From Heterodontus francisci (taxonomy: Eukaryota), in assembly GCF_036365525.1 (NCBI RefSeq), contig NC_090399.1, positions 53,414,430-53,478,429 of the forward strand: 64,000 nucleotides of DNA, written 5' to 3'. Both the position numbers and the translations under genes were made by a program. This document shows positions 1 through 64,000 of the stretch, in pieces. The notes beneath the pieces are model-generated. The model was not told the DNA's origin, did no database searches, and saw only the letters and a list, made by a program, of their open reading frames with translations. Each line of letters opens with the position of its first letter. The stretch's first letter is position 1.

Positions 1-3000
1 TTTAAATCTCTGCTTCCCTGCTCTCTCTCTCCGGCCACTGACTCCATCCTTTTGGTGTGCTTTTTAAATCTCTGCTCCCCTGCTCTCTCTTTCTCTGGCC
101 TCTGTGTCTGTCCTTTTGGTGTGCTTTTTAAATCTCTGCTCCCCTGCTCTCTCTCCGGCGTCTGTCTCTGTCCTTTTGGTGTGCTTTTTAAATCTCTGCT
201 TCCCTGCTCTGTCTCTCTCTCTGGCCTCTGTCTCTGTCCTTTTGGTGTGCTTTTTAAATCTCTGCTCCCCTGCTCTCTCTCTCTGCCTCTGTCTCTGTCC
301 TTTTGGTGTGCTTTTTAAATCTCTGCTCCCCTGCTCTCTCTCTCCGGCCTCTGTCTCTGTCCTTTTGGTGTGCTTTTTAAATCGCTGTTCCCCTGCTCTC
401 TGTCCGCCTCTGTCTCTGTCCTTTTGGTGTGCTTTTTAAATCTCTATTTCCCTGCTCTGTCTCTCTCTCCGGCCTCTGTCTCTGTCCTTTTGGTGTGCTT
501 TTTAAATCTCTGCTCCCCTGCTCTCTCTCTCTCTCTCTCTCCGCCTCTGTCTCAGTCCTTTTGGTGTGCTTTTTAAATCTCTGCTTCCCTGCTCTGTCTC
601 TCTCTCCGGCCTCTGTCTCTGTCCTTTTGGTGTGCTTTTAAAATCTCTGCTCCCCTGCTCTGTCTCTCTCTCCGGCCTCTGTCTCTGTCCTTTTGGTGTG
701 CTTTTTAAATCTCTGCTCCCCTGCTCTCTTTCCGGCCACTGACTCCATCCTTTTGGTGTGCTTTTTAACTCTCTGCTCCCCTGCTCTCTGTCTCTCTCCG
801 GCCTCTGTCTCTGTCCTTTTGGTGTGCTTTTTAAATCTCTGCTTCCCTGCTCTCTCTCTCTCTCTCTGGCCTCTGTCTCTGTCCTTTTGGTGTGCTTTTT
901 AAATCTCTGCTCCCCTACTCTCTCTCTCTCTCTCCGCCTACGTCTCTGTCCTTTTGGTGTGCTTTTTGAATCTCTGCTCCCCTGCTCTCTCTCTCTCTCT
1001 GGCCTCTGTCTCTGTCCTTTTGGTGTGCTTTTTAAATCTCTGCTCCCCTGCTCTCTCTCTCTCTTTCTCTGGCCTCTGTGTCTGTCCTTTTGGTGTGCTT
1101 TTTAAATCTCTGCTCCCCTGCTCTCTCTCCGGCGTCTGTCTCTGTCCTTTTGGTGTGCTTTTTAAATCTCTGCTTCCCTGCTCTGTCTCTCTCTCCGGCC
1201 TCTGTCTCTGTCCTTTTGGTGTGCTTTTAAAATCTCTGCTCCCCTGCTCTGTCTCTCTCTCCGGCCTCTGTCTCTGTCCTTTTGGTGTGCTTTTTAAATC
1301 TCTGCTCCCCTGCTCTCTCTTTCCGGCCACTGACTCCATCCTTTTGGTGTGCTTTTTAACTCTCTGCTCCCCTGCTCTCTGTCTCTCTCCGGCCTCTGTC
1401 TCTGTCCTTTTGGTGTGCTTTTTAAATCTCTGCTTCCCTGCTCTCTCTCTCTCTCTCTCTCTGGCCTCTGTCTCTGTCCTTTTGGTGTGCTTTTTAAATC
1501 TCTGCTCCCCTGCTCTCTCTCTCTCTCTCTCTCTCTCCGCCTCCGTCTCTGTCCTTTTGGTGTGCTTTTTAAATCTCTGCTCCCCTGCTCTCTCTCTCTC
1601 TCTGGCCTCTGTCTCTGTCCTTTTGGTGTGCTTTTTAAATCTCTGCTCCCCTGCTCTCTCTCTCTCTCTCTCTCTCTCCGCCTCCGTCTCTGTCCTTTTG
1701 GTGTGCTTTTTGAATCTCTGCTCCCCTGCTCTCTCTCTCTCTCTGGCCTCTGTCTCTGTCCTTTTGGTGTGCTTTTTAAATCTCTGCTTCCCTGCTCTCT
1801 CTCTCCGGCCACTGACTCCATCCTTTTGGTGTGCTTTTTAAATCTCTGCTCCCCTGCTCTCTCTTTCTCTGGCCTCTGTGTCTGTCCTTTTGGTGTGCTT
1901 TTTAAATCTCTGCTCCCCTGCTCTCTCTCCGGCGTCTGTCTCTGTCCTTTTGGTGTGCTTTTTAAATCTCTGCTTCCCTGCTCTGTCTCTCTCTCTGGCC
2001 TCTGTCTCTGTCCTTTTGGTGTGCTTTTTAAATCTCTGCTTCCCTGCTCTCTCTCTCTCTCCGGCCTCTGTCTCTGTCCTTTTGGTGTGCTTTTTAAATC
2101 TCTGCTCCCCTGCTCTCTCTCTCTGCCTCTGTCTCTGTCCTTTTGGTGTGCTTTTTAAATCTCTGCTCCCCTGCTCTCTCTCTCCGGCCTCTGTCTCTGT
2201 CCTTTTGGTGTGCTTTTTAAATCGCTGTTCCCCTGCTCTCTGTCCGCCTCTGTCTCTGTCCTTTTGGTGTGCTTTTTAAATCTCTATTTCCCTGCTCTGT
2301 CTCTCTCTCCGGCCTCTGTCTCTGTCCCTCTCTCCGGCCTCTGTCTCTGTCCTTTTGGTGTGCTTTTTAAATCTCTGCTCCCCTGCTCTCTTTCTCTCCG
2401 CCTCTTTCTCTGTCCTTTTGGTGTGCTTTTTAAATCTCTGCTCCCCTGCTCTCTCTCTCTCTCTCTCTCCGCCTCTGTCTCAGTCCTTTTGGTGTGCTTT
2501 TTAAATCTCTGCTTCCCTGCTCTGTCTCTCTCTCCAGCCTCTGTCTCTGTCCTTTTGGTGTGCTTTTTAAATCTCTGCTCCCCTGCTCTGTCTCTCTCTC
2601 CGGCCTCTGTCTCTGTCCTTTTGGTGTGCTTTTTAAATCTCTGCTCCCCTGCTCTCTTTCCGGCCACTGACTCCATCCTTTTGGTGTGCTTTTTAACTCT
2701 CTGCTCCCCTGCTCTCTGTCTCTCTCCGGCCTCTGTCTCTGTCCTTTTGGTGTGCTTTTTAAATCTCTGCTTCCCTGCTCTCTCTCTCTCTCTCCGCCTC
2801 CGTCTCTGTCCTTTTGGTGTGCTTTTTGAATCTCTGCTCCCCTGCTCTCTCTCTCTCTCCGGCCTCTGTCTCTGTCCTTTTGGTGTGCTTTTTAAATCTC
2901 TGCTCCCCTGCTCTCTCTCTCTGCCTCTGTCTCTGTCCTTTTGGTGTGCTTTTTAAATCTCTGCTCCCCTGCTCTCTCTCTCCGGCCTCTGTCTCTGTCC

Positions 3001-5190
3001 TTTTGGTGTGCTTTTTAAATCGCTGTTCCCCTGCTCTCTGTCCGCCTCTGTCTCTGTCCTTTTGGTGTGCTTTTTAAATCTCTATTTCCCTGCTCTGTCT
3101 CTCTCTCCGGCCTCTGTCTCTGTCCCTCTCTCCGGCCTCTGTCTCTGTCCTTTTGGTGTGCTTTTTAAATCTCTGCTCCCCTGCTCTCTTTCTCTCCGCC
3201 TCTTTCTCTGTCCTTTTGGTGTGCTTTTTAAATCTCTGCTCCCCTGCTCTCTCTCTCTCTCCGCCTCTGTCTCAGTCCTTTTGGTGTGCTTTTTAAATCT
3301 CTGCTTCCCTGCTCTGTCTCTCTCTCCAGCCTCTGTCTCTGTCCTTTTGGTGTGCTTTTTAAATCTCTGCTCCCCTGCTCTGTCTCTCTCTCCGGCCTCT
3401 GTCTCTGTCCTTTTGGTGTGCTTTTTAAATCTCTGCTCCCCTGCTCTCTTTCCGGCCACTGACTCCATCCTTTTGGTGTGCTTTTTAACTCTCTGCTCCC
3501 CTGCTCTCTGTCTCTCTCCGGCCTCTGTCTCTGTCCTTTTGGTGTGCTTTTTAAATCTCTGCTTCCCTGCTCTCTCTCTCTCTCTCCGCCTCCGTCTCTG
3601 TCCTTTTGGTGTGCTTTTTGAATCTCTGCTCCCCTGCTCTCTCTCTCTCTCTGGCCTCTGTCTCTGTCCTTTTGGTGTGCTTTTTAAATCTCTGCTCCCC
3701 TGCTCTCTCTCTCTCTTTCTCTGGCCTCTGTGTCTGTCCTTTTGGTGTGCTTTTTAAATCTCTGCTCCCCTGCTCTCTCTCCGGCGTCTGTCTCTGTCCT
3801 TTTGGTGTGCTTTTTAAATCTCTGCTTCCCTGCTCTCTCTCTCTCTCTCCGCCTCCGTCTCTGTCCTTTTGGTGTGCTTTTTGAATCTCTGCTCCCCTGC
3901 TCTCTCTCTCTCTCTGGCCTCTGTCTCTGTCCTTTTGGTGTGCTTTTTAAATCTCTGCTCCCCTGCTCTCTCTCTCTCTCTCTCTGGCCTCTGTCTCTGT
4001 CCTTTTGGTGTGCTTTTTAAATCTCTGCTCCCCTGCTCTCTCTCTCTCTCTCCGCCTCCGTCTCTGTCCTTTTGGTGTGCTTTTTGAATCTCTGCTCCCC
4101 TGCTCTCTCTCTCTCTCTGGCCTCTGTCTCTGTCCTTTTGGTGTGCTTTTTAAATCTCTGCTCCCCTGCTCTCTCTCTCTCTCTCTCTCCGCCTCTGTCT
4201 CAGTCCTTTTGGTGTGCTTTTTAAATCTCTGCTTCCCTGCTCTGTCTCTCTCTCCGGCCTCTGTCTCTGTCCTTTTGGTGTGCTTTTAAAATCTCTGCTC
4301 CCCTGCTCTGTCTCTCTCTCCGGCCTCTGTCTCTGTCCTTTTGGTGTGCTTTTTAAATCTCTGCTTCCCTGCTCTCTTTCCGGCCACTGACTCCATCCTT
4401 TTGGTGTGCTTTTTAACTCTCTGCTCCCCTGCTCTCTGTCTCTCTCCGGCCTCTGTCTCTGTCCTTTTGGTGTGCTTTTTAAATCTCTGCTTCCCTGCTC
4501 TCTCTCTCTCTCTCTGGCCTCTGTCTCTGTCCTTTTGGTGTGCTTTTTAAATCTCTGCTCCCCTGCTCTCTCTCTCTCTCTCCGCCTCCGTCTCTGTCCT
4601 TTTGGTGTGCTTTTTGAATCTCTGCTCCCCTGCTCTCTCTCTCTCTCTGGCCTCTGTCTCTGTCCTTTTGGTGTGCTTTTTAAATCTCTGCTCCCCTGCT
4701 CTCTCTCTCTCTTTCTCTGGCCTCTGTGTCTGTCCTTTTGGTGTGCTTTTTAAATCTCTCCTCCCCTGCTCTCTCTCTGGCCTCTGTCTCTGTTCTTTTG
4801 GTGTGCTTTTTAAATCTCTCCTCCCCTGCTCTCTCTCTCTCTCTGGCCTCTGTCTCTGTCCTTTTGGTGTGCTTTTTGAATCTCTGCTCCCCTGCTCTCT
4901 CTCTCTCTCTGGCCTCTGTCTCTGTCCTTTTGGTGTGCTTTTTAAATCTCTCCTCCCCTGCTCTCTCTCTGGCCTCTGTCTCTGTTCTTTTGGTGTGCTT
5001 TTTAAATCTCTCCTCCCCTGCTCTCTCTCTGGCCTCTGTCTCTGTTCTTTTGGTGTGCTTTTTAAATCTCTGCTCCCCTGCTCTCTCTCTCTCTCTCCAG
5101 CCTCTGACTCTGTCTTTTTGGTGTGCTTTTTGAGTCTCTACTCCCCTGCTCTCTCTCGCTCTCTCCAACCTCTGTCTCTGTCCTTTTGCT
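1..5190. repeat. Pyrimidine-rich minisatellite, ~62-75 bp unit with an internal variable (CT)n tract
   Basis: Unit CTCTGTCCTTTTGGTGTGCTTTTTAAATCTCTGCTCCCCTG(CT)nCCGGCCTCTGT is repeated head-to-tail from the window start and decays near 5190. Confidence 0.97.
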
Positions 5191-5624
5191 TCCAAGTCCG
5201 GAGCAAAACATCCATTCCAATGTCGGCCTTCCTTGTGCCAAAGAATTCAAGAAAGTAAACGACTGACCTCAGACACAAATGTCCAAATCCGATGGTGCAT
5301 GCCACTGTTACCCTAATGTGAACTAGGTGCCACTAGATTCCTGTGCACCGCTGACTTAATCTAGCAGGACTTAACTTGAAATAATGATGGGGTAATGAGG
5401 ATTCATGATTTGCAGATGTATTGAAAGCTGGAACCCACCACAGGAACCTCGACCCTCTGCAGACAAGCTGTTGTCTTAATCTAAAAAAAACCCTCCATCG
5501 GGAATGTGAGAAATCAGCTCACACCTAACTAAATCACCCCACCTGCCATGAAAGCTGTTCTGACAGAGCCCTTAAAATTCACCCCACTGGTGTCTGTTTC
5601 ACAGCCTGAATCTCAATCGGCCTG

Positions 5625-5637
5625 AGTTTCAGTTTCC
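5625..5637 (+). promoter_or_regulatory. ISRE (interferon-stimulated response element) of the class I promoter
   Basis: AGTTTCAGTTTCC is an exact match to AGTTTCNNTTTCY, ~245 bp upstream of the class I ATG. Confidence 0.8.
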
Positions 5638-5700
5638 TGGTAACTGGTGACAGGCGGCTGCTTATCCTTTTAATTGGGCTCTTTTCAGAGACTAACCAAT
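5636..5700 (+). promoter_or_regulatory. MHC X1/X2 box and Y box (SXY-type module) plus a second CCAAT
   Basis: CCTGGTAACTGGTGACA (5636-5652) resembles X1-X2. ATTGG at 5673-5677 lies ~20 bp downstream, the usual X-Y spacing. CCAAT at 5696-5700. Confidence 0.7.
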
Positions 5701-5871
5701 CATCCACCCTCTGGTTCTGCAGTTTTAGTTTAGGAAATGATGCAAGTTCAAGTTCGACAGTAAGGTCAAGTCTCAATGGGTTTGCTCTTTTACCAGACTC
5801 TGAACAGTAGTTTTGTCCCTCTCATGTTTTATTCCCAGTCACTGATGGAATAGGGACAGAGGATTCCCAGA

Positions 5872-5923
5872 ATGTTACTGATTCTTTTCTCCATCTCCCT
5901 GTGTTTTTCTTGGGTCCATGCCG
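5872..5923 (+). CDS. MHC class I heavy chain exon 1 (signal peptide)
   Basis: MLLILFSISLCFSWVHA is a hydrophobic leader ending at the phase-1 donor G|GTAAGT, directly downstream of the ISRE/X/Y module. Confidence 0.85.
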
Positions 5924-6077
5924 GTAAGTACAGGATTCAGCTTTCCATTCCTGGCATTTTACTGGGAGTGGGAGTGTCTGTGTCTGCAGGCAAAGTGTGT
6001 TACAATGTTGTCCTGACAGGCCTTTGTATGTGTGTGTGTCTCTCTCACTCCCTGTCTGTTTGTCTCTCTCACACCCT

Positions 6078-6826
6078 GGGCTGGATTTTACCTGACCCCC
6101 GACCTCAGTGGGTTGGTGGGGGGATTGTGGAAAATGCCTCTGGGAGAGGGCCGCAACGCACCCCGACGCCAGGAGCGCCCAGCCTGATACTACCAGCGGT
6201 GGCGAGGCCTCTTGGCAGTCACCCACTGCTCAGCAACGGGACCTCAATTTGAATATTTAAATAACTTAAAATGAGTGATTTAATTAAGCTCACGTCACTG
6301 CCTGATATCCCGCTGTGATCTTCAGCCCGGCGGCCGGCATTCCCACACTTTTGGATCCCTGTCCGGGGAAGTGAGGTGTAACACTGGTAGGGATGGGGAA
6401 GGAGGTAAGTTTATCAGTGCGGGGTTCGGCGGGGGGGGCGGTTTGTTGGGGCGAAGGGCAACGGGTTCAGATTGACGTCATGGGTGTGGGAGATGTTGGG
6501 AAGGGTTTTGTTTATGCAGTTTGGGGATTAATTTACTTGTTATTGAGTGGAGAGGGGCAAAAGGGATGTATTTATTTATTACAATTCAATTTACCTTTAA
6601 ATATGTAAATTAGCCGGTAGGGCTGACAGCTCTTTAAAAATGGCATCAGCACCTGCGCACGAGCAGCTGAAGCCATTGTTGGCGATGGGCAGTCTGCCCA
6701 CAGCATGTGATCAGGGGATGCAAATGAGCCGCCGCACAGAAGATTGCAGTGACTCTGGCGTGCAACTAGTGCGGGTGGGCAGCCATTTTATCATCTCACC
6801 GCCGAGATGATTATAAAATCCAGCTC
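6078..6826. mobile_element. Non-autonomous DNA transposon (MITE-like, possibly Harbinger-derived)
   Basis: Terminal inverted repeats GGGCTGGATTTTA (6078) and TAAAATCCAGCTC (6814-6826); no credible coding sequence inside. Confidence 0.6.
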
Positions 6827-6829
6827 CTT

Positions 6830-7995
6830 GTGTCTCTCTCACTCACTATGCGTGTGGGTGTCTCTCTCTCTCAATCCCTCTGTGTGTGTGTGTGTGTTTT
6901 TCACTCCCTCTGTGCGTGTGTCTCTCAATCCCCCTGTGTATGTGTGTGTTTTTCACTCCCTCTGTGCGTGTGTCTCTCAATCCCTCTGTGTATGTGTGTG
7001 TGTGTGTATGTATGTCTCTCTCTCACTCCCTCTGTGTGTGTGTGTCTGTCACTCCCTCTGTGTGTGTGTGTCTGTCACTCCCTCTGTGTGTGTGTCTGTC
7101 ACTTCCTCTGTGTGTGTGTGTATGTCGTTCCTTTACTCCGTGTGTATGCCTCTCACTCCCTGTGTGTGTGTGTGTCGTTCTTTCACTCCCTCTGTGTATG
7201 TCTCTCACTCCCTCTGTGTATGTGCGTGTGTGTGGTTCTTTCACTCCCTATGTGTATGTCTCTCACTCCCTCTGTGTATGTGTGTGTGTGTCTTTCACTC
7301 CCTGTGTGTGTGTCTCTCTCAATCCCTCGTGTGTGTGTGTGTGTGTATGTCGTTCTTTCACTCCGTGTGTATGCCTCTCACTCCCTGTGTGTGTGTGTCG
7401 TTCTTTCACTCCCTCTGTGTATGTCTCTCACTCCCTCTGTGTATGTGCGTGTGTGTGGTTCTTTCACTCCCTATGTGTATGTCTCTCACTCCCTCTGTGT
7501 ATGTGTGTGTGTGTCTTTCACTCCCTGTGTGTGTGTCTCTCTCAATCCCTCGTGTGTGTGTGTGTGTGTATGTCGTTCTTTCACTCCGTGTGTATGCCTC
7601 TCACTCCCTGTGTGTGTGTGTCGTTCTTTCACTCCCTGTGTGTATGTCTCTCACTCCGTCTGTGTGTGTGTGTGTGTGGTTCTTTCACTCCCTGTGTGTA
7701 TGTCTCTCACTCCCTCTGTGTGTGTGTGTGTCTCTCTCTCTCGCACTCCCTCTGTGTGTATATGTGTGTGTGTGTGTGTCTCTCACTCCCTCTGTGTGTG
7801 CGTGTGTCTCTCACTCCCTCTGTGTGTATATGTGTGTGTGTGTGTGTCTCACTCCCTCTGTGTGTGCATGTCTCTCTCTCTCGCACTCCCTCTGTGTGTA
7901 TATGTGTGTGTGTCTCTCACTCCCTCTGTGTGTGTGTGTGTGTGTCTCTCACTCCCTCTGTGTGCATATGTGTGTGTGTTTTTCTCTCTCTCTCT
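6830..7995. repeat. Compound (TG)n / CACTCCCT minisatellite in intron 1
   Basis: Repeated TCACTCCCTC(TG)n units. The Cys/Val-rich ORFs here are artefacts. Confidence 0.95.
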
Positions 7996-8435
7996 GTTTT
8001 TACTGGGATTGGAAATAAATAGGAGTTTCTTTCTTGCACTGTTTGTTGCACACAAGATTTAAAACGAGCTGATGGTTTCTGAGTCCCAGTTACAGGTGTC
8101 TGTTTAATGTTTGATCTGAAAGGATTGTATATAATGAATTTGCAGCTTCTAGAAACAGTTTTTTTGTTCCTGTACAGAACTTTCTGGTGCCTGCCTGACT
8201 GTTATCACTGTTTGAAGATTCATTGTGTTCAGTACTGCTTCCAGCTGCTTTTTGAGATACGGCTGCCTGTTCGCTGGTGTGAATGCACTGTCTGGCTTTA
8301 TTTCATAATTCCTGTCATTGATAACACATAGAGGATTGATTACTGGAGATCACTGTGTGGATGGGCTTCACTATCGTCAGGTGGTGGTGTTTGTAAATGT
8401 ATATTAACCTGTCCCTTTAATTGTTTGTTTTACAG

Positions 8436-8696
8436 ACAGTAATACCTTGACTGCAGTGTTTCTGGCAACCTCTGGCACAACTGAATTACCTGAGTATGTT
8501 GGTGTGGGATTGATCAATGGAGTTCCAGTAACCTATTACGACAGTAACACCCACCACATAGTCCCCCGGCAGCAGTGGATGACAGACTTGTTTGATGCAG
8601 AGCACTGGGATTTTCTCACAAATCAAGCAAATAAACATTCTGCCATGGCAAAGGAGAATTTGAAAACGGTAATGAAGGGGACAAACCAGACATCCG
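8436..8696 (+). CDS. MHC class I heavy chain exon 2 (alpha1 domain), non-classical
   Basis: Acceptor ttttacag|, donor G|GTAAGA, 261 nt. Translation DSNTLTAVFLATSG..PEYVGVGLING..YYDS..PRQQWM..EHWD..GTNQTS has class I alpha1 motifs including the N86 sequon NQT. Confidence 0.93.
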
Positions 8697-9094
8697 GTAA
8701 GATCAGTGATGAAGACCTGTTTAATGGGTGCCAGACCTGGAATACAGCCACAAACTTAGGCTTCCAATACGGTGGGCAGATTAATTCCCTCCCAGAAGTG
8801 CACCATCTGGTTGCTGCATAGCATTGAGGGTGTAAGTTGGAAATATGTAAAATAATGAATCAAATATTTCAATAAGGGCCCTGTGCTTGTTGTAGAACCC
8901 TGTTTTCATATTGACCTACCTGGAGCTTGATTCATCACGTAACTCCCAGTGCTAATAGGCAGGAAGGATCCTTCAATGGGGCTTATTTAAAAGGATCATG
9001 CAGTATTTACAAGTTAGTTGCTGGTTAACTTCTGGGCATTTTTAGTCCTATTTTCTGATTTCATTCGGATGTCTGCAAATAAGTTTTTGCTGGT

Positions 9095-9187
9095 ATAAAA
9101 ACAGAAAATGTTGGAAATACGCAGCAGGTTTGGCAGCATCTGTGGAGAGAGAAACAGAGTTAATGTTTCAGGCCTTTCATCAGAATG
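9095..9187 (-). mobile_element. Short Penelope-terminus-derived repeat
   Basis: Same family as the copies at 24950, 39815, 42315, 44030 and 45828; the last is attached to Penelope endonuclease coding sequence. Confidence 0.7.
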
Positions 9188-9464
9188 AACTTTTGTTGAT
9201 GCGGATCTGCTTTTGGCTGCATTGTTGCTTAGATGTTAGCTGTCATTGTTAATGGTTCTCTTTCCGTGGGTTCTGTCCCTCTCTCCTTCAAACCTACCGG
9301 CTTCACCCCTTGCAGCCCTGAAACTGGGCCTGGACAGCATAACCTGGGGCTGTCGAACTCACTGTGGCCCTCAACCTTTTTGCTCTGGGCTCCTTTCAGA
9401 CTGTGACCTACCTGACATGCCGCAGTTTGCAGTCAACTGCTTTGTTGAGTGGGAGTGGCCCTCC

Positions 9465-10550
9465 CACTTTGTGTCATCTGCAAATTTAGCTACCCATGCC
9501 TTCGCTCCCCTCATCTAAGTCATTGATAGAAATTGTAAAAGGTTGAGGCCCCAGTACAGACCCCTGCGGGACTCCACTTGTCACATTCCTCCAATCAGAA
9601 AAGGACCCATTTCTGCATACTTTCTATTTTCTGCCAGTCAGCCAATCTTCCATCCATACTAATATGTTACCCCCAACACCATGAGCTCCTACCTTGCACA
9701 ATAACCTTTTATGTGGCACCTTGTCAAATGCCTTCTGGAAATCCAAATACAGTATGTCAACAGACTCTGCTTTATCCAAAGCACATGTCACTCCTTCAAA
9801 GAACTCCAATAAATTGGTTAAATGTGATTTCCCTTTCACAAAGCCATGTTGACTATTCCCGATTACCTTGAGTTTTTCTAAGTGCCCAGCTATAGCCCCC
9901 TTAATAATCAATTCTAACACCTTCCCCATGACAGACGTCAAGCTAACTGGCCTATAGTTACCTGTTTTCTGTCTCTACTCCTTCTTGAATAGAGGGGTTA
10001 TATTTGCTACTTTCCAGTCTGATGGAATCTAGCGAATTTTGAAAAATTAACACCAACACATCATCTACCTCATTAGCCACCTCTGTTAAGACCCTAGGAT
10101 GAAGCCCATCAGGACCTGGGAACCTGTCAGCCCGCAGCTCCATCAGTTTGGTCAGTACCGCTTCCCTGCTGATTGTAATTTCACCAAGTTCCTCTCTTCC
10201 TTTTACCTCCTGATTTACAGCAATTGTCGGAATGTTTTTAGTATCCTCTACAGTGAAGACAGAAGCAAAATATTTGTTCATTTCATCCTCCATTTCCTTA
10301 TTATCCACTATTAACTCCCCATTCTCACTCTCCAGAGGACCAACACTCACTTTACTTACTCTTTTCCTTTTTAAATACCTGTAGAAACTCTTGCTATCCG
10401 TTTTTTCATTTCTAGCTAGCTTCCTCTAATACTCTAATCTCTTTCTCCTGATTAACCTTTTAGTCATTCTCTGCCATTCTTGATATTCTGACCAATCATC
10501 TGACCTGCCACTCATCTTTGCACAATGATATGCTTTTTCCTTAACTTCTT
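9465..10550 (-). mobile_element. CR1 LINE ORF2 fragment
   Basis: Minus-strand ORFs contain [32 protein letters not shown] and PGPDGLHPRVL. Confidence 0.92.
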
Positions 10551-10933
10551 TAGTTCTCTCTTAGAATTTGGCTGCAGTCAGGTGGGGAGTTGAACAGCAG
10601 GAACCATCCATGTCACACCACGTGGCTGTAACAAATTGGGAGCTCAAAGCCAGGATCTGAACCGCCAGACAAATGAGAGATTTGGAAAATGGGAGGAAAG
10701 CTGACCTCTAAAATTGTGGAAAAATAAACAAACAGGTTTTCTTGTATTCTTCTGTTTTTTTTTCTACTGTGCTAGAAACAAAAGAGATGGCCACATTTAA
10801 TGCTGAGGAGTTTGTAGAGTTGGGAGAGATATCCCATGATAAGTTAAACAAATTAATTATTGAAGATTTAAAAAGCTTAGCTACAGAGGTGGGAATCACT
10901 TTAAGGCAAAAAGCAAGGAAATCTGAACTTGAG

Positions 10934-12030
10934 TATTGTTGAAAATAGAGACATGTTGTCGAAGCTTTTTGTCTTGCACTCATCAAGACAATCCACAATA
11001 ATACCAATGTAAGGGGAAGCAACAACTTTATACTGTATGAGAAGAGAGTGCTGATTGGTTGGCAAGTGAATTCTGATTGGTAGAGGTGTTGCCATGGAGA
11101 ATGCACCAGTGTATGACTGACAGTTAACTGTCAAGCTTTGTTTGGAACTTAATCCAGGCAATTTGACTCTGTTCAAGGTATTGCTCTGAGGAATGAACCA
11201 GCGAATGGCTGTCACTTATTTTGTTCAGTTGAAACAAGTGCAATGTTTGGACATGTTCTTTCTGTCTGCAAAAGAACAGGGTCCTGTGTATTAATATATG
11301 TAGCTTCTAGTATGTGCGAGCCCTGCTGACAATCTTAAATTAGTTGTCAGAATAATTCTTATCATACTGAGGTGAATTTGAGCGCAGGATAGAGCACATT
11401 AAGACGTATGAGGAAATGATTACATGCAGCTACGTATTCAAATATCGCAAACGTATCATCTTCATATTGGAAAAATGCAAGAGTTAGGAGTTTAGGTGTC
11501 ATTCCCTTGAAGACACATTTCTCATGGAACACAACAAAGATGTTTGGGAGAGCTGGGCCTAGAGGGGATCCCATGGCAACACCATCTATTTGGGCATACA
11601 TAGTGTAATTAAAACTGAATTCAACTGTTGCCAAGTTCATAAGTTCAGTGAATACTGATTCATGCAATAGTGGTGGGTCTAGATCACCATGATATAGTGC
11701 TGTAGCGCAAATATCTATGGCTTCCTTAAGTGGTACATTGGTGAATAGGCTAGCAATGTCAAATGAGCACATGGACAAGGCATTGTTATCAATATGCAAG
11801 TCCTGTATGGTCTTCGCAAATGTGAAGGAATCCTTCACCGTGTCTGTGGAGAACTTGCTCAAAACTGGTTCTACCAATTCACCCAAACATTTGGCCAATT
11901 CATGTTGTGCAGAACTGGTCATTGATAAGATAGGGTATAGTCTTGGGCAGCCCATACATACATGGACACAACAAGCCGTGAGGACAAACCCTGTCACATG
12001 TGTCACTCGGCAGCTCATTACTCTTACACA
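10934..12030 (-). mobile_element. Penelope-like element fragment (RT) with terminal repeat
   Basis: ORF 11362-12018 has FDIASLFTNVP, QIDGVAMGSPLGPAL and YEDD (YVDD-like), typical of PLE RT. A decayed hammerhead-like motif sits at 10955-10992. Confidence 0.85.
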
Positions 12031-12493
12031 TGTCCAGAAAGGGTTTTAAACTGACCTGGTGAAAGGTCTAGCAAGCCATTTTAAACTTACCCCTGAACTA
12101 GCAGATGACAGCATGGAGCCACAGTGACTGAAAAAATCAATCCAGCTAGAAAAGATGAAAAAAGGAAGAAATACAGTTTCAATTTCAAAAGGAAAAAGAG
12201 GAAAGAAAGTTTTAGTTGAAAAGGGAAGTGATGCAGTTTCAGAAGGAAAAAAAGAGGAAAGAGAGATGCAAAGAGAGAAAGCAGCCAGAAGGTTTAAGTT
12301 ACAGAGACTAAAGGCCCAAAATGAAAATGCTACCAACCACTCAATCCTTGTCCCCAATTCAAAGCAAAACTTTGATGTGCTGAGACACTCAGGACTAGTG
12401 CCGAAATTTAATAAGGAGGTGTTTGAGTTATATTTTATCTCATTTGAGAATATAGCTACCAGGCTAAAATGGCTGAAAGAATTTTGGCCTCTC

Positions 12494-14786
12494 AGTTTTG
12501 GGTGAATCAGTTTGGGTGAAAATTAGGAATAGCAGGAGTCAGAAAACATTGGTGGGAGTAGTTTACAGACCCCCGAATATAGTATATACTATATTATAAT
12601 ATAGTTATATTACTGGACAGAGCATTAAACGGGAAATTATTGCAGTGTGTAAAAAAGGTAATGTATTAATTGTGGGGGACTTTAATCTGCATATAGACTG
12701 GGACAATCAAATTGGCAACATTGGTCTAGAGGATGATTTTGTAGAATGTTTTCATGACAGTTTCTTGGAGCAATATGTAGAACCGACTAGGGATCAAGCT
12801 ATCTTAGATCTCATATTGTGTAATGACACAGGGCGAATAAGCCATATCATAATAAAATATCCACGGGAAAGTGTGACCATAATCCCATTGAATTTCATGT
12901 TAAGTTTGAAAGTGACACATATCAATCACAAGCAATAATCCTAAACAAAGCCAATTACGAAGATATGAGGGGAGAACTGGCTAAGGTTAATTGGGTAAAT
13001 AAACTGGAAGGTACGGTGATAAATGAACAGTGGGAAACATTTTAAGAAAAAATTCAAAGGGTTTAACAAAAGTACGTTCCGTTCAAAAACAAAAACCAGT
13101 CAAGAAAGACCCATCCATACATCACTCAGGATGTTAATGAGTGCATTAGACTAAAAGAGGAGGCTTACAATGTTGCAAAAAACAGTAACAAGTCTGAGGA
13201 TTGGGAGTGTTTTAGAAACCAGGAAAGGGCAACCAAAAGGTTGATAAAAGGGAAAAAATAGAATGAGAGTAAACTAGCCAGCAATATAAAAACATTGTAA
13301 GAGCTTTTATAAGTACATGAAAAGGAAGAGAGTAGCGAAAGTAGATGTTGGCCCCTTCGAGGCAGAGACAGGAGAAATCATCATGGGAAATGAGGAAATG
13401 GCAGAGGCATTGAATACATATTTTGTGTTCGTCTTCACAGTAGAAGACACAAGTTCCATACCAGAAATAGGCAGGAACATAGGAGCTAAAAAGAGTAAGG
13501 AAATTGATATCAGCCAAGAAAAAGTATTGGAGAAACCTGAGGAACTAAAATCTGACAAGTCCACAGGACCATACAGTCTACACCCTAGGGTTCTAAAAGA
13601 GATAGCTGCAGAAATAGTGGATGTACTGGCTATGATTTTCCAGAATTCCTTAGATTCAGGAATAGTCCCATCAAAATGGAAGTTGGCAAATGTTACACTG
13701 CTTTTCAAGAAAGGAGGTACAAAGAAAACAGGGAACAGGCCAGTTAGCCTAACATCAATCATTGGGAAGATGCTGGAAACTATTGTTCAAGAAGTCTTAA
13801 CATTGCACTTGGAAAAGCATAGTATGATTAGAACAAGTCAGCATGGTTTTACTAAAAGGAGATCCTGTTTGACAAATTTATTAGAGATTTTTGAGGATGT
13901 AACTAGTAGGGTAGATAAAGGGGAACCAGTAGATGTAGTATACCCGGATTTCCAAAGGACATTTGTTAAGGTCCCATATAAAAGATTAACAAGCAAGATA
14001 AGGGTTGTTCACTTTGGTTGTAAAAATAGAAAAGAAGAATATTTTTTAAAAGGTGTGAAACTGGTAAGTGTTGCTGTTCAGAGAGACATGTGGGCACTTG
14101 TACAAGGAACGCACAAAGTTAACATGCTGGTACAGCAGGCTATTAGGAAGGCAAATGGCATGTTGGCCTTTATTGCAAAGGGATTGGAGTACAGGAATAA
14201 AAACGTCTTACTAACATTTTACTGGGCTTTGGTGAGACCGCACCTGGAATACTGTGTGCAGTTTTGGTCTCCACATTTAAGAAAGGATATACATGCACTG
14301 GAGGCAGTGCAGCGAAGATTTACTAAATTGGTCCCTGGGATGAGGGGGTTGTCCTGTGATGAGAGGCTGAATAAATTGGGCTTATATTCTCTGGAGTTTA
14401 GAAGAATGAGAGGCGATCTGATTGAGACATACAAGATTCTGAAAGGGCTTGATAGGGTAGAAGCTGAGAGATTGTTCCCACTGGTCAGGGAATCTAGAAC
14501 ACGGGGACACAGTCTCAGGATAAGGGGCTGATCATTCAGGACTGAGATAAGGAGAAATTACTGCACTCCAAGGGTTGTGAATCTGCAGAATTCTCTACCC
14601 CAGAGGGTTGTTGATGCTCCATCATTGAATATATTTAAGGCTGGGATAGATAGATTTTTGGTCTCGCAGAGAATCAAGGGATATAGGGAGTGGACAGAAA
14701 AGTGGAATTGAAGCCCAAGATCAGCCATGATAGTATTGAGTGGCAGAGCAGGCTCAGTGGGCCATATGGTCTAGTGTTCTTGAGTT
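12494..14786 (+). mobile_element. CR1 LINE (EN remnant, internally deleted RT, 3' UTR) inserted in Gypsy gag
   Basis: VGDFNL EN motif. The 404-aa ORF has LVRPHLEYCVQFWSP but jumps from SKIR to VVHFG, so the RT core is deleted. Confidence 0.92.
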
Positions 14787-14796
14787 CCTTACAAGG

Positions 14797-17291
14797 TGTT
14801 ATGTCAATGCGTTTTGTTGAAAATATTCTTTGGTCCACTGACAGGAGATCTGAATTTATATTCTTTTTGGAGAAATTTAGAAAGGACATTTTAAAAAGGG
14901 TTAACTGCTAGCAGCTTAAGATGATGGCCTAGTTTACAACACTGTAACCTGTGAGGAGGAGTCAAAATGTCTGTGCATTTCCCAGCAAGAACCAAGACCC
15001 ATGGAGTTTAAAGAAACTAACTGTTCTTTTCAGAAATACTGCTCACTCCTATGTTTGAGTGACTGTCACATGACAACCCCTCCCCATCTGTGGTTTTAAG
15101 CTGGTGTTTTTCTCTACAGCAGATGAGAAGCAACTGGACTCTGACATGAGCAGACCCTGAATGGGTCTCTCTCTCTCTCTGTCCATTCCACTTTGAAAGC
15201 TTTCAAATCCTGCTTGTTGACTGACCACCTTTGTACACTCCGGCTACAATCAGAAACCCTGCTGGAGGAAATCATCCGCATCGCTATCTCCAAGAAACCC
15301 ATCAAATCAGTCATCTATCTCTTCAAGCAAAAAGCTTCAGGTCCACCAAATTCAGCTAGAAGCCAGATGAATCACCAAACTTCACAGACTGTGTACCTTT
15401 TTTTATGGACTCTAACTCAACCAATCTATCTTTCCCCACTCTAACCTATTTGTGTGTGTGTAAACATCTAGTGTGTATGCATGTGTGTGAAGGTTCGAGT
15501 GTTGTTTATTATTTTAACAGTTCGGTTTAGGTATAATAAAGTTTTTTTAAATTCATTCATGGGATGTGGGCATCGCTGGTCAGGCCAGCATTTATTGCCC
15601 ATCCCTAATTGCCCTTGAGAAGGTCGTGGTGAGCTGCCAGTCCATGTGGGGTAGGTACACCCACAGTGCTGTTAGGAAGGGAGTTCCAGGAGTTTGACCC
15701 AGCGACAGTGAAGGAACGGTGATATAGTTCCGAGTCAGGATGGTGTGTGACTTGGAGCGGAACTAGCAGGTGGTGGTGTTCCCATGCATTGGCTGCCCTT
15801 GTACTTCCAGGTGGTAGGGGTCACGGGTTTGGAAGGTGCTATCTCAGGAGCCTTGGTGCATTTCTGCAGTGCATCTTGTAGATGGTACACACTGCTGCCA
15901 CTGTGCGTCGGTGGTGGAGGGAGTGAATGTTTGTGGATGGGTTGCCAATCAAGCGGGCTGCTTTGTCCTGGATGGTGTTGAGCTTCTTGAGTGTTGTTGG
16001 AGCTGCACCCATCTAGGCAAGTGGAGAGTATTCCATCACATTCCTGACTTGTGCCTTGTAGATGGTGGACAGGCTTTGGGGAGTCAGGAGGTGAGTTACT
16101 CGCCTCAGGATTCCTAGCCTCTGACCTGCTCTTGTCGCTATGGTATTTATATGGCAACTCCAGTTCAGTTTCTGGTCAATGGTAGCCCCTAGGATATTGA
16201 TAGTGGGGGATTCAGCAATGGTAATGCCATTGAATGTCAAGGGGAGATGGTTCGATTCTCTCTTGTTGGAGATGGTCATTGTCTGGCACTTGGGTGGCGC
16301 GAATGTTACTTGCCACTTATCAGCTCAAGCCTGGATATTGTCCAGGTCTTGCTGCATTTCTACACGGACTGCTTCAGTATCTGAGGAGTCACAAATGGTT
16401 TTGAATATTGTGCAATCGTCAGTGAACATCCCCACTTCTGACCTTATGATTGAAGGAATGTCATTGATGAAGCAGCTGAAGATAGTTGGGCCTAGGACAC
16501 TACCCTGAGAAACTCCTGCAGTGATGCCCTGGAGCTCAGATGATTGACCTCCAACAACCACAACCATCTTCCTTTGCGCTAGGTATGACTCCAGCCAGTG
16601 GAGGTTTTTCCCCATGATTCCCATTGACCTCAGTTTTGCTAGGGTTCCTTGATGCCATACTCGGTCAAATGCTGCCTTGATGTCAAGAGCAGTCACTCTC
16701 ACCTCACCTCTTGAGTTCAGCTCTTTTGTCCATGTTTGAACCAAGGCTGTAATGAGGTCAAGAGCTGAGTGGCCCTGGCGGAACCTAAACTGAGCGTCAC
16801 TGAGCAGGTTATTGCTAAGCAAATGCCGCTTGATGGCGCTGTTGATGACACTTTCCATCACTTTACTGATGATTGAGAGTAGGCTGATGGGGCTGTAATT
16901 GGTCAGTTTGGACTTGTCCTTTTTGTGTACAGGACATACCTGGGCAATTTTCCACATTGGTGGGAAGATGCCAGTGTTGTAGCTGTACTGGAACAGCTTG
17001 GCTAGGGGCGCAGCAAGTTCTAGAATACAGGGCTTCAGTACTATTGCCGGAATATTGTCAGGGCCTATCGCCTTTGCAGTATCCAGTGCCTTCAGTTCAC
17101 CTCTTTCTTTGTTAATTCAAGAAAACCTGTCCAATTAGTTCTTGTTATGATCATTGCAAGTAAGTATTCAAACACCTACTGAATTGGCCAGTACATTCAC
17201 TTTGAAAAAGAATTAAATCTGTTGTGGGCTATCAAGGAGAAGGAAAAGAGGGAAGCCCTTCACTTCAACCCCTGCTCACTTGACTGCAACA
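14797..17291 (+). mobile_element. Solo LTR with AAGG target-site duplication, interrupted by a LINE
   Basis: Begins TGTTATG and ends GCAACA, flanked by AAGG at 14793-14796 and 17292-17295. Removing it restores gag LQ-GEFVGRAHE. Confidence 0.7.
15543..17096 (-). mobile_element. CR1/L2-group LINE 3' portion (RT)
   Basis: ORF 16325-16957 has PISLLSIISKVME, LDIKAAFDRVWH, GVSQGSVLGP and FTDD; downstream YKAQVR..MEY. Confidence 0.9.
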
Positions 17292-19589
17292 AAGGTGAGT
17301 TCGTGGGTAGAGCTCATGAAGCTTTTTCCATGTTATCAGAGGAATGTTCCTCTGATTATGAACAAACTAAAACTGCAATTCTAAATGCATATGAGCTGCT
17401 ACCAGAAGCATATAGACAGAAATTTCGACACACCTAAAAAAGACTCACACAGACTTACATTGAATTCGAAAGAAATAAACATATGGCTTTTGATCGCTGG
17501 ATACGATCTCTCAAGTTAGAAAATTTGAGAGAAGTGCTGTTGCTGGAAGAGTTCAAAAATAGCATCCCAAGTAGTTTAAAACTCACACTGAAGAACAATG
17601 AATTCACAGGGTGAGGGAAGTCGCCACCATGGCAGATGACTTTGAACTCATACATAAATCCTTTATTCAGGGAAAAACCTTTCGTGATAATTCCCAGAGA
17701 TTTGGTAAGGGTAGAAAGTGCCAAAGTGCTAGCAGATGGAGTGTTAGCGAGAGGGAAACAAAAGGTGAGCACACAAGAAGCCTTCGAATAGTAAGGAAGA
17801 AAATGCAGAGGGCAGGAATATATACCACATACCTGTGTGTTCCCATTGCAGCAAAACAGGGCATAGCAAAGCTGACTGCTGCAAGTTAAAGAGAATGCAA
17901 TTAATCTTGTAGGCGTGCACAAGGTTAACAAAGCAAAGGGTGCCCTGGCAGATCCAACTGTGGCCCTAGCCTTGAGAAAGAACTCCACAAAGAATATTGA
18001 CATAGGTATGGGCGAAGTAGAGAAAATTCCTGCAGAATATCAGGATTTTGTTTTAAAAGGAACGGTGTCTCCATACCCCTCTAGTGAGGCAGGTCAACCC
18101 ATTGTCCTGCTTTAAGACACAGAGGCCATGCAGTCCCTTATGCTGAGTAAAGGAATGACCTTCCCCCCTCCAGAGAGCTCATTAAAAGAGAAGGTTCTGG
18201 TAAAAGGAATTGAAGAAGAATACATGTTTGTACCCCTGTATTGGGTCCACTTGCAACGTGACCTGGTTTCTGAGCCAGTTACTATAGGAATTTTCCCTCG
18301 TCTACCTGTGGCTGGTATCGACCTGCTATTCGGCAATGATTTGGCTGGAGGTAAGGTAGTCGCAGCCCCAGTGATATTAGATCAACTAAATGACGCCAAG
18401 GATACAGAGCAAATTCAGGAGGAAGTCCTTGGAATCTTTATTTCCTATGCGGTAACAAGGGCCATAGCCAAGCAAACTCCCCCAGAGAGAGCTGAACCAG
18501 AAAATCAGCGCAATGATTCAGCGGTCTGGCCAGCTGAAACATTTTTCGGAGATTTAGGGACAGGAAATGGCAGACCCTCCATAATTAAAGCCTAAAAAGC
18601 AGACCCTGGTTTTAAAAAGATAGCACAGGCAGCTTATTCCGAGGCAGACACAGAGAAGCTGCCTGAGTGTTACGATTTAAAAAATGAAATGGAGAACCCC
18701 ACAATGACTCGCGGAGGAGGAGTAGTTCATCCATGTTCTGGTGCTGCTGCCCCTGAAGGACAAACCATTAAAGACCAGGTTTAGTAGCCCATGTAGTGTA
18801 GGGAAAAAGATGAATGAGGTAAACCAACCTTCCTGAATCTCTGGGAATTATCATGAAAGGCTCTTCCCTGAGTAGTGTTTATGTGTGAATTCGAAGTCAT
18901 CTGCCATGGTGGCGGCTTCTCTCACCCTGTGAATTCTTTGTTCCTCTATGTGCGTTCTTATATTACTTGGTATGCTACTTTTGAACTCTTCCAGCAACAT
19001 CTCTAACACTTCTGACAGAAGGAAGAAACAAAAAGTGTGTAATATTAACAGGGTGAAAAGATACTACAGTCAGGAGCTAGACAGATAAATGAGTGTGTGC
19101 CAGAAGTATACATAATAGAGGAAGAAAGCAGAAGTAGTGAGGACGAACTGGACGAAGACAAGAACCCTAAAAACTCGAAAATTGAACCTACCTACTGCTA
19201 AATTGAAAAACTCCAAAATTTTAAAGGAATTAGTCACAATGCTGGACTATCTCTCTGAAAACAGAGACAGGACCTAATCACATTATTAAAAGGAGAGACC
19301 CCACCAATAAAACAGAACCCCTATAGATTGAACCCAAATAAGCGAGCTCAGGCCCGCCAAGAAATTCAGTACATGCATGAAAATTATTGAATGGAACCCA
19401 GAGTGTCTGGAGCTCTCCTATATTATTGGTTCCGAAACCTGATGGTACAACCGGCTCTGTATTGATTACCACAAGGTCAATGCAGTTAAAAAAAAACAAT
19501 TCATACCCAATCCCCCATATCAAAGACTGCATAGAACAGCTAGGAAATTCCATCTACACCAGCAAGATAGACTTATTGAAAGGATACTG

Positions 19590-21385
19590 TACCATTTTTA
19601 TTAAGGAATGCTTTGCTGGTTCAAAAATCTGTCCAATCTTCTGACTTGCCACTAGTCTTCTCAGACTTGTACAGTGTTTCTTTTAATTTGATACTATCCT
19701 TAACTTCCTTATTTAGCCACACATGATGCACCCTTCTCAAAGAGTCTTTCTTTCTCACTGGGATAAATCTTTGCTGAGAGTTATTAAATATCACCTTAAA
19801 AGTCTGCCACTGCATCTCTACTGTTTTACCTTCTAACCTAGTATTCCAGTTCACTTTAGCCAACTCTGCCTTCATACCCTTATAATTACCTTTATTTAGG
19901 TTTAGAACACTAGTCTTAAACCCACACTTCTCACTTTTAAATTGAAATTCTATCATGTTATGATCACGGTCGCCTAGAGGCTCCTTTACTACAAGGTTAT
20001 TGATTAATCCTGTCTAATTGCACATTACAAGGTATAAAATAGCCTGCTCCCTGGTTCACGCTGGAACATACTGCTCTAAGAAATTGTCCGGAATACACTC
20101 TATGAACTCATTTTCCAGGCTACCTTTGCCAATCTGATTTACTCAACCTGCACGTAGATTAAAGTCACCCATGATTATTGCAGTACCTTTCTTACATGTC
20201 CCATTTATTTCTTCCTGTGTACTCTGTCCTACAGTGTAGCTAGTGTTAGGGGGGTCTGTAAACTACTCCCGTAAGTGATCTCTTCCCATTCCTATTTCTT
20301 ATCTCTACCCAAACTGATTCTACGTCGTGCTCTTTTGAACTAAGGTCATCTCTCACTACTGAACTAATGTCCTCCTGAATTAACAGAGCTACTCGACCAC
20401 CTTTTCCTCACTTCCTGTCTTTCCGAAATGTCAAATACCTTTCTATATTCAGGTCCCAGCATTGGTCACCTTGCAACCATGTCTCTGTAATGGCTATCAG
20501 ATCAAACATATCTATTTCTATCAGTGCTAACAATTCATCCATTTTGTTATGAATGCTGCGTGCATTCAGATACAGAGCCTTTAACTCTGGTCTTTTTACC
20601 TTTTCTGTAATCTCTGGCCTTATCTACTGGTGCACTCTTAAGTTTGCATGCTCTGATCCTTCCAGTCACACTCTGGTTATCATTACCCAATTTGCTACCC
20701 TGCTCTGTTACCTTGTTGTCTGCCTTTACTTTACCAAATCTCCCCTCACGTGAGTCCTCTCCCGCCCCCTCACTATTTATTTTAGAGCTCTCTCTGCCGC
20801 CCTAGTTATACGACTCGCCAGAACACTGGTCCCAACAGGGTTCAGGTGAAGACCATCTCAATGGTACAACTCCCACTTTCCTCATTACTGGTGTCAGTGC
20901 CCCATGAATCAAAACCTATTTCTCCCAGACCAGTCTTTTAGCCACACATTCATATCGCTAATCATATTTACCCTGCTCCAATTTGCTCGTGGCTCAGGTA
21001 ATAATCCAGACATTATTACCTTTGAGGTTCTGATTTTTAATTTACCCCCTAGCTGCTCATAATCCTCAAGCAGAACCTCTTTCCTAGTTCTATCTTTTGT
21101 CATTGGACCAAGACAACTGCATCCTTCTCCTTCCCACTGCAAGTTCCTCTCCAGCCCTGAGCAGATGTTCCGAACCCTTAAATCAGGCAGGCAACACAGC
21201 CTCTGGACTCTTGCTCTCAGCTACAGAGAACTGTGTCTATCCCCCTGACTATATTGTCCCCTACCACCACTACATTCCTATTTACTCCTCCTGCTTGAGT
21301 GGTCTGTTTGCTCATCCATCTTGCAGCCCCTGCTCTCATCCATACAAGCTGCAAGAAACTCAAACCTGTTGGACAATTGCAAAGG
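19590..21385 (-). mobile_element. CR1 LINE 5' portion (ORF1 esterase-like remnant + endonuclease)
   Basis: SKVIMSGLLPEPRA (ORF1 SGNH-like) and LNLNKGNYKGMKAEL (ORF2). Confidence 0.8.
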
Positions 21386-21389
21386 CTGG

Positions 21390-22318
21390 AAACCAGGTGA
21401 TCTCAAGTAAACACGACGGGTGGTTTGACTTAAGAGCTATTCTTTGTTGTGACAAGACAGAATTTATGACTAACATGAGACTTACCTGAAAAAAAAAGTT
21501 TAGTTTCATTTTGAACTGTTAAAAGCCAGTGGGTGTGGACTAAAGCAGGCAGTTGGAATCTGCATATGGACCTGCCAGGAGTTCAGAAGAAAACTGTTAC
21601 CTCTCTTTCAAGAATCCCTGCTCTTGAAAAGCAAAAGCCTGTATGAAGTGGTGCCTTTGCCTCCTGCATTTTTGAAGAAACCCTGAATATTTGTAGAAAT
21701 CTTGCGTCTTCAAATGAGCTTTGTATCAAATGTGTGTGAGAACTGACACCTATTGCTGCACACCTGATGGAAGACCTATGTGAAGCCTTCTGCAGTTGAA
21801 TTTCTTTGAACACCTACCCAAAGCAGACTGTTCCTCAACCACATCTGGAAAGACTCCTAGTGGCCACCAACTATTCGACTTTGGGACACCTAGCCAAATC
21901 AAAGGACTTCCTTCCATATCTTTCCAGGCTAAGTTTTTTTTTATCCTTCCATTTCTTTGTAATGGCTGCAAACAAAAATCTCTTTTTTCCTGGTTAACCG
22001 GTTTTTGGATGTGTGAGTGTGTGTGAGGGCTAGGTTATAAAAAATACGCAGCTTTAATATTTTAATTCGCATATATATATATATATATATATATCAATAT
22101 AAGTATATATATACTTCATTATTGGTTAAGACTTGATTTTATAATAAACAGATAATTTTGTTGTTTATTAAAGAAACCTGGTTGGTGTGCTTTATTCTGG
22201 GGACAAACAGAGTATCTCATTGGCTGTTTCAGTAAGTGGGAAAAATTATTGATATGCTGTGACCTGTGGAGAAGCAGGACTGAATTAACAGTGCTCTCTT
22301 CCCACCTTGGTCATAACA
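21390..22318 (+). mobile_element. Solo LTR-like repeat
   Basis: AATAAA followed by a CTGTGGAG..GGTCATAACA terminus similar to the other LTRs here. The 5' boundary is approximate. Confidence 0.5.
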
Positions 22319-22844
22319 CTACTACTAATAAAACCTTAATAAATTACCTGGGTTTCAGAAAATTCTTATTCTATTTCAATTAATGTTAGACTTACCTTGA
22401 TTAAAATCCCTGAGTTTGGATAAGAGAAAAAGAGAAAATGCTCAACAACCAAAGAACCTACCCTCTTTGCTGTGACATCACACTCCAGTTTATTTTGGAA
22501 TGCTCTGAACCCCCCACCCCCTACTCCTCCCACAGCTCTTCAAACTCTTGCCACTGTCTCTAGGATATCCTCTATTTCTCGGAAGCTACTGGTGTCTTCT
22601 ACAGCAATTGTGAGCTGAAAAATGGTAGAAAAAGAAGCACCTCTTTCCCTCTCTGCACCAACTTCCCACATGAACCAAATTCCGAACTACACACTCTGTC
22701 TACGTCTCACTCAGGTATATTCTCCTCTCCACGTGTCCCCAGCTGCCATGGCAGGATTAGAACCCCTGTCCCTAGGGCATTAGCCAGAGTCACTGGATTA
22801 CTAGTTCAGTAACAGCCCTCAGAGAGATTTATTATTGTAATTGT

Positions 22845-23720
22845 ATTGAGGGGACGTAGACAGGTTAAGTGAGTGGGAAAGAACATGGCAGAAGGAATAC
22901 AATGTGGAAAAATGTGAAGTTATCCACTTTGGTACGAAAAACAGAAATGAAGAGTATTTATTAAATGGTGAGAGATTGGGAGGTGTTGATGTCCAGAGAA
23001 ACCTGGGTGTCCTTGTTCATGAGTCACCGAAAGCTATCATGCATGTCCAGCAAGCAATTAGGAAGGCATATGGTGTGTTGGCCTTTATTGCAAGAGGATT
23101 TGAGTACAGGAGTAAAGAAGTCTTGCTGCAATTGTACAGAGCCTTGGTGAGACCACACCTGGAATGTTGTGTACAGTTTTGTTTTCCTTACCAAAGGAAG
23201 GATATACTTGCCTTAGAGACAGTGCAACAAAGGTTAACCAGACTGATTCCTGGGATGACAGGATTGTCCTTTGAGGAGAGATTGAGGAGACTGGGCCGGT
23301 AATCTCTAGAGTTTAGAAGAGTAAGAGATGATCTCATTGAGGCTATAATATTCTTACAGGGCTCGACAGGATAAAGGCAGAAAGGAGGTTTCCCTTGGCT
23401 GGGGTGGAAGGGAGTCTGGAACCAAGGGACACAGTCTCAGAATAAGGGGTAAACCATTTAGGACTGAGATGAGGTGGAATTTCTGCACTCAGAAGATGGT
23501 GACTCTTTGGAATTCTCTACCCCACAGGGCTATGAAGGTTCAGTCATTGAGCATATTCAAGGCAGAGATCAATAGATTTCTATATATTAAACATATCAAG
23601 GGATATGGGGATAGTGTGGGAAAATGGCATTGAAGTAGAAGACCAGTCATGATCTATTTGAATGGTGGAGCAGATTTGAGGGACCAAATGGCCTACTCCT
23701 GCTCCTATTTCCTATGTTCC
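22845..23720 (+). mobile_element. CR1 LINE 3' fragment
   Basis: [20 protein letters not shown], ending in the CR1 tail GGCCTACTCCTGCTCCTATTTCCTATGTTCC. Confidence 0.9.
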
Positions 23721-23990
23721 TAATACTGAGCCCACAGAGGGATATGTTGCTGTAATACTGAGCACAGGAAGGATCCACTACTGTAATATTGAGCGCATGA
23801 AGGATCTATTACTATAATACTGAGCTCACAGAGGGATCTATTGCTGTAATCCTGTGCCCACAAAGAGATCTGATACTGTAATATTAAATGAATGGAAGGA
23901 TCTATTGCTGTACTACTGAGCCCACAAAGCAATCTATTGCTGTACTACTGAGCCCACTGAGAGATCAATTACTTTAGTATTGAGCCCACA
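23720..23990. repeat. Degenerate ~32 bp tandem repeat (~8 copies) just upstream of the alpha2 exon
   Basis: Recurring CTGTAATACTGAGCCCACAGAGGGATCTATTG-like unit. Confidence 0.75.
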
Positions 23991-24065
23991 ATGAGATTCA
24001 GTAAGGTAATAAAGAGACTTTTTCCATTAACAATCAATTTTTGATTTTCTGTTGACTGTTGACAG

Positions 24066-24341
24066 GAATTCACACTTTCCAATGGATAAGAACTGTTGAG
24101 ATCACTGACAACGGCTCCATTAAGAGATCGATGCGTGTTGGATTTGATGGAAAGGATTATATTAGTTTAGAACCTGACAGAATGAAATGGGTTGCAACCA
24201 ATCAGAATGCAGTGAAGACCAAGGAGAAATGGGATTCTGATGAATCCTGGAACAAGTATTGGAAATGGTATTTGGAAGTAGAACTTGTTGAACGTTTAAA
24301 ACTACGTTTACACTTTGGAAAGGAATATTTCCAAAGGAAAG
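24066..24341 (+). CDS. MHC class I heavy chain exon 3 (alpha2 domain), lacking both cysteines
   Basis: Acceptor gttgacag|, donor G|GTATTT, 276 nt. GIHTFQW..GFDGKDYISL..W..KTKEKWD..YLE..L...L..GKE is a class I alpha2 pattern. Confidence 0.93.
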
Positions 24342-24458
24342 GTATTTATTTCAGTTTTTACCCCATGTTCTGATCTAACATCACTGATCTATGAATCCAT
24401 TATCCTGTTCCATTCAGTGTCTGTGTATTGTTTGTGTTTTTATCCTTTCCCATTACAG

Positions 24459-24737
24459 TTCAGCCTGAAGTGTTCATCTCCAGAAGTGACCCCAATAGTC
24501 AGTACAAGCCGTTCACTCTCTCCTGCCTGGTTACTGGATTTTATCCTGTAGACATTGAGGTGAACTGGCTAAGGAATGGAGAGGTAATGTCTGAGAGCCA
24601 ATCCTCGGGGGTGCGACCGAACCACGATGGGACTCATCAGATCCAGAAAGAGATTGAAATAAATGTTGGGGATGAGGATCAATACTCCTGTCAAATTGAT
24701 CACAGCAGCCTGGCAGAGGCCAAGCTCTCTCAGTGGG
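24459..24737 (+). CDS. MHC class I heavy chain exon 4 (alpha3, C1-set Ig domain)
   Basis: Acceptor cattacag|, donor G|GTAAGG, 279 nt. LSCLVTGFYPVDIEVNWLRNG..RPNHDGTHQ..YSCQIDHSSL. Confidence 0.96.
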
Positions 24738-24949
24738 GTAAGGAACTGCCCTGGATGTGTGTGAGAGGAGAGACAGAGAATGAGAGAGAGAGTGGGTGTG
24801 AGCGAGAGGGGAGAATGAATGAGATATAGATTGTAATGGACAGGAGAAACTGAGACTGTGGCAAGGAAACAGATTCAAAAAAAGAAAGGAAGAGTGAAAC
24901 TGGGGAAATTAAAATGAAAGACATCACCAAGCAAGCCATATATTGTACA

Positions 24950-25046
24950 TAAAAACAAGAAATGCTGGAAATACTCAGCAGGTCTGGCAGCATCTATGGA
25001 GAGAGAAGCAGAGTTAACATTTCAGGTCAGTGACCATTCATCAGAA
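24950..25046 (-). mobile_element. Penelope-terminus-derived repeat with a hammerhead-like core
   Basis: Minus strand reads CTGATGA-ATGGTCACTGACCT-GAAA-TGTT-AACTC. Confidence 0.7.
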
Positions 25047-25389
25047 GCCATAATTTGTCATGTTTGATGATTTTCCCATGTTTGGCTGCAGGAGTTTTGA
25101 ACTGACTTACATTGCTATGTTGCTGTTGAAGTAAATTCAGCAGACAAGTGGTTAAATCCACCCAGCGAACAAGCTTTCAAGGAAAGCTTGGTCGATCAGC
25201 AACTGGGGTTTGATAAAGTGGCTGTCAGAATTGTGTTTTTCACAAACCACATCAGTTGGAGACAAAGAGGATTCCTTGCTACTTTGCTGACAAACACACA
25301 TCCAATATTACGATGGCCTCAACCCCCAGAGCAAATCACGAGGTGGCTGCTCGGAGCCCAGAAAATAGAAGGTGGGGCAAGTTTAAAGG

Positions 25390-27205
25390 CAAGCAGCTGG
25401 TGTGTGTTCTTCTTTTGTCTTCAGGCGAGGAGATTGTAACTTGCTATCACTTTACTAAATCAGTAACTAGTTAACTAATCAATAAATAATAAGCTTTGAT
25501 AAACATGGCAGGACAGGTGGTGTACTGTAATGGCAACATGTGGGAGTTTGTGGAAAGCATAGCGATCCCGGAGAACCATAACTGCACTAAGTGTCTGCAG
25601 CTTGACCAACTTTGGCTCAGAGTTGTTGAAATGCTATCCAAACTGCAGACATTGCAGGGCATCAGGGAGAGGGAGAGTTACCTGGACCCTTTATTCGGGA
25701 GACAGTCATACCCCTTAGGTTAAGTAGAACTTTGAAGTTGGTCAATGATCAGGGACAGGAGGCTGTGACTACGAGTCAGGCAGGTATGGGGATCCAGGAT
25801 GTAGTGAGAGAGCCCCAGCCCTTGACTTTGACCAACGGGTACGAGGTATTTACTACCTGTGTAGATGAGAACAAGTACTGCAGGGTGGATGGGCAAGCTG
25901 CAATAGGGCACTTAAGTTGGGGGAGTGAAAAGGAACGTGGTAACGATAAGGGACCGTATAGTCAGGGGGATTTATACTGTTGCTGAAGCAGTTTGAGGAG
26001 TTAGGCTCCAAATCAAAATACAGAATCTCAAAGGTTATAATTGGCATGTGGTCAAGCAGATTAGACAATTAAATGCATAGCTCAAAGCGTGGTGTGGGAA
26101 GAAGGGGGTTTCAATTCATGGGGTCAGTACTGGGCAAAGAGGGAGCTGTTCTGTTGGGATGAGCTTCACTTAAACCAGGCTGCGATCAGTTTCCTGGTGA
26201 ATAGTATATCTGGGGCTCTGGATAGGGCTTGAAACTAAAAAGGAAGGGAGAATTCAGGTGAAGGAAGATTTAGAAATCTAAACAGAAAAGACCAGACAGT
26301 CATACAGTACAGTAATTTGGGTAAAGACAAGCAGAGTGGGACAGGAAAGGACAGAGCACTTAACGGTAATAACGCATCAGAGAATAAGGTTCATGCAAAG
26401 AATAGTTTAAAAAAAAAGTTAACGGCTCTTGATCTGAATGCACAAAGCAGTCATAATAAGGTAAATGAACTCATGGCATGAATAGAGATAAATGATTTTG
26501 TTCTAATCACTGTTACAGAGACACGGTTACAAGTTGACCAAGATTGGGAAATACATTTTCCAGGGCACACAAAATTTCAAAAAAGTCACAGAATGGAAAA
26601 GGAGGAGGTGTAGTCCTGATAATAAGGACAGTATTGAGATAGGACCTTGGCTCAGAGGATCAGGAAGTAGAATCATTAGAGGTGGAGATTAGGAATAACA
26701 AGGGTCAGAAAATGCTCATGGGAGTAGTTTATAGGCCCCCTAACCGTAGTTATATTATTGGCAAGAGTATTAAGCAAGAAATAATTGATGTCTGTAACAA
26801 AGGCAATTTAATAATTGTGGAGGACTTTAATCTTCATATGGACTGGACAAATCAAATTGGCAAAGGTAGTCTAGAAGATGGCTTTGTAGAATGCCTTCCA
26901 GGAAGAATACATTGTGGAACCAAACTAGGAGTAAACCTATTTTATTTCTAGTATTGTGCAATGAGGCAGGTTTACTTAGTAATCTCAGAGTAAATGATCA
27001 TCTGGGAAAAAGTAATAATCAGACAATTAACTTCCATCTTAAGTTTGAAAGTGACATGTCCAGTCCCAAACAAAAATCTTAAACTTCAACAAAGCCAATT
27101 ACAGAAGACAAATAGACTAATAGGGATGGTGGTAAATAAACAGAGGGAAACATGTAAAGAAACTATTCAAAATGTGCAAAATTAATTTCAATTATAAAGA
27201 AAATC
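25390..27205 (+). mobile_element. Decayed CR1 5' part (ORF1 Cys-rich/esterase + endonuclease)
   Basis: VVYCNGNMWE..NCTKCLQL (ORF1); GVVYRPPN and IVEDFNL (EN). Confidence 0.8.
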
Positions 27206-27211
27206 AGCAAG

Positions 27212-30200
27212 GGGATGGGGAATGGGCTGGTCAGACCCGAGATACTGGGACTGGGGGGTGGGGATGGGCTGGTCAGACCTGAGACACAGTGACTGGGGGA
27301 TGGGGGAAGGGCTGGTCAGACCTGAGACACAGTGACTGGGGGGTGGGGATGGGCTGGTCAGACCTGAGACACAGTGACTGGGGGATGGGGGAAGGGCTGG
27401 TCAGACCTCAGACACAGTGACTGGGGGATGGGGGAAGGGCTGGTCAGACCTGAGACACAGTGACTGGGGGATGGGGAATGGGCTGGTCAGACCCGAGATA
27501 CTGGGACTGGGGGATGGGGATGGGCTGGTCAGACCTGAGACACAGTGACTGGGGGATGGGAGATGAGCTGGTCAGACCTGAGGCACAGTGACTGCGGGAT
27601 GGGGGAAGGGCTGGTCAGACCTGAGACACAGTGACTGGGGGATGGGGAATGGGCTGGTCAGACCCGAGATACAGGGACTGGGGGATGGGGATGGGCTGGT
27701 CAGACCTGAGACACAGTGACTGGGGGATGGGAGATGAGCTGGTCAGACCTGAGACACAGTGACTGGGGGATGGGGGAAGGGCTGGTCAGACCTGAGACAC
27801 AGTGAGTGGGGGATGGGGAATGGGCTGGTCAGACCTGAGACACAGTAACTGGGCAGTGGGGAATGGGGTGGTCAGAACTGAGACACTGGGACTGGGGGAT
27901 GGGGAATGGGCTGGTCAGACCCGAGATACTGGGACTTGGGGATGGGGAATGGGCTGGTCAGACCCGAGATACTGGGACTTTGGGATGGGGAATGGGCTGG
28001 TCAGACCTGAGACACTGGGACTGGGGGATGGGGAATGAGCTGGTCAGACCCGAGATACTGGGACTGGGGGGTGGGGATGGGCTGGTCAGACCAGAGACAC
28101 TGGGACTGGGGGATGGGGATGGGCAGGTCAGACCTGAAACACAGTGACTGGGGGATGGGGAATGGGCTGGTCAGACCCGAGATACTGGGACTGGGGGATG
28201 GGGGATGGGCTGGTCAGACCCGAGACACTGGGACTGGGGGATGGGGAATGGGCTGGTCAGACCCGAGATACTGGGACTGGGGGATGGGGATGGGCTGGTC
28301 AGACCTGAGACACTGAGACTGGGGGATGGGCTGGACAGATCTGAGACACAGGCACTGGGGGATAGGGCATGGGCTGGTCAGACGCGAGACACAGTGACTG
28401 GGGGATGGGGAATGGGCTGGTCAGACCTGAGACACTGGGACTGGGGGATAGGGAATGGGCTGGTCAGACCTGAGACACTGGGACTGGGGGATGAGGGATG
28501 GGGGATGGGCTGGTCAGACCTGAGACACTGGGACTGGAGGATGGGGGATGGGCAGGTCAGGCCTGAGACGCAGTGACTGGGGGATGGGGAATGGGCTGGT
28601 CAGACCTGAGACAGTGGGACTGGGGGATGGGGAATCGGCTGGTCAGACCTGAGACACTGGGACTGGGGGATGGGGGATGACTGGTCAGACCTGAGACACT
28701 GGGACTGGGGGATGGGCTGGTCAGACCTGAGACACTGGGACTGCGGGGATGGGGGAATCGGCTGTTCAGACCGGAGACACTGGGACTGCGGGGATGGGGG
28801 ATGGGCTGGTCAGACCCGAGACACTGGGACTGGGAGATGGGGGATGAGCTGGTCAGACCTGAGACACTGGGACTGCGGGGATGGGGAATGGGCTGGTTAG
28901 ACCCGAGACAGTGGGACTGGGAGATGGGGGATGAGCTGGTCAGACATGAGACACTGGGACTGGGGGATGGGGGTTGGTCTGTTCAGACCTGAGACACTGG
29001 GACTGTGGGGATGGGGAATGGGCTGGTCAGACCCGAGACAGTGGGACTGGGAGATGGGGGATGAGCTGGTCAGACATGAGACACTGGGACTGGGGGATGG
29101 GGGTTGGGCTGGTCAGACCTGAGGCACTGGGACTGGGAGATGGGGAATGGGCTGGTCAGACCCGAGACAGTGGGACTGGGAGATGGGGGATGAGCTGGTC
29201 AGACATGAGACACTGGGACTGGGGGATGGGGGTTGGGCTGGTCAGACATGAGACACTGGGACTGCCGGGATGGGGGATGGGCTGGTCAGACCTGAGACAC
29301 TGGGAATGGGGGATGGTCTGGTCAGACCCGAGACACTGGGACTGGGGGATGGGGGATGGACTGCTCAGACTCGAGACACTGGGACTGGGGGATGGGCTGG
29401 TCAGACCCGAGGCACTGGGACTGGGAGATGGGGGATGGGCTGGTCAGACCCGGGAAAATGGGAGTGGGGGGATGGGCTGGTCAGACTCGAGACACTGGGA
29501 CTGGGGGATGGGGGATGGTCTGGTCAGACCCGAGACACTGGGACTGGGGGATGGGCTGGTCAGACTCGAGACACTGGGACTGGGGGATGGGCTGGTCAGA
29601 CCCGAGGCACTGGCACTGGGAGACGGGGGATGGGCTGGTCAGACCTGAGATGCTGGGAATGGGGGTTGGGCTGGACAGACCCGAGATACTGGGACTGGGG
29701 GATGGGGAATGGGCTGGTCAGACCCGAGAAACTGGGACTGGGGGATGGGGATGGGCTGCTCAGACCTGAGACACTGAGACTGGGGGATGGGGGATGGGCT
29801 GGTCAGACCTGAGACACTGGGACTGGGGGATGGGGGATGGGCTGGTCAGACGCGAGACACAGTGACTGGGGGATGGGGAATGGGCTGGTCAGACCCGAGA
29901 TACTGGGACTGGGGGATGAGGGATGGGGGATGGGCTGGTCAGACCTGAGACACTGGGACAGGGGGATGGGGAATGGGCTGGTCAGACCTGAGACACTGGG
30001 ACTGGGGGATGAGGGATGGGGGATGGGCTGGTCAGACCTGAGACACTGGGACTGGAGGATGGGGGATGGGCAGGTCAGGCCTGAGACGCATTGACTGGGG
30101 GATGGCGAATGGGCTGGTCAGACCTGAGACACTGGGAGTGGGGGATGGGGGATGGTCTGGTCAGACACGAGTAACTGGGTCTGGGGGATGGGGGATGGGC

Positions 30201-33200
30201 TGGTCAGACCTGAGACACTGGGACTGCGGGGATGGGGGAATCGGCTGTTCAGACCTCAGACACTGGGACTGCGGGGATGGGGGATGGGCTGGTCAGACCT
30301 GAGACACTGGGGGATGGGGGTTGGTCTGGTCAGACCTGAGACACTGGGACTGCGGGGATGGGGAATGGGCTGGTCAGACCCGAGACACTGGGACTGGGAG
30401 ATGGGGGATGAGCTGGTCAGACATGAGACACTGGGACTGGGGGATGGGGGTTGGGCTGGTCAGACCTGAGGCACTGGGACTGGGAGATGGGGGATGTTCT
30501 GGTCAGACCTGAGACACTGGGACTGCAGGGATGGGGGATGGGCTGGTCAGACCTGAGACACTGGGATTGCGGGGATGGGGGATGGGCTGGTCAGACCTGA
30601 GACGCTGGCACTGCGGGGATGGGGGATGGGCTGGCCAGACCTGAGACACTGGGGATGGGGGATGGTCTGGTCAGACCCGAGACACTGGGACTGGGGGATG
30701 GGGGATGGGCTGGTCAGACTCGAGACATTGGGACTGGGGGATGGGCTGGTCAGACCCGAGGCACTGGGACTGGGAGATGGGGGATGGGCTGGTCAGACCC
30801 GAGACAATGGGACTGGGGGGGTGGGCTGGTCAGACTCAAGACACTGGGACTGGGGGATTGGGGTTGGTCTGGTCAGACCCGAGACACTAGGACTGGGGGA
30901 TGGGGGATGGTCTGGTCAGACCCGAGACACTGGGACTGGGGGATGAGGGATGGGCTGGTCAGATCCGAGATACTGGGACTGGGGGATGGGGATGGGCTGG
31001 TCAGACCTGAGACACTTGGACTGGGGGATGGGGAATGGGCTGGTCAGACCCGAGATACTGGGACTGGGGGATGGGGGATGGGCTGCTCAGACCTGAGACA
31101 CTGGGACTGGGGGATGGTGGAAGGTCTGGTCAGACCTGAGACACTGGGACTGGGGGATGGGGGAAGGTCTGGTTAGACCTGAGACACTGGAACTGGGGGA
31201 TGGGGATGGGCTGGTCAGACCTGAGACACTGGGACTGGGGGATGGGGGAATCGGCTGGTCAGACCTGAGACACTGGGACTGCAGGGATGGGGGATGGGCT
31301 GGTCAGACCTGAGACACTGGGGGATGGGGGATGGGCTGGTCAGACCTGAGGCACTGGGACTGGGAGATGGGGGATGTTCTGGTCAGACCTGAGACACTGG
31401 GACTGCGGGGATGGTCTGGTCAGACCCGAGACACTGGGACTGGGGGATGGGGGATGGGCTGGTCAGACTCGAGACACTGGGACTGGGGCTATCGGCTGGT
31501 CAGACCCGAGGCACTGGGACTGGGGGGATGGTCTGGTCAGACCCGAGACACTGGGACTGGGGGGATGGGCTGGTCAGACTCGAGACACTGGGACTGGGGG
31601 ATGGGCTGGTCAGACCCGAGGCACTGGGACTGGGAGATGGGGGATGGGCTGGTCAGACCTGAGATGCTGGGAATGGGAGATGGGCTGGTCAGACCTGAGA
31701 TACTGGGACTGGGGGGGTGGGGATGGGCTGGTCACACCTGAGACACTGGGACTGGGGGATGGGGAATGGGCTGGTCAGACCCGAGATACTGGGACTGGGG
31801 GATGGGGATGGGCTGCTCAGACCTGAGACACTGGAACTGGGGAATGGGGGATGGGCTGGTCAGACCTGAGACACTGGGACTGGGGGATGGGGGAAGGTCT
31901 GGTCAGACCTGAGACACTGGGACTGGGGGATGGGGATGGGCTGGTCAGACCTGAAACACAGTGACTGGGGGATGGGGAATGGGCTGGTCAGACCCGAGAT
32001 ACTGGGACTGGGGGATGGGGGATGGGCTGGTCAGACCTGAGACACTGGGACTGGGGGATGGGGATGGGCTGGTCAGACCTGAGACACTGGGACTGGGGGA
32101 TGGGGGATGGGCTGCTCAGACCTGAGACACTGGGACTGGGGGATGGGGGAAGGTCTGGTCAGACCTGAGACACTGGGACTGGGGGATGGGGGAAGGTCTG
32201 GTTAGACCTGAGACACTGGAACTGGGGGATGGGGATGGGCTGGTCAGACCTGAGACACTGGGACTGGGGGATGGGGGAATCAGCTGGTCAGACCTGAGAC
32301 ACTGGGACTGCAGGGATGGGGGATGGGCTGGTCAGACCTGAGACACTGGGGGATGGGGGATGGGCTGGTCAGACCTGTGGCACTGGGACTGGGAGATGGG
32401 GGATGTTCTGGTCAGACCTGAGACACTGGGACTGCGGGGATGGTCTGGTCAGACCCGAGACACTGGGACTGGGGGATGGGGGATGGGCTGGTCAGACTCA
32501 AGACACTGGGACTGGGGGATAGGCTGGTCAGACCCGAGGCACTGGGACTGGGAGATGGGGGATGGGCTGGTCAGACCAGAGACACTGGGACTGGGGGGAT
32601 GGGCTGGTCAGACTCGAGACACTGGGACTGGGGGATGGGGGATGGTCTGGTCAGACCCGAGACACTGGAACTGGGGGATGGGGGATGGGCTGGTCAGACT
32701 CGAGACTGGGACTGGGGGATGGGCTGGTCAGACCCGAGGCACTGGGACTGGGAGATGGGGGATGGGCTGGTCAGACCTGAGATGCTGGGAATGGGGGATG
32801 GGCTGGTCAGACCTGAGATACTGGGACTGGGGGGGTGGTGATGGGCTGGTCACACCCGAGATACTGGGACTGGGGGATGGGGATGGGCTGCTCAGACCTG
32901 AGACACTGGAACTGGGGAATGGGGGATGGGCTGGTCAGACCTGAGACACTGGGACTGGGGGATGGGGGAAGGTCTGGTCAGACCTGAGACACTGGGACTG
33001 GGGGATGGGGATGGGCTGGTCAGACCTGAAACACAGTGACTGGGGGATGGGGAATGGGCTGGTCAGACCCGAGATACTGGGACTTGGGGATGGGGGATGG
33101 GCTGGTCAGACCTGAGACACTGGGACTGGAGGATGGGGATGGGCTGGTCAGACCTGAGACACTGGGACTGGGGGATGGGGAATGGGCTGGTCAGACCTGA

Positions 33201-34183
33201 GACACTGGGACTGGGGGATGGGGGATGGGCTGGTCAGACCCGAGACACAGTGACTGGGGGATGGGGAATGGGCTGGTCAGACCTGAGACACTGGGACTGG
33301 GGGATGGGGAATGGGCTGGTCAGACCTGAGACACTGGGACTGGGGAATGGGGGATGGGCTGGTCAGACCTGAGACACTGGGACTGGAGGATGGGGGATGG
33401 GCTGGTCAGGCCTGAGACGCAGTGACTGGGGGATGGGTATGGGCTGGTCAGACCTGAGACTGGGACTGGGGGATGGGGAATCGGCTGGTCAGACCTGAGA
33501 CACTGGGAGTGGGGGATGGGCTGGTCAGACACGATTAACTGGGACTGGGGGATGGGGGATGGGCTGGTCAGACCCGAGACACTGGGACTTGGGGATGGGG
33601 GAATCGGCTGGTCAGACCTGAGACACTGGGACTGCGGGGATGGGGGATGGGCTGGTCAGACCTGAGACACTGGGGGATGGGCTGGTCAGACCCGAGACAC
33701 TAGGACTGGGGGATGGGGGATGGGCTGGTCAGACCCTAGACACTGGGACTGTTGGATGGGAGATGGGCTGGTCAGACCTGAGACAGTGGGGCTGGGGGAT
33801 GGGGGTATCGGCTGGTCAGACCTGAGACACTGGGACTGCGGGGATGGGGGAATCGGCTGGTCAGACCTGAGACACTGGGGGATGGGGGATGGTCTGGTCA
33901 GACCTGAGACACAGTGACTGGGGGATGGGGGATGGTCTGGTCAGACCCGAGTCACACTGGGACTGGGGGATGGGGGATGGGCTGGTCAGACCCGAGGAAC
34001 TGGGACTGGGGGGATGGGGGATGGGCTGGTCAGACTCGAGACACTGGGACTGGGGGATGGTCTGGTCAGACCCGAGACACTGGGACTGGGGGGATGGGGG
34101 ATGGGCTGGTCAGACCCGAGACACCAGGACTGGGGTATGGGGGATGGGCTGGTCAGACCCGAGACACTGGGACTGGGGGATGG
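27212..34183. repeat. G-rich ~37-43 bp minisatellite, ~7 kb, in intron 4 of the class I gene
   Basis: Unit GGGCTGGTCAGACCTGAGACACTGGGACTGGGGGATGGGGGAT, roughly 160 copies. Confidence 0.97.
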
Positions 34184-34729
34184 GTGAAATTAACATCCTG
34201 AGAAAAGATTGTCGAAACATCCCAATAATTCTATGCATTAAATTCAGTCAGGAGGTAGTCATGTTCATGACACATGCAATGAGTGTGACAGAACTGAGTG
34301 ATAAATACAAGTATGTGTGTACAATGAATATTTAAGAAAGATCTCTAAGATAAAAGTAACAGATTTCCAGTCTGTTACACTTACATTGAGGGAATTTGAA
34401 GCAATCTTGTTCAGAGCAAATATTTTGCAGCTGATTAATGCTCATCGACACTTTATTTCCCACAATCACTAAACAGAGAATGTCAATCATTTAAAAGATG
34501 CAGAGAGACTCCCAACAATAGAAATAACTTCACAAACAGAAAAGAGAAGCCAGACCTTTCTTCCTGGTTTCTGACCTAAAGCCCCCAGAGCTAACAATCT
34601 ATTCAGTTTCAAGCTAATTCCAATCTCAGAATTCTCTGAATGTGCAGCAATGAGTCTGTGTTTACTTAATAACCATTAGATTTTGTGGCTTAAGTGGACA
34701 CAGCTGCACATGAGCAGAGCAATTCGCAA

Positions 34730-35910
34730 GGAAAGACTTACATTTTCATAGCGTCTTTCACTAACTCAGAACATCCGAAAGCTCTTTACAGCTTTTTGAA
34801 GTGTAGTTACTGCTGCAATATAGGAAATGCATCAGAATATTTACACACTGCAACCTCCCACAAACAGTAATTTAATAGTGACTAGAAAATATTTTGGTCA
34901 GGACAGCAGGGAGAACTTCCCTGCCCTTCTTCGAAATAGTGCCATGGGATATTTAAATCCATCTGAGAGGGCAGACTGGGGCGTATTTTAATGTCTCATA
35001 GAACGATGGCAACTGTTAGTGCAGCACTCCCTCAGTACTGACCCTCTGACAAGACTGCACTCCCTCAGTAATGCCCCCTCCAACAGCGCAGCACTGCCTC
35101 AAAAATGACCCTCCAACAGTGCAGCACTGCCTCAGTACCGACCCTCTGACAAGACTGCACTCCCTCAGTAATGCCCCCTCCAACAGCGCAGCACTGCCTC
35201 AGTACTGGCCCTCTTCCGACAGTGCAGCAATGCCTCAGTACTGGCCCTCTTCCGACAGTGCAGCACTGCCTCAGTACTGGCCCTCTTCCGACAGCGCAGC
35301 ACTGCCTCAGTACTGGCCCTCTTCCGACAGCGCAGCACTGCCTCAGTACTGGCCCTCTTCCGACAGCGCAGCACTGCCTCAGTACTGGCCCTCTTCCGAC
35401 AGCGCAGCACTGCCTCAGTACTGGCCCTCTTCCGACAGCGCAGCACTGCCTCAGTACTGGCCCTCTTCCGACAGCGCAGCACTGCCTCAGTACTGGCCCT
35501 CCGACAGTACGGCACTCCCTCAGTACTGGTCCTCCGACAGTACGGCACTCCCTCAGTACTGGCCCTCTTCCGACAGTGCAGCACTGCCTCAGTACTGGCC
35601 CTCTTCCGACAGCGCAGCACTGCCTCAGTACTGGCCCTCTTCCGACAGCGCAGCACTGCCTCAGTACTGGCCCTCTTCCGACAGCGCAGCACTGCCTCAG
35701 TACTGGCCCTCTTCCGACAGCGCAGCACTGCCTCAGTACTGGCCCTCTTCCGACAGCGCAGCACTGCCTCAGTACTGGCCCTCTTCCGACAGCGCAGCAC
35801 TGCCTCAGTACTGGCCCTCCGACAGTACGGCACTCCCTCAGTACTGGTCCTCCGACAGTGCGGCACTCCCTCAATACTGCAATGGAGTGTCAGCCTAGCT
35901 TTTGTGCTCA
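34730..35910 (-). mobile_element. Deu-domain SINE (SacSINE/AmnSINE-like) containing an internally amplified minisatellite
   Basis: CCCTGCCCTTCTTCGAAATAGTGCCATGGGAT..CAGCACTCCCTCAGTACTG on the left and GGAGTGTCAGCCTAG on the right of the array. Confidence 0.6.
35020..35880. repeat. 36/33 bp minisatellite
   Basis: GCACTGCCTCAGTACTGGCCCTCTTCCGACAGCGCA tandem, about 24 copies, many identical. Confidence 0.95.
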
Positions 35911-36201
35911 GAAGTCTAATTGTGCTCAGTTTTCCCTGTCCACAACGTCTCTCTTGACCCCTCCACTACCTGTGTGTTGCTAGTCCGAGATCCAGGGTGG
36001 AATTTTTACTTGCTGCTCGGGTGTGAATCTTGTCCTCGTAACAATGGAAATCAGGTATTTTCTACGAGCAGACGTGTGAGATTCAGCAGTGAGGCTGTTT
36101 CCTGGGCTGTACAATGTCATCTCGGAGATTGAACAAAGACAACACACAGACAGACAGGCTGGGAATAGAGAGACAATCCTGACATTTTAAATATGTTTCA
36201 G

Positions 36202-36321
36202 AAATGCCAGAAAACAGTGGGGGACAATTCCTGCTTGGAATTATAACTGGATCAGTGATCGCTGCACCGGCTGTTATATTGGGAATAATCGGAATAGTCA
36301 TCTGGAAAAGGCAACAGAGAG
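36202..36321 (+). CDS. MHC class I heavy chain exon 5 (connecting peptide + transmembrane + stop-transfer)
   Basis: Acceptor tgtttcag|, donor G|GTAAGA, 120 nt, phase 1. Translation EMPENSGGQFLLGIITGSVIAAPAVILGIIGIVIWKRQQR. Confidence 0.88.
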
Positions 36322-36329
36322 GTAAGAAA

Positions 36330-37450
36330 CAGAGAGAGAGGAATGTGGAATGGAAGGGACAGAGTGAGTGTGAAGGAATCTCCAGTACTGGGAGTACAGG
36401 ACACTGAGAGGGGAGAGTGAGAGACAGGGAGTGTGGAACTGAGGGGACAGAGTGAGTGTGAGGGAATCTCCAGTACTGGGAGTACAGGACCCTGAGAGGG
36501 GAGAGTGAGAGAGAGGGAATGTAGAACTGAGGGGACAGAGAGAGAGTGAGGGAATCTCCAGTACTGGGAGTACAGGACATTGAGGGCGAGAGTGAGAGAG
36601 AGGGAATGTAGAACTGAGGGGACAGAGTGAGTGTGAGGGAATCTCCAGTACTGGGAGTACAGGACCCTGAGAGGGGAGAGTGAGAGAGAGGGAATGTAGA
36701 ACTGAGGGGACAGAGTGAGTGTGAGGGAATCTCCAGTAGTGGGAGTACAGGACCCTGAGAGGGGAGAGTGAGAGACAGGGAATGTGGAACTGAGGGGACA
36801 GAGTGAGTGTGAGGGAATCTCCAGTAGTGGGAGTACAGGACCCTGAGAGGGGAGAGTGAGAGAGAGGGAATGTAGAACTGAGGGGACAGAGTGAGTGTGA
36901 GGGAATCTCCAGTACTGGGAGTACAGGACCCTGAGAGGGGAGAGGGAGAGAGAGGGAATGTAGAACTGAGGGGACAGAATGAGTGTGAGGGAATCTCCAG
37001 TACTGGGAGTACAGGACCCTGAGAGGGGAGAGGGAGAGAGAGGGAATGTAGAACTGAGGGGACAGAATGAGTGTGAGGGAATCTCCAGTACTGGGAGTAC
37101 AGTACATTGAGGGGGAGAGTGAGAGAGGGAATGTAGAACTGAGGGGACAGAGTGAGTGTGAGGGAATCTCCAGTACTGGGAGTACATGACACATAGAGGG
37201 GAGAGTGAGAGAGGGGAATGTGGAACTGAGGGGACAGAGTGAGTGTGAGGGAATCTCCAGTAGTGGGAGTACAAGACACTGAGAGGGGAGAGTGAGGGAG
37301 AGGGGAATGTGGAACTGAGGGAACAGAGTGAGTGTGAGGGAATCTCCAGTCGTGGGAGTACAAGACACTGAGAGGGGAGAGTGAGAGAGAGGGGACAGAG
37401 TGAGTGTGGAGAAATCTCCAATACTCAGCATTGAGAGGAGAGAGTGAGGG
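36330..37450. repeat. Purine-rich ~90 bp minisatellite after the TM exon
   Basis: GGAATGTAGAACTGAGGGGACAGAGTGAGTGTGAGGGAATCTCCAGTACTGGGAGTACAGGACCCTGAGAGGGGAGAGTGAGAGAGAG repeated about 12 times. Confidence 0.92.
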
Positions 37451-37469
37451 ACTGGGGTATTTTATAGGA

Positions 37470-39600
37470 TTAAATGGAATTTATAGAAAACACAGGCCAT
37501 TCGACCCAACAGCTTTGTCCTGGTGTTTCTGTCCCACATGGGCCTCCTCCCATCATACTGTATCTAACCCTATCAGCACATCCTGTTATTTCTTTCTCCC
37601 TCATCTATTTATCTAGCTTCTCCCTAATGCATCTATCAAATCACCTCCACTACTCCCTGTGGTAGTGAGTTCCACAGTCTGCATAAAGAAGTTTCTTCTG
37701 AATTCCTTATTGAATTTATTCATGACTGTTTTATCTTCAAGGCCTCTAGTTTTGGACAACCCACAAGTGGCAACATCCTCTACACATCTACCCTATTGGA
37801 TATCGAGATCAAAACTGTTCACTTGACTCTGTGGTCCAACCAAGAGTCTTTCTTAGTTTAATATAACTTCTCTATTTTCAGTTCTATTCCTGTGGAAATG
37901 AACCCCAGTCGTTTATATATTGCAAAAAAATCAGTCATTCCAGCATTGACGCTTGGGGAACATCACTGTCGACCATCCTCCAGTCTGAAACAACCATTTA
38001 CTACAACTCACTCTTGTCTGTACTTAAGCCAGTTTTTTTTATCCAATTGGACACTGACCCTCCTATTCCATGAACCTCAATTTTGCTAACCACTCTTTTA
38101 TGTGTTACCTCATCAAATGCTTTTTAAAAATCCACATAAACAACAACCACTGTATTCCCTTCATCAACTTTCTCTATTACTTCATCAAAACATTCAGTTG
38201 AATTAGTTGAGCATGATCTGCCTTTTATAAATCCATGCTGCCTATCCTGAACTAACTCAAATCTCTTTAAGTGCTTGTTGATATTTCCCCTGATTATTGT
38301 TTCGAAAACCTTACCCACCAATGATATTAAATATTTAGTACCTCCCCCCCCTTCCATTACCATACCCATTTCCTCTCCCCTTTCTGCTTCTACTGATATT
38401 TTGTCAGATTCCTCTTCCTTAGTGAACATTGATACAAAGTACTCAAAGTGTATTAACCTTGCCCTGCATCTCTCAGCATATATCAGTCTTTTTGTCCCTA
38501 ATAGGCCTCACTCCTCCTCTTCCGACCCATTTACTATTTACATGCTGATAGAAAATCTTTGGGTTCCCTTTTATGTTGATTGCCATTCTATTTTTGTGCT
38601 CTCTCTTTGCTGTTCTTATTTTCCTCTTCACTTCCCCTCTCAACCTATTGTATATGGCCTGGTTCTCACTTGAAGAATTTTCCTGACATGCATCTTACAC
38701 CCTCTTCTTTTATTTGCATCATAATCTCTATCTCCCTCATCATCCAAGGAGCCCTGTTTTTGGTTCCCTTACCTTTTGCATTTGTTGGAATGTTCCTAGC
38801 CTGTACTTGAAACATCTCTTCCTTAAAGATAACCCATTGTTCCGATACAGCTTTTCCTGCTTTGATACAATTTTATCCTTCTCATCGCATTAAAATTAGT
38901 CCTCTTCTAATCTAGACATTCTCCCTTATTTTGTTCCTTGCTTTTCTGCATTACTAGTCTAGACCTTATGATACAATGATCACTCTTACCCAAGTTTTCC
39001 CCCACAGACACTTGATCCATGTGGCCCACCTCATTTCCCACATCAGATCCAGTAATGTCTCCTTTCTAGTTGGGATGAGAACATACTGATCTAGGAAGTT
39101 CTCCTGAAAATATTTCAAAAATTCCACCCCCTCTTTACCCTTTACTCTAAAATTATCCCAATTGATATTTGGGTAATTAAAGTCCCCCAATATCACCACT
39201 CTATAGTTCTTGTGCATCTCTGTAATTTCCCTGCAGATTTGCTCCTCTATCTCTCTCCCACTATTTGGAGGTCTATAGAATTCCCCGAGTAACATGATCA
39301 AACTCCTTTTGCTCCTCAACTCTAACCAAATGGATTCTGTCCTTGCCCCTTCGAGGACGTCCTCCCTTTCCAACACGACAATGTCTGCCCTGATCAGTAC
39401 TGGCACCTTCCCTCCCTTTTTTTCTTTCTCTATCTTTTCTGAACATTTTATATCCTTGTACATAAAGCACCACGTCCTCACCATTTTTAAGCCACGTTTC
39501 CGTTATTGTCACTACATCATATTCCCAGACTGCTATTTGTGCTTGTAGCTCACCAACCTTATTCACCACACTTTGTGTATTTCAACATGCATTGTAATCC
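37470..39600 (-). mobile_element. Decayed, internally deleted CR1 LINE (EN + RT pieces)
   Basis: YDVVTITETWL, YRPPN, LGDFNYPNINW and QHGFIKGRSC on the minus strand. Confidence 0.85.
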
Positions 39601-39814
39601 TGTCTTTGCATTCCTCATAGACCTTCTCAGTCCACTGCCATCTTAGTAATCATGGTCTTGGTACTCAGTTATATTGTTTCAGTTCTACCTACATCTCGGC
39701 CTCTGAAATTCTGCTAATCTGCTAATCTTTCAGTTCTGACACAGAAGTCTGCCTCTTTTTGATCTCTGCTGGATTTCTACTGAATTTTACCCTCTGACCA
39801 TTTGGTTCCTTTTA

Positions 39815-40012
39815 ATAAAAGCAAAATACTGCGGATGCTGGAAATCTGAAACAAAAACAAGAAATGCTGGAATCACTCAGCAGGTCTGGCAGCATCTGTG
39901 GAAAGAGAAGCAGAGTTAACGTTTCGGGTCAGTGACCCGAAACGTTAACTCTGCTTCTCTTTCCACAGATGCTGCCAGACCTGCTGAGTGATTCCAGCAT
40001 TTCTTGTTTTTG
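39815..40012. mobile_element. Palindromic Penelope-terminus insertion (perfect 80-bp arms) with a 15-bp flanking direct repeat
   Basis: 39852-39931 is the exact reverse complement of 39933-40012. TTTGGTTCCTTTTAA occurs at 39801-39815 and 40009-40023. Confidence 0.85.
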
Positions 40013-40408
40013 GTTCCTTTTAAACCTTTCAGGCCAATGAAAGATTTGATCAACGAAGGTCCAAACCACAGTTTCCCATCAGGTCACCTCTCAGTTGCTT
40101 TTACCCAGGATGTATCACAAGTAGGGTTAAAAATAGAGTTCAGTATAAGATTCTCCAGAGCTGCCATATCTCAGTGTGTAACATGTAGTTAAAAAGGATT
40201 CACATTGAAAACTCCTTACTGTCTTCCTTAGAAACAGATAAAGCAGGAAACCCACAGCAACTATTCCACATGAATGCTGGGAAAGGACTTCAAACCAGTG
40301 TCCATGTTTTACAAAATTCTGTTTAAATTACTGGCCCTTTAATGTCTACAGTTACTCTTTTCTCAAATATCATGTAGTTTACATGTTTAGTATTTTCATT
40401 TGTTTCAG

Positions 40409-40740
40409 CACAACTATTTCTGAAGATCGATCCCACTCTCCATCACCCGGAAACCATGGATAATGAAGTGGAACTGGAGTCGACTGAATCCGACCCACAG
40501 ATCAAAACGGAGCCTTTTCAGAGAGGGTCACATGTCAGAACAAGTCCACATGACCCAGTGGACGGTAACAAAACCACAACTGTACAAGAACAGAGTTCAG
40601 TCCAAACAGACACTGCAATTCCTGCAAACAATGTTTCTGATGTAAAACGTAATCCAGACAATGATATTGTAGAATTCTTAACAGACTATGAGGAACGAGA
40701 AACAACACAGAGTTTACTGAGACACTGCGATCCACATTGA
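40409..40740 (+). CDS. Candidate class I cytoplasmic-tail exon (110 aa, acidic, Ser/Thr-rich)
   Basis: Strong acceptor tattttcatttgtttcag|. The phase-1 join is in frame with the 40456-40740 ORF: AQLFLKIDPTLHHPETMDNEVELESTESD..ETTQSLLRHCDPH*. An internal phase-1 donor G|GTAACA is possible at 40564/40565. Confidence 0.6.
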
Positions 40741-42308
40741 AAAAAGCCCTGGACATAATCCATCAACAGATGACCAGCTGGACTCAAGAGTTTGGAGGAC
40801 CGGGCAGTGACTGAAAGGACATGGGAATTGAAATAGATGAGAATGACAAGCTGTGTTCACAAGACAAAGCAAGGCCTGCAAACATTTATAATGAGATTAA
40901 AAGAGAGGCCATTAGCCAATACAAATTGGAAAATATATCTTTTCAGGATTTCAAACGGAGTCATGCAAAACATCGGGAGGGAAACTCATTGACAAAAAAA
41001 CTGGGATTGGAGATTGTGCAGCATGAGGCACCACTGCAAAGATGGGAAATTCTTATCCCAGAAAAACTTCCAAGTGGCTCTGATGCTCCATTTGAAAGAG
41101 ACAGACAGTTCTGATGAATATTACCGATATATAAAACACAGCTTGTCATTTGAAAAAGATTGGCTGAAGGAACAAGTTATACAACACTGTGCAGCCACAC
41201 ATGATAAACAAGTTCCTCTGCTGTGCTCTCTCGCACTGGATATTCTGCAGGGGATTATCAGTCGGGTGAGGGAAGCTCTCAAGGATATAACACCTCCAGA
41301 TAATGAGAATTCAGTGGTCGGTTTTATTCAGGCAGTTAAAGAGAAACTGGGTGATGAGATACAGATTCCAAAGGAGACATTGGGAACTGTTACTTTTCAG
41401 TCTGAAAAGATTAACCCACAGAACTTTAAACAAGAAATTGAAAGGTTTATCAGTACAAAGGATTTGACTAAAAGTGTTGAAGATTGGGGGAAGGATATTG
41501 CTGGGAAAATCACTGCTCTCCCCACCAGTCCATCCAGTGAATTGAACACAATGTTATGTGGCTGTGGGGAGCAGTGTCCTTTCTGTGGAGTCCTGTACAA
41601 ACAGGGGGCACTCACAGCACAGTGCTGAATATCACCAGAGCAGAGGACTGATTGGATACAGAAACATTAATACTGAGAAACTAATATCAGAGAATTGTTC
41701 AATGGATTTCATGAGTGATGTGAGTTTCGGAATAAAGATACCGACTGGAAATCGTTTCTTTTCAAGAGCTCCAGAACTGTCAATAACCAATACTGTCACT
41801 GGAATATTCCCACCAATATTCCCTGGGCAACACAGTGGCGCAGTGGTTAGCACCGCAGCCACACAGCTCCAGCGACCCAGGTTTGTTTCTGGATACTGCT
41901 TGTGTGGAGTTTGCAAGTTCTCACTGTGACCACGTTGGTTTTCTCCCACAGCCAAAGACTTGCAGGCTAATAGGTAAATTGGCCATTGTAAATTCCCCTA
42001 GTGCTTGTAGGTGGTAGGGGAATTGAGAAGGTGTGGTAGGAATATGGGATTAATGTAGGATTAATAGAAATGGGTGGTTGATGGTCGGCATAGAGTCAGT
42101 GGGCCGAAGGGCCTGTTTCAGTGCTGTATCTCTAAATAAATACCAGCATTAAAACATTGTCTTTTAGAAATGGGTTTACAACAATTACGAAATACATTTC
42201 GCTGATAAATACTCGGTGAACCCAATAGACGGCATTGCCGTTTGGAATATACCCTGGAATAAGATTGAAAAAGACATTGAAGATAAATACAGTTGTGTAG
42301 ATTCATGA
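40740..42308 (+). pseudogene. GVIN1: C-terminal fragment of interferon-induced very large GTPase (GVIN1/VLIG, URGCP family), frameshifted and SINE-interrupted
   Basis: LTKKLGLEIV, YYRYIKHSLSFEKDWL, LCGCGEQCPFCG, HSAEYHQSRGLIGYR..KLISENCS, and after the SINE KWVYNNY..FADKY..WNIPW..* (stop 42306-42308). These match the GVIN C-terminal GCxxQCPFC / HSxxxHRPxG / WKW motifs. At least three frameshifts; no P-loop seen. The 5' boundary is uncertain (clear homology from ~40975). Confidence 0.8.
41825..42141 (+). mobile_element. tRNA-derived SINE (HE1/V-SINE-like) with a CR1-type 3' tail
   Basis: A-box TGGCGCAGTGG, central TGTGTGGAGTTTGCAAGTTCTC, tail GGGCCGAAGGGCCTGTTTCAGTGCTGTATCTC(TAAA)n. Confidence 0.85.
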
Positions 42309-42361
42309 TATGAAAGCAGAAAACGCTGGAAATACTCAGCAGGTCTGACTGCCTCTGTGGA

Positions 42362-43372
42362 GAGTTAATATTTCAAGTCAATGGCCCTTCATCACAAAGT
42401 TAATATTTCAGGTCAATGGCCCTGCATCACAAAGTTAATATTTCAGGTCAATGGCCCTGCATCACTGAGTTAACATTTCAGGTCAATGGTCCATCATCAA
42501 TGAGTGAACATTTCAGGTCAATGGCCCTGCATCAATGAGTTAACATTTCAGGTCAATGGTCCATCATCAATGAGTGAACATTTCAGGTCAATGGTCCTTC
42601 ATCAATGAGTTAACATTTCAGGTCAATGGTCCATCATCAATGAGTGAACATTTCAGTTCAATGGTCCTTCATCAATGAGTTAACATTTCAGGTCAATGGT
42701 CCATCATCAATGAGTTAACATTTCAGGTCAATGGTCCATCATCAATGAGTTAACATTTCAGGTCAATGGTCCATCATCAATGAGTTAACATTTCAGGTCA
42801 ATGGTCCATCATCACTGAGTTAACATTTCAGGTCAATGGTCCTTCATCAATGAGTTAACATTTCAGGTCAATGGTCCTTCATCACTGAGTTAACATTTCA
42901 GGTCAATGGTCCATCATCAATGAGTTAACATTTCAGTTCAATGGTCCTTCATCAATGAGTTAACATTTCAGGTCAATGGTCCATCATCAATGAGTTAACA
43001 TTTCAGGTCAATGGTCCATCATCAATGAGTTAACATTTCAGGTCAATGGTCCATCATCACTGAGTTAACATTTCAGGTCAATGGTCCTTCATCAATGAGT
43101 TAACATTTCAGGTCAATGGTCCTTCATCACTGAGTTAACATTTCAGGTCAATGGTCCATCATCAATGAGTTAACATTTCAGGTCAATGGTCCTTCATCAC
43201 TGAGTTAACATTTCAGGTCAATGGTCCATCATCACTGAGTTAACATTTCAGGTCAATGGTCCTTCATCAATGAGTTAACATTTCAGGTCAATGGTCCTTC
43301 ATCACTGAGTTAACATTTCAGGTCAATGGTCCATCATCACTGAGTTAGTATTTCAGGTCAATGGCCCGTCAA
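42362..43372 (-). repeat. 35-bp tandem array (~29 copies) of a degenerate hammerhead-ribozyme core from a Penelope-derived repeat
   Basis: Unit GAGTTAACATTTCAGGTCAATGGTCC(A/T)TCATCA(A/C)T, flanked by oppositely oriented Penelope-terminus repeats at 42315-42362 and 43375-43468. Confidence 0.85.
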
Positions 43373-44029
43373 TAGTTCTGTTTCTCCCTGAGTATGACCT
43401 GCTGAGTATTTCCTACATTTTCTGTTTTTATTTCAGATTTCCAGCATCCACAGTATTTGCTTTTGTATTCGTGAAGATTATTGATTTCACTTAACTTATT
43501 AGTTTTAAAAACGTAACCAGAGAAGCTCCCTCCCTCCCTCCCTCCATCCCTCCTCCTCCCACTCCAAGTATCTGCCTCCAGTGCTCAGTGAACCTGAACG
43601 TCCTCGTCTTCACTCCAAGCTCCTACCTGCTGATGTCCAGACTGGTATTTCTCAGCTTGAAGCATGGGGCAGGCTCCATCAGGATCTCTGTTTAACATCT
43701 ACAGCTCACTTACCAGAACCTCAGAATCACTGAGGCCTCTTCACCATCTGAAGTCACAATCAACTCCATATGGGTGGGAAATTCCTCGGAGTCGCTCCTG
43801 CTGTCTCACTGTCACTCTGCTGGAAATCCTGTCCTTCTGGCTAGCTTGTAGTATGGGATTGGGAGTGGCTCTGAGGAATTTTCCAGCCTATTTAATAGAT
43901 TTGAAGGAGTTTCTCTGACAGTGACCTTTCTACTGAAATGTGCTCCCACTGTTTAGCAGGTGGTGAAAGTTAATTTGCTTCACTGGTTCCCTCGTATAAA
44001 GAGTTAATCAGAAAGAATAAAATGGGAAA

Positions 44030-44175
44030 TAGTGGAAATACTCAGCAGGTCAGGCAGCATCTGTAGAGAGAGAAACAGAGTTAATATCTGATGAAAGGCC
44101 ATTGACCGGAAACATTAACTCTGTTTCTCTCCACCAATACTGCCTGAGCTGTATTTCCAACATTTTCTGTTTCTC
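44030..44175. mobile_element. Inverted pair of Penelope-terminus repeats enclosing a hammerhead-like core
   Basis: GAGAGAAACAGAGTTAAT..CTGATGA(44088-44094)..GAAAC(44109-44113)..ATTAACTCTGTTTCTCTC. Confidence 0.7.
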
Positions 44176-44906
44176 TGTCTGATTGTGGTTGACAGTTTTA
44201 TAACAGGGTAGGAGGTTAACAATTTCCCCAATAAATATATGAAAGTAAAGACAAGTCCTCACCCACTCCTTGAATTTCTATCAGCTTTTCTAATTAATAA
44301 TTTTAACTTTTTGGCTGAATTATTTTCTTCTCGCAAGTAATCTTTCGGTAAAAGTTTAACCTTATATATCGTAACAAATGATTGTACGCTGATCGTAGGG
44401 CAGTTTGGAGTCAAAAGAAGCATGCAATAGCCAGAGAGAACCAGACAGCTCAAACATTTGAGAGGATAATTGGGAAAAAAAGATGTTCCTCAATATCCTA
44501 TCATCATAGAATGATGCAGCACAGAAGGAGGCCATTCAGCCCATTAGACCTGTGCTGGTTCTTTGAAAGAGCTATCTCATTAATTCCACTCCCTGCCCTT
44601 TCCCCCCGGCCCTGTAAATGTTTCACCTTCAAGTGTTATCCAACTCCCTTTTGAAAGTTCTGTATGATGGAGAGGGGAAATAACAGCTCAGACCTCTTAG
44701 ATACAAAGAAATAATGGTGAAAATCCAAAATAAAACAATGTAAATTCAGGCCTGACAGGACCTAAAAATAGAAACAATAGGATTAAATTAGCATTTTTGA
44801 TTCGGGGATCTCAATCTGAAATGTTAAACTGTGTTATCTGTTTTTCATATGCTGACTGGCCTGTGTGCTTGTGTTCTTTTCTATTTATCTCTCTGTCTTA
44901 TTTTAG

Positions 44907-44932
44907 AATTAAATAAGAGTGTCATTGTTTAA
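44907..44932 (+). CDS. Candidate short terminal class I exon (ELNKSVIV*)
   Basis: Branch-like CTGAC near 44852, a long polypyrimidine tract and ttttag|. Phase-1 reading gives ELNKSVIV-stop, followed by ~320 nt AT-rich unique sequence and AATAAA. Confidence 0.5.
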
Positions 44933-45250
44933 TCATTATATATCAATATCAAAAGGAAATCAGTAACTAATTTCAGAAACAAGTCCTAACTGTAACAAGT
45001 TTCTAATACTGTAATACAGAGAGGTTAAACTAGGCTCTTCCTATCGTTATGTTTTATCATTTTATTGTTTCAAATATTTTCTACAAATAATGAAATATCA
45101 GATTATAAATGATGTTGCTTGTGCTCAATTATTAGACAAAATATGTGATTCCTGTTTGTTGAATTTTAAAATTGTAGTGTAAAACAATCCTGTCTAAGAT
45201 TTTATTCTGAAATTCTTACTGCAATAGTTTCGAATTTTAATTTCAAACTA

Positions 45251-45256
45251 AATAAA
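45251..45256 (+). promoter_or_regulatory. Candidate polyadenylation signal of the class I gene
   Basis: AATAAA followed ~20 nt later by GT/T-rich sequence (CAGTGTTTGAATTTGAATTTT). Confidence 0.4.
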
Positions 45257-45827
45257 TGCTTGAATTTTGAAAAACAGTGTTTGAATTTGAATTTTCTATA
45301 AGGTTGCAACAAGTGTTAGAACATATAAGAACATAAGAAATAGATGCAGAAGTAGGTCATTTAGCCCCTCAAGCCTGCCCCACCATTCAATAAGATCATG
45401 GCTGATCAGCCCCAGATCTCAACCCTTCTTTCGTGCCAGCTCCTCATAGCCCTAGTTTCTACATTCCATCAGTCAAGTGTACTTTATCAAGTGATTTTCC
45501 TTGAAACTGTATAAACTTTAATCAGTTATCACCTGCTTGTTGATAAAACAAATGATTTAATCCAGCTCAGTGTCATCATTAATAACAATTAAATACCAGG
45601 AAAAGGCTGTGTAGCAAGTCAGTGACGGGAGGATCAGTGTCTAACCTTCCCGAGTAATATGTAATAGTATTTTAGTATTCAGTGCCTGATATGTTTTCAC
45701 TCTGACCTTCTGCCAAAGATCACTCCATTAGTGACCCCTTGTCCCCAAATTCCTACAAACCAGAGTGTGACTGTAAATGCATAATATCTGGTAATATAAC
45801 CTGATCCAGATACTGAATCAAACCAAA

Positions 45828-46500
45828 TTAATAAAAGCAAAATACTGCGGATCCTGGAAATCTGAAATAAAAACAAGAAATGCTGGAACCACTCAGCAGG
45901 TCTGGCAGCATCTGTGGAAAGAGAAGCAGAGTTAACGTTTCGGGTCAGTGACCCTTCTTTGGAACTAGCAAATATTAGAAATGTCAAAGGTTATAAGCAA
46001 GTGAGCCGGGGGTTGGGCAAGAGATGACAAAGGAGAAGGTGTAGATTGGATAAGGCCACATAGCTGACCAAGAGGTCATGGAGCAAAGGCAAATAATATG
46101 TTAATGCTGTGTTGAAAGACAAAGCATTAGTCCAGATAGGGTGTTAACAAACTGAAGATTGAGCAGCAGCAAGTACAAACATGAAAAAAAACAGTGGGTA
46201 AGCAAACTGAACAAACTACAATGAAATGAAATAAACAAAAGAAAAAAAAATGTAAAAAAGAGAAAAGAAAAAAATTACTAAAAATAAAAGTAAAATGGGG
46301 GGCTGTCATGCTCTGAAATTATTGAACTCAATGTTCAGTCCGGCAGGCTGTAGTGTGCCAAATCGGTAAATGAGATGCTGTTCCTCGAGCTTGCGTTGAT
46401 GTTCACTGGAACACTGCAGCAAGCCCAGGATAGAGATGTGAGCATGAGAGCAGGGGGGAGTGTTGAAATGGCAAGCAACCGGAAGCTCAGGGTCCTGCTT
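45828..46500 (-). mobile_element. Penelope-like element 3' end (endonuclease-domain C-terminus + terminal repeat)
   Basis: LPVACHFN..RKLEEQHLIYRFGTLQPAGLN, then a terminal repeat reading AGTT-CCAAAGA-AGGGTCACTGACCC-GAAAC-GTT-AACT. Confidence 0.85.
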
Positions 46501-46739
46501 ATTCTGATCTTGTATGGTGAGCAGCCCCTGGACTTGGAACATTGGAAGAATATATATATCCTATCGGACAGCAGTTTAGACATTTAAATGTGAAGCAAAT
46601 TCATTAAGAAAGACAACTTACATTACAGATTTTCTTCCAGAAAACACGATTCACAGATTTCCCTTATTTTAAAAAGGAATTTGATTATTACTAAAAGGTG
46701 CTGAATTATTTAATATATATAAAGGGAAGATGAAAGAGG

Positions 46740-48386
46740 ACGGTGTGAAACAGACTGGTAAGCTCGAGGAAGTGCTCGTTAGGAGGGAAGATGTGTTGGG
46801 GTTTTTGAATAACTTGAAGATAGACAAGTCTCCCGGGCCTGACGGGGTATATCCAAGGATGTTATGGGAAGCAAGGGATGAAATTGCAGAGCCGCTGGCA
46901 ATGATCTTTTCATCTTCTCTGTTGACGGGGGTGGTACCAGGTGATTGGAGGGTGGCAAATGTTGTGCCCCTGTTCAAGAAAGGGAATAGGAACAACCCTG
47001 GGAATTACAGGCCAGTTAGTCTTACTTCGGTGGTAGGCAAGTTGATGGAAAAGGTGCTGAGGGATAGGATTTCTGAGCATCTGGAAAGACACTGCTTGAT
47101 TCGGGACAGTCAGCACGGTTTTGTGAGGGGTAGGTCTTGCCTCACAAGCCTGATTGAATTCTTTGAGCAGGTGACCAAGCAAGTGGATGAGGGTAAACCA
47201 GTGGATGTGGTGTACATGGATTTTAGTAAGGCATTTGATAAGGTCCCCCATGGTAGACTTATGGAGAAAGTCAGGAGGCATGGGATAGTGGGGAATGTGG
47301 CCAGTTGGATTAAGAATTGGCTAACTGATAGAAGGCAGAGAGTGGTCTTAGATGGTAAATACTCAGCCTGGAGCCCAGTTACCAGTGGCGTGCCACAGGG
47401 ATCAGTTCTGGGTCCTCTCCTGTTTGTGATTTTTATTAACGACTTGGATGAGGAAGTCGAAGGGTGGGTCAGTAAATTTGCAGATGATACAAAGGTTGGT
47501 GGAGTTGTGGATACCGAGGAGGGCTATTGTCGTCTGCAAAGGGACTTGGATAGGTTGCAGTGCTGGGCTGAAAAGTGGCAGATGGAGTTTAACCCTGAAA
47601 AGTGTGAGGTCGTCCATTTTGGAAGGACAAACACGAATGCAAAATACTGGGTTAACGGTAGGGTTCTTGGGCATGTGGAGGAGCAGAGAGACCTTGGGGT
47701 CTATGTGCATAGATCGTTGAAAGTTGCAACTCAAGTGGATAGGGCTGTGAAGAAGGCATATGGGGTGTTAGCGTTCATTAGCAGAGGGATTGAATTTAAG
47801 AGCCGTGAGGTGATGATGCAGCTGTACAGGACCTTGGTAAGGCCTCATTTGGAGTACTGTGTGCAGTTCTGGTCGCCTCATTTTAGGAAGGATGTGGAAG
47901 CCTTGGAGAGGGTGCAGAGGAGATTTACCAGGATGTTGCCTGGAATGGAGAATAAGTCTTACGAGGAAAGGCTGAACATTCTAGGCCTCTTCTCATTAGA
48001 ACGGAGAAGGATGAGGGGTGACATGATAGAGGTTTATAAGATGATCAGGGGAATAGATAGGGTAGACAGTCAGAAACTTTTTCCCCGGGTGGAGCAAAGC
48101 GTTACAAGGGGTCATAAATTTAAGGTGAAGGGTGGGAGATATAAGGGGGATGTCAGGGGAAGGTTCTTTACCCAGAGAGTGGTCGGGGCATGGAATGCCT
48201 TGCCTGGGGAAGTTGTTGAGTCAGAAACTTTAGGGACTTTCAAACGGCTTTTAGATAGGTATATGGATAAAGGAGAATGATGGGGTATAGATTAAATTGT
48301 CCTTGACAGAGGACAAAGGATCGGCACAACATCGTGGGCCGAAGGGCCTGTTCTGTGCTGTATTTTTCTATGTTCTATGTTCTATG
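46740..48386 (+). mobile_element. Young 5'-truncated CR1 LINE with an uninterrupted RT ORF
   Basis: 516-aa ORF with [30 protein letters not shown] and KFADDTK; (TTCTATG)n tail. Confidence 0.96.
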
Positions 48387-50044
48387 AAAGATGTTAATCG
48401 TACAGGACAGTGAAAAGTCACCATCTGGTGGCAGAGAGGGGCTGTAATCACTTTCCATTGCACTGTGATATAATGAGACTGGAATGTGGGGGATCCAACA
48501 CTCAGGGGCATCAATATAAGAAAGGACAGCAAATTACAAAATCTCTAAAAGCCCAATTTTCTCTAATTTAGATGGGGAGATCCACGATTACAAATCCATT
48601 TGAAAAAGGGTCCTTCAGCCAAAGAAACTTTGAAAAGCACAACTCGATCAACCCTGATCTTTGAAAAGTGGTGGAATTTTATCCTCTCAGATGGTGGTTT
48701 GAACTCCAAACTGTGAAGCAAATTTAACAAGAACAACAACAATTTGCATTTCATAGAACCTTTAATGTGGAAATACTCCCAAGGTGTTTCACCAATGGTA
48801 ATGAACGATAAACGACATGGAACAAAGGAGATACTAGGAGACATGACCGAAAGCTTGTTTAAAGAGGTGAGTTTTCGGGATAATGGGTTAGTCTACAGAC
48901 CACCTAATAGTGGAAGGGAGGTGGCATAAGAAATGTGCAAACAATTTAGGGAAATGAGTAAGAACAGAATAATAATCATGGGGATTTCAACTAGTCTGAT
49001 ATTAGTTGGTCAGAAGAGGTAGGTGAAGGTGAGAAGGGAATGGAGTTCCTAAAATGAATCCTTTATTATCCAGCATGTAAGAAGCCCAAAAACAGAGGAT
49101 TATCCATGGGATCAAGTAATAGGGAATGAACCAGAGCAGATAAGAGAAGTGAAAGTCGAGGAACATCTGGGCAATAGTGACCATAATATATTACAGTTTA
49201 AGCTAACAATTGATCAGCACTTAAGCTGGAGAAAAACTCCTGTTTTCATAATTCTTTCATGGGATGTGGGCATCACTGGCAAGGCCAGCATTTGTTGCTT
49301 ATCTCTAATTGTCCTTGACAACTGACTGGCTTGCTGAGCCATTTTAGAGGGCAGGTAAGAATCAACCACATTGCTATGGGTCTGCAGTGACATGTAGGTA
49401 AGGAGGGCCGATTCCCTTCTCCAAAGGCCATTAGTGAACCAGATGTTTTTTTTTAATAACAATTGAGGTCATTATTGAGACTAGCTTTCAATTCCAGATT
49501 TTTATTAATTAATTGAATTGAATTCCCCCAGCTGTTGTGGTGGGATTTGAACCCATGTTCCCAGGGTATTAGATTAGCCCTCTGGATTACTAGTTCAGTG
49601 ACATTGCCACTATGCCACCAAATCCCACTCTCCCTTTTTAAGGGCTGAGAATAGAACTTTGGAAAATAAAATGGACAGCAACATTGGCCGGACAATCAAT
49701 GTCTCATACAGTGGCTGCTGTACCTCCAGTATTCTCTTTTCAATGTTTGTGTCTTGGGATTCTGTATCTCGGTCCCGTTGAGCAGAGATTGGAGAGGGTG
49801 GCACACTCCAGCACATACTCTTCCCAGCTGTCCCAGTTACCGCTGTCTGCTCCTGCTCACTTGCACTGTAAGAGTCACCAGGTGCCATTCCATCTATCCA
49901 AGTAGGAGGTTTAACTGAGATGCTGATAGCTGCGCTGGTGCCTGCAACATGTATATCACAGAAGGCGTGTGTCATCAGAAGGTATCAGTCCCTGCGAAGA
50001 GTCTTCTTCCTGTCTGGGCAGTGACTCATGCCTGTTTGTATGAT

Positions 50045-51925
50045 TTTTGTTTTACTCATTTATGGGGATGTGGATGTTGCTGGCCAGGCCAGCATTTATT
50101 TCCCATCTCTAATTGCCCTTCCGAAGCTGGTGGTGAGCTGCCTTCTTGGAACAGCTTCAGTCCATGTGGGGTAGGTAAACCCACAGTGCTGTTAGGAAGG
50201 GAGTTCCAGGATTTTGACCCAGTGACAGTGAAGGAACGGTTCCAAGTCAGGATGGTGTGTGACTTGGAGGGAACTTGCAGGTGGTGGTGTTCCCATGCAT
50301 CTCCTGCCCTTGTCCTAGTTGGTAGAGGTCGCAGGTTTGGAAGGTGCTATCTAAGGAACCTTACATTACTGAAGTGCATCTTGTAGATGGTACACACTGC
50401 TGCTACTGTGCGTCGGTGGTGGAGGGAGTGAATGTTTGTCCTGGATGGTGTCGAACTTCTTGAGTGTTGTTGGAGCAGCACCCATCCAGGCAAGTGGAGA
50501 GTATTCCATTATACTCCATTCCACTCATGCCTCACAAGCCTTATTGAATTCTTTGAAGATGTGACAAAACACATTGATGAAGGAAGAGCAGTGGATGTGG
50601 TGTATATGGATTTTAGCAAGGCGTTTGATAAGGTTCCCCATGGTAGGCTCATTCAGAAAGTAAGGAGGCATGGGATACAGGGAAAGTTGGCTGTCTGGAT
50701 ACAGAATTGGCTGGCCCATAGAAGTCAGAGGGTGGTAGTAGATGGAAAGTATTCAGCATGGAGCTTGGTAACCAGTGGTGTTCCGCAGGGATCTGTTCTG
50801 GGACCTCTGCTCTTTGTGATTTTTATAAATGACTTGGATGAGGAAGTGGAAGGCTGGGTTAGCAAGTTTGCCGATGGCACGAAGGTTGCTGGAGTTGTGG
50901 ATAGTGTGGAAGGCTGTTGTAGGTTGCAACGGGACAGCAGAGCTGGGCTGAGAAGTGGCAGATGGAGTTCAACCTGGAAAAGTGTGAAGTGATTCATTTT
51001 GGAAGGTCGAATTTGAATGCGGAATACAGGCTTAAAGACAGAATTCTTGGTAGTGTGGAGGAACAGAGGGATGTTGGGGTCCATGTCCATAGATCGCTCA
51101 AAGTTGCCACCCAAGTTGATAGGGTTGTTAAGAAGGCGTATGGTGTGTTGGCTTTCACTAACAGGGGGATTGAGTTTAAGAGCCACGAGGTTATGCTGCA
51201 GCTCTATAAGGTCCTGGTTCGACCACACTTGGAATATTGTGTTCAGTTCTGGTCTCCTCATTATAGGAAGGATGTGGAAGCTTTAGAGAGGGTGCAGAGG
51301 AGATTTACCAGGATGCTGCCTGGACTGGAGGGCATGTCCTACGAAGAAAGATTGAGGGAGCTAGGGCTTTTCTCATTGGAGCGAAGAAGGATGAGAGGTG
51401 ACTTGATAGAGGGGTATAAGATGATGAGAGGCATAGAGTGGACAGCCAGAGACTTTTTCCCAGGGTGGAAAGGGCTATCACCAGGGGGCATCATTTTAAG
51501 GTGATTGGAGGAAGGTTTCAGGGAGATGTCAGAGGTAGGTTCTTTACACAGAGAGTGGTGGGTGCATGGAATGCGCTGCCAGCGGTGGTAGTGGAAGCAG
51601 ATACATTAGGGGTATTTAAGCGACTCTTGGATAGGTACATGGATGATAGTAGAATGAAGGGTAGGTAGTTACTTAGATCTTAGAGTAGGTTAAAGGTTCG
51701 GCACAACATCATGGGCCGAAGGGCCTGTACTGTGCTGTATTGTTCTATGTTCTATGTTCTATGTCCTGACTTGTGCCTTGTAGATGGTGGACAGGTTTTG
51801 GGGAGTCAGGAGGTGAGTTACTCTCCGCAGGATTCCAAGCATCTCACCTGCTCTTGTAGCCATGCTATTTATATGGCTACTCCAGTTCAGTTTCTGGTCA
51901 ATGGTAACCCCCAGGCTGTTGATGT
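50045..51925 (-). mobile_element. CR1/L2-group LINE 3' end (same family as 15543-17096), split by a CR1 insertion
   Basis: 50045-50520 and 51763-51925 match consecutive parts of 15550-16200. Confidence 0.8.
50525..51762 (+). mobile_element. 5'-truncated CR1 LINE
   Basis: [26 protein letters not shown] with frameshifts; (TTCTATG)n tail. Confidence 0.93.
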
Positions 51926-52442
51926 GTGAGGGCTCTGGAGGTGTGAAGAAAGGGGCAAGATTTAGTGATGATCTTTGAAAGTGTTGAATGAATCATGAAT
52001 CATGAATCACTGGATCAGATGGTGTTCTGAAGCCCACTGAAGGTGCAGTTGTTTTGTGGGTGACGCTGGTCTGAAAGATGAATGCAGTCACCCTGCTTCT
52101 CTGATCTTCCAGCCTCGCCACCTCCAATGCTGAGTGTGCTTGAGATGTCGCTGATCTCAAGTACACCATCCTCCACGAAGGACTTCAGCTATTGCCTCAA
52201 CCCTCCTCCAGTCCTGACCCTGTCTCTGGCATCCTGCACTCTCTTCTCCTGCAAGGGGCATACAAGTGGCTCGCAGGAATGTATGCATCCTATGGATGTA
52301 CTGCTTTTGGTGAAGGTAACAATCAGGTAGAGGCATAAGGAATGGGAATAGCAAATAGATGATAAATACCTGGTAGTTCAAGGTAATAGGGAGAACAGGT
52401 GTTGAGTGTTAATTAGTTAATTGTATTCAAATGTGTATGTAT

Positions 52443-53300
52443 TGTTATGATCCTGTAGTTTTTTCCCCCAGCGAATATGCGGTGTGCCTTTAAGGCTTGC
52501 AAAGGATCAGTACTGCTTTAAGAACCAGCAAGCCTCAGGAGTTGGAGAAAGTGCATTTTTGGTTGCCGTTGGAAACAGACATTTGGAGACTGCAATTCAA
52601 AGGTTGCATTTTCATTATCTTGGATACAGCCACTGGGGCTTAGCATCGAGTGATACATTTGTTACAATTCAATTTTGAACTGTTTTTTTAGTTGATGACA
52701 GTCTGTTCTAACAGTACACAAACAGACAGCTGCTGTCAGCACCCGAAAGAAGAGCTCACAGAAGAGAATTTGGTCTGTTTAATTATTATCTCTCAAAATT
52801 CTAAAAAGAAATCAAGCCAAAACAGAGATCTCTGATAATTTAAAGTGAAGGAAGGGAAGTTAGACTGTCACAATCTTTTATCCCTCAAGAACTCTAAAAT
52901 CATATTGTGTCTATTGAAAGTGTTTGCAAGTTGTTAATTGTTGAAATCCATCGCTGAAGAAGGAAAGCATCACTTACTGCTGGAATTAGACTGTGGACTG
53001 TTACACTGTTGAAGAACTTTTTTTACCATTTCTATTTTTAATGTTGTTTATATCTTCATAATGTTAAATAATTTAGTTTTTCTAATTAAACAGTTAATTT
53101 GCTGATTTAAAGACACCTGGTTTGGTTAGCCTCATTTGGGGGTTAATAGATCATACAATTTGGCTGAGTCTTTCTTTAATTTGGAAAGTTTAAAATGATA
53201 TGTTAGGCGATCTGTGGAGGGACGGGATTGACTTATCAGTACGTTTCTCCCACCACAATCAGAATTGTATATTTTGACTGGGGGGCTTTGACTGGAGTGG
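52443..53300 (+). mobile_element. Solo LTR-like repeat
   Basis: Starts TGTTATGA; its 3' part (ACCTGGTTTGGT..CTGTGGAG..CTCCCACC) resembles the LTR ending at 22318. Confidence 0.5.
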
Positions 53301-56300
53301 TTGTATAAAGGAGAGCCAGCCAACAATGGCTGTGTGTTGTTAGGAGTGGAGAAGTAAGCTCTGTGTCAAGCAATAAACAGTCTCTGCCTAGGTTCCCTGG
53401 TGTCGGTGTCTTCTTCACCCACAGGCTTGTAAGTTCTATTAAAATTGGTAGCAGAGCATGGTTGCCTGAAAGTGAAGATTGGAGACTGAGATTTGTTTTC
53501 AGACAGGGGAAGGCTGTAATTGGAGTTTTTTTTGAAGAAAGGTGACTGAAACCAGGTGTAAGGTATCGGGATATGATTTCCCACTGCTGTTTTGTGAAGC
53601 TGAGCTTACAATCAATGGAAGAATGAAGTTGATATATGGACACGGGTTATGTCTTTACCAAAAAGGAAGCAAGGAATAGCCCTTGCACTTTCACTTCCTG
53701 CCAGAAGCAAGATCAGGGGCAAAGTGTTCTCGAAGCTAAAGGTTCATCATTTGGACAATGAGGAAAGTTTGAACAATCTCTTAAAATTTATGAAAAGAAT
53801 TTATATGTACGATGACTTATTAAGTGCCTATGAGGTGTGGTTGGACTTTGATAAAATTTAGAAAAATAGATGGTTCTTCCATCGAAGAATATATTATGTA
53901 ATTTAACTGATTATATGCAACGTTGCAGCGATTCTTGTTGGAAATTCCTCGATCAAACTGCCTTCAAATTGTTGGATTGTGCTGGGATATCGAACATGGA
54001 TAGGCTCTTGGTATTAACCGGAGTTAAATTTAAGGAAAGATATATGCTTTTTGATCAGATATTTGACGCTCTGAAAAAAATTTTGGGAAAACATTCCTTC
54101 CCGGCTGCTTTCATGGCGCAAGTGGGCTCTTCAACGGTGACACCTAAGGTGGAGGATGCAATGCTAGCAGCATTTCGAGGCCGTTCAAATATGGGGACCA
54201 AACGTCAGTACGAAAGGAGAATCACACACAAAGTGAATGAGGGTAGAGACCCTTTCAGCAGCTATAACAGACAGCAGGAATTGGGTGATTATGGCAGAAG
54301 GATGAACCCCAGGAATAACCAAGGGGTGGTCAACAAGTGTTTCCGACGTGACTCAAAGTATCACCATGTGTTGCATTGTCCAAAAAGGGATAACAGAGTT
54401 TTTGAGATGACACATGACGTGGAAGGTTTGGAAGGTGAGGATGACGATACTGATCAATCAGAAGGAATTGTGCTGGTCACGAGGAGCTTCTGTCCAGTAA
54501 TGAGTGTCCTACCCGGAGTTTCGTTAAATTGTGCAGTACGAGATAATGGGTGTACATCCACAATATGTGAAGTGGACAGGTTGAGGATTCTTATGGATTC
54601 TTTAAGTAAGGAAGACCAAAGTAAGGTCAAAGGATATGACAGTTCTACCTGCTTCAGGTTTAGGGATGACAACAGGTTGAAATCAGTAAAAAGAGTGGTA
54701 ATTCCGTGTAAAATAGCAGGGGTAAACCATTTTATTAGTATGGATGTATCCAGTGATATACCTTTGCTGTTAAGTAAACTGTCTATGCAAAAGGCTCGGA
54801 TGAAATTGGATATGAAATATGATAAGGCAATTGTCTTAGGGAAATCTGTAGCTTTGCAGTTTACACAGTTGGGACAGAATCGTATTCCTTTAGCGAGACC
54901 TAACATCTCGAAGCAGGATGTTAAAGAAGTATTAATGGCCTCGGGGGTAGGGATTTAAAGGAGAAAAGGCAAATTATTTCAAAACTACATCAACTGTTTG
55001 CACATCCACCCTGTCATGGCTTGAAGATTCTGTTAAAAGATGCAGGGGTAATAGATGATGACAACACTAAACATATCGAAGATCTCAGTGAAAAATGTGA
55101 TATCTGTTAAAAAGAAAATACAGGAGGACGTCATCGCGACCCCTAGTGAGCCTTCCATTAGTAAGGGACTTTAATGAAACCGTAGCGATGGGCTTGAAGG
55201 TATAGGATAAAGACAAAAACATTTTTTATTCTGCACTTCATAGACAAAGCGACTGGATTCAGTCTGTCAATGGTCATTTACAGTAAAGACAAAAATGTAA
55301 TAGTGGACAAGATAATGGAAAGGTGGATAGGAACGGGATTGGGAGCACTGGCTATGTTTCTAAGTGACAATGGTGGAGAATTTGCCAATGATGAGTTCAG
55401 GAGTATGTGTGAAAATATAAATATTGCAGCAATGCACACGGCAGCAGGAAGTCCTTTTAGTAATGGGATTTGTGAGAGAAATCAGGCCGTGATTGATGAA
55501 ATGCTTCGAAAAATTTTATCCGATCAGCCAAATTGTAAATTGACTACAGCTCAGGCATGGACAGTGCATGTGAAAAACATGCTTCAAATGGTCGGGGAGC
55601 TACAGCTCTTATCAATTAGTTTATGGCAGGAATCTGAAAATAACTTCTGGAACGAGGGATCATCCCCCGCCTTTAGAGGGGACTACAATTAGTTCAATTT
55701 TTCCAGGACATTTGAATGCCATGCATGCAGGGAGAAGAACATTTATTAATGCAGAGGTTTCAGAAAAGATCAGGAGAGCTTTGAGGTATCAGGCCATCAG
55801 GAAAGATTTTTAGTACTGGGGATATGCGGAATTACGAAAGAGAAATACATCAGACCTTTGTGAGCAACAGACTGTGGCTGATAATGGGCTGACTGAGAGT
55901 GGACCAAGTGATAGTGAAGATCCAGATAAGGCCATTTATCCCAAATATCAACGACTGAAAGTGGGAACTAGAGTGACGTATATGCCAGAAGGGACTAATG
56001 AATGGAGGGAAGCCACCATTATAGGAAGGGCAGGAAAGGCCACAGGGAAATACAAACATTGGCTGAATGTACAAGACAAGGGAGAGGATATCAGACCTAT
56101 CGATTGGCAGAAGGAAGTGAAAATGTGGAAGGCCAGAAAACATAGTGTAAGTTCAGGCAGTGGGCCAGAAGGTGATCATAGTGCCAGGAAAAGGTCACGA
56201 CCATGTGAAAGGAAGTTTGGTTGTAGGTGGGACAGATCAAGTAGTAGCATTCCTGAAAGGGATAGGAAATTTAGTAGGGAACATGGTTTCACAAGAGCAA

Positions 56301-56925
56301 GGACCAGAGAGCTGGCGAGGAGTGCCACAAGATGTAAGAGCCCCTACAATAGAGGAACACTAGTGGCTACTAACAAGTTAGATGGTAAATTGGTAAAGGG
56401 CGCGAAGCAAAAAGAGCTTGGCAGTTGGAGAGAGTTTGGTGCATGCACGGAGGTGCCAAATAGAGGACAACCAGCATTGTCCCATAGGTGGGTCTGTACA
56501 GAGAAAGTACTTCCCAATGGTATGTATAAAGCTAAGGCCAGACTTGTAGTTCGGGAATTTGAGGAGCGACTAGGCGACCAAGAAGTTAGAACGGACTCCC
56601 CAACAGCAGGAAAAGCAAGTTTGAGGATTTTAGCCACACTCATGGGAATGTAAGTCCACTGACATCAAAGCAGCAATTGTGCAAGGGAAGAAATTTCAAA
56701 AGGAAGTATTTTTAACGCCACCAAAAGAAGCTGGAGATACAGAAGGGAAATTATGGAAGCTAAACAAGTGTGTTTATGGGCGAAATGATACAACCAGGGT
56801 GTGGTATTTTTCAGTTAGCTTCGTCCTACTAAAAGCTGGTTATATTCAGCTAGAAATTGATCCGGCAATGTTTTATTGGTACTGTGAAGAAAAACTAGCA
56901 GGCATTTTCTTGCTGCATGTGGTCA
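53300..56925 (+). mobile_element. Decayed Ty1/copia LTR retrotransposon (GalEa-like)
   Basis: PBS TGGTAGCAGAGCATGGTT (53446-53463, tRNA-iMet). Then gag with a zinc knuckle (CFRRDSKYHHVLHC), protease (DNGCTSTIC), integrase (SDNGGEF..SNGICER) and RT (KARLVVR, KLNKCVYG, WY). INT precedes RT. Confidence 0.88.
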
Positions 56926-57114
56926 TTATTATATTGCCATTTGTGGGAGCTTGCTGTGCACAATGTGTTTGCTGTGATTCTCACATTACAACAGTGCTGA
57001 CACTTCACAAAAACTCCATTGGCTGGATAGCACTTTGGGGTGTCTAGTGTCATTAAAGCAAATCTTTCTTTCTTTAAAATCAGGGACACCTTGTCCGAGA
57101 AAGAACCAATTCAC

Positions 57115-57930
57115 ACATACGCTCCCCACCCTTTCACACACACACTCTACCCCATCCAACTCCCCACCCTTTCACACACACACTGTACCCCATCCAACTC
57201 CCCACCCTTTCACACACACACTGTAAGGCATCCAATTCTCCGCCCTTTCACACACACACACTGTACCCCATCCAACTCCCCACCCTTTCACACACACATA
57301 CTGTACCCATCCAACTCCTCAGCCTTTCACACACACACACTGTACTCCATTCAACTCCCCACCCTTTCACACACACTGTACCCCATCCGCCTCGCCACCA
57401 TTGCACACACACACTGTAACGCATCCAATTCTCCACACATTCACACGCACACTGTACCCCATCCAACTCCCCACCCTTTCACACACACATACTGTACCCA
57501 TCCAACTCCTCAACCTTTCACACACACATACTGTACCCCATTCAACTCCCCACCCTTTCACACACACTGTACCCCATCCGCCTCGCCACCATTGCACACA
57601 CACACTGTAACGCATCCAATTCTCCACACATTCACACGCACACTGTACCCCATCCAACTCCTCACCCTTTCACACACACACTGTACCCCCATTCAACTCC
57701 CACACTTACACACACACACTGTACCCCATCCAACTCCTCACCCTTTCACACACACACTGTACCCCCATTCAACTCGCACACTTACACACACACACTGTAC
57801 CCCATCCAACTCCTCATCCTTTCACACACACACACACTGTACCCCATCCAACTCCGCAACCTTTCACACACACACTGTGCCCTATCCAACTCCCTACCCT
57901 TTCACACACACACTATGCCCATCCAAAGCC
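57115..57930. repeat. CA-rich ~40 bp minisatellite
   Basis: CTGTACCCCATCCAACTCCCCACCCTTT(CA)n units. Confidence 0.92.
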
Positions 57931-58354
57931 TACCCACCCTGCTCAAGGCAATATCTCATCCCTTAGAAATATTTGTAAATCCCTCGATGGCTTCACTCCT
58001 CCCAAACTGTGACTTTGTCCAACCCTACAAGCCTCTAAAATCTCCGCTCTCCTCCAAGTCTGTCCTCTTGCTCTTCACAGATTATAATCGTTCTGAACTT
58101 TGCAGCCAAGGCTGTATTACTCCCTTTCTAAATTACTATCACTCTTCCATTACCACATTCCTTTAAAATCTAACTCTTTGGCTAAGCCTTTGTTCACCAA
58201 TCAGCTGACAAGCTTGTGCCCCAATCCAGACCTGTGACTCTCAGGGTTCCCAGGTCTTGGTGTTATTAATAACTGGCCTTGTGCTGCATTCTGCTCAGAA
58301 TCCAATTTCAGTGACAGTGGCACGAGTTCCAAAAGGTGCTGCTGCAGTTCACAG

Positions 58355-61300
58355 TGCAAGAGAAACCTCTGCTAGATACCAAATCAATATCAAGAGAGAA
58401 ACCTCTGCGAGACCACAAATCAACAACACAAGAGAAACCTCTGCTAGATACCAAATCAATATCAAGAGAGAAACCTCTGCGAGACCACAAATCAACAACA
58501 CAAGAGAAACCTCTGCTAGATACCAAATCAATATCAAGAGAGAAACCTCTGCGAGACCACAAATCAACAACACAAGAGAAACCTCTGCTAGATACCAAAT
58601 CAATATCAAGAGAGAAACCTCTGCGAGACCACAAATCAACAACACAAGAGAAACCTCTGCTAGATACCAAATCAATATCAAGAGAGAAACCTCTGCGAGA
58701 CCACAAATCAACAACACAAGAGAAACCTCTGCTAGATACCAAATCAATATCAAGAGAGAAACCTCTGCGAGACCACAAATCAACAACACAAGAGAAACCT
58801 CTGCTAGATACCAAATCAATATCAAGAGAGAAACCTCTGCGAGACCACAAATCAACAACACAAGAGAAACCTCTGCTAGATACCAAATCAATATCAAGAG
58901 AGAAACCTCTGCGAGACCACAAATCAACAACACAAGAGAAACCTCTGCTAGATACCAAATCAATATCAAGAGAGAAACCTCTGCGAGACCACAAATCAAC
59001 AACACAAGAGAAACCTCTGCTAGAACCAAAATCAACAGCACAAGAGAAACCTCTGCTAGATACCAAATCAATATCAAGAGAGAAACCTCTGCGAGACCAC
59101 AAATCAACAACACAAGAGAAACCTCTGCTAGAACCAAAATCAACAGCACAAGAGAAACCTCTGCTAGATACCAAATCAATATCAAGAGAGAAACCTCTGC
59201 TAGACCACAAATCAACAACACAAGAGAAACCTCTGCTAGATACCAAATCAATATCAAGAGAGAAACCTCTGCGAGACCACAAATCAACAACACAAGAGAA
59301 ACCTCTGCTAGATACCAAATCAATATCAAGAGAGAAACCTCTGCGAGACCACAAATCAACAACACAAGAGAAACCTCTGCTAGAACCAAAATCAACAGCA
59401 CAAGAGAAACCTCTGCTAGATACCAAATCAATATCAAGAGAGAAACCTCTGCGAGACCACAAATCAACAACACAAGAGAAACCTCTGCTAGAACCAAAAT
59501 CAACAGCACAAGAGAAACCTCTGCTAGATACCAAATCAATATCAAGAGAGAAACCTCTGCGAGACCACAAATCAACAACACAAGAGAAACCTCTGCTAGA
59601 TACCAAATCAATATCAAGAGAGAAACCTCTGCGAGATCACAAATCAACAACACAAGAGAAACCTCTGCTAGATACCAAATCAATATCAAGAGAGAAACCT
59701 CTGCGAGACCACAAATCAACAACACAAGAGAAACCTCTGCTAGAACCAAAATCAACAGCACAAGAGAAACCTCTGCTAGATACCAAATCAATATCAAGAG
59801 AGAAACCTCTGCGAGACCACAAATCAACAACACAAGAGAAACCTCTGCTAGAACCAAAATCAACAGCACAAGAGAAACCTCTGCTAGATACCAAATCAAT
59901 AACAAGAGAGAAACCTCTGCGAGACCACAAATCAACAACACAAGAGAAACCTCTGCTAGATACCAAATCAATATCAAGAGAGAAACCTCTGCGAGACCAC
60001 AAATCAACAACACAAGAGAAACCTCTGTTAGAACCAAAATCAACAGCACAAGAGAAACCTCTGCTAGATACCAAATCAATATCAAGAGAGAAACCTCTGC
60101 GAGATCACAAATCAACAACACAAGAGAAACCTCTGCTAGAACCAAAATCAACAGCACAAGAGAAACCTCTGCTGGACCCCAAATCAACAGCACAAGAGAA
60201 AACTTTGCTCGACCCCAAATCTACAGCACAAGAGAAACCTCTGCTAGACCCCAAATCAACAGCACAAGAGAAACCTCTGCTGGACCCCAAATCAACAGCA
60301 CAAGAGAAAACTCTGCTCGACCCCAAATCAACAGCACAAGAGAAACCTCTGTGAGACCCCAAATCAACAGCAGAAGAGAAACCTCTGTTAGACCTCAAAT
60401 CAACAGCACAAGAGAAACCTCTGCTAGACCCCAAATCAACAGCACAAGGGAAATCTCTGCTAGAGCAATCAACAGCACAAGGGAAACATCCGCAAGTCCC
60501 CAAATCAACAGCACAGGAGAAAACTCTGCTGGACCCCAAATCAACAGCACAGGAGAAACCTCTGCTAGACCCCAAATCAACAGCACCACAGAAATCTCTC
60601 ATAGACCCCAAATCAACAGCACAGGAGAAACCTCTGCTGGACCCCAAATCAACATCACAAGAGAAACCTCAGCGAGACCCCAAATCAACAGTACAAGAGA
60701 AACCTCTGCCAGACCCCAAATCAACAGCACAAGAGAAACCTCGGCTAGACCCCAAATCAACAGCACAAGAGAAACCTCTGCTGGACCAATCAACAGCACA
60801 AGAGAAACCCCTGCCAGACACCAAATCAACAGCACAAGGGAAATCTCTGCTCGAACAATCAACAGCACAAGAGAAACCTCTGCCATACCCCAAATCAACA
60901 GCACAAGAGAAACCTCTGCTAGACCCCAAATCAACATCACAAGAGAAATCAATGCTAGACCCCAAATCAACAGGACCAGATAAACCTCTGCGAGACACCA
61001 AATCAACAGCACAGGAGAAACATCTGCGAGACCCCAAATCAACAGCACAAGAGAAACCTCGGCTAGACCCCAAATCAACAGCACAAGAGAAATCTCTGGA
61101 AGACCCCAAATCAACAGCACAGGAGAAACCTCTGCTGGACCCCAAATCAACATCACAAGAGAAGCCTCTGCTAGACCCCAAATCAACATCAAAAGAGAAA
61201 TTTCTGCTCGACCCCAAATCAACAGCACAAGGGAAATCAATGCTAGACCCCAAATCAACAGCACCAGATAAACCTCTGCTAGACCCCAAATCAACAGCAC

Positions 61301-64000
61301 AGGAGAAACCTCTGCACGACCCCAAATCAACATCCGAAGAGAAATTTCTGCCAGACCCCAAATCAACAGCTCAAGAGAAACCTCTGCTGCACCCCAAATC
61401 AACATCATAAGAGAAACCTCTGTTAGACCCCAAATCAACATCACAAGAGAAACATCTGCTCGACCCCAAATCAACATCACAAGAGAAACATCTGCTCGAC
61501 CCCAAATCAACAGCACAAGAGAAACCTCTGCTGGACCCCAAATCAACAGCACAAGAGAAACCTCTGCCAGACCGCAAATCAACATCAGAAGAGTAACATC
61601 TGCTCGACCCCAAATCAACAGCACAAGAGAAACCTCTGCTGGGCCCCAAATCAACAGCACAAGAGAAACCTCTGTTCGACCCCAAATCAACATCAAAAGA
61701 GAAACATCTGCTAGACCCCAAATCAACAGCACAAGAGAAACCACTGCCAGACCAATCAACAGCACAAGAGAAACCTCTGCTAGACCACAACTCAACAGCA
61801 CAAGAGAAACCTCTGCTAGACCCCAAAACAAAATCACAAGACAAACCTCTGCTGGTCCCCAAATCAACATCATAAGAGAAATTTCTGCTCGACCCCAAAT
61901 CAACATCACAAGAGAAACCTGTTAGACCACAAATCAACATCACAAGAGAAACCTCTGCTCGACCCCAAATCAACAGCACAAGAGAAACCTCTGCTCGACC
62001 CCAAAACAAAATCACAAGACAAACCTCTGCGAGACCCCAAATCAACATCACAAGAGAAACCTGTTAGACCACAAATCAACAGCACAAGAGAAACCTCTGC
62101 TGGACCCCAAATCAACATCATAAGAGAAACCTCTGCTGGACCCCAAATCGACATCATAAGAGAAACCTCTGTTGGAGCCCAAATCAACATCACAAGAGAA
62201 TCCTCTGCTAGACCAATCAACAGCACAAGAGAAACCTCTGCTAGACCCCAAATCAACAGCACAAGGGAAATCTCTGTTCGACCCCAAATCAACAGCATAA
62301 GAGAAAACTCTGCCATACCCCAAATCAACATCATAAGAGAAACATCTGCTAGACCTCAAATCAACAGCACAAGAGAAACCTCTGCTAGACCCCAAATCAA
62401 CAGCACAAGAGAAACCTCTGCTAGACCCCAAATCAACAGCACAAGGGAAACCTCTGCTAGATCCCAAATCAACAGCACAAGAGAAACCTCTGCTGGACCC
62501 CAAATCAACAGCACAAGAGAAACCTCTGCTAGATCCCAAATCAACAGCACAAGAGAAATCTCTGCTGGACCCCAGATCAACAGCACAAGAGAAAACTCTG
62601 CTACACCCCAAATCAACAGCACAAGAGAAACCTCTGCTCGACCCCAAATCAACAGCACAAGAGAAACATTTGCTGGACTCCAAATCAACAGCACAAGAGA
62701 AAACTCTGCTTGACCCCAAATCAACAGCAGAAGAGAAACCTCTGTTAGACCCCAAATCAACAGCACAAGAGAAACCTCTGCTAGACCCCAAATCAACAGC
62801 ACCAGAGAAACCTCTGCTCGACCCCAAATCAACAGCACAGGAGAAACCTCTGCTAGACCCCAAATCAACAGCACAAGAGAAACCTCTGCTAGACCCCAAA
62901 TCAACAGCACAGGAGAAACCTCTGCTAGACCCCAAATCAACAGCACAGGAGAAACCTCTGCTAGACCCCAAATCAAAAGCACCAGAGAAACCTCTGCTCG
63001 ACCCCAAATCAACAGGACAGGAGAAACCTCTGCTAGACCCCAAATCAACAGCACAGGAGAAACCTCTGCGAGACCCCAAATCAACAGCTCAGGAGAAACC
63101 TCTGCTAGACCCCAAATTAACATCATCAGGGAAACCTCTGCTAGTCCCCAAATCAACAGCTCAGGAGAAACCTCTGCCAGACCCCAAATCAACATCATAA
63201 GGGAAACCTCTGCTAGACCCCAAATCAACAGCACAAGAGAAACCTCTGCGAGAACGCAAATCAACAGCACAGGAGAAACCTCTGCTAGACCCCAAATCAA
63301 AAGCACCAGAGAAACCTCTGCTCGACCCCAAATCAACAGGACAGGAGAAACCTCTGCTAGACCCCAAATCAACAGCACAGGAGAAACCTCTGCGAGACCC
63401 CAAATCAACAGCTCAGGAGAAACCTCTGCTAGACCCCAAATTAACATCATCAGGGAAACCTCTGCTAGTCCCCAAATCAACAGCTCAGGAGAAACCTCTG
63501 CCAGACCCCAAATCAACATCATAAGGGAAACCTCTGCTAGACCCCAAATCAACAGCACAAGAGAAACCTCTGCGAGAACGCAAATCAACAGCACAAGAGA
63601 AACCTCTGCTAGACCCCAAATCAACAGCTCAGGAGAAACCTCTGTTCGACCACAAATCAACAGCACAAGAGAAACCTCTGCTAGACGGCAAATCAACAGC
63701 ACAAGAGAAACCTCTGCCAGACACCAAATCAACAGCACAAGGGAAATCTCTGCTCGAACAATCAACAGCACAAGAGAAACCTCTGCCATTCCCCAAATCA
63801 ACAGCACAAGAGAAACCTCTGCTAGACCACAAATCAACATCACAAGAGAAACCTCTGCTGGACCCCAAATCAACAGCACCAGAGAAACCACTGCCAGACC
63901 AATCAACAGCACAAGAGAAACCTCTGATAGACCCCAAAACAAAATCACAAGACAAACCTCTTCTAGACCCCAAATCAACAGCAATGGAGAAACCTCTGCA
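58355..64000. repeat. 36-bp A/C-rich minisatellite, >5.6 kb, running off the window
   Basis: Unit CAAGAGAAACCTCTGCTAGACCCCAAATCAACAGCA with dimeric and trimeric higher-order structure at its left end. Confidence 0.97.

What the first reader, a model, noticed from the sequence alone, without database searches (positions are those of the whole stretch)
40409..42308. Class I cytoplasmic exon runs straight into a very-large-GTPase (GVIN1/URGCP) C-terminal remnant: possible MHC-I/GVIN chimera
Seen: the TM exon donor (phase 1) joins in frame to a strong acceptor at 40409, giving a 110-aa tail. With no intervening transposon, same-strand sequence after the stop continues as ~1.2 kb of GVIN-like C-terminal coding remnant (KLGLEIV, GCGEQCPFC, HSAEYH..GLIGY, KWVY..FADKY). 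It is broken by frameshifts and a SINE, and no GTPase P-loop is seen. Known: GVIN1 is an interferon-induced, largely single-exon giant ORF, and class I tails are normally short. Inference: either a GVIN fragment was captured as the tail/3'UTR exon of this ISRE-driven class I gene, or this is a decayed copy of a family of receptors with an MHC-I ectodomain and a cytosolic GVIN C-terminal Cys/His-rich domain. I am not aware of that architecture being described.
Basis: partly seen in the sequence, partly recalled or inferred. Interest (0 to 1): 0.82.

Follow-up and report, generated by a model that had tools for sequence, protein, structure and literature searches.

The report
Shark MHC class I–GVIN conjoined gene
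A shark non-classical MHC class I gene really does splice its membrane-anchor exon, in frame, onto a decayed copy of a giant interferon-induced GTPase (GVIN1-like) gene, which now supplies only a 110-residue tail and the 3' untranslated region; in another shark order the same pairing is annotated as one unbroken 1,932-residue class I–membrane anchor–GTPase protein, an architecture I could not find described.

Summary
Transcript contigs from three runs and two coded organisms join the TM exon donor (36321) to the acceptor at 40409 (GT..AG). They then run unbroken through the GVIN-like sequence to at least 41872, while unique intron bins have zero depth.

The exon is not just a C-terminal remnant. 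It is a whole GVIN1-like coding exon with two large internal deletions, several frameshifts and a SINE. The ATG at 40456 is the native GVIN start. The class I "tail" is therefore 15 residues of GVIN leader, 77 native GVIN N-terminal codons (96% identical to horn shark XP_067865890.1) and 17 out-of-frame codons up to the TGA at 40738. Most of the URGCP domain, the GTPase domain and the middle region are deleted. The Cys/His-rich C-terminus is untranslated 3'UTR.

The pairing is not a one-off. Epaulette shark XP_060706692.1 (1,932 aa, a predicted model) has the same class I lineage (alpha2 74%, alpha3 85% identical), a TM segment and an intact full-length GVIN in one frame.

This window therefore most likely holds a decayed paralogue of an older class I→GVIN conjoined unit. 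Whether the full fusion protein is made is not shown. No such architecture appeared in the papers searched.

The parts
36202..36321 (+). Transmembrane exon of the non-classical MHC class I gene (…GIITGSVIAAPAVILGIIGIVIWKRQQR). It enters and leaves in phase 1; the donor is AG|GTAAGA.
   Evidence: Sequence. The alpha3 donor is in phase 1. Contigs cover 36201-36319 and join to 40407/40409.
36322..40408 (+). Intron of 4,087 nt removed from transcripts. It holds an 88-nt satellite (36331-37393), LINE fragments on the minus strand (about 38124-39569) and a highly repeated element (about 39814-39990).
   Evidence: GT..AG joint in X1, X2 and X16, with depth 0 at 40150-40349 in all four runs. TRF. ORFs.
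40409..40455 (+). Leader of the GVIN coding exon, read in the class I frame as (A)QLFLKIDPTLHHPET. It is homologous to the stretch before the GVIN Met in P0093 and P0106.
40456..40686 (+). Native GVIN start codon and first 77 codons (an acidic N-terminal leader). They are translated as the bulk of the class I cytoplasmic tail.
   Evidence: 74/77 identical to P0093 residues 74-150. Met1 of P0095 aligns to 40456.
40671..40690 (+). Deletion junction 1. P0093 residues 151-459, most of the URGCP domain, are missing. The frame shifts from frame 3 to frame 2.
   Evidence: tblastn alignments overlap here. Contig X5 record 28 of a paralogue stops matching the window at 40682.
40687..40740 (+). 17 out-of-frame codons (YEERETTQSLLRHCDPH) and the TGA stop that ends the class I ORF.
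40692..41022 (+). Remnant of the end of the GVIN URGCP domain and the linker (P0093 465-572). It is in frame 2 with an internal stop at 40812-40814, and is untranslated.
   Evidence: HMM E 1.7e-6. 56-75% identity to shark GVINs.
41010..41022 (+). Deletion junction 2. P0093 residues about 573-1399 are missing, which covers nearly all of the VLIG-type GTPase domain (Pfam 561-963) and the middle region.
41023..41592 (+). GVIN C-terminal region, part 1 (P0093 1400-1589), in frame 3, ending in CGCGEQCPFCG. 85-87% identical to horn shark GVINs.
   Evidence: phmmer E 1e-49, HMM E 4e-48.
41593..41594 (+). Site of an 8-nt deletion relative to organism B transcripts, which carry TGTATGAT here. By my own reading, inserting those 8 nt restores CPFCGVLYDCTNRGHSQHSAEYH.
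   Evidence: table 4. Compare P0093 CPFCGVLCDCTNREHSQHSAEYH.
41594..41718 (+). GVIN C-terminal region, part 2 (His-rich HSQHSAEYH…GLIGY), in frame 1.
   Evidence: HMM E 3.5e-8. 89% identical to P0094 1463-1499.
41719..41826 (+). GVIN C-terminal region, part 3, back in frame 3 (FRNKDTDWK…HWNIP).
41831..42140 (+). SINE with a tRNA-like head, inserted into the remnant. It carries AATAAA at 42135.
   Evidence: Depth of 150,000-380,000 and loose ends at 41823-41830 and 42136-42142. Sequence. Poly(A) motifs.
42168..42308 (+). Last 46 GVIN codons (KWVYNNYEIHFADKY…DIEDKYSCVDS) and the native stop, in frame 2.
   Evidence: HMM E 7e-9. 57-61% identical to P0094/P0095.

Best explanation
This is a conjoined gene. 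A non-classical MHC class I gene (alpha1 about 8447-8700, alpha2 24066-24341, alpha3 24459-24737, TM 36202-36321) has no cytoplasmic exon of its own that these data show. It splices its phase-1 TM donor to the acceptor of the large coding exon of a same-strand GVIN1-like gene 4.1 kb downstream.

The 47-nt GVIN leader is open in that phase and in frame with GVIN's own ATG (40456). Translation therefore runs into 77 native GVIN N-terminal codons. At the first of two large internal deletions (about 40686) the frame slips, and it ends 17 codons later at TGA 40738.

The rest of the GVIN copy is untranslated 3'UTR. It comprises the URGCP-domain end and the Cys/His-rich C-terminal ~320 codons, broken by frameshifts and a SINE. 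Nearly all of the GTPase domain is gone.

The pairing of this class I lineage with a GVIN of this subfamily is older than this locus. In the epaulette shark the same junction is annotated with an intact, full-length GVIN in frame. The copy here is best read as a paralogue that kept the class I half and let the GTPase half decay.

Shown: the splice, the transcription through the remnant, the homologies, the deletions and the stop. Inferred: that 40409 descends from the native GVIN acceptor, that the arrangement is ancestral, and that the tail is under some constraint. Its function is unknown; most likely it is a disordered acidic tail with no GTPase-related activity.
For: Splice and transcription:
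- A joint 36319->40407 (cut +2 = 36321->40409, GT..AG, skipping 4,087 nt) occurs in contigs of X1 (organism A) and of X2 and X16 (organism B).
- Contigs are continuous from 40407 to 41872 at even depth.
- Depth is 0 at 40150-40349 in all four runs.
- The same runs hold 30-52% of the sampled words of alpha2-alpha3.

Frame and class I identity: for the frame; Pfam MHC_I and C1-set on the exons.

GVIN identity: phmmer E 1e-49 against proteins carrying the URGCP and URGCP_GTPase domains and named interferon-induced very large GTPase 1-like, plus the profile hits.

The tail is the GVIN N-terminus: 74/77 identical to P0093, and P0095 Met1 aligns to 40456.

Deletions: mapped against Pfam coordinates of P0093, URGCP 230-530 and GTPase 561-963.

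Decay downstream of the stop:
- Organism B differs at 3 of 332 sites in the tail ORF against 33 of 943 sites downstream (Fisher p = 0.012).
- B's indel inside the ORF is 9 nt (in frame), while those downstream are 1 and 8 nt.

Shared arrangement: P0106 = XP_060706692.1 has MHC_I 7-126, C1-set 137-216, TM 232-250, URGCP 436-734 and GTPase 766-1168. It is 62/74/85% identical to this window's alpha1/alpha2/alpha3. Its junction …IWKRPWR|VSAQ… reads the very bases found at window 40400-40411.
Against: - All runs are Logan contigs whose RNA nature is only a guess on record. I infer RNA from the GT..AG joint and the empty introns. Contigs cannot show isoform proportions, strand or the 3' end.
- X5, from the same sample as X1, shows no joint.
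- Other class I isoforms, or a small native cytoplasmic exon, could exist and be missed.
- The full-length fusion is one automatic gene model. It lacks a signal peptide and the first half of alpha1, so it could be a read-through artefact.
- No other class I-GVIN protein was found among 87 phmmer hits, among 120 listed GVIN representatives, or in a search with P0106 residues 1-290.
- With only 3 substitutions in the tail ORF (1 synonymous, 2 not), constraint on the tail is weakly supported.
Confidence: 0.78

Rival explanations
1. Incidental read-through. The GVIN pseudogene merely lies downstream. The TM->40409 splice would be a minor by-product with no protein-level role, the real class I mRNA would end elsewhere, and the Hemiscyllium model would be an unrelated annotation merge of neighbouring genes.
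For: - Contigs cannot quantify isoforms, and X5 lacks the joint.
- P0106 lacks a leader and half of alpha1.
- No further fusion models were found.
- A 15-codon open leader in the right phase has a sizeable chance probability (about 1 in 6 by my own estimate).
Against: - The joint is on contigs in three runs from three studies and two organisms. Its depth (54 in X2) is comparable to that of the exon downstream, and no competing joint from 36321 is listed.
- The same class I lineage is paired with the same GVIN subfamily at the same junction bases in two shark orders.
- The stop lies in the last exon, so the mRNA is not an NMD target (inference).
Confidence: 0.15
2. Recent, lineage-specific exon capture. 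A fragment of a horn-shark GVIN paralogue (P0093/P0094-like) was duplicated next to this class I gene only in this lineage and was exonised. The epaulette-shark fusion would then have arisen independently.
For: - The remnant is much closer to horn shark GVINs (85-96% in intact blocks) than to the Hemiscyllium/Chiloscyllium ones (45-75%). This fits a young copy.
- Identity is uneven between blocks, suggesting conversion or mosaic origin.
Against: - Higher identity to same-species paralogues is also what orthology plus gene conversion predicts.
- Independent origin would require the same class I lineage, the same GVIN subfamily, the same orientation and the same acceptor region twice.
- Both deletions are already shared by organisms A and B.
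Confidence: 0.12
3. The GVIN C-terminal Cys/His-rich domain is still translated in this genome, through alternative splicing, frameshifting or an allele with fewer lesions, giving a class I receptor with that domain.
For: Organism B lacks one of the frameshifts: the 8 nt at 41593 are present there.
Against: - The window has a stop at 40738, at least five frame changes, an internal stop at 40812 and a SINE.
- B's contigs span both large deletions. Fourteen of X2 record 22's 15 differences over 40407-41090 are listed, and none falls between the 9-nt insertion behind 40641 and 40783, so the frame change and the stop are most probably kept.
- The 1-nt indel at 41000 is polymorphic within B.
- Substitution density downstream of the stop is 3.5 times higher than in the ORF.
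Confidence: 0.02

Closest known systems
GVIN1 / VLIG-1 and URGCP family (interferon-induced very large GTPases). Closest proteins: Heterodontus francisci XP_067865890.1 (P0093) and XP_067865191.1 (P0094).
   Same: The exon 40409-42308 is collinear with these proteins: the N-terminal leader (96% identity), the URGCP-domain end, and the C-terminal region with the CPFC…H..H motif (85-89% in intact blocks).
   Different: About 1,130 of about 1,650 codons are deleted, including most of the URGCP domain and nearly all of the GTPase domain. The rest is frameshifted and split by a SINE. Only the first 77 codons are translated, and as the tail of another protein. By my own knowledge, canonical GVIN/URGCP are soluble proteins without a membrane anchor.
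Hemiscyllium ocellatum XP_060706692.1 (P0106), annotated 'interferon-induced very large GTPase 1-like'.
   Same: Same class I lineage (alpha2 74%, alpha3 85% identical, and both lack the alpha2 cysteines). A TM exon ending …IWKR..R is joined in the same phase to the same GVIN leader and then to the GVIN Met.
   Different: There the GVIN part is intact (URGCP, GTPase, C-terminus; 1,932 aa in one frame). The acceptor lies 6 nt further upstream (VSAQ against AQ). It is a predicted model with no signal peptide, whereas this window's joint is seen in transcript contigs.
Non-classical (class Ib) MHC class I lineages of elasmobranchs: UBA, UEA, UDA, UFA and UGA, as listed in PMC12562908 and PMC10751288.
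   Same: Alpha1/alpha2 match Pfam MHC_I and alpha3 matches C1-set, with phase-1 exon structure and a TM exon. [quoted passage not shown]
   Different: The tail and 3'UTR come from a GVIN gene. The shark MHC map paper that could be read has no occurrence of GTPase, GVIN or URGCP. I did not assign the gene to a named lineage.
Conjoined or read-through fusion genes formed by intergenic splicing of neighbours (for example TWE-PRIL from TNFSF12-TNFSF13; my own knowledge).
   Same: Two same-strand neighbours are involved. The donor of an upstream gene's late exon joins the acceptor of the downstream gene's coding exon, in frame. The product has the membrane anchor of one gene and the body of the other.
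   Different: Here the downstream partner has decayed, so the 'fusion' adds only a short tail. The pairing is shared between two shark orders.
GVIN-family models with other N-terminal additions: CARD, PYRIN, FN3, Ig V-set + TM (Acipenser ruthenus P0177) and C2-set Ig (Mauremys mutica P0196).
   Same: They show that the GVIN body is repeatedly annotated behind different N-terminal modules. One of them has an Ig domain and a strong TM segment.
   Different: None carries an MHC class I ectodomain. All are unverified gene models, and I did not examine their loci.

Membership tests
GVIN1/URGCP very large GTPase family | VLIG-type (URGCP-like) GTPase domain, Pfam PF25683 | tested here: not met
   A GVIN profile and tblastn with 14 shark GVINs find almost none of it in the 64 kb. 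The homology stops about 12 residues into the Pfam span. P0093 residues about 573-1399 (GTPase domain 561-963) are deleted.
GVIN1/URGCP very large GTPase family | URGCP domain, Pfam PF25496 | tested here: not met
   Only its last ~65 residues remain (40692-40950, P0093 465-530), with an internal stop. Pfam reports no hit on the pieces.
GVIN1/URGCP very large GTPase family | Conserved C-terminal region with the CPFC / His-rich motif | tested here: met
   phmmer E 1e-49, profile E 4e-48, 3.5e-8 and 7e-9, and collinear with P0093 1400-1718. It is split over frames 3, 1, 3 and 2 and by a SINE.
GVIN1/URGCP very large GTPase family | One long intact ORF | tested here: not met
   There are two large deletions, at least five frame changes and stops. 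It is a pseudogenic derivative, not a functional member.
MHC class I (non-classical) | Alpha1/alpha2 MHC_I fold and alpha3 C1-set domain on separate phase-1 exons, followed by a TM exon | tested here: met
   PF00129 E 3e-8 and 8e-17; PF07654 E 1.5e-16. Splice phases read.
MHC class I (classical) | Conserved alpha2 disulfide (Cys101-Cys164) | tested here: not met
   The alpha2 exon translation contains no cysteine, and neither does alpha2 of P0106. This supports non-classical status.
Conjoined (intergenic-splice) fusion gene | A transcript joint from an exon of the upstream gene to a coding exon of the downstream same-strand gene, keeping the reading frame | tested here: met
   GT..AG joint 36321->40409 in X1, X2 and X16. 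The frame runs into the GVIN ATG at 40456.
Proposed MHC-I ectodomain + TM + full-length GVIN fusion receptor | All domains in one open frame | tested here: not met
   Not met in this window, where the ORF stops at 40738. Met only in the predicted protein P0106 of Hemiscyllium.
Proposed MHC-I ectodomain + TM + full-length GVIN fusion receptor | Occurrence in several species or loci as a protein or full-length transcript | tested here: inconclusive
   There is one model (P0106). P0093 of horn shark has a hydrophobic N-terminal extension joined at the same place. No further case was found among 87 + 120 representatives or with P0106 residues 1-290. However, clustering at 90% hides such isoforms, as it hid P0106 itself.

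The most novel reading that the evidence does not exclude
Galeomorph sharks possess a conserved type I membrane protein in which a non-classical, disulfide-less MHC class I ectodomain and TM anchor are fused to a complete cytosolic interferon-inducible very large GTPase (as in XP_060706692.1). After duplication in the horn shark lineage the two halves decayed in complementary copies. This window kept the class I half. XP_067865890.1 kept the GTPase behind a leader and TM-like exon.
Probability: 0.3. Interest if true: 0.88.

Novelty: new variant of a known kind. Interest (0 to 1): 0.66.

Why it matters
MHC class I molecules are known as short-tailed antigen-presenting or ligand molecules. Giant interferon-induced GTPases are poorly understood soluble effectors.

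A transcription unit that physically couples the two, found in two shark orders, points to one of two things:
- an unrecognised way of anchoring a GVIN-type GTPase to membranes behind a class I-like sensor; or
- a striking case of exon capture between two interferon-responsive immune genes.

It also gives a concrete, testable candidate, XP_060706692.1 and its locus. It further warns that "GVIN1-like" annotations can hide class I ectodomains inside 90% protein clusters.

For this window the practical result is a corrected gene model. The last exon is 40409 to at least 41872, the stop is at 40738, the tail is 110 residues of GVIN origin, and the 3'UTR is built from a dead GTPase gene.

Tried and rejected
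- **Pfam on the six translated pieces:** no hit. The local Pfam copy has no model for the GVIN C-terminus.
- **RNA and tRNA scans:** Rfam at gathering threshold on 39000-44000 gave nothing. ARAGORN on 39700-42400 found no tRNA, so the SINE head is not called as one.
- **SINE target-site duplication:** none of 6 nt or more.
- **Bacterial promoter/terminator scan:** irrelevant for a shark gene, disregarded.
- **Earlier findings:** word searches for GVIN, GTPase and cytoplasmic tail gave nothing relevant to this pairing.
- **Literature:** no paper links GVIN or very large GTPases with shark class I. The two Almeida et al. J Immunol papers on shark class Ib lineages are not held.
- **Search with P0106 residues 1-290:** no long protein with a similar ectodomain among cluster representatives.
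- **P0093's N-terminus:** I first read its hydrophobic N-terminus as a read-through translation of the T-rich intron upstream of the acceptor, because tblastn aligned it to 40336-40408. I now think a splice 6 nt upstream of 40409 is more likely. P0106 shares the same VSA codons directly after a bona fide class I TM exon. Identity to the window also drops abruptly from 96% to about 20% upstream of VSA. This remains unproven.
- Exons were searched one by one, so the annotated product of this very gene, about 450 aa, could not be looked up.
Full report
**1. What is in the sequence**

The window carries a class I gene on the + strand.
- The alpha1 and alpha2 ORFs match Pfam MHC_I, and alpha3 matches C1-set.
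- Alpha3 ends in phase 1 (…CAGTGGG|gtaagg).
- The TM exon 36202-36321 also ends in phase 1 at AG|GTAAGA.
- At 40407-40408 a polypyrimidine tract ends in AG.
- Joining 36321 to 40409 gives codon g|ca, an open frame 40411-40737 and TGA at 40738-40740.

**2. Is the downstream sequence GVIN-like?**

Yes.
- phmmer with the 211-residue open segment 40993-41625 against 1.84 billion representative proteins gave 87 hits. The best was E 1e-49, always near the C-terminus of proteins of 900-3,700 residues.
- The top hits carry the Pfam URGCP and URGCP_GTPase domains. Their sources name them interferon-induced very large GTPase 1-like.
- A profile built from 25 of them, searched against all inter-stop segments of the whole window, hit only collinear pieces on the + strand:
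  - 40815-41111, profile positions 524-588, E 1.7e-6;
  - 40993-41625, positions 1409-1597, E 4e-48;
  - 41546-41926, positions 1600-1646, E 3.5e-8;
  - 41719-41847, positions 1643-1672, weak;
  - 42168-42305, positions 1681-1723, E 7e-9.
- Nothing corresponds to profile positions 589-1408.

**3. The anatomy is a whole coding exon with holes**

A word search seeded with the first shark hit returned shark paralogues. tblastn of these against the window shows that horn shark (Heterodontus francisci) proteins are by far the closest.

Against P0093 (XP_067865890.1, 1,725 aa):

| P0093 residues | Window | Identity |
|---|---|---|
| 74-150 | 40456-40686 | 74/77 |
| 465-572 | 40692-41022 | 56-71% |
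| 1400-1589 | 41023-41592 | 85% |
| 1593-1629 | 41594-41718, frame 1 | 76% (89% to P0094) |
| 1637-1667 | 41719-41826 | 55% |
| 1677-1718 | 42168-42305 | 43% (57% to P0094) |

- Met1 of a Chiloscyllium paralogue (P0095) aligns to the ATG at 40456. That ATG is therefore the native GVIN start.
- The 47 nt before it are the GVIN leader.
- Pfam places the URGCP domain of P0093 at 230-530 and the GTPase domain at 561-963.
- The copy here has lost residues 151-459 and about 573-1399. That removes most of the URGCP domain, nearly all of the GTPase domain and the middle region.

The first deletion junction (about 40671-40690) shifts the frame. It is the reason the class I ORF stops 17 codons later.

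The SINE (about 41831-42140) is marked by depths of 10^5 and by loose ends in the read data.

The "110-aa class I tail" is therefore made of:
- 15 residues of GVIN leader;
- 77 residues of GVIN N-terminus in GVIN's own frame;
- 17 out-of-frame residues.

**4. Is the splice real?**

The look-up of sequencing runs with alpha2-alpha3 listed runs of coded organisms A and B holding 30-52% of the sampled words. I laid four of them on 36150-42149.

- The joint 36319->40407 is listed with GT..AG ends when the cut is moved +2, that is 36321->40409. It is carried by contigs in X1 (A) and in X2 and X16 (B), which come from three studies.
- Contigs then cover 40407-41090, 41061-41683 and 41654-41872 (X2). 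In X1 they cover 40434-40737 and 40708-41705, the latter with 1 mismatch in 998 nt. Depth is even along them.
- Unique intron bins are empty: 40150-40349 is 0 in all four runs.
- The runs are on record only as "RNA?". The canonical joint and the empty introns are my grounds for treating them as RNA.
- Contigs cannot give isoform shares, strand or the 3' end. Candidate poly(A) signals are at 41731, 42135 and 42148.

Conclusion: the acceptor is used, and the GVIN remnant is part of the same long terminal exon, as 3'UTR.

**5. Signs of what is and is not constrained**

Organism B's contigs span both deletion junctions, so the deletions are shared. They differ from the window as follows.
- 3 substitutions in the 332-nt tail ORF: one synonymous, plus H>Q and H>D.
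- 33 substitutions in 943 nt downstream (Fisher p = 0.012).
- B's indel within the ORF is 9 nt, which is in frame.
- Downstream, B has a 1-nt indel that is polymorphic between X2 and X16, and 8 extra nt behind 41593.
- By my reading, those 8 nt restore CPFCGVLYDCTNRGHSQHSAEYH. P0093 has CPFCGVLCDCTNREHSQHSAEYH.

This pattern fits a translated tail followed by a neutrally decaying remnant. The numbers are small.

**6. The pairing is not unique to this locus**

Listing the 90% cluster of P0095 revealed P0106 (XP_060706692.1, Hemiscyllium ocellatum, 1,932 aa, named interferon-induced very large GTPase 1-like).

- Its N-terminus aligns to this window's alpha1 (8579-8698) and alpha2+alpha3 (24062-24751). 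The rest aligns to the GVIN pieces.
- Pfam finds MHC_I 7-126, C1-set 137-216, URGCP 436-734 and URGCP_GTPase 766-1168.
- A single hydrophobic segment lies at 232-250.
- Exon by exon it is 62/74/85/46/50% identical to the window's alpha1/alpha2/alpha3/TM/tail. Both proteins lack the alpha2 cysteines.

The junctions line up:
- window: …IWKRQQR|A|QLFLKIDPTLHHPET-MDNEV;
- P0106: …IWKRPWR|VSAQPEPDHALHHQEA-MDTEV.

"VSAQ" is exactly what window bases 40400-40411 (gtt tca gca caa) encode. The other locus therefore uses an acceptor 6 nt upstream, where the window has TG instead of AG.

Horn shark P0093 itself begins with a leader-like and a hydrophobic segment joined at the same place: …LILIWLYLQSN|VSARLSQETDLTLHHPET-MDNEV. 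X5 contig record 26 is a 4.4% diverged paralogue transcript. It matches the window only from 40401 rightwards, and 28 nt of it lie elsewhere. Both facts are compatible with a splice there. They are not proof.

**7. Limits of the "family" claim**

- P0106 is one automatic model. It lacks a signal peptide and the first half of alpha1.
- None of the 87 phmmer hits matches the window's class I exons.
- A search with P0106 residues 1-290 found no long representative with such an ectodomain.
- None of the best 120 GVIN representatives carries PF00129 or PF07654.
- Fusion isoforms can hide inside 90% clusters, as P0106 did. These blanks are therefore weak evidence.
- The same list shows GVIN bodies annotated behind CARD, PYRIN, FN3, an Ig V-set domain with a strong TM segment (sturgeon P0177) and C2-set Ig domains (turtle P0196). 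N-terminal swapping in this family is common, at least in gene models.

**8. Literature**

- Searches combining GVIN or very large GTPase with shark or MHC class I returned nothing relevant.
- The open shark MHC map paper (PMC10751288) has no occurrence of GTPase, GVIN or URGCP.
- A 2025 review lists the shark class Ib lineages UBA, UEA, UDA, UFA and UGA without such a feature (PMC12562908).
- Two key lineage papers are not held. Absence from the literature is therefore not established.

**9. Species**

The best matches are Heterodontus francisci proteins. Notes of other agents on this genome call it horn shark. I take that as likely, not proven.

**10. Verdict**

- The capture of GVIN sequence as the tail and 3'UTR exon is shown.
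- In this genome no GVIN functional domain is translated.
- The locus is best read as a decayed paralogue of an older class I→GVIN conjoined unit, whose intact form is predicted in the epaulette shark.
- Whether a full class I-TM-GVIN protein exists is the open and interesting question. I give it about 0.3.

Noticed in passing
P0093 (XP_067865890.1/XP_067865891.1, Heterodontus francisci), residues 1-57: This intact horn shark GVIN1-like protein is annotated with a signal-peptide-like start (MDWKVFYSFLLLLSPTAAS) and a hydrophobic segment (…IFLPVILSITVGALLILIW…). Both are joined at the same VSA junction as the class I TM exon in P0106. It may be a membrane-anchored GVIN, or the complementary half of a duplicated class I-GVIN unit.
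   Followed up: partly
P0177 (Acipenser ruthenus, 2,616 aa), P0196 (Mauremys mutica), P0018/P0047/P0043 (teleosts), P0053: GVIN-family gene models carry other N-terminal modules: Ig V-set plus a strong TM segment (P0177, residues 152-170), C2-set Ig domains, FN3 and PYRIN. Some keep only the GVIN C-terminal region. These are unverified models, but they suggest recurrent domain shuffling onto GVIN.
   Followed up: partly
window 40401-40682 (read laying contigs X5 records 26, 28, 30): In the same sample, more abundant contigs 3.5-4.4% diverged from the window match only parts of the exon. They leave it at 40401 and at 40682, the deletion junction. They look like transcripts of an intact GVIN paralogue such as P0093.
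   Followed up: partly
Other contigs do continue to 41857/41872. It could be an alternative 3' end, a splice, or an assembly jump at a repeat. This is unexplained.
   Followed up: no
window 36268: A C/T difference in the TM exon. T is carried by the deeper contigs in all four runs, and C (as in the window) by the X1 contig that bears the joint. It is either an allele or a close paralogue of the TM exon.
   Followed up: no
window 36331-37393 and 35021-35879: The TM exon is flanked by tandem arrays. An 88-nt unit repeated 12 times starts 10 nt after the donor. A 36-nt unit repeated about 25 times lies upstream. A further large array fills 27800-34300 in the alpha3-TM intron.
   Followed up: no
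window 42362-43371: A 35-nt tandem array (29 copies, 94% matches) starts directly after the GVIN stop. Rfam at gathering threshold reports no family, hammerhead families included, in 39000-44000.
   Followed up: partly
P0104 (XP_067881252.1, Heterodontus francisci): The N-terminal ~130 and C-terminal ~45 residues of this GVIN1-like model match LINE reverse-transcriptase and endonuclease ORFs of the window (for example 46733-47032, 13374-13766, 12681-12824). The model seems to have absorbed transposon sequence.
   Followed up: no
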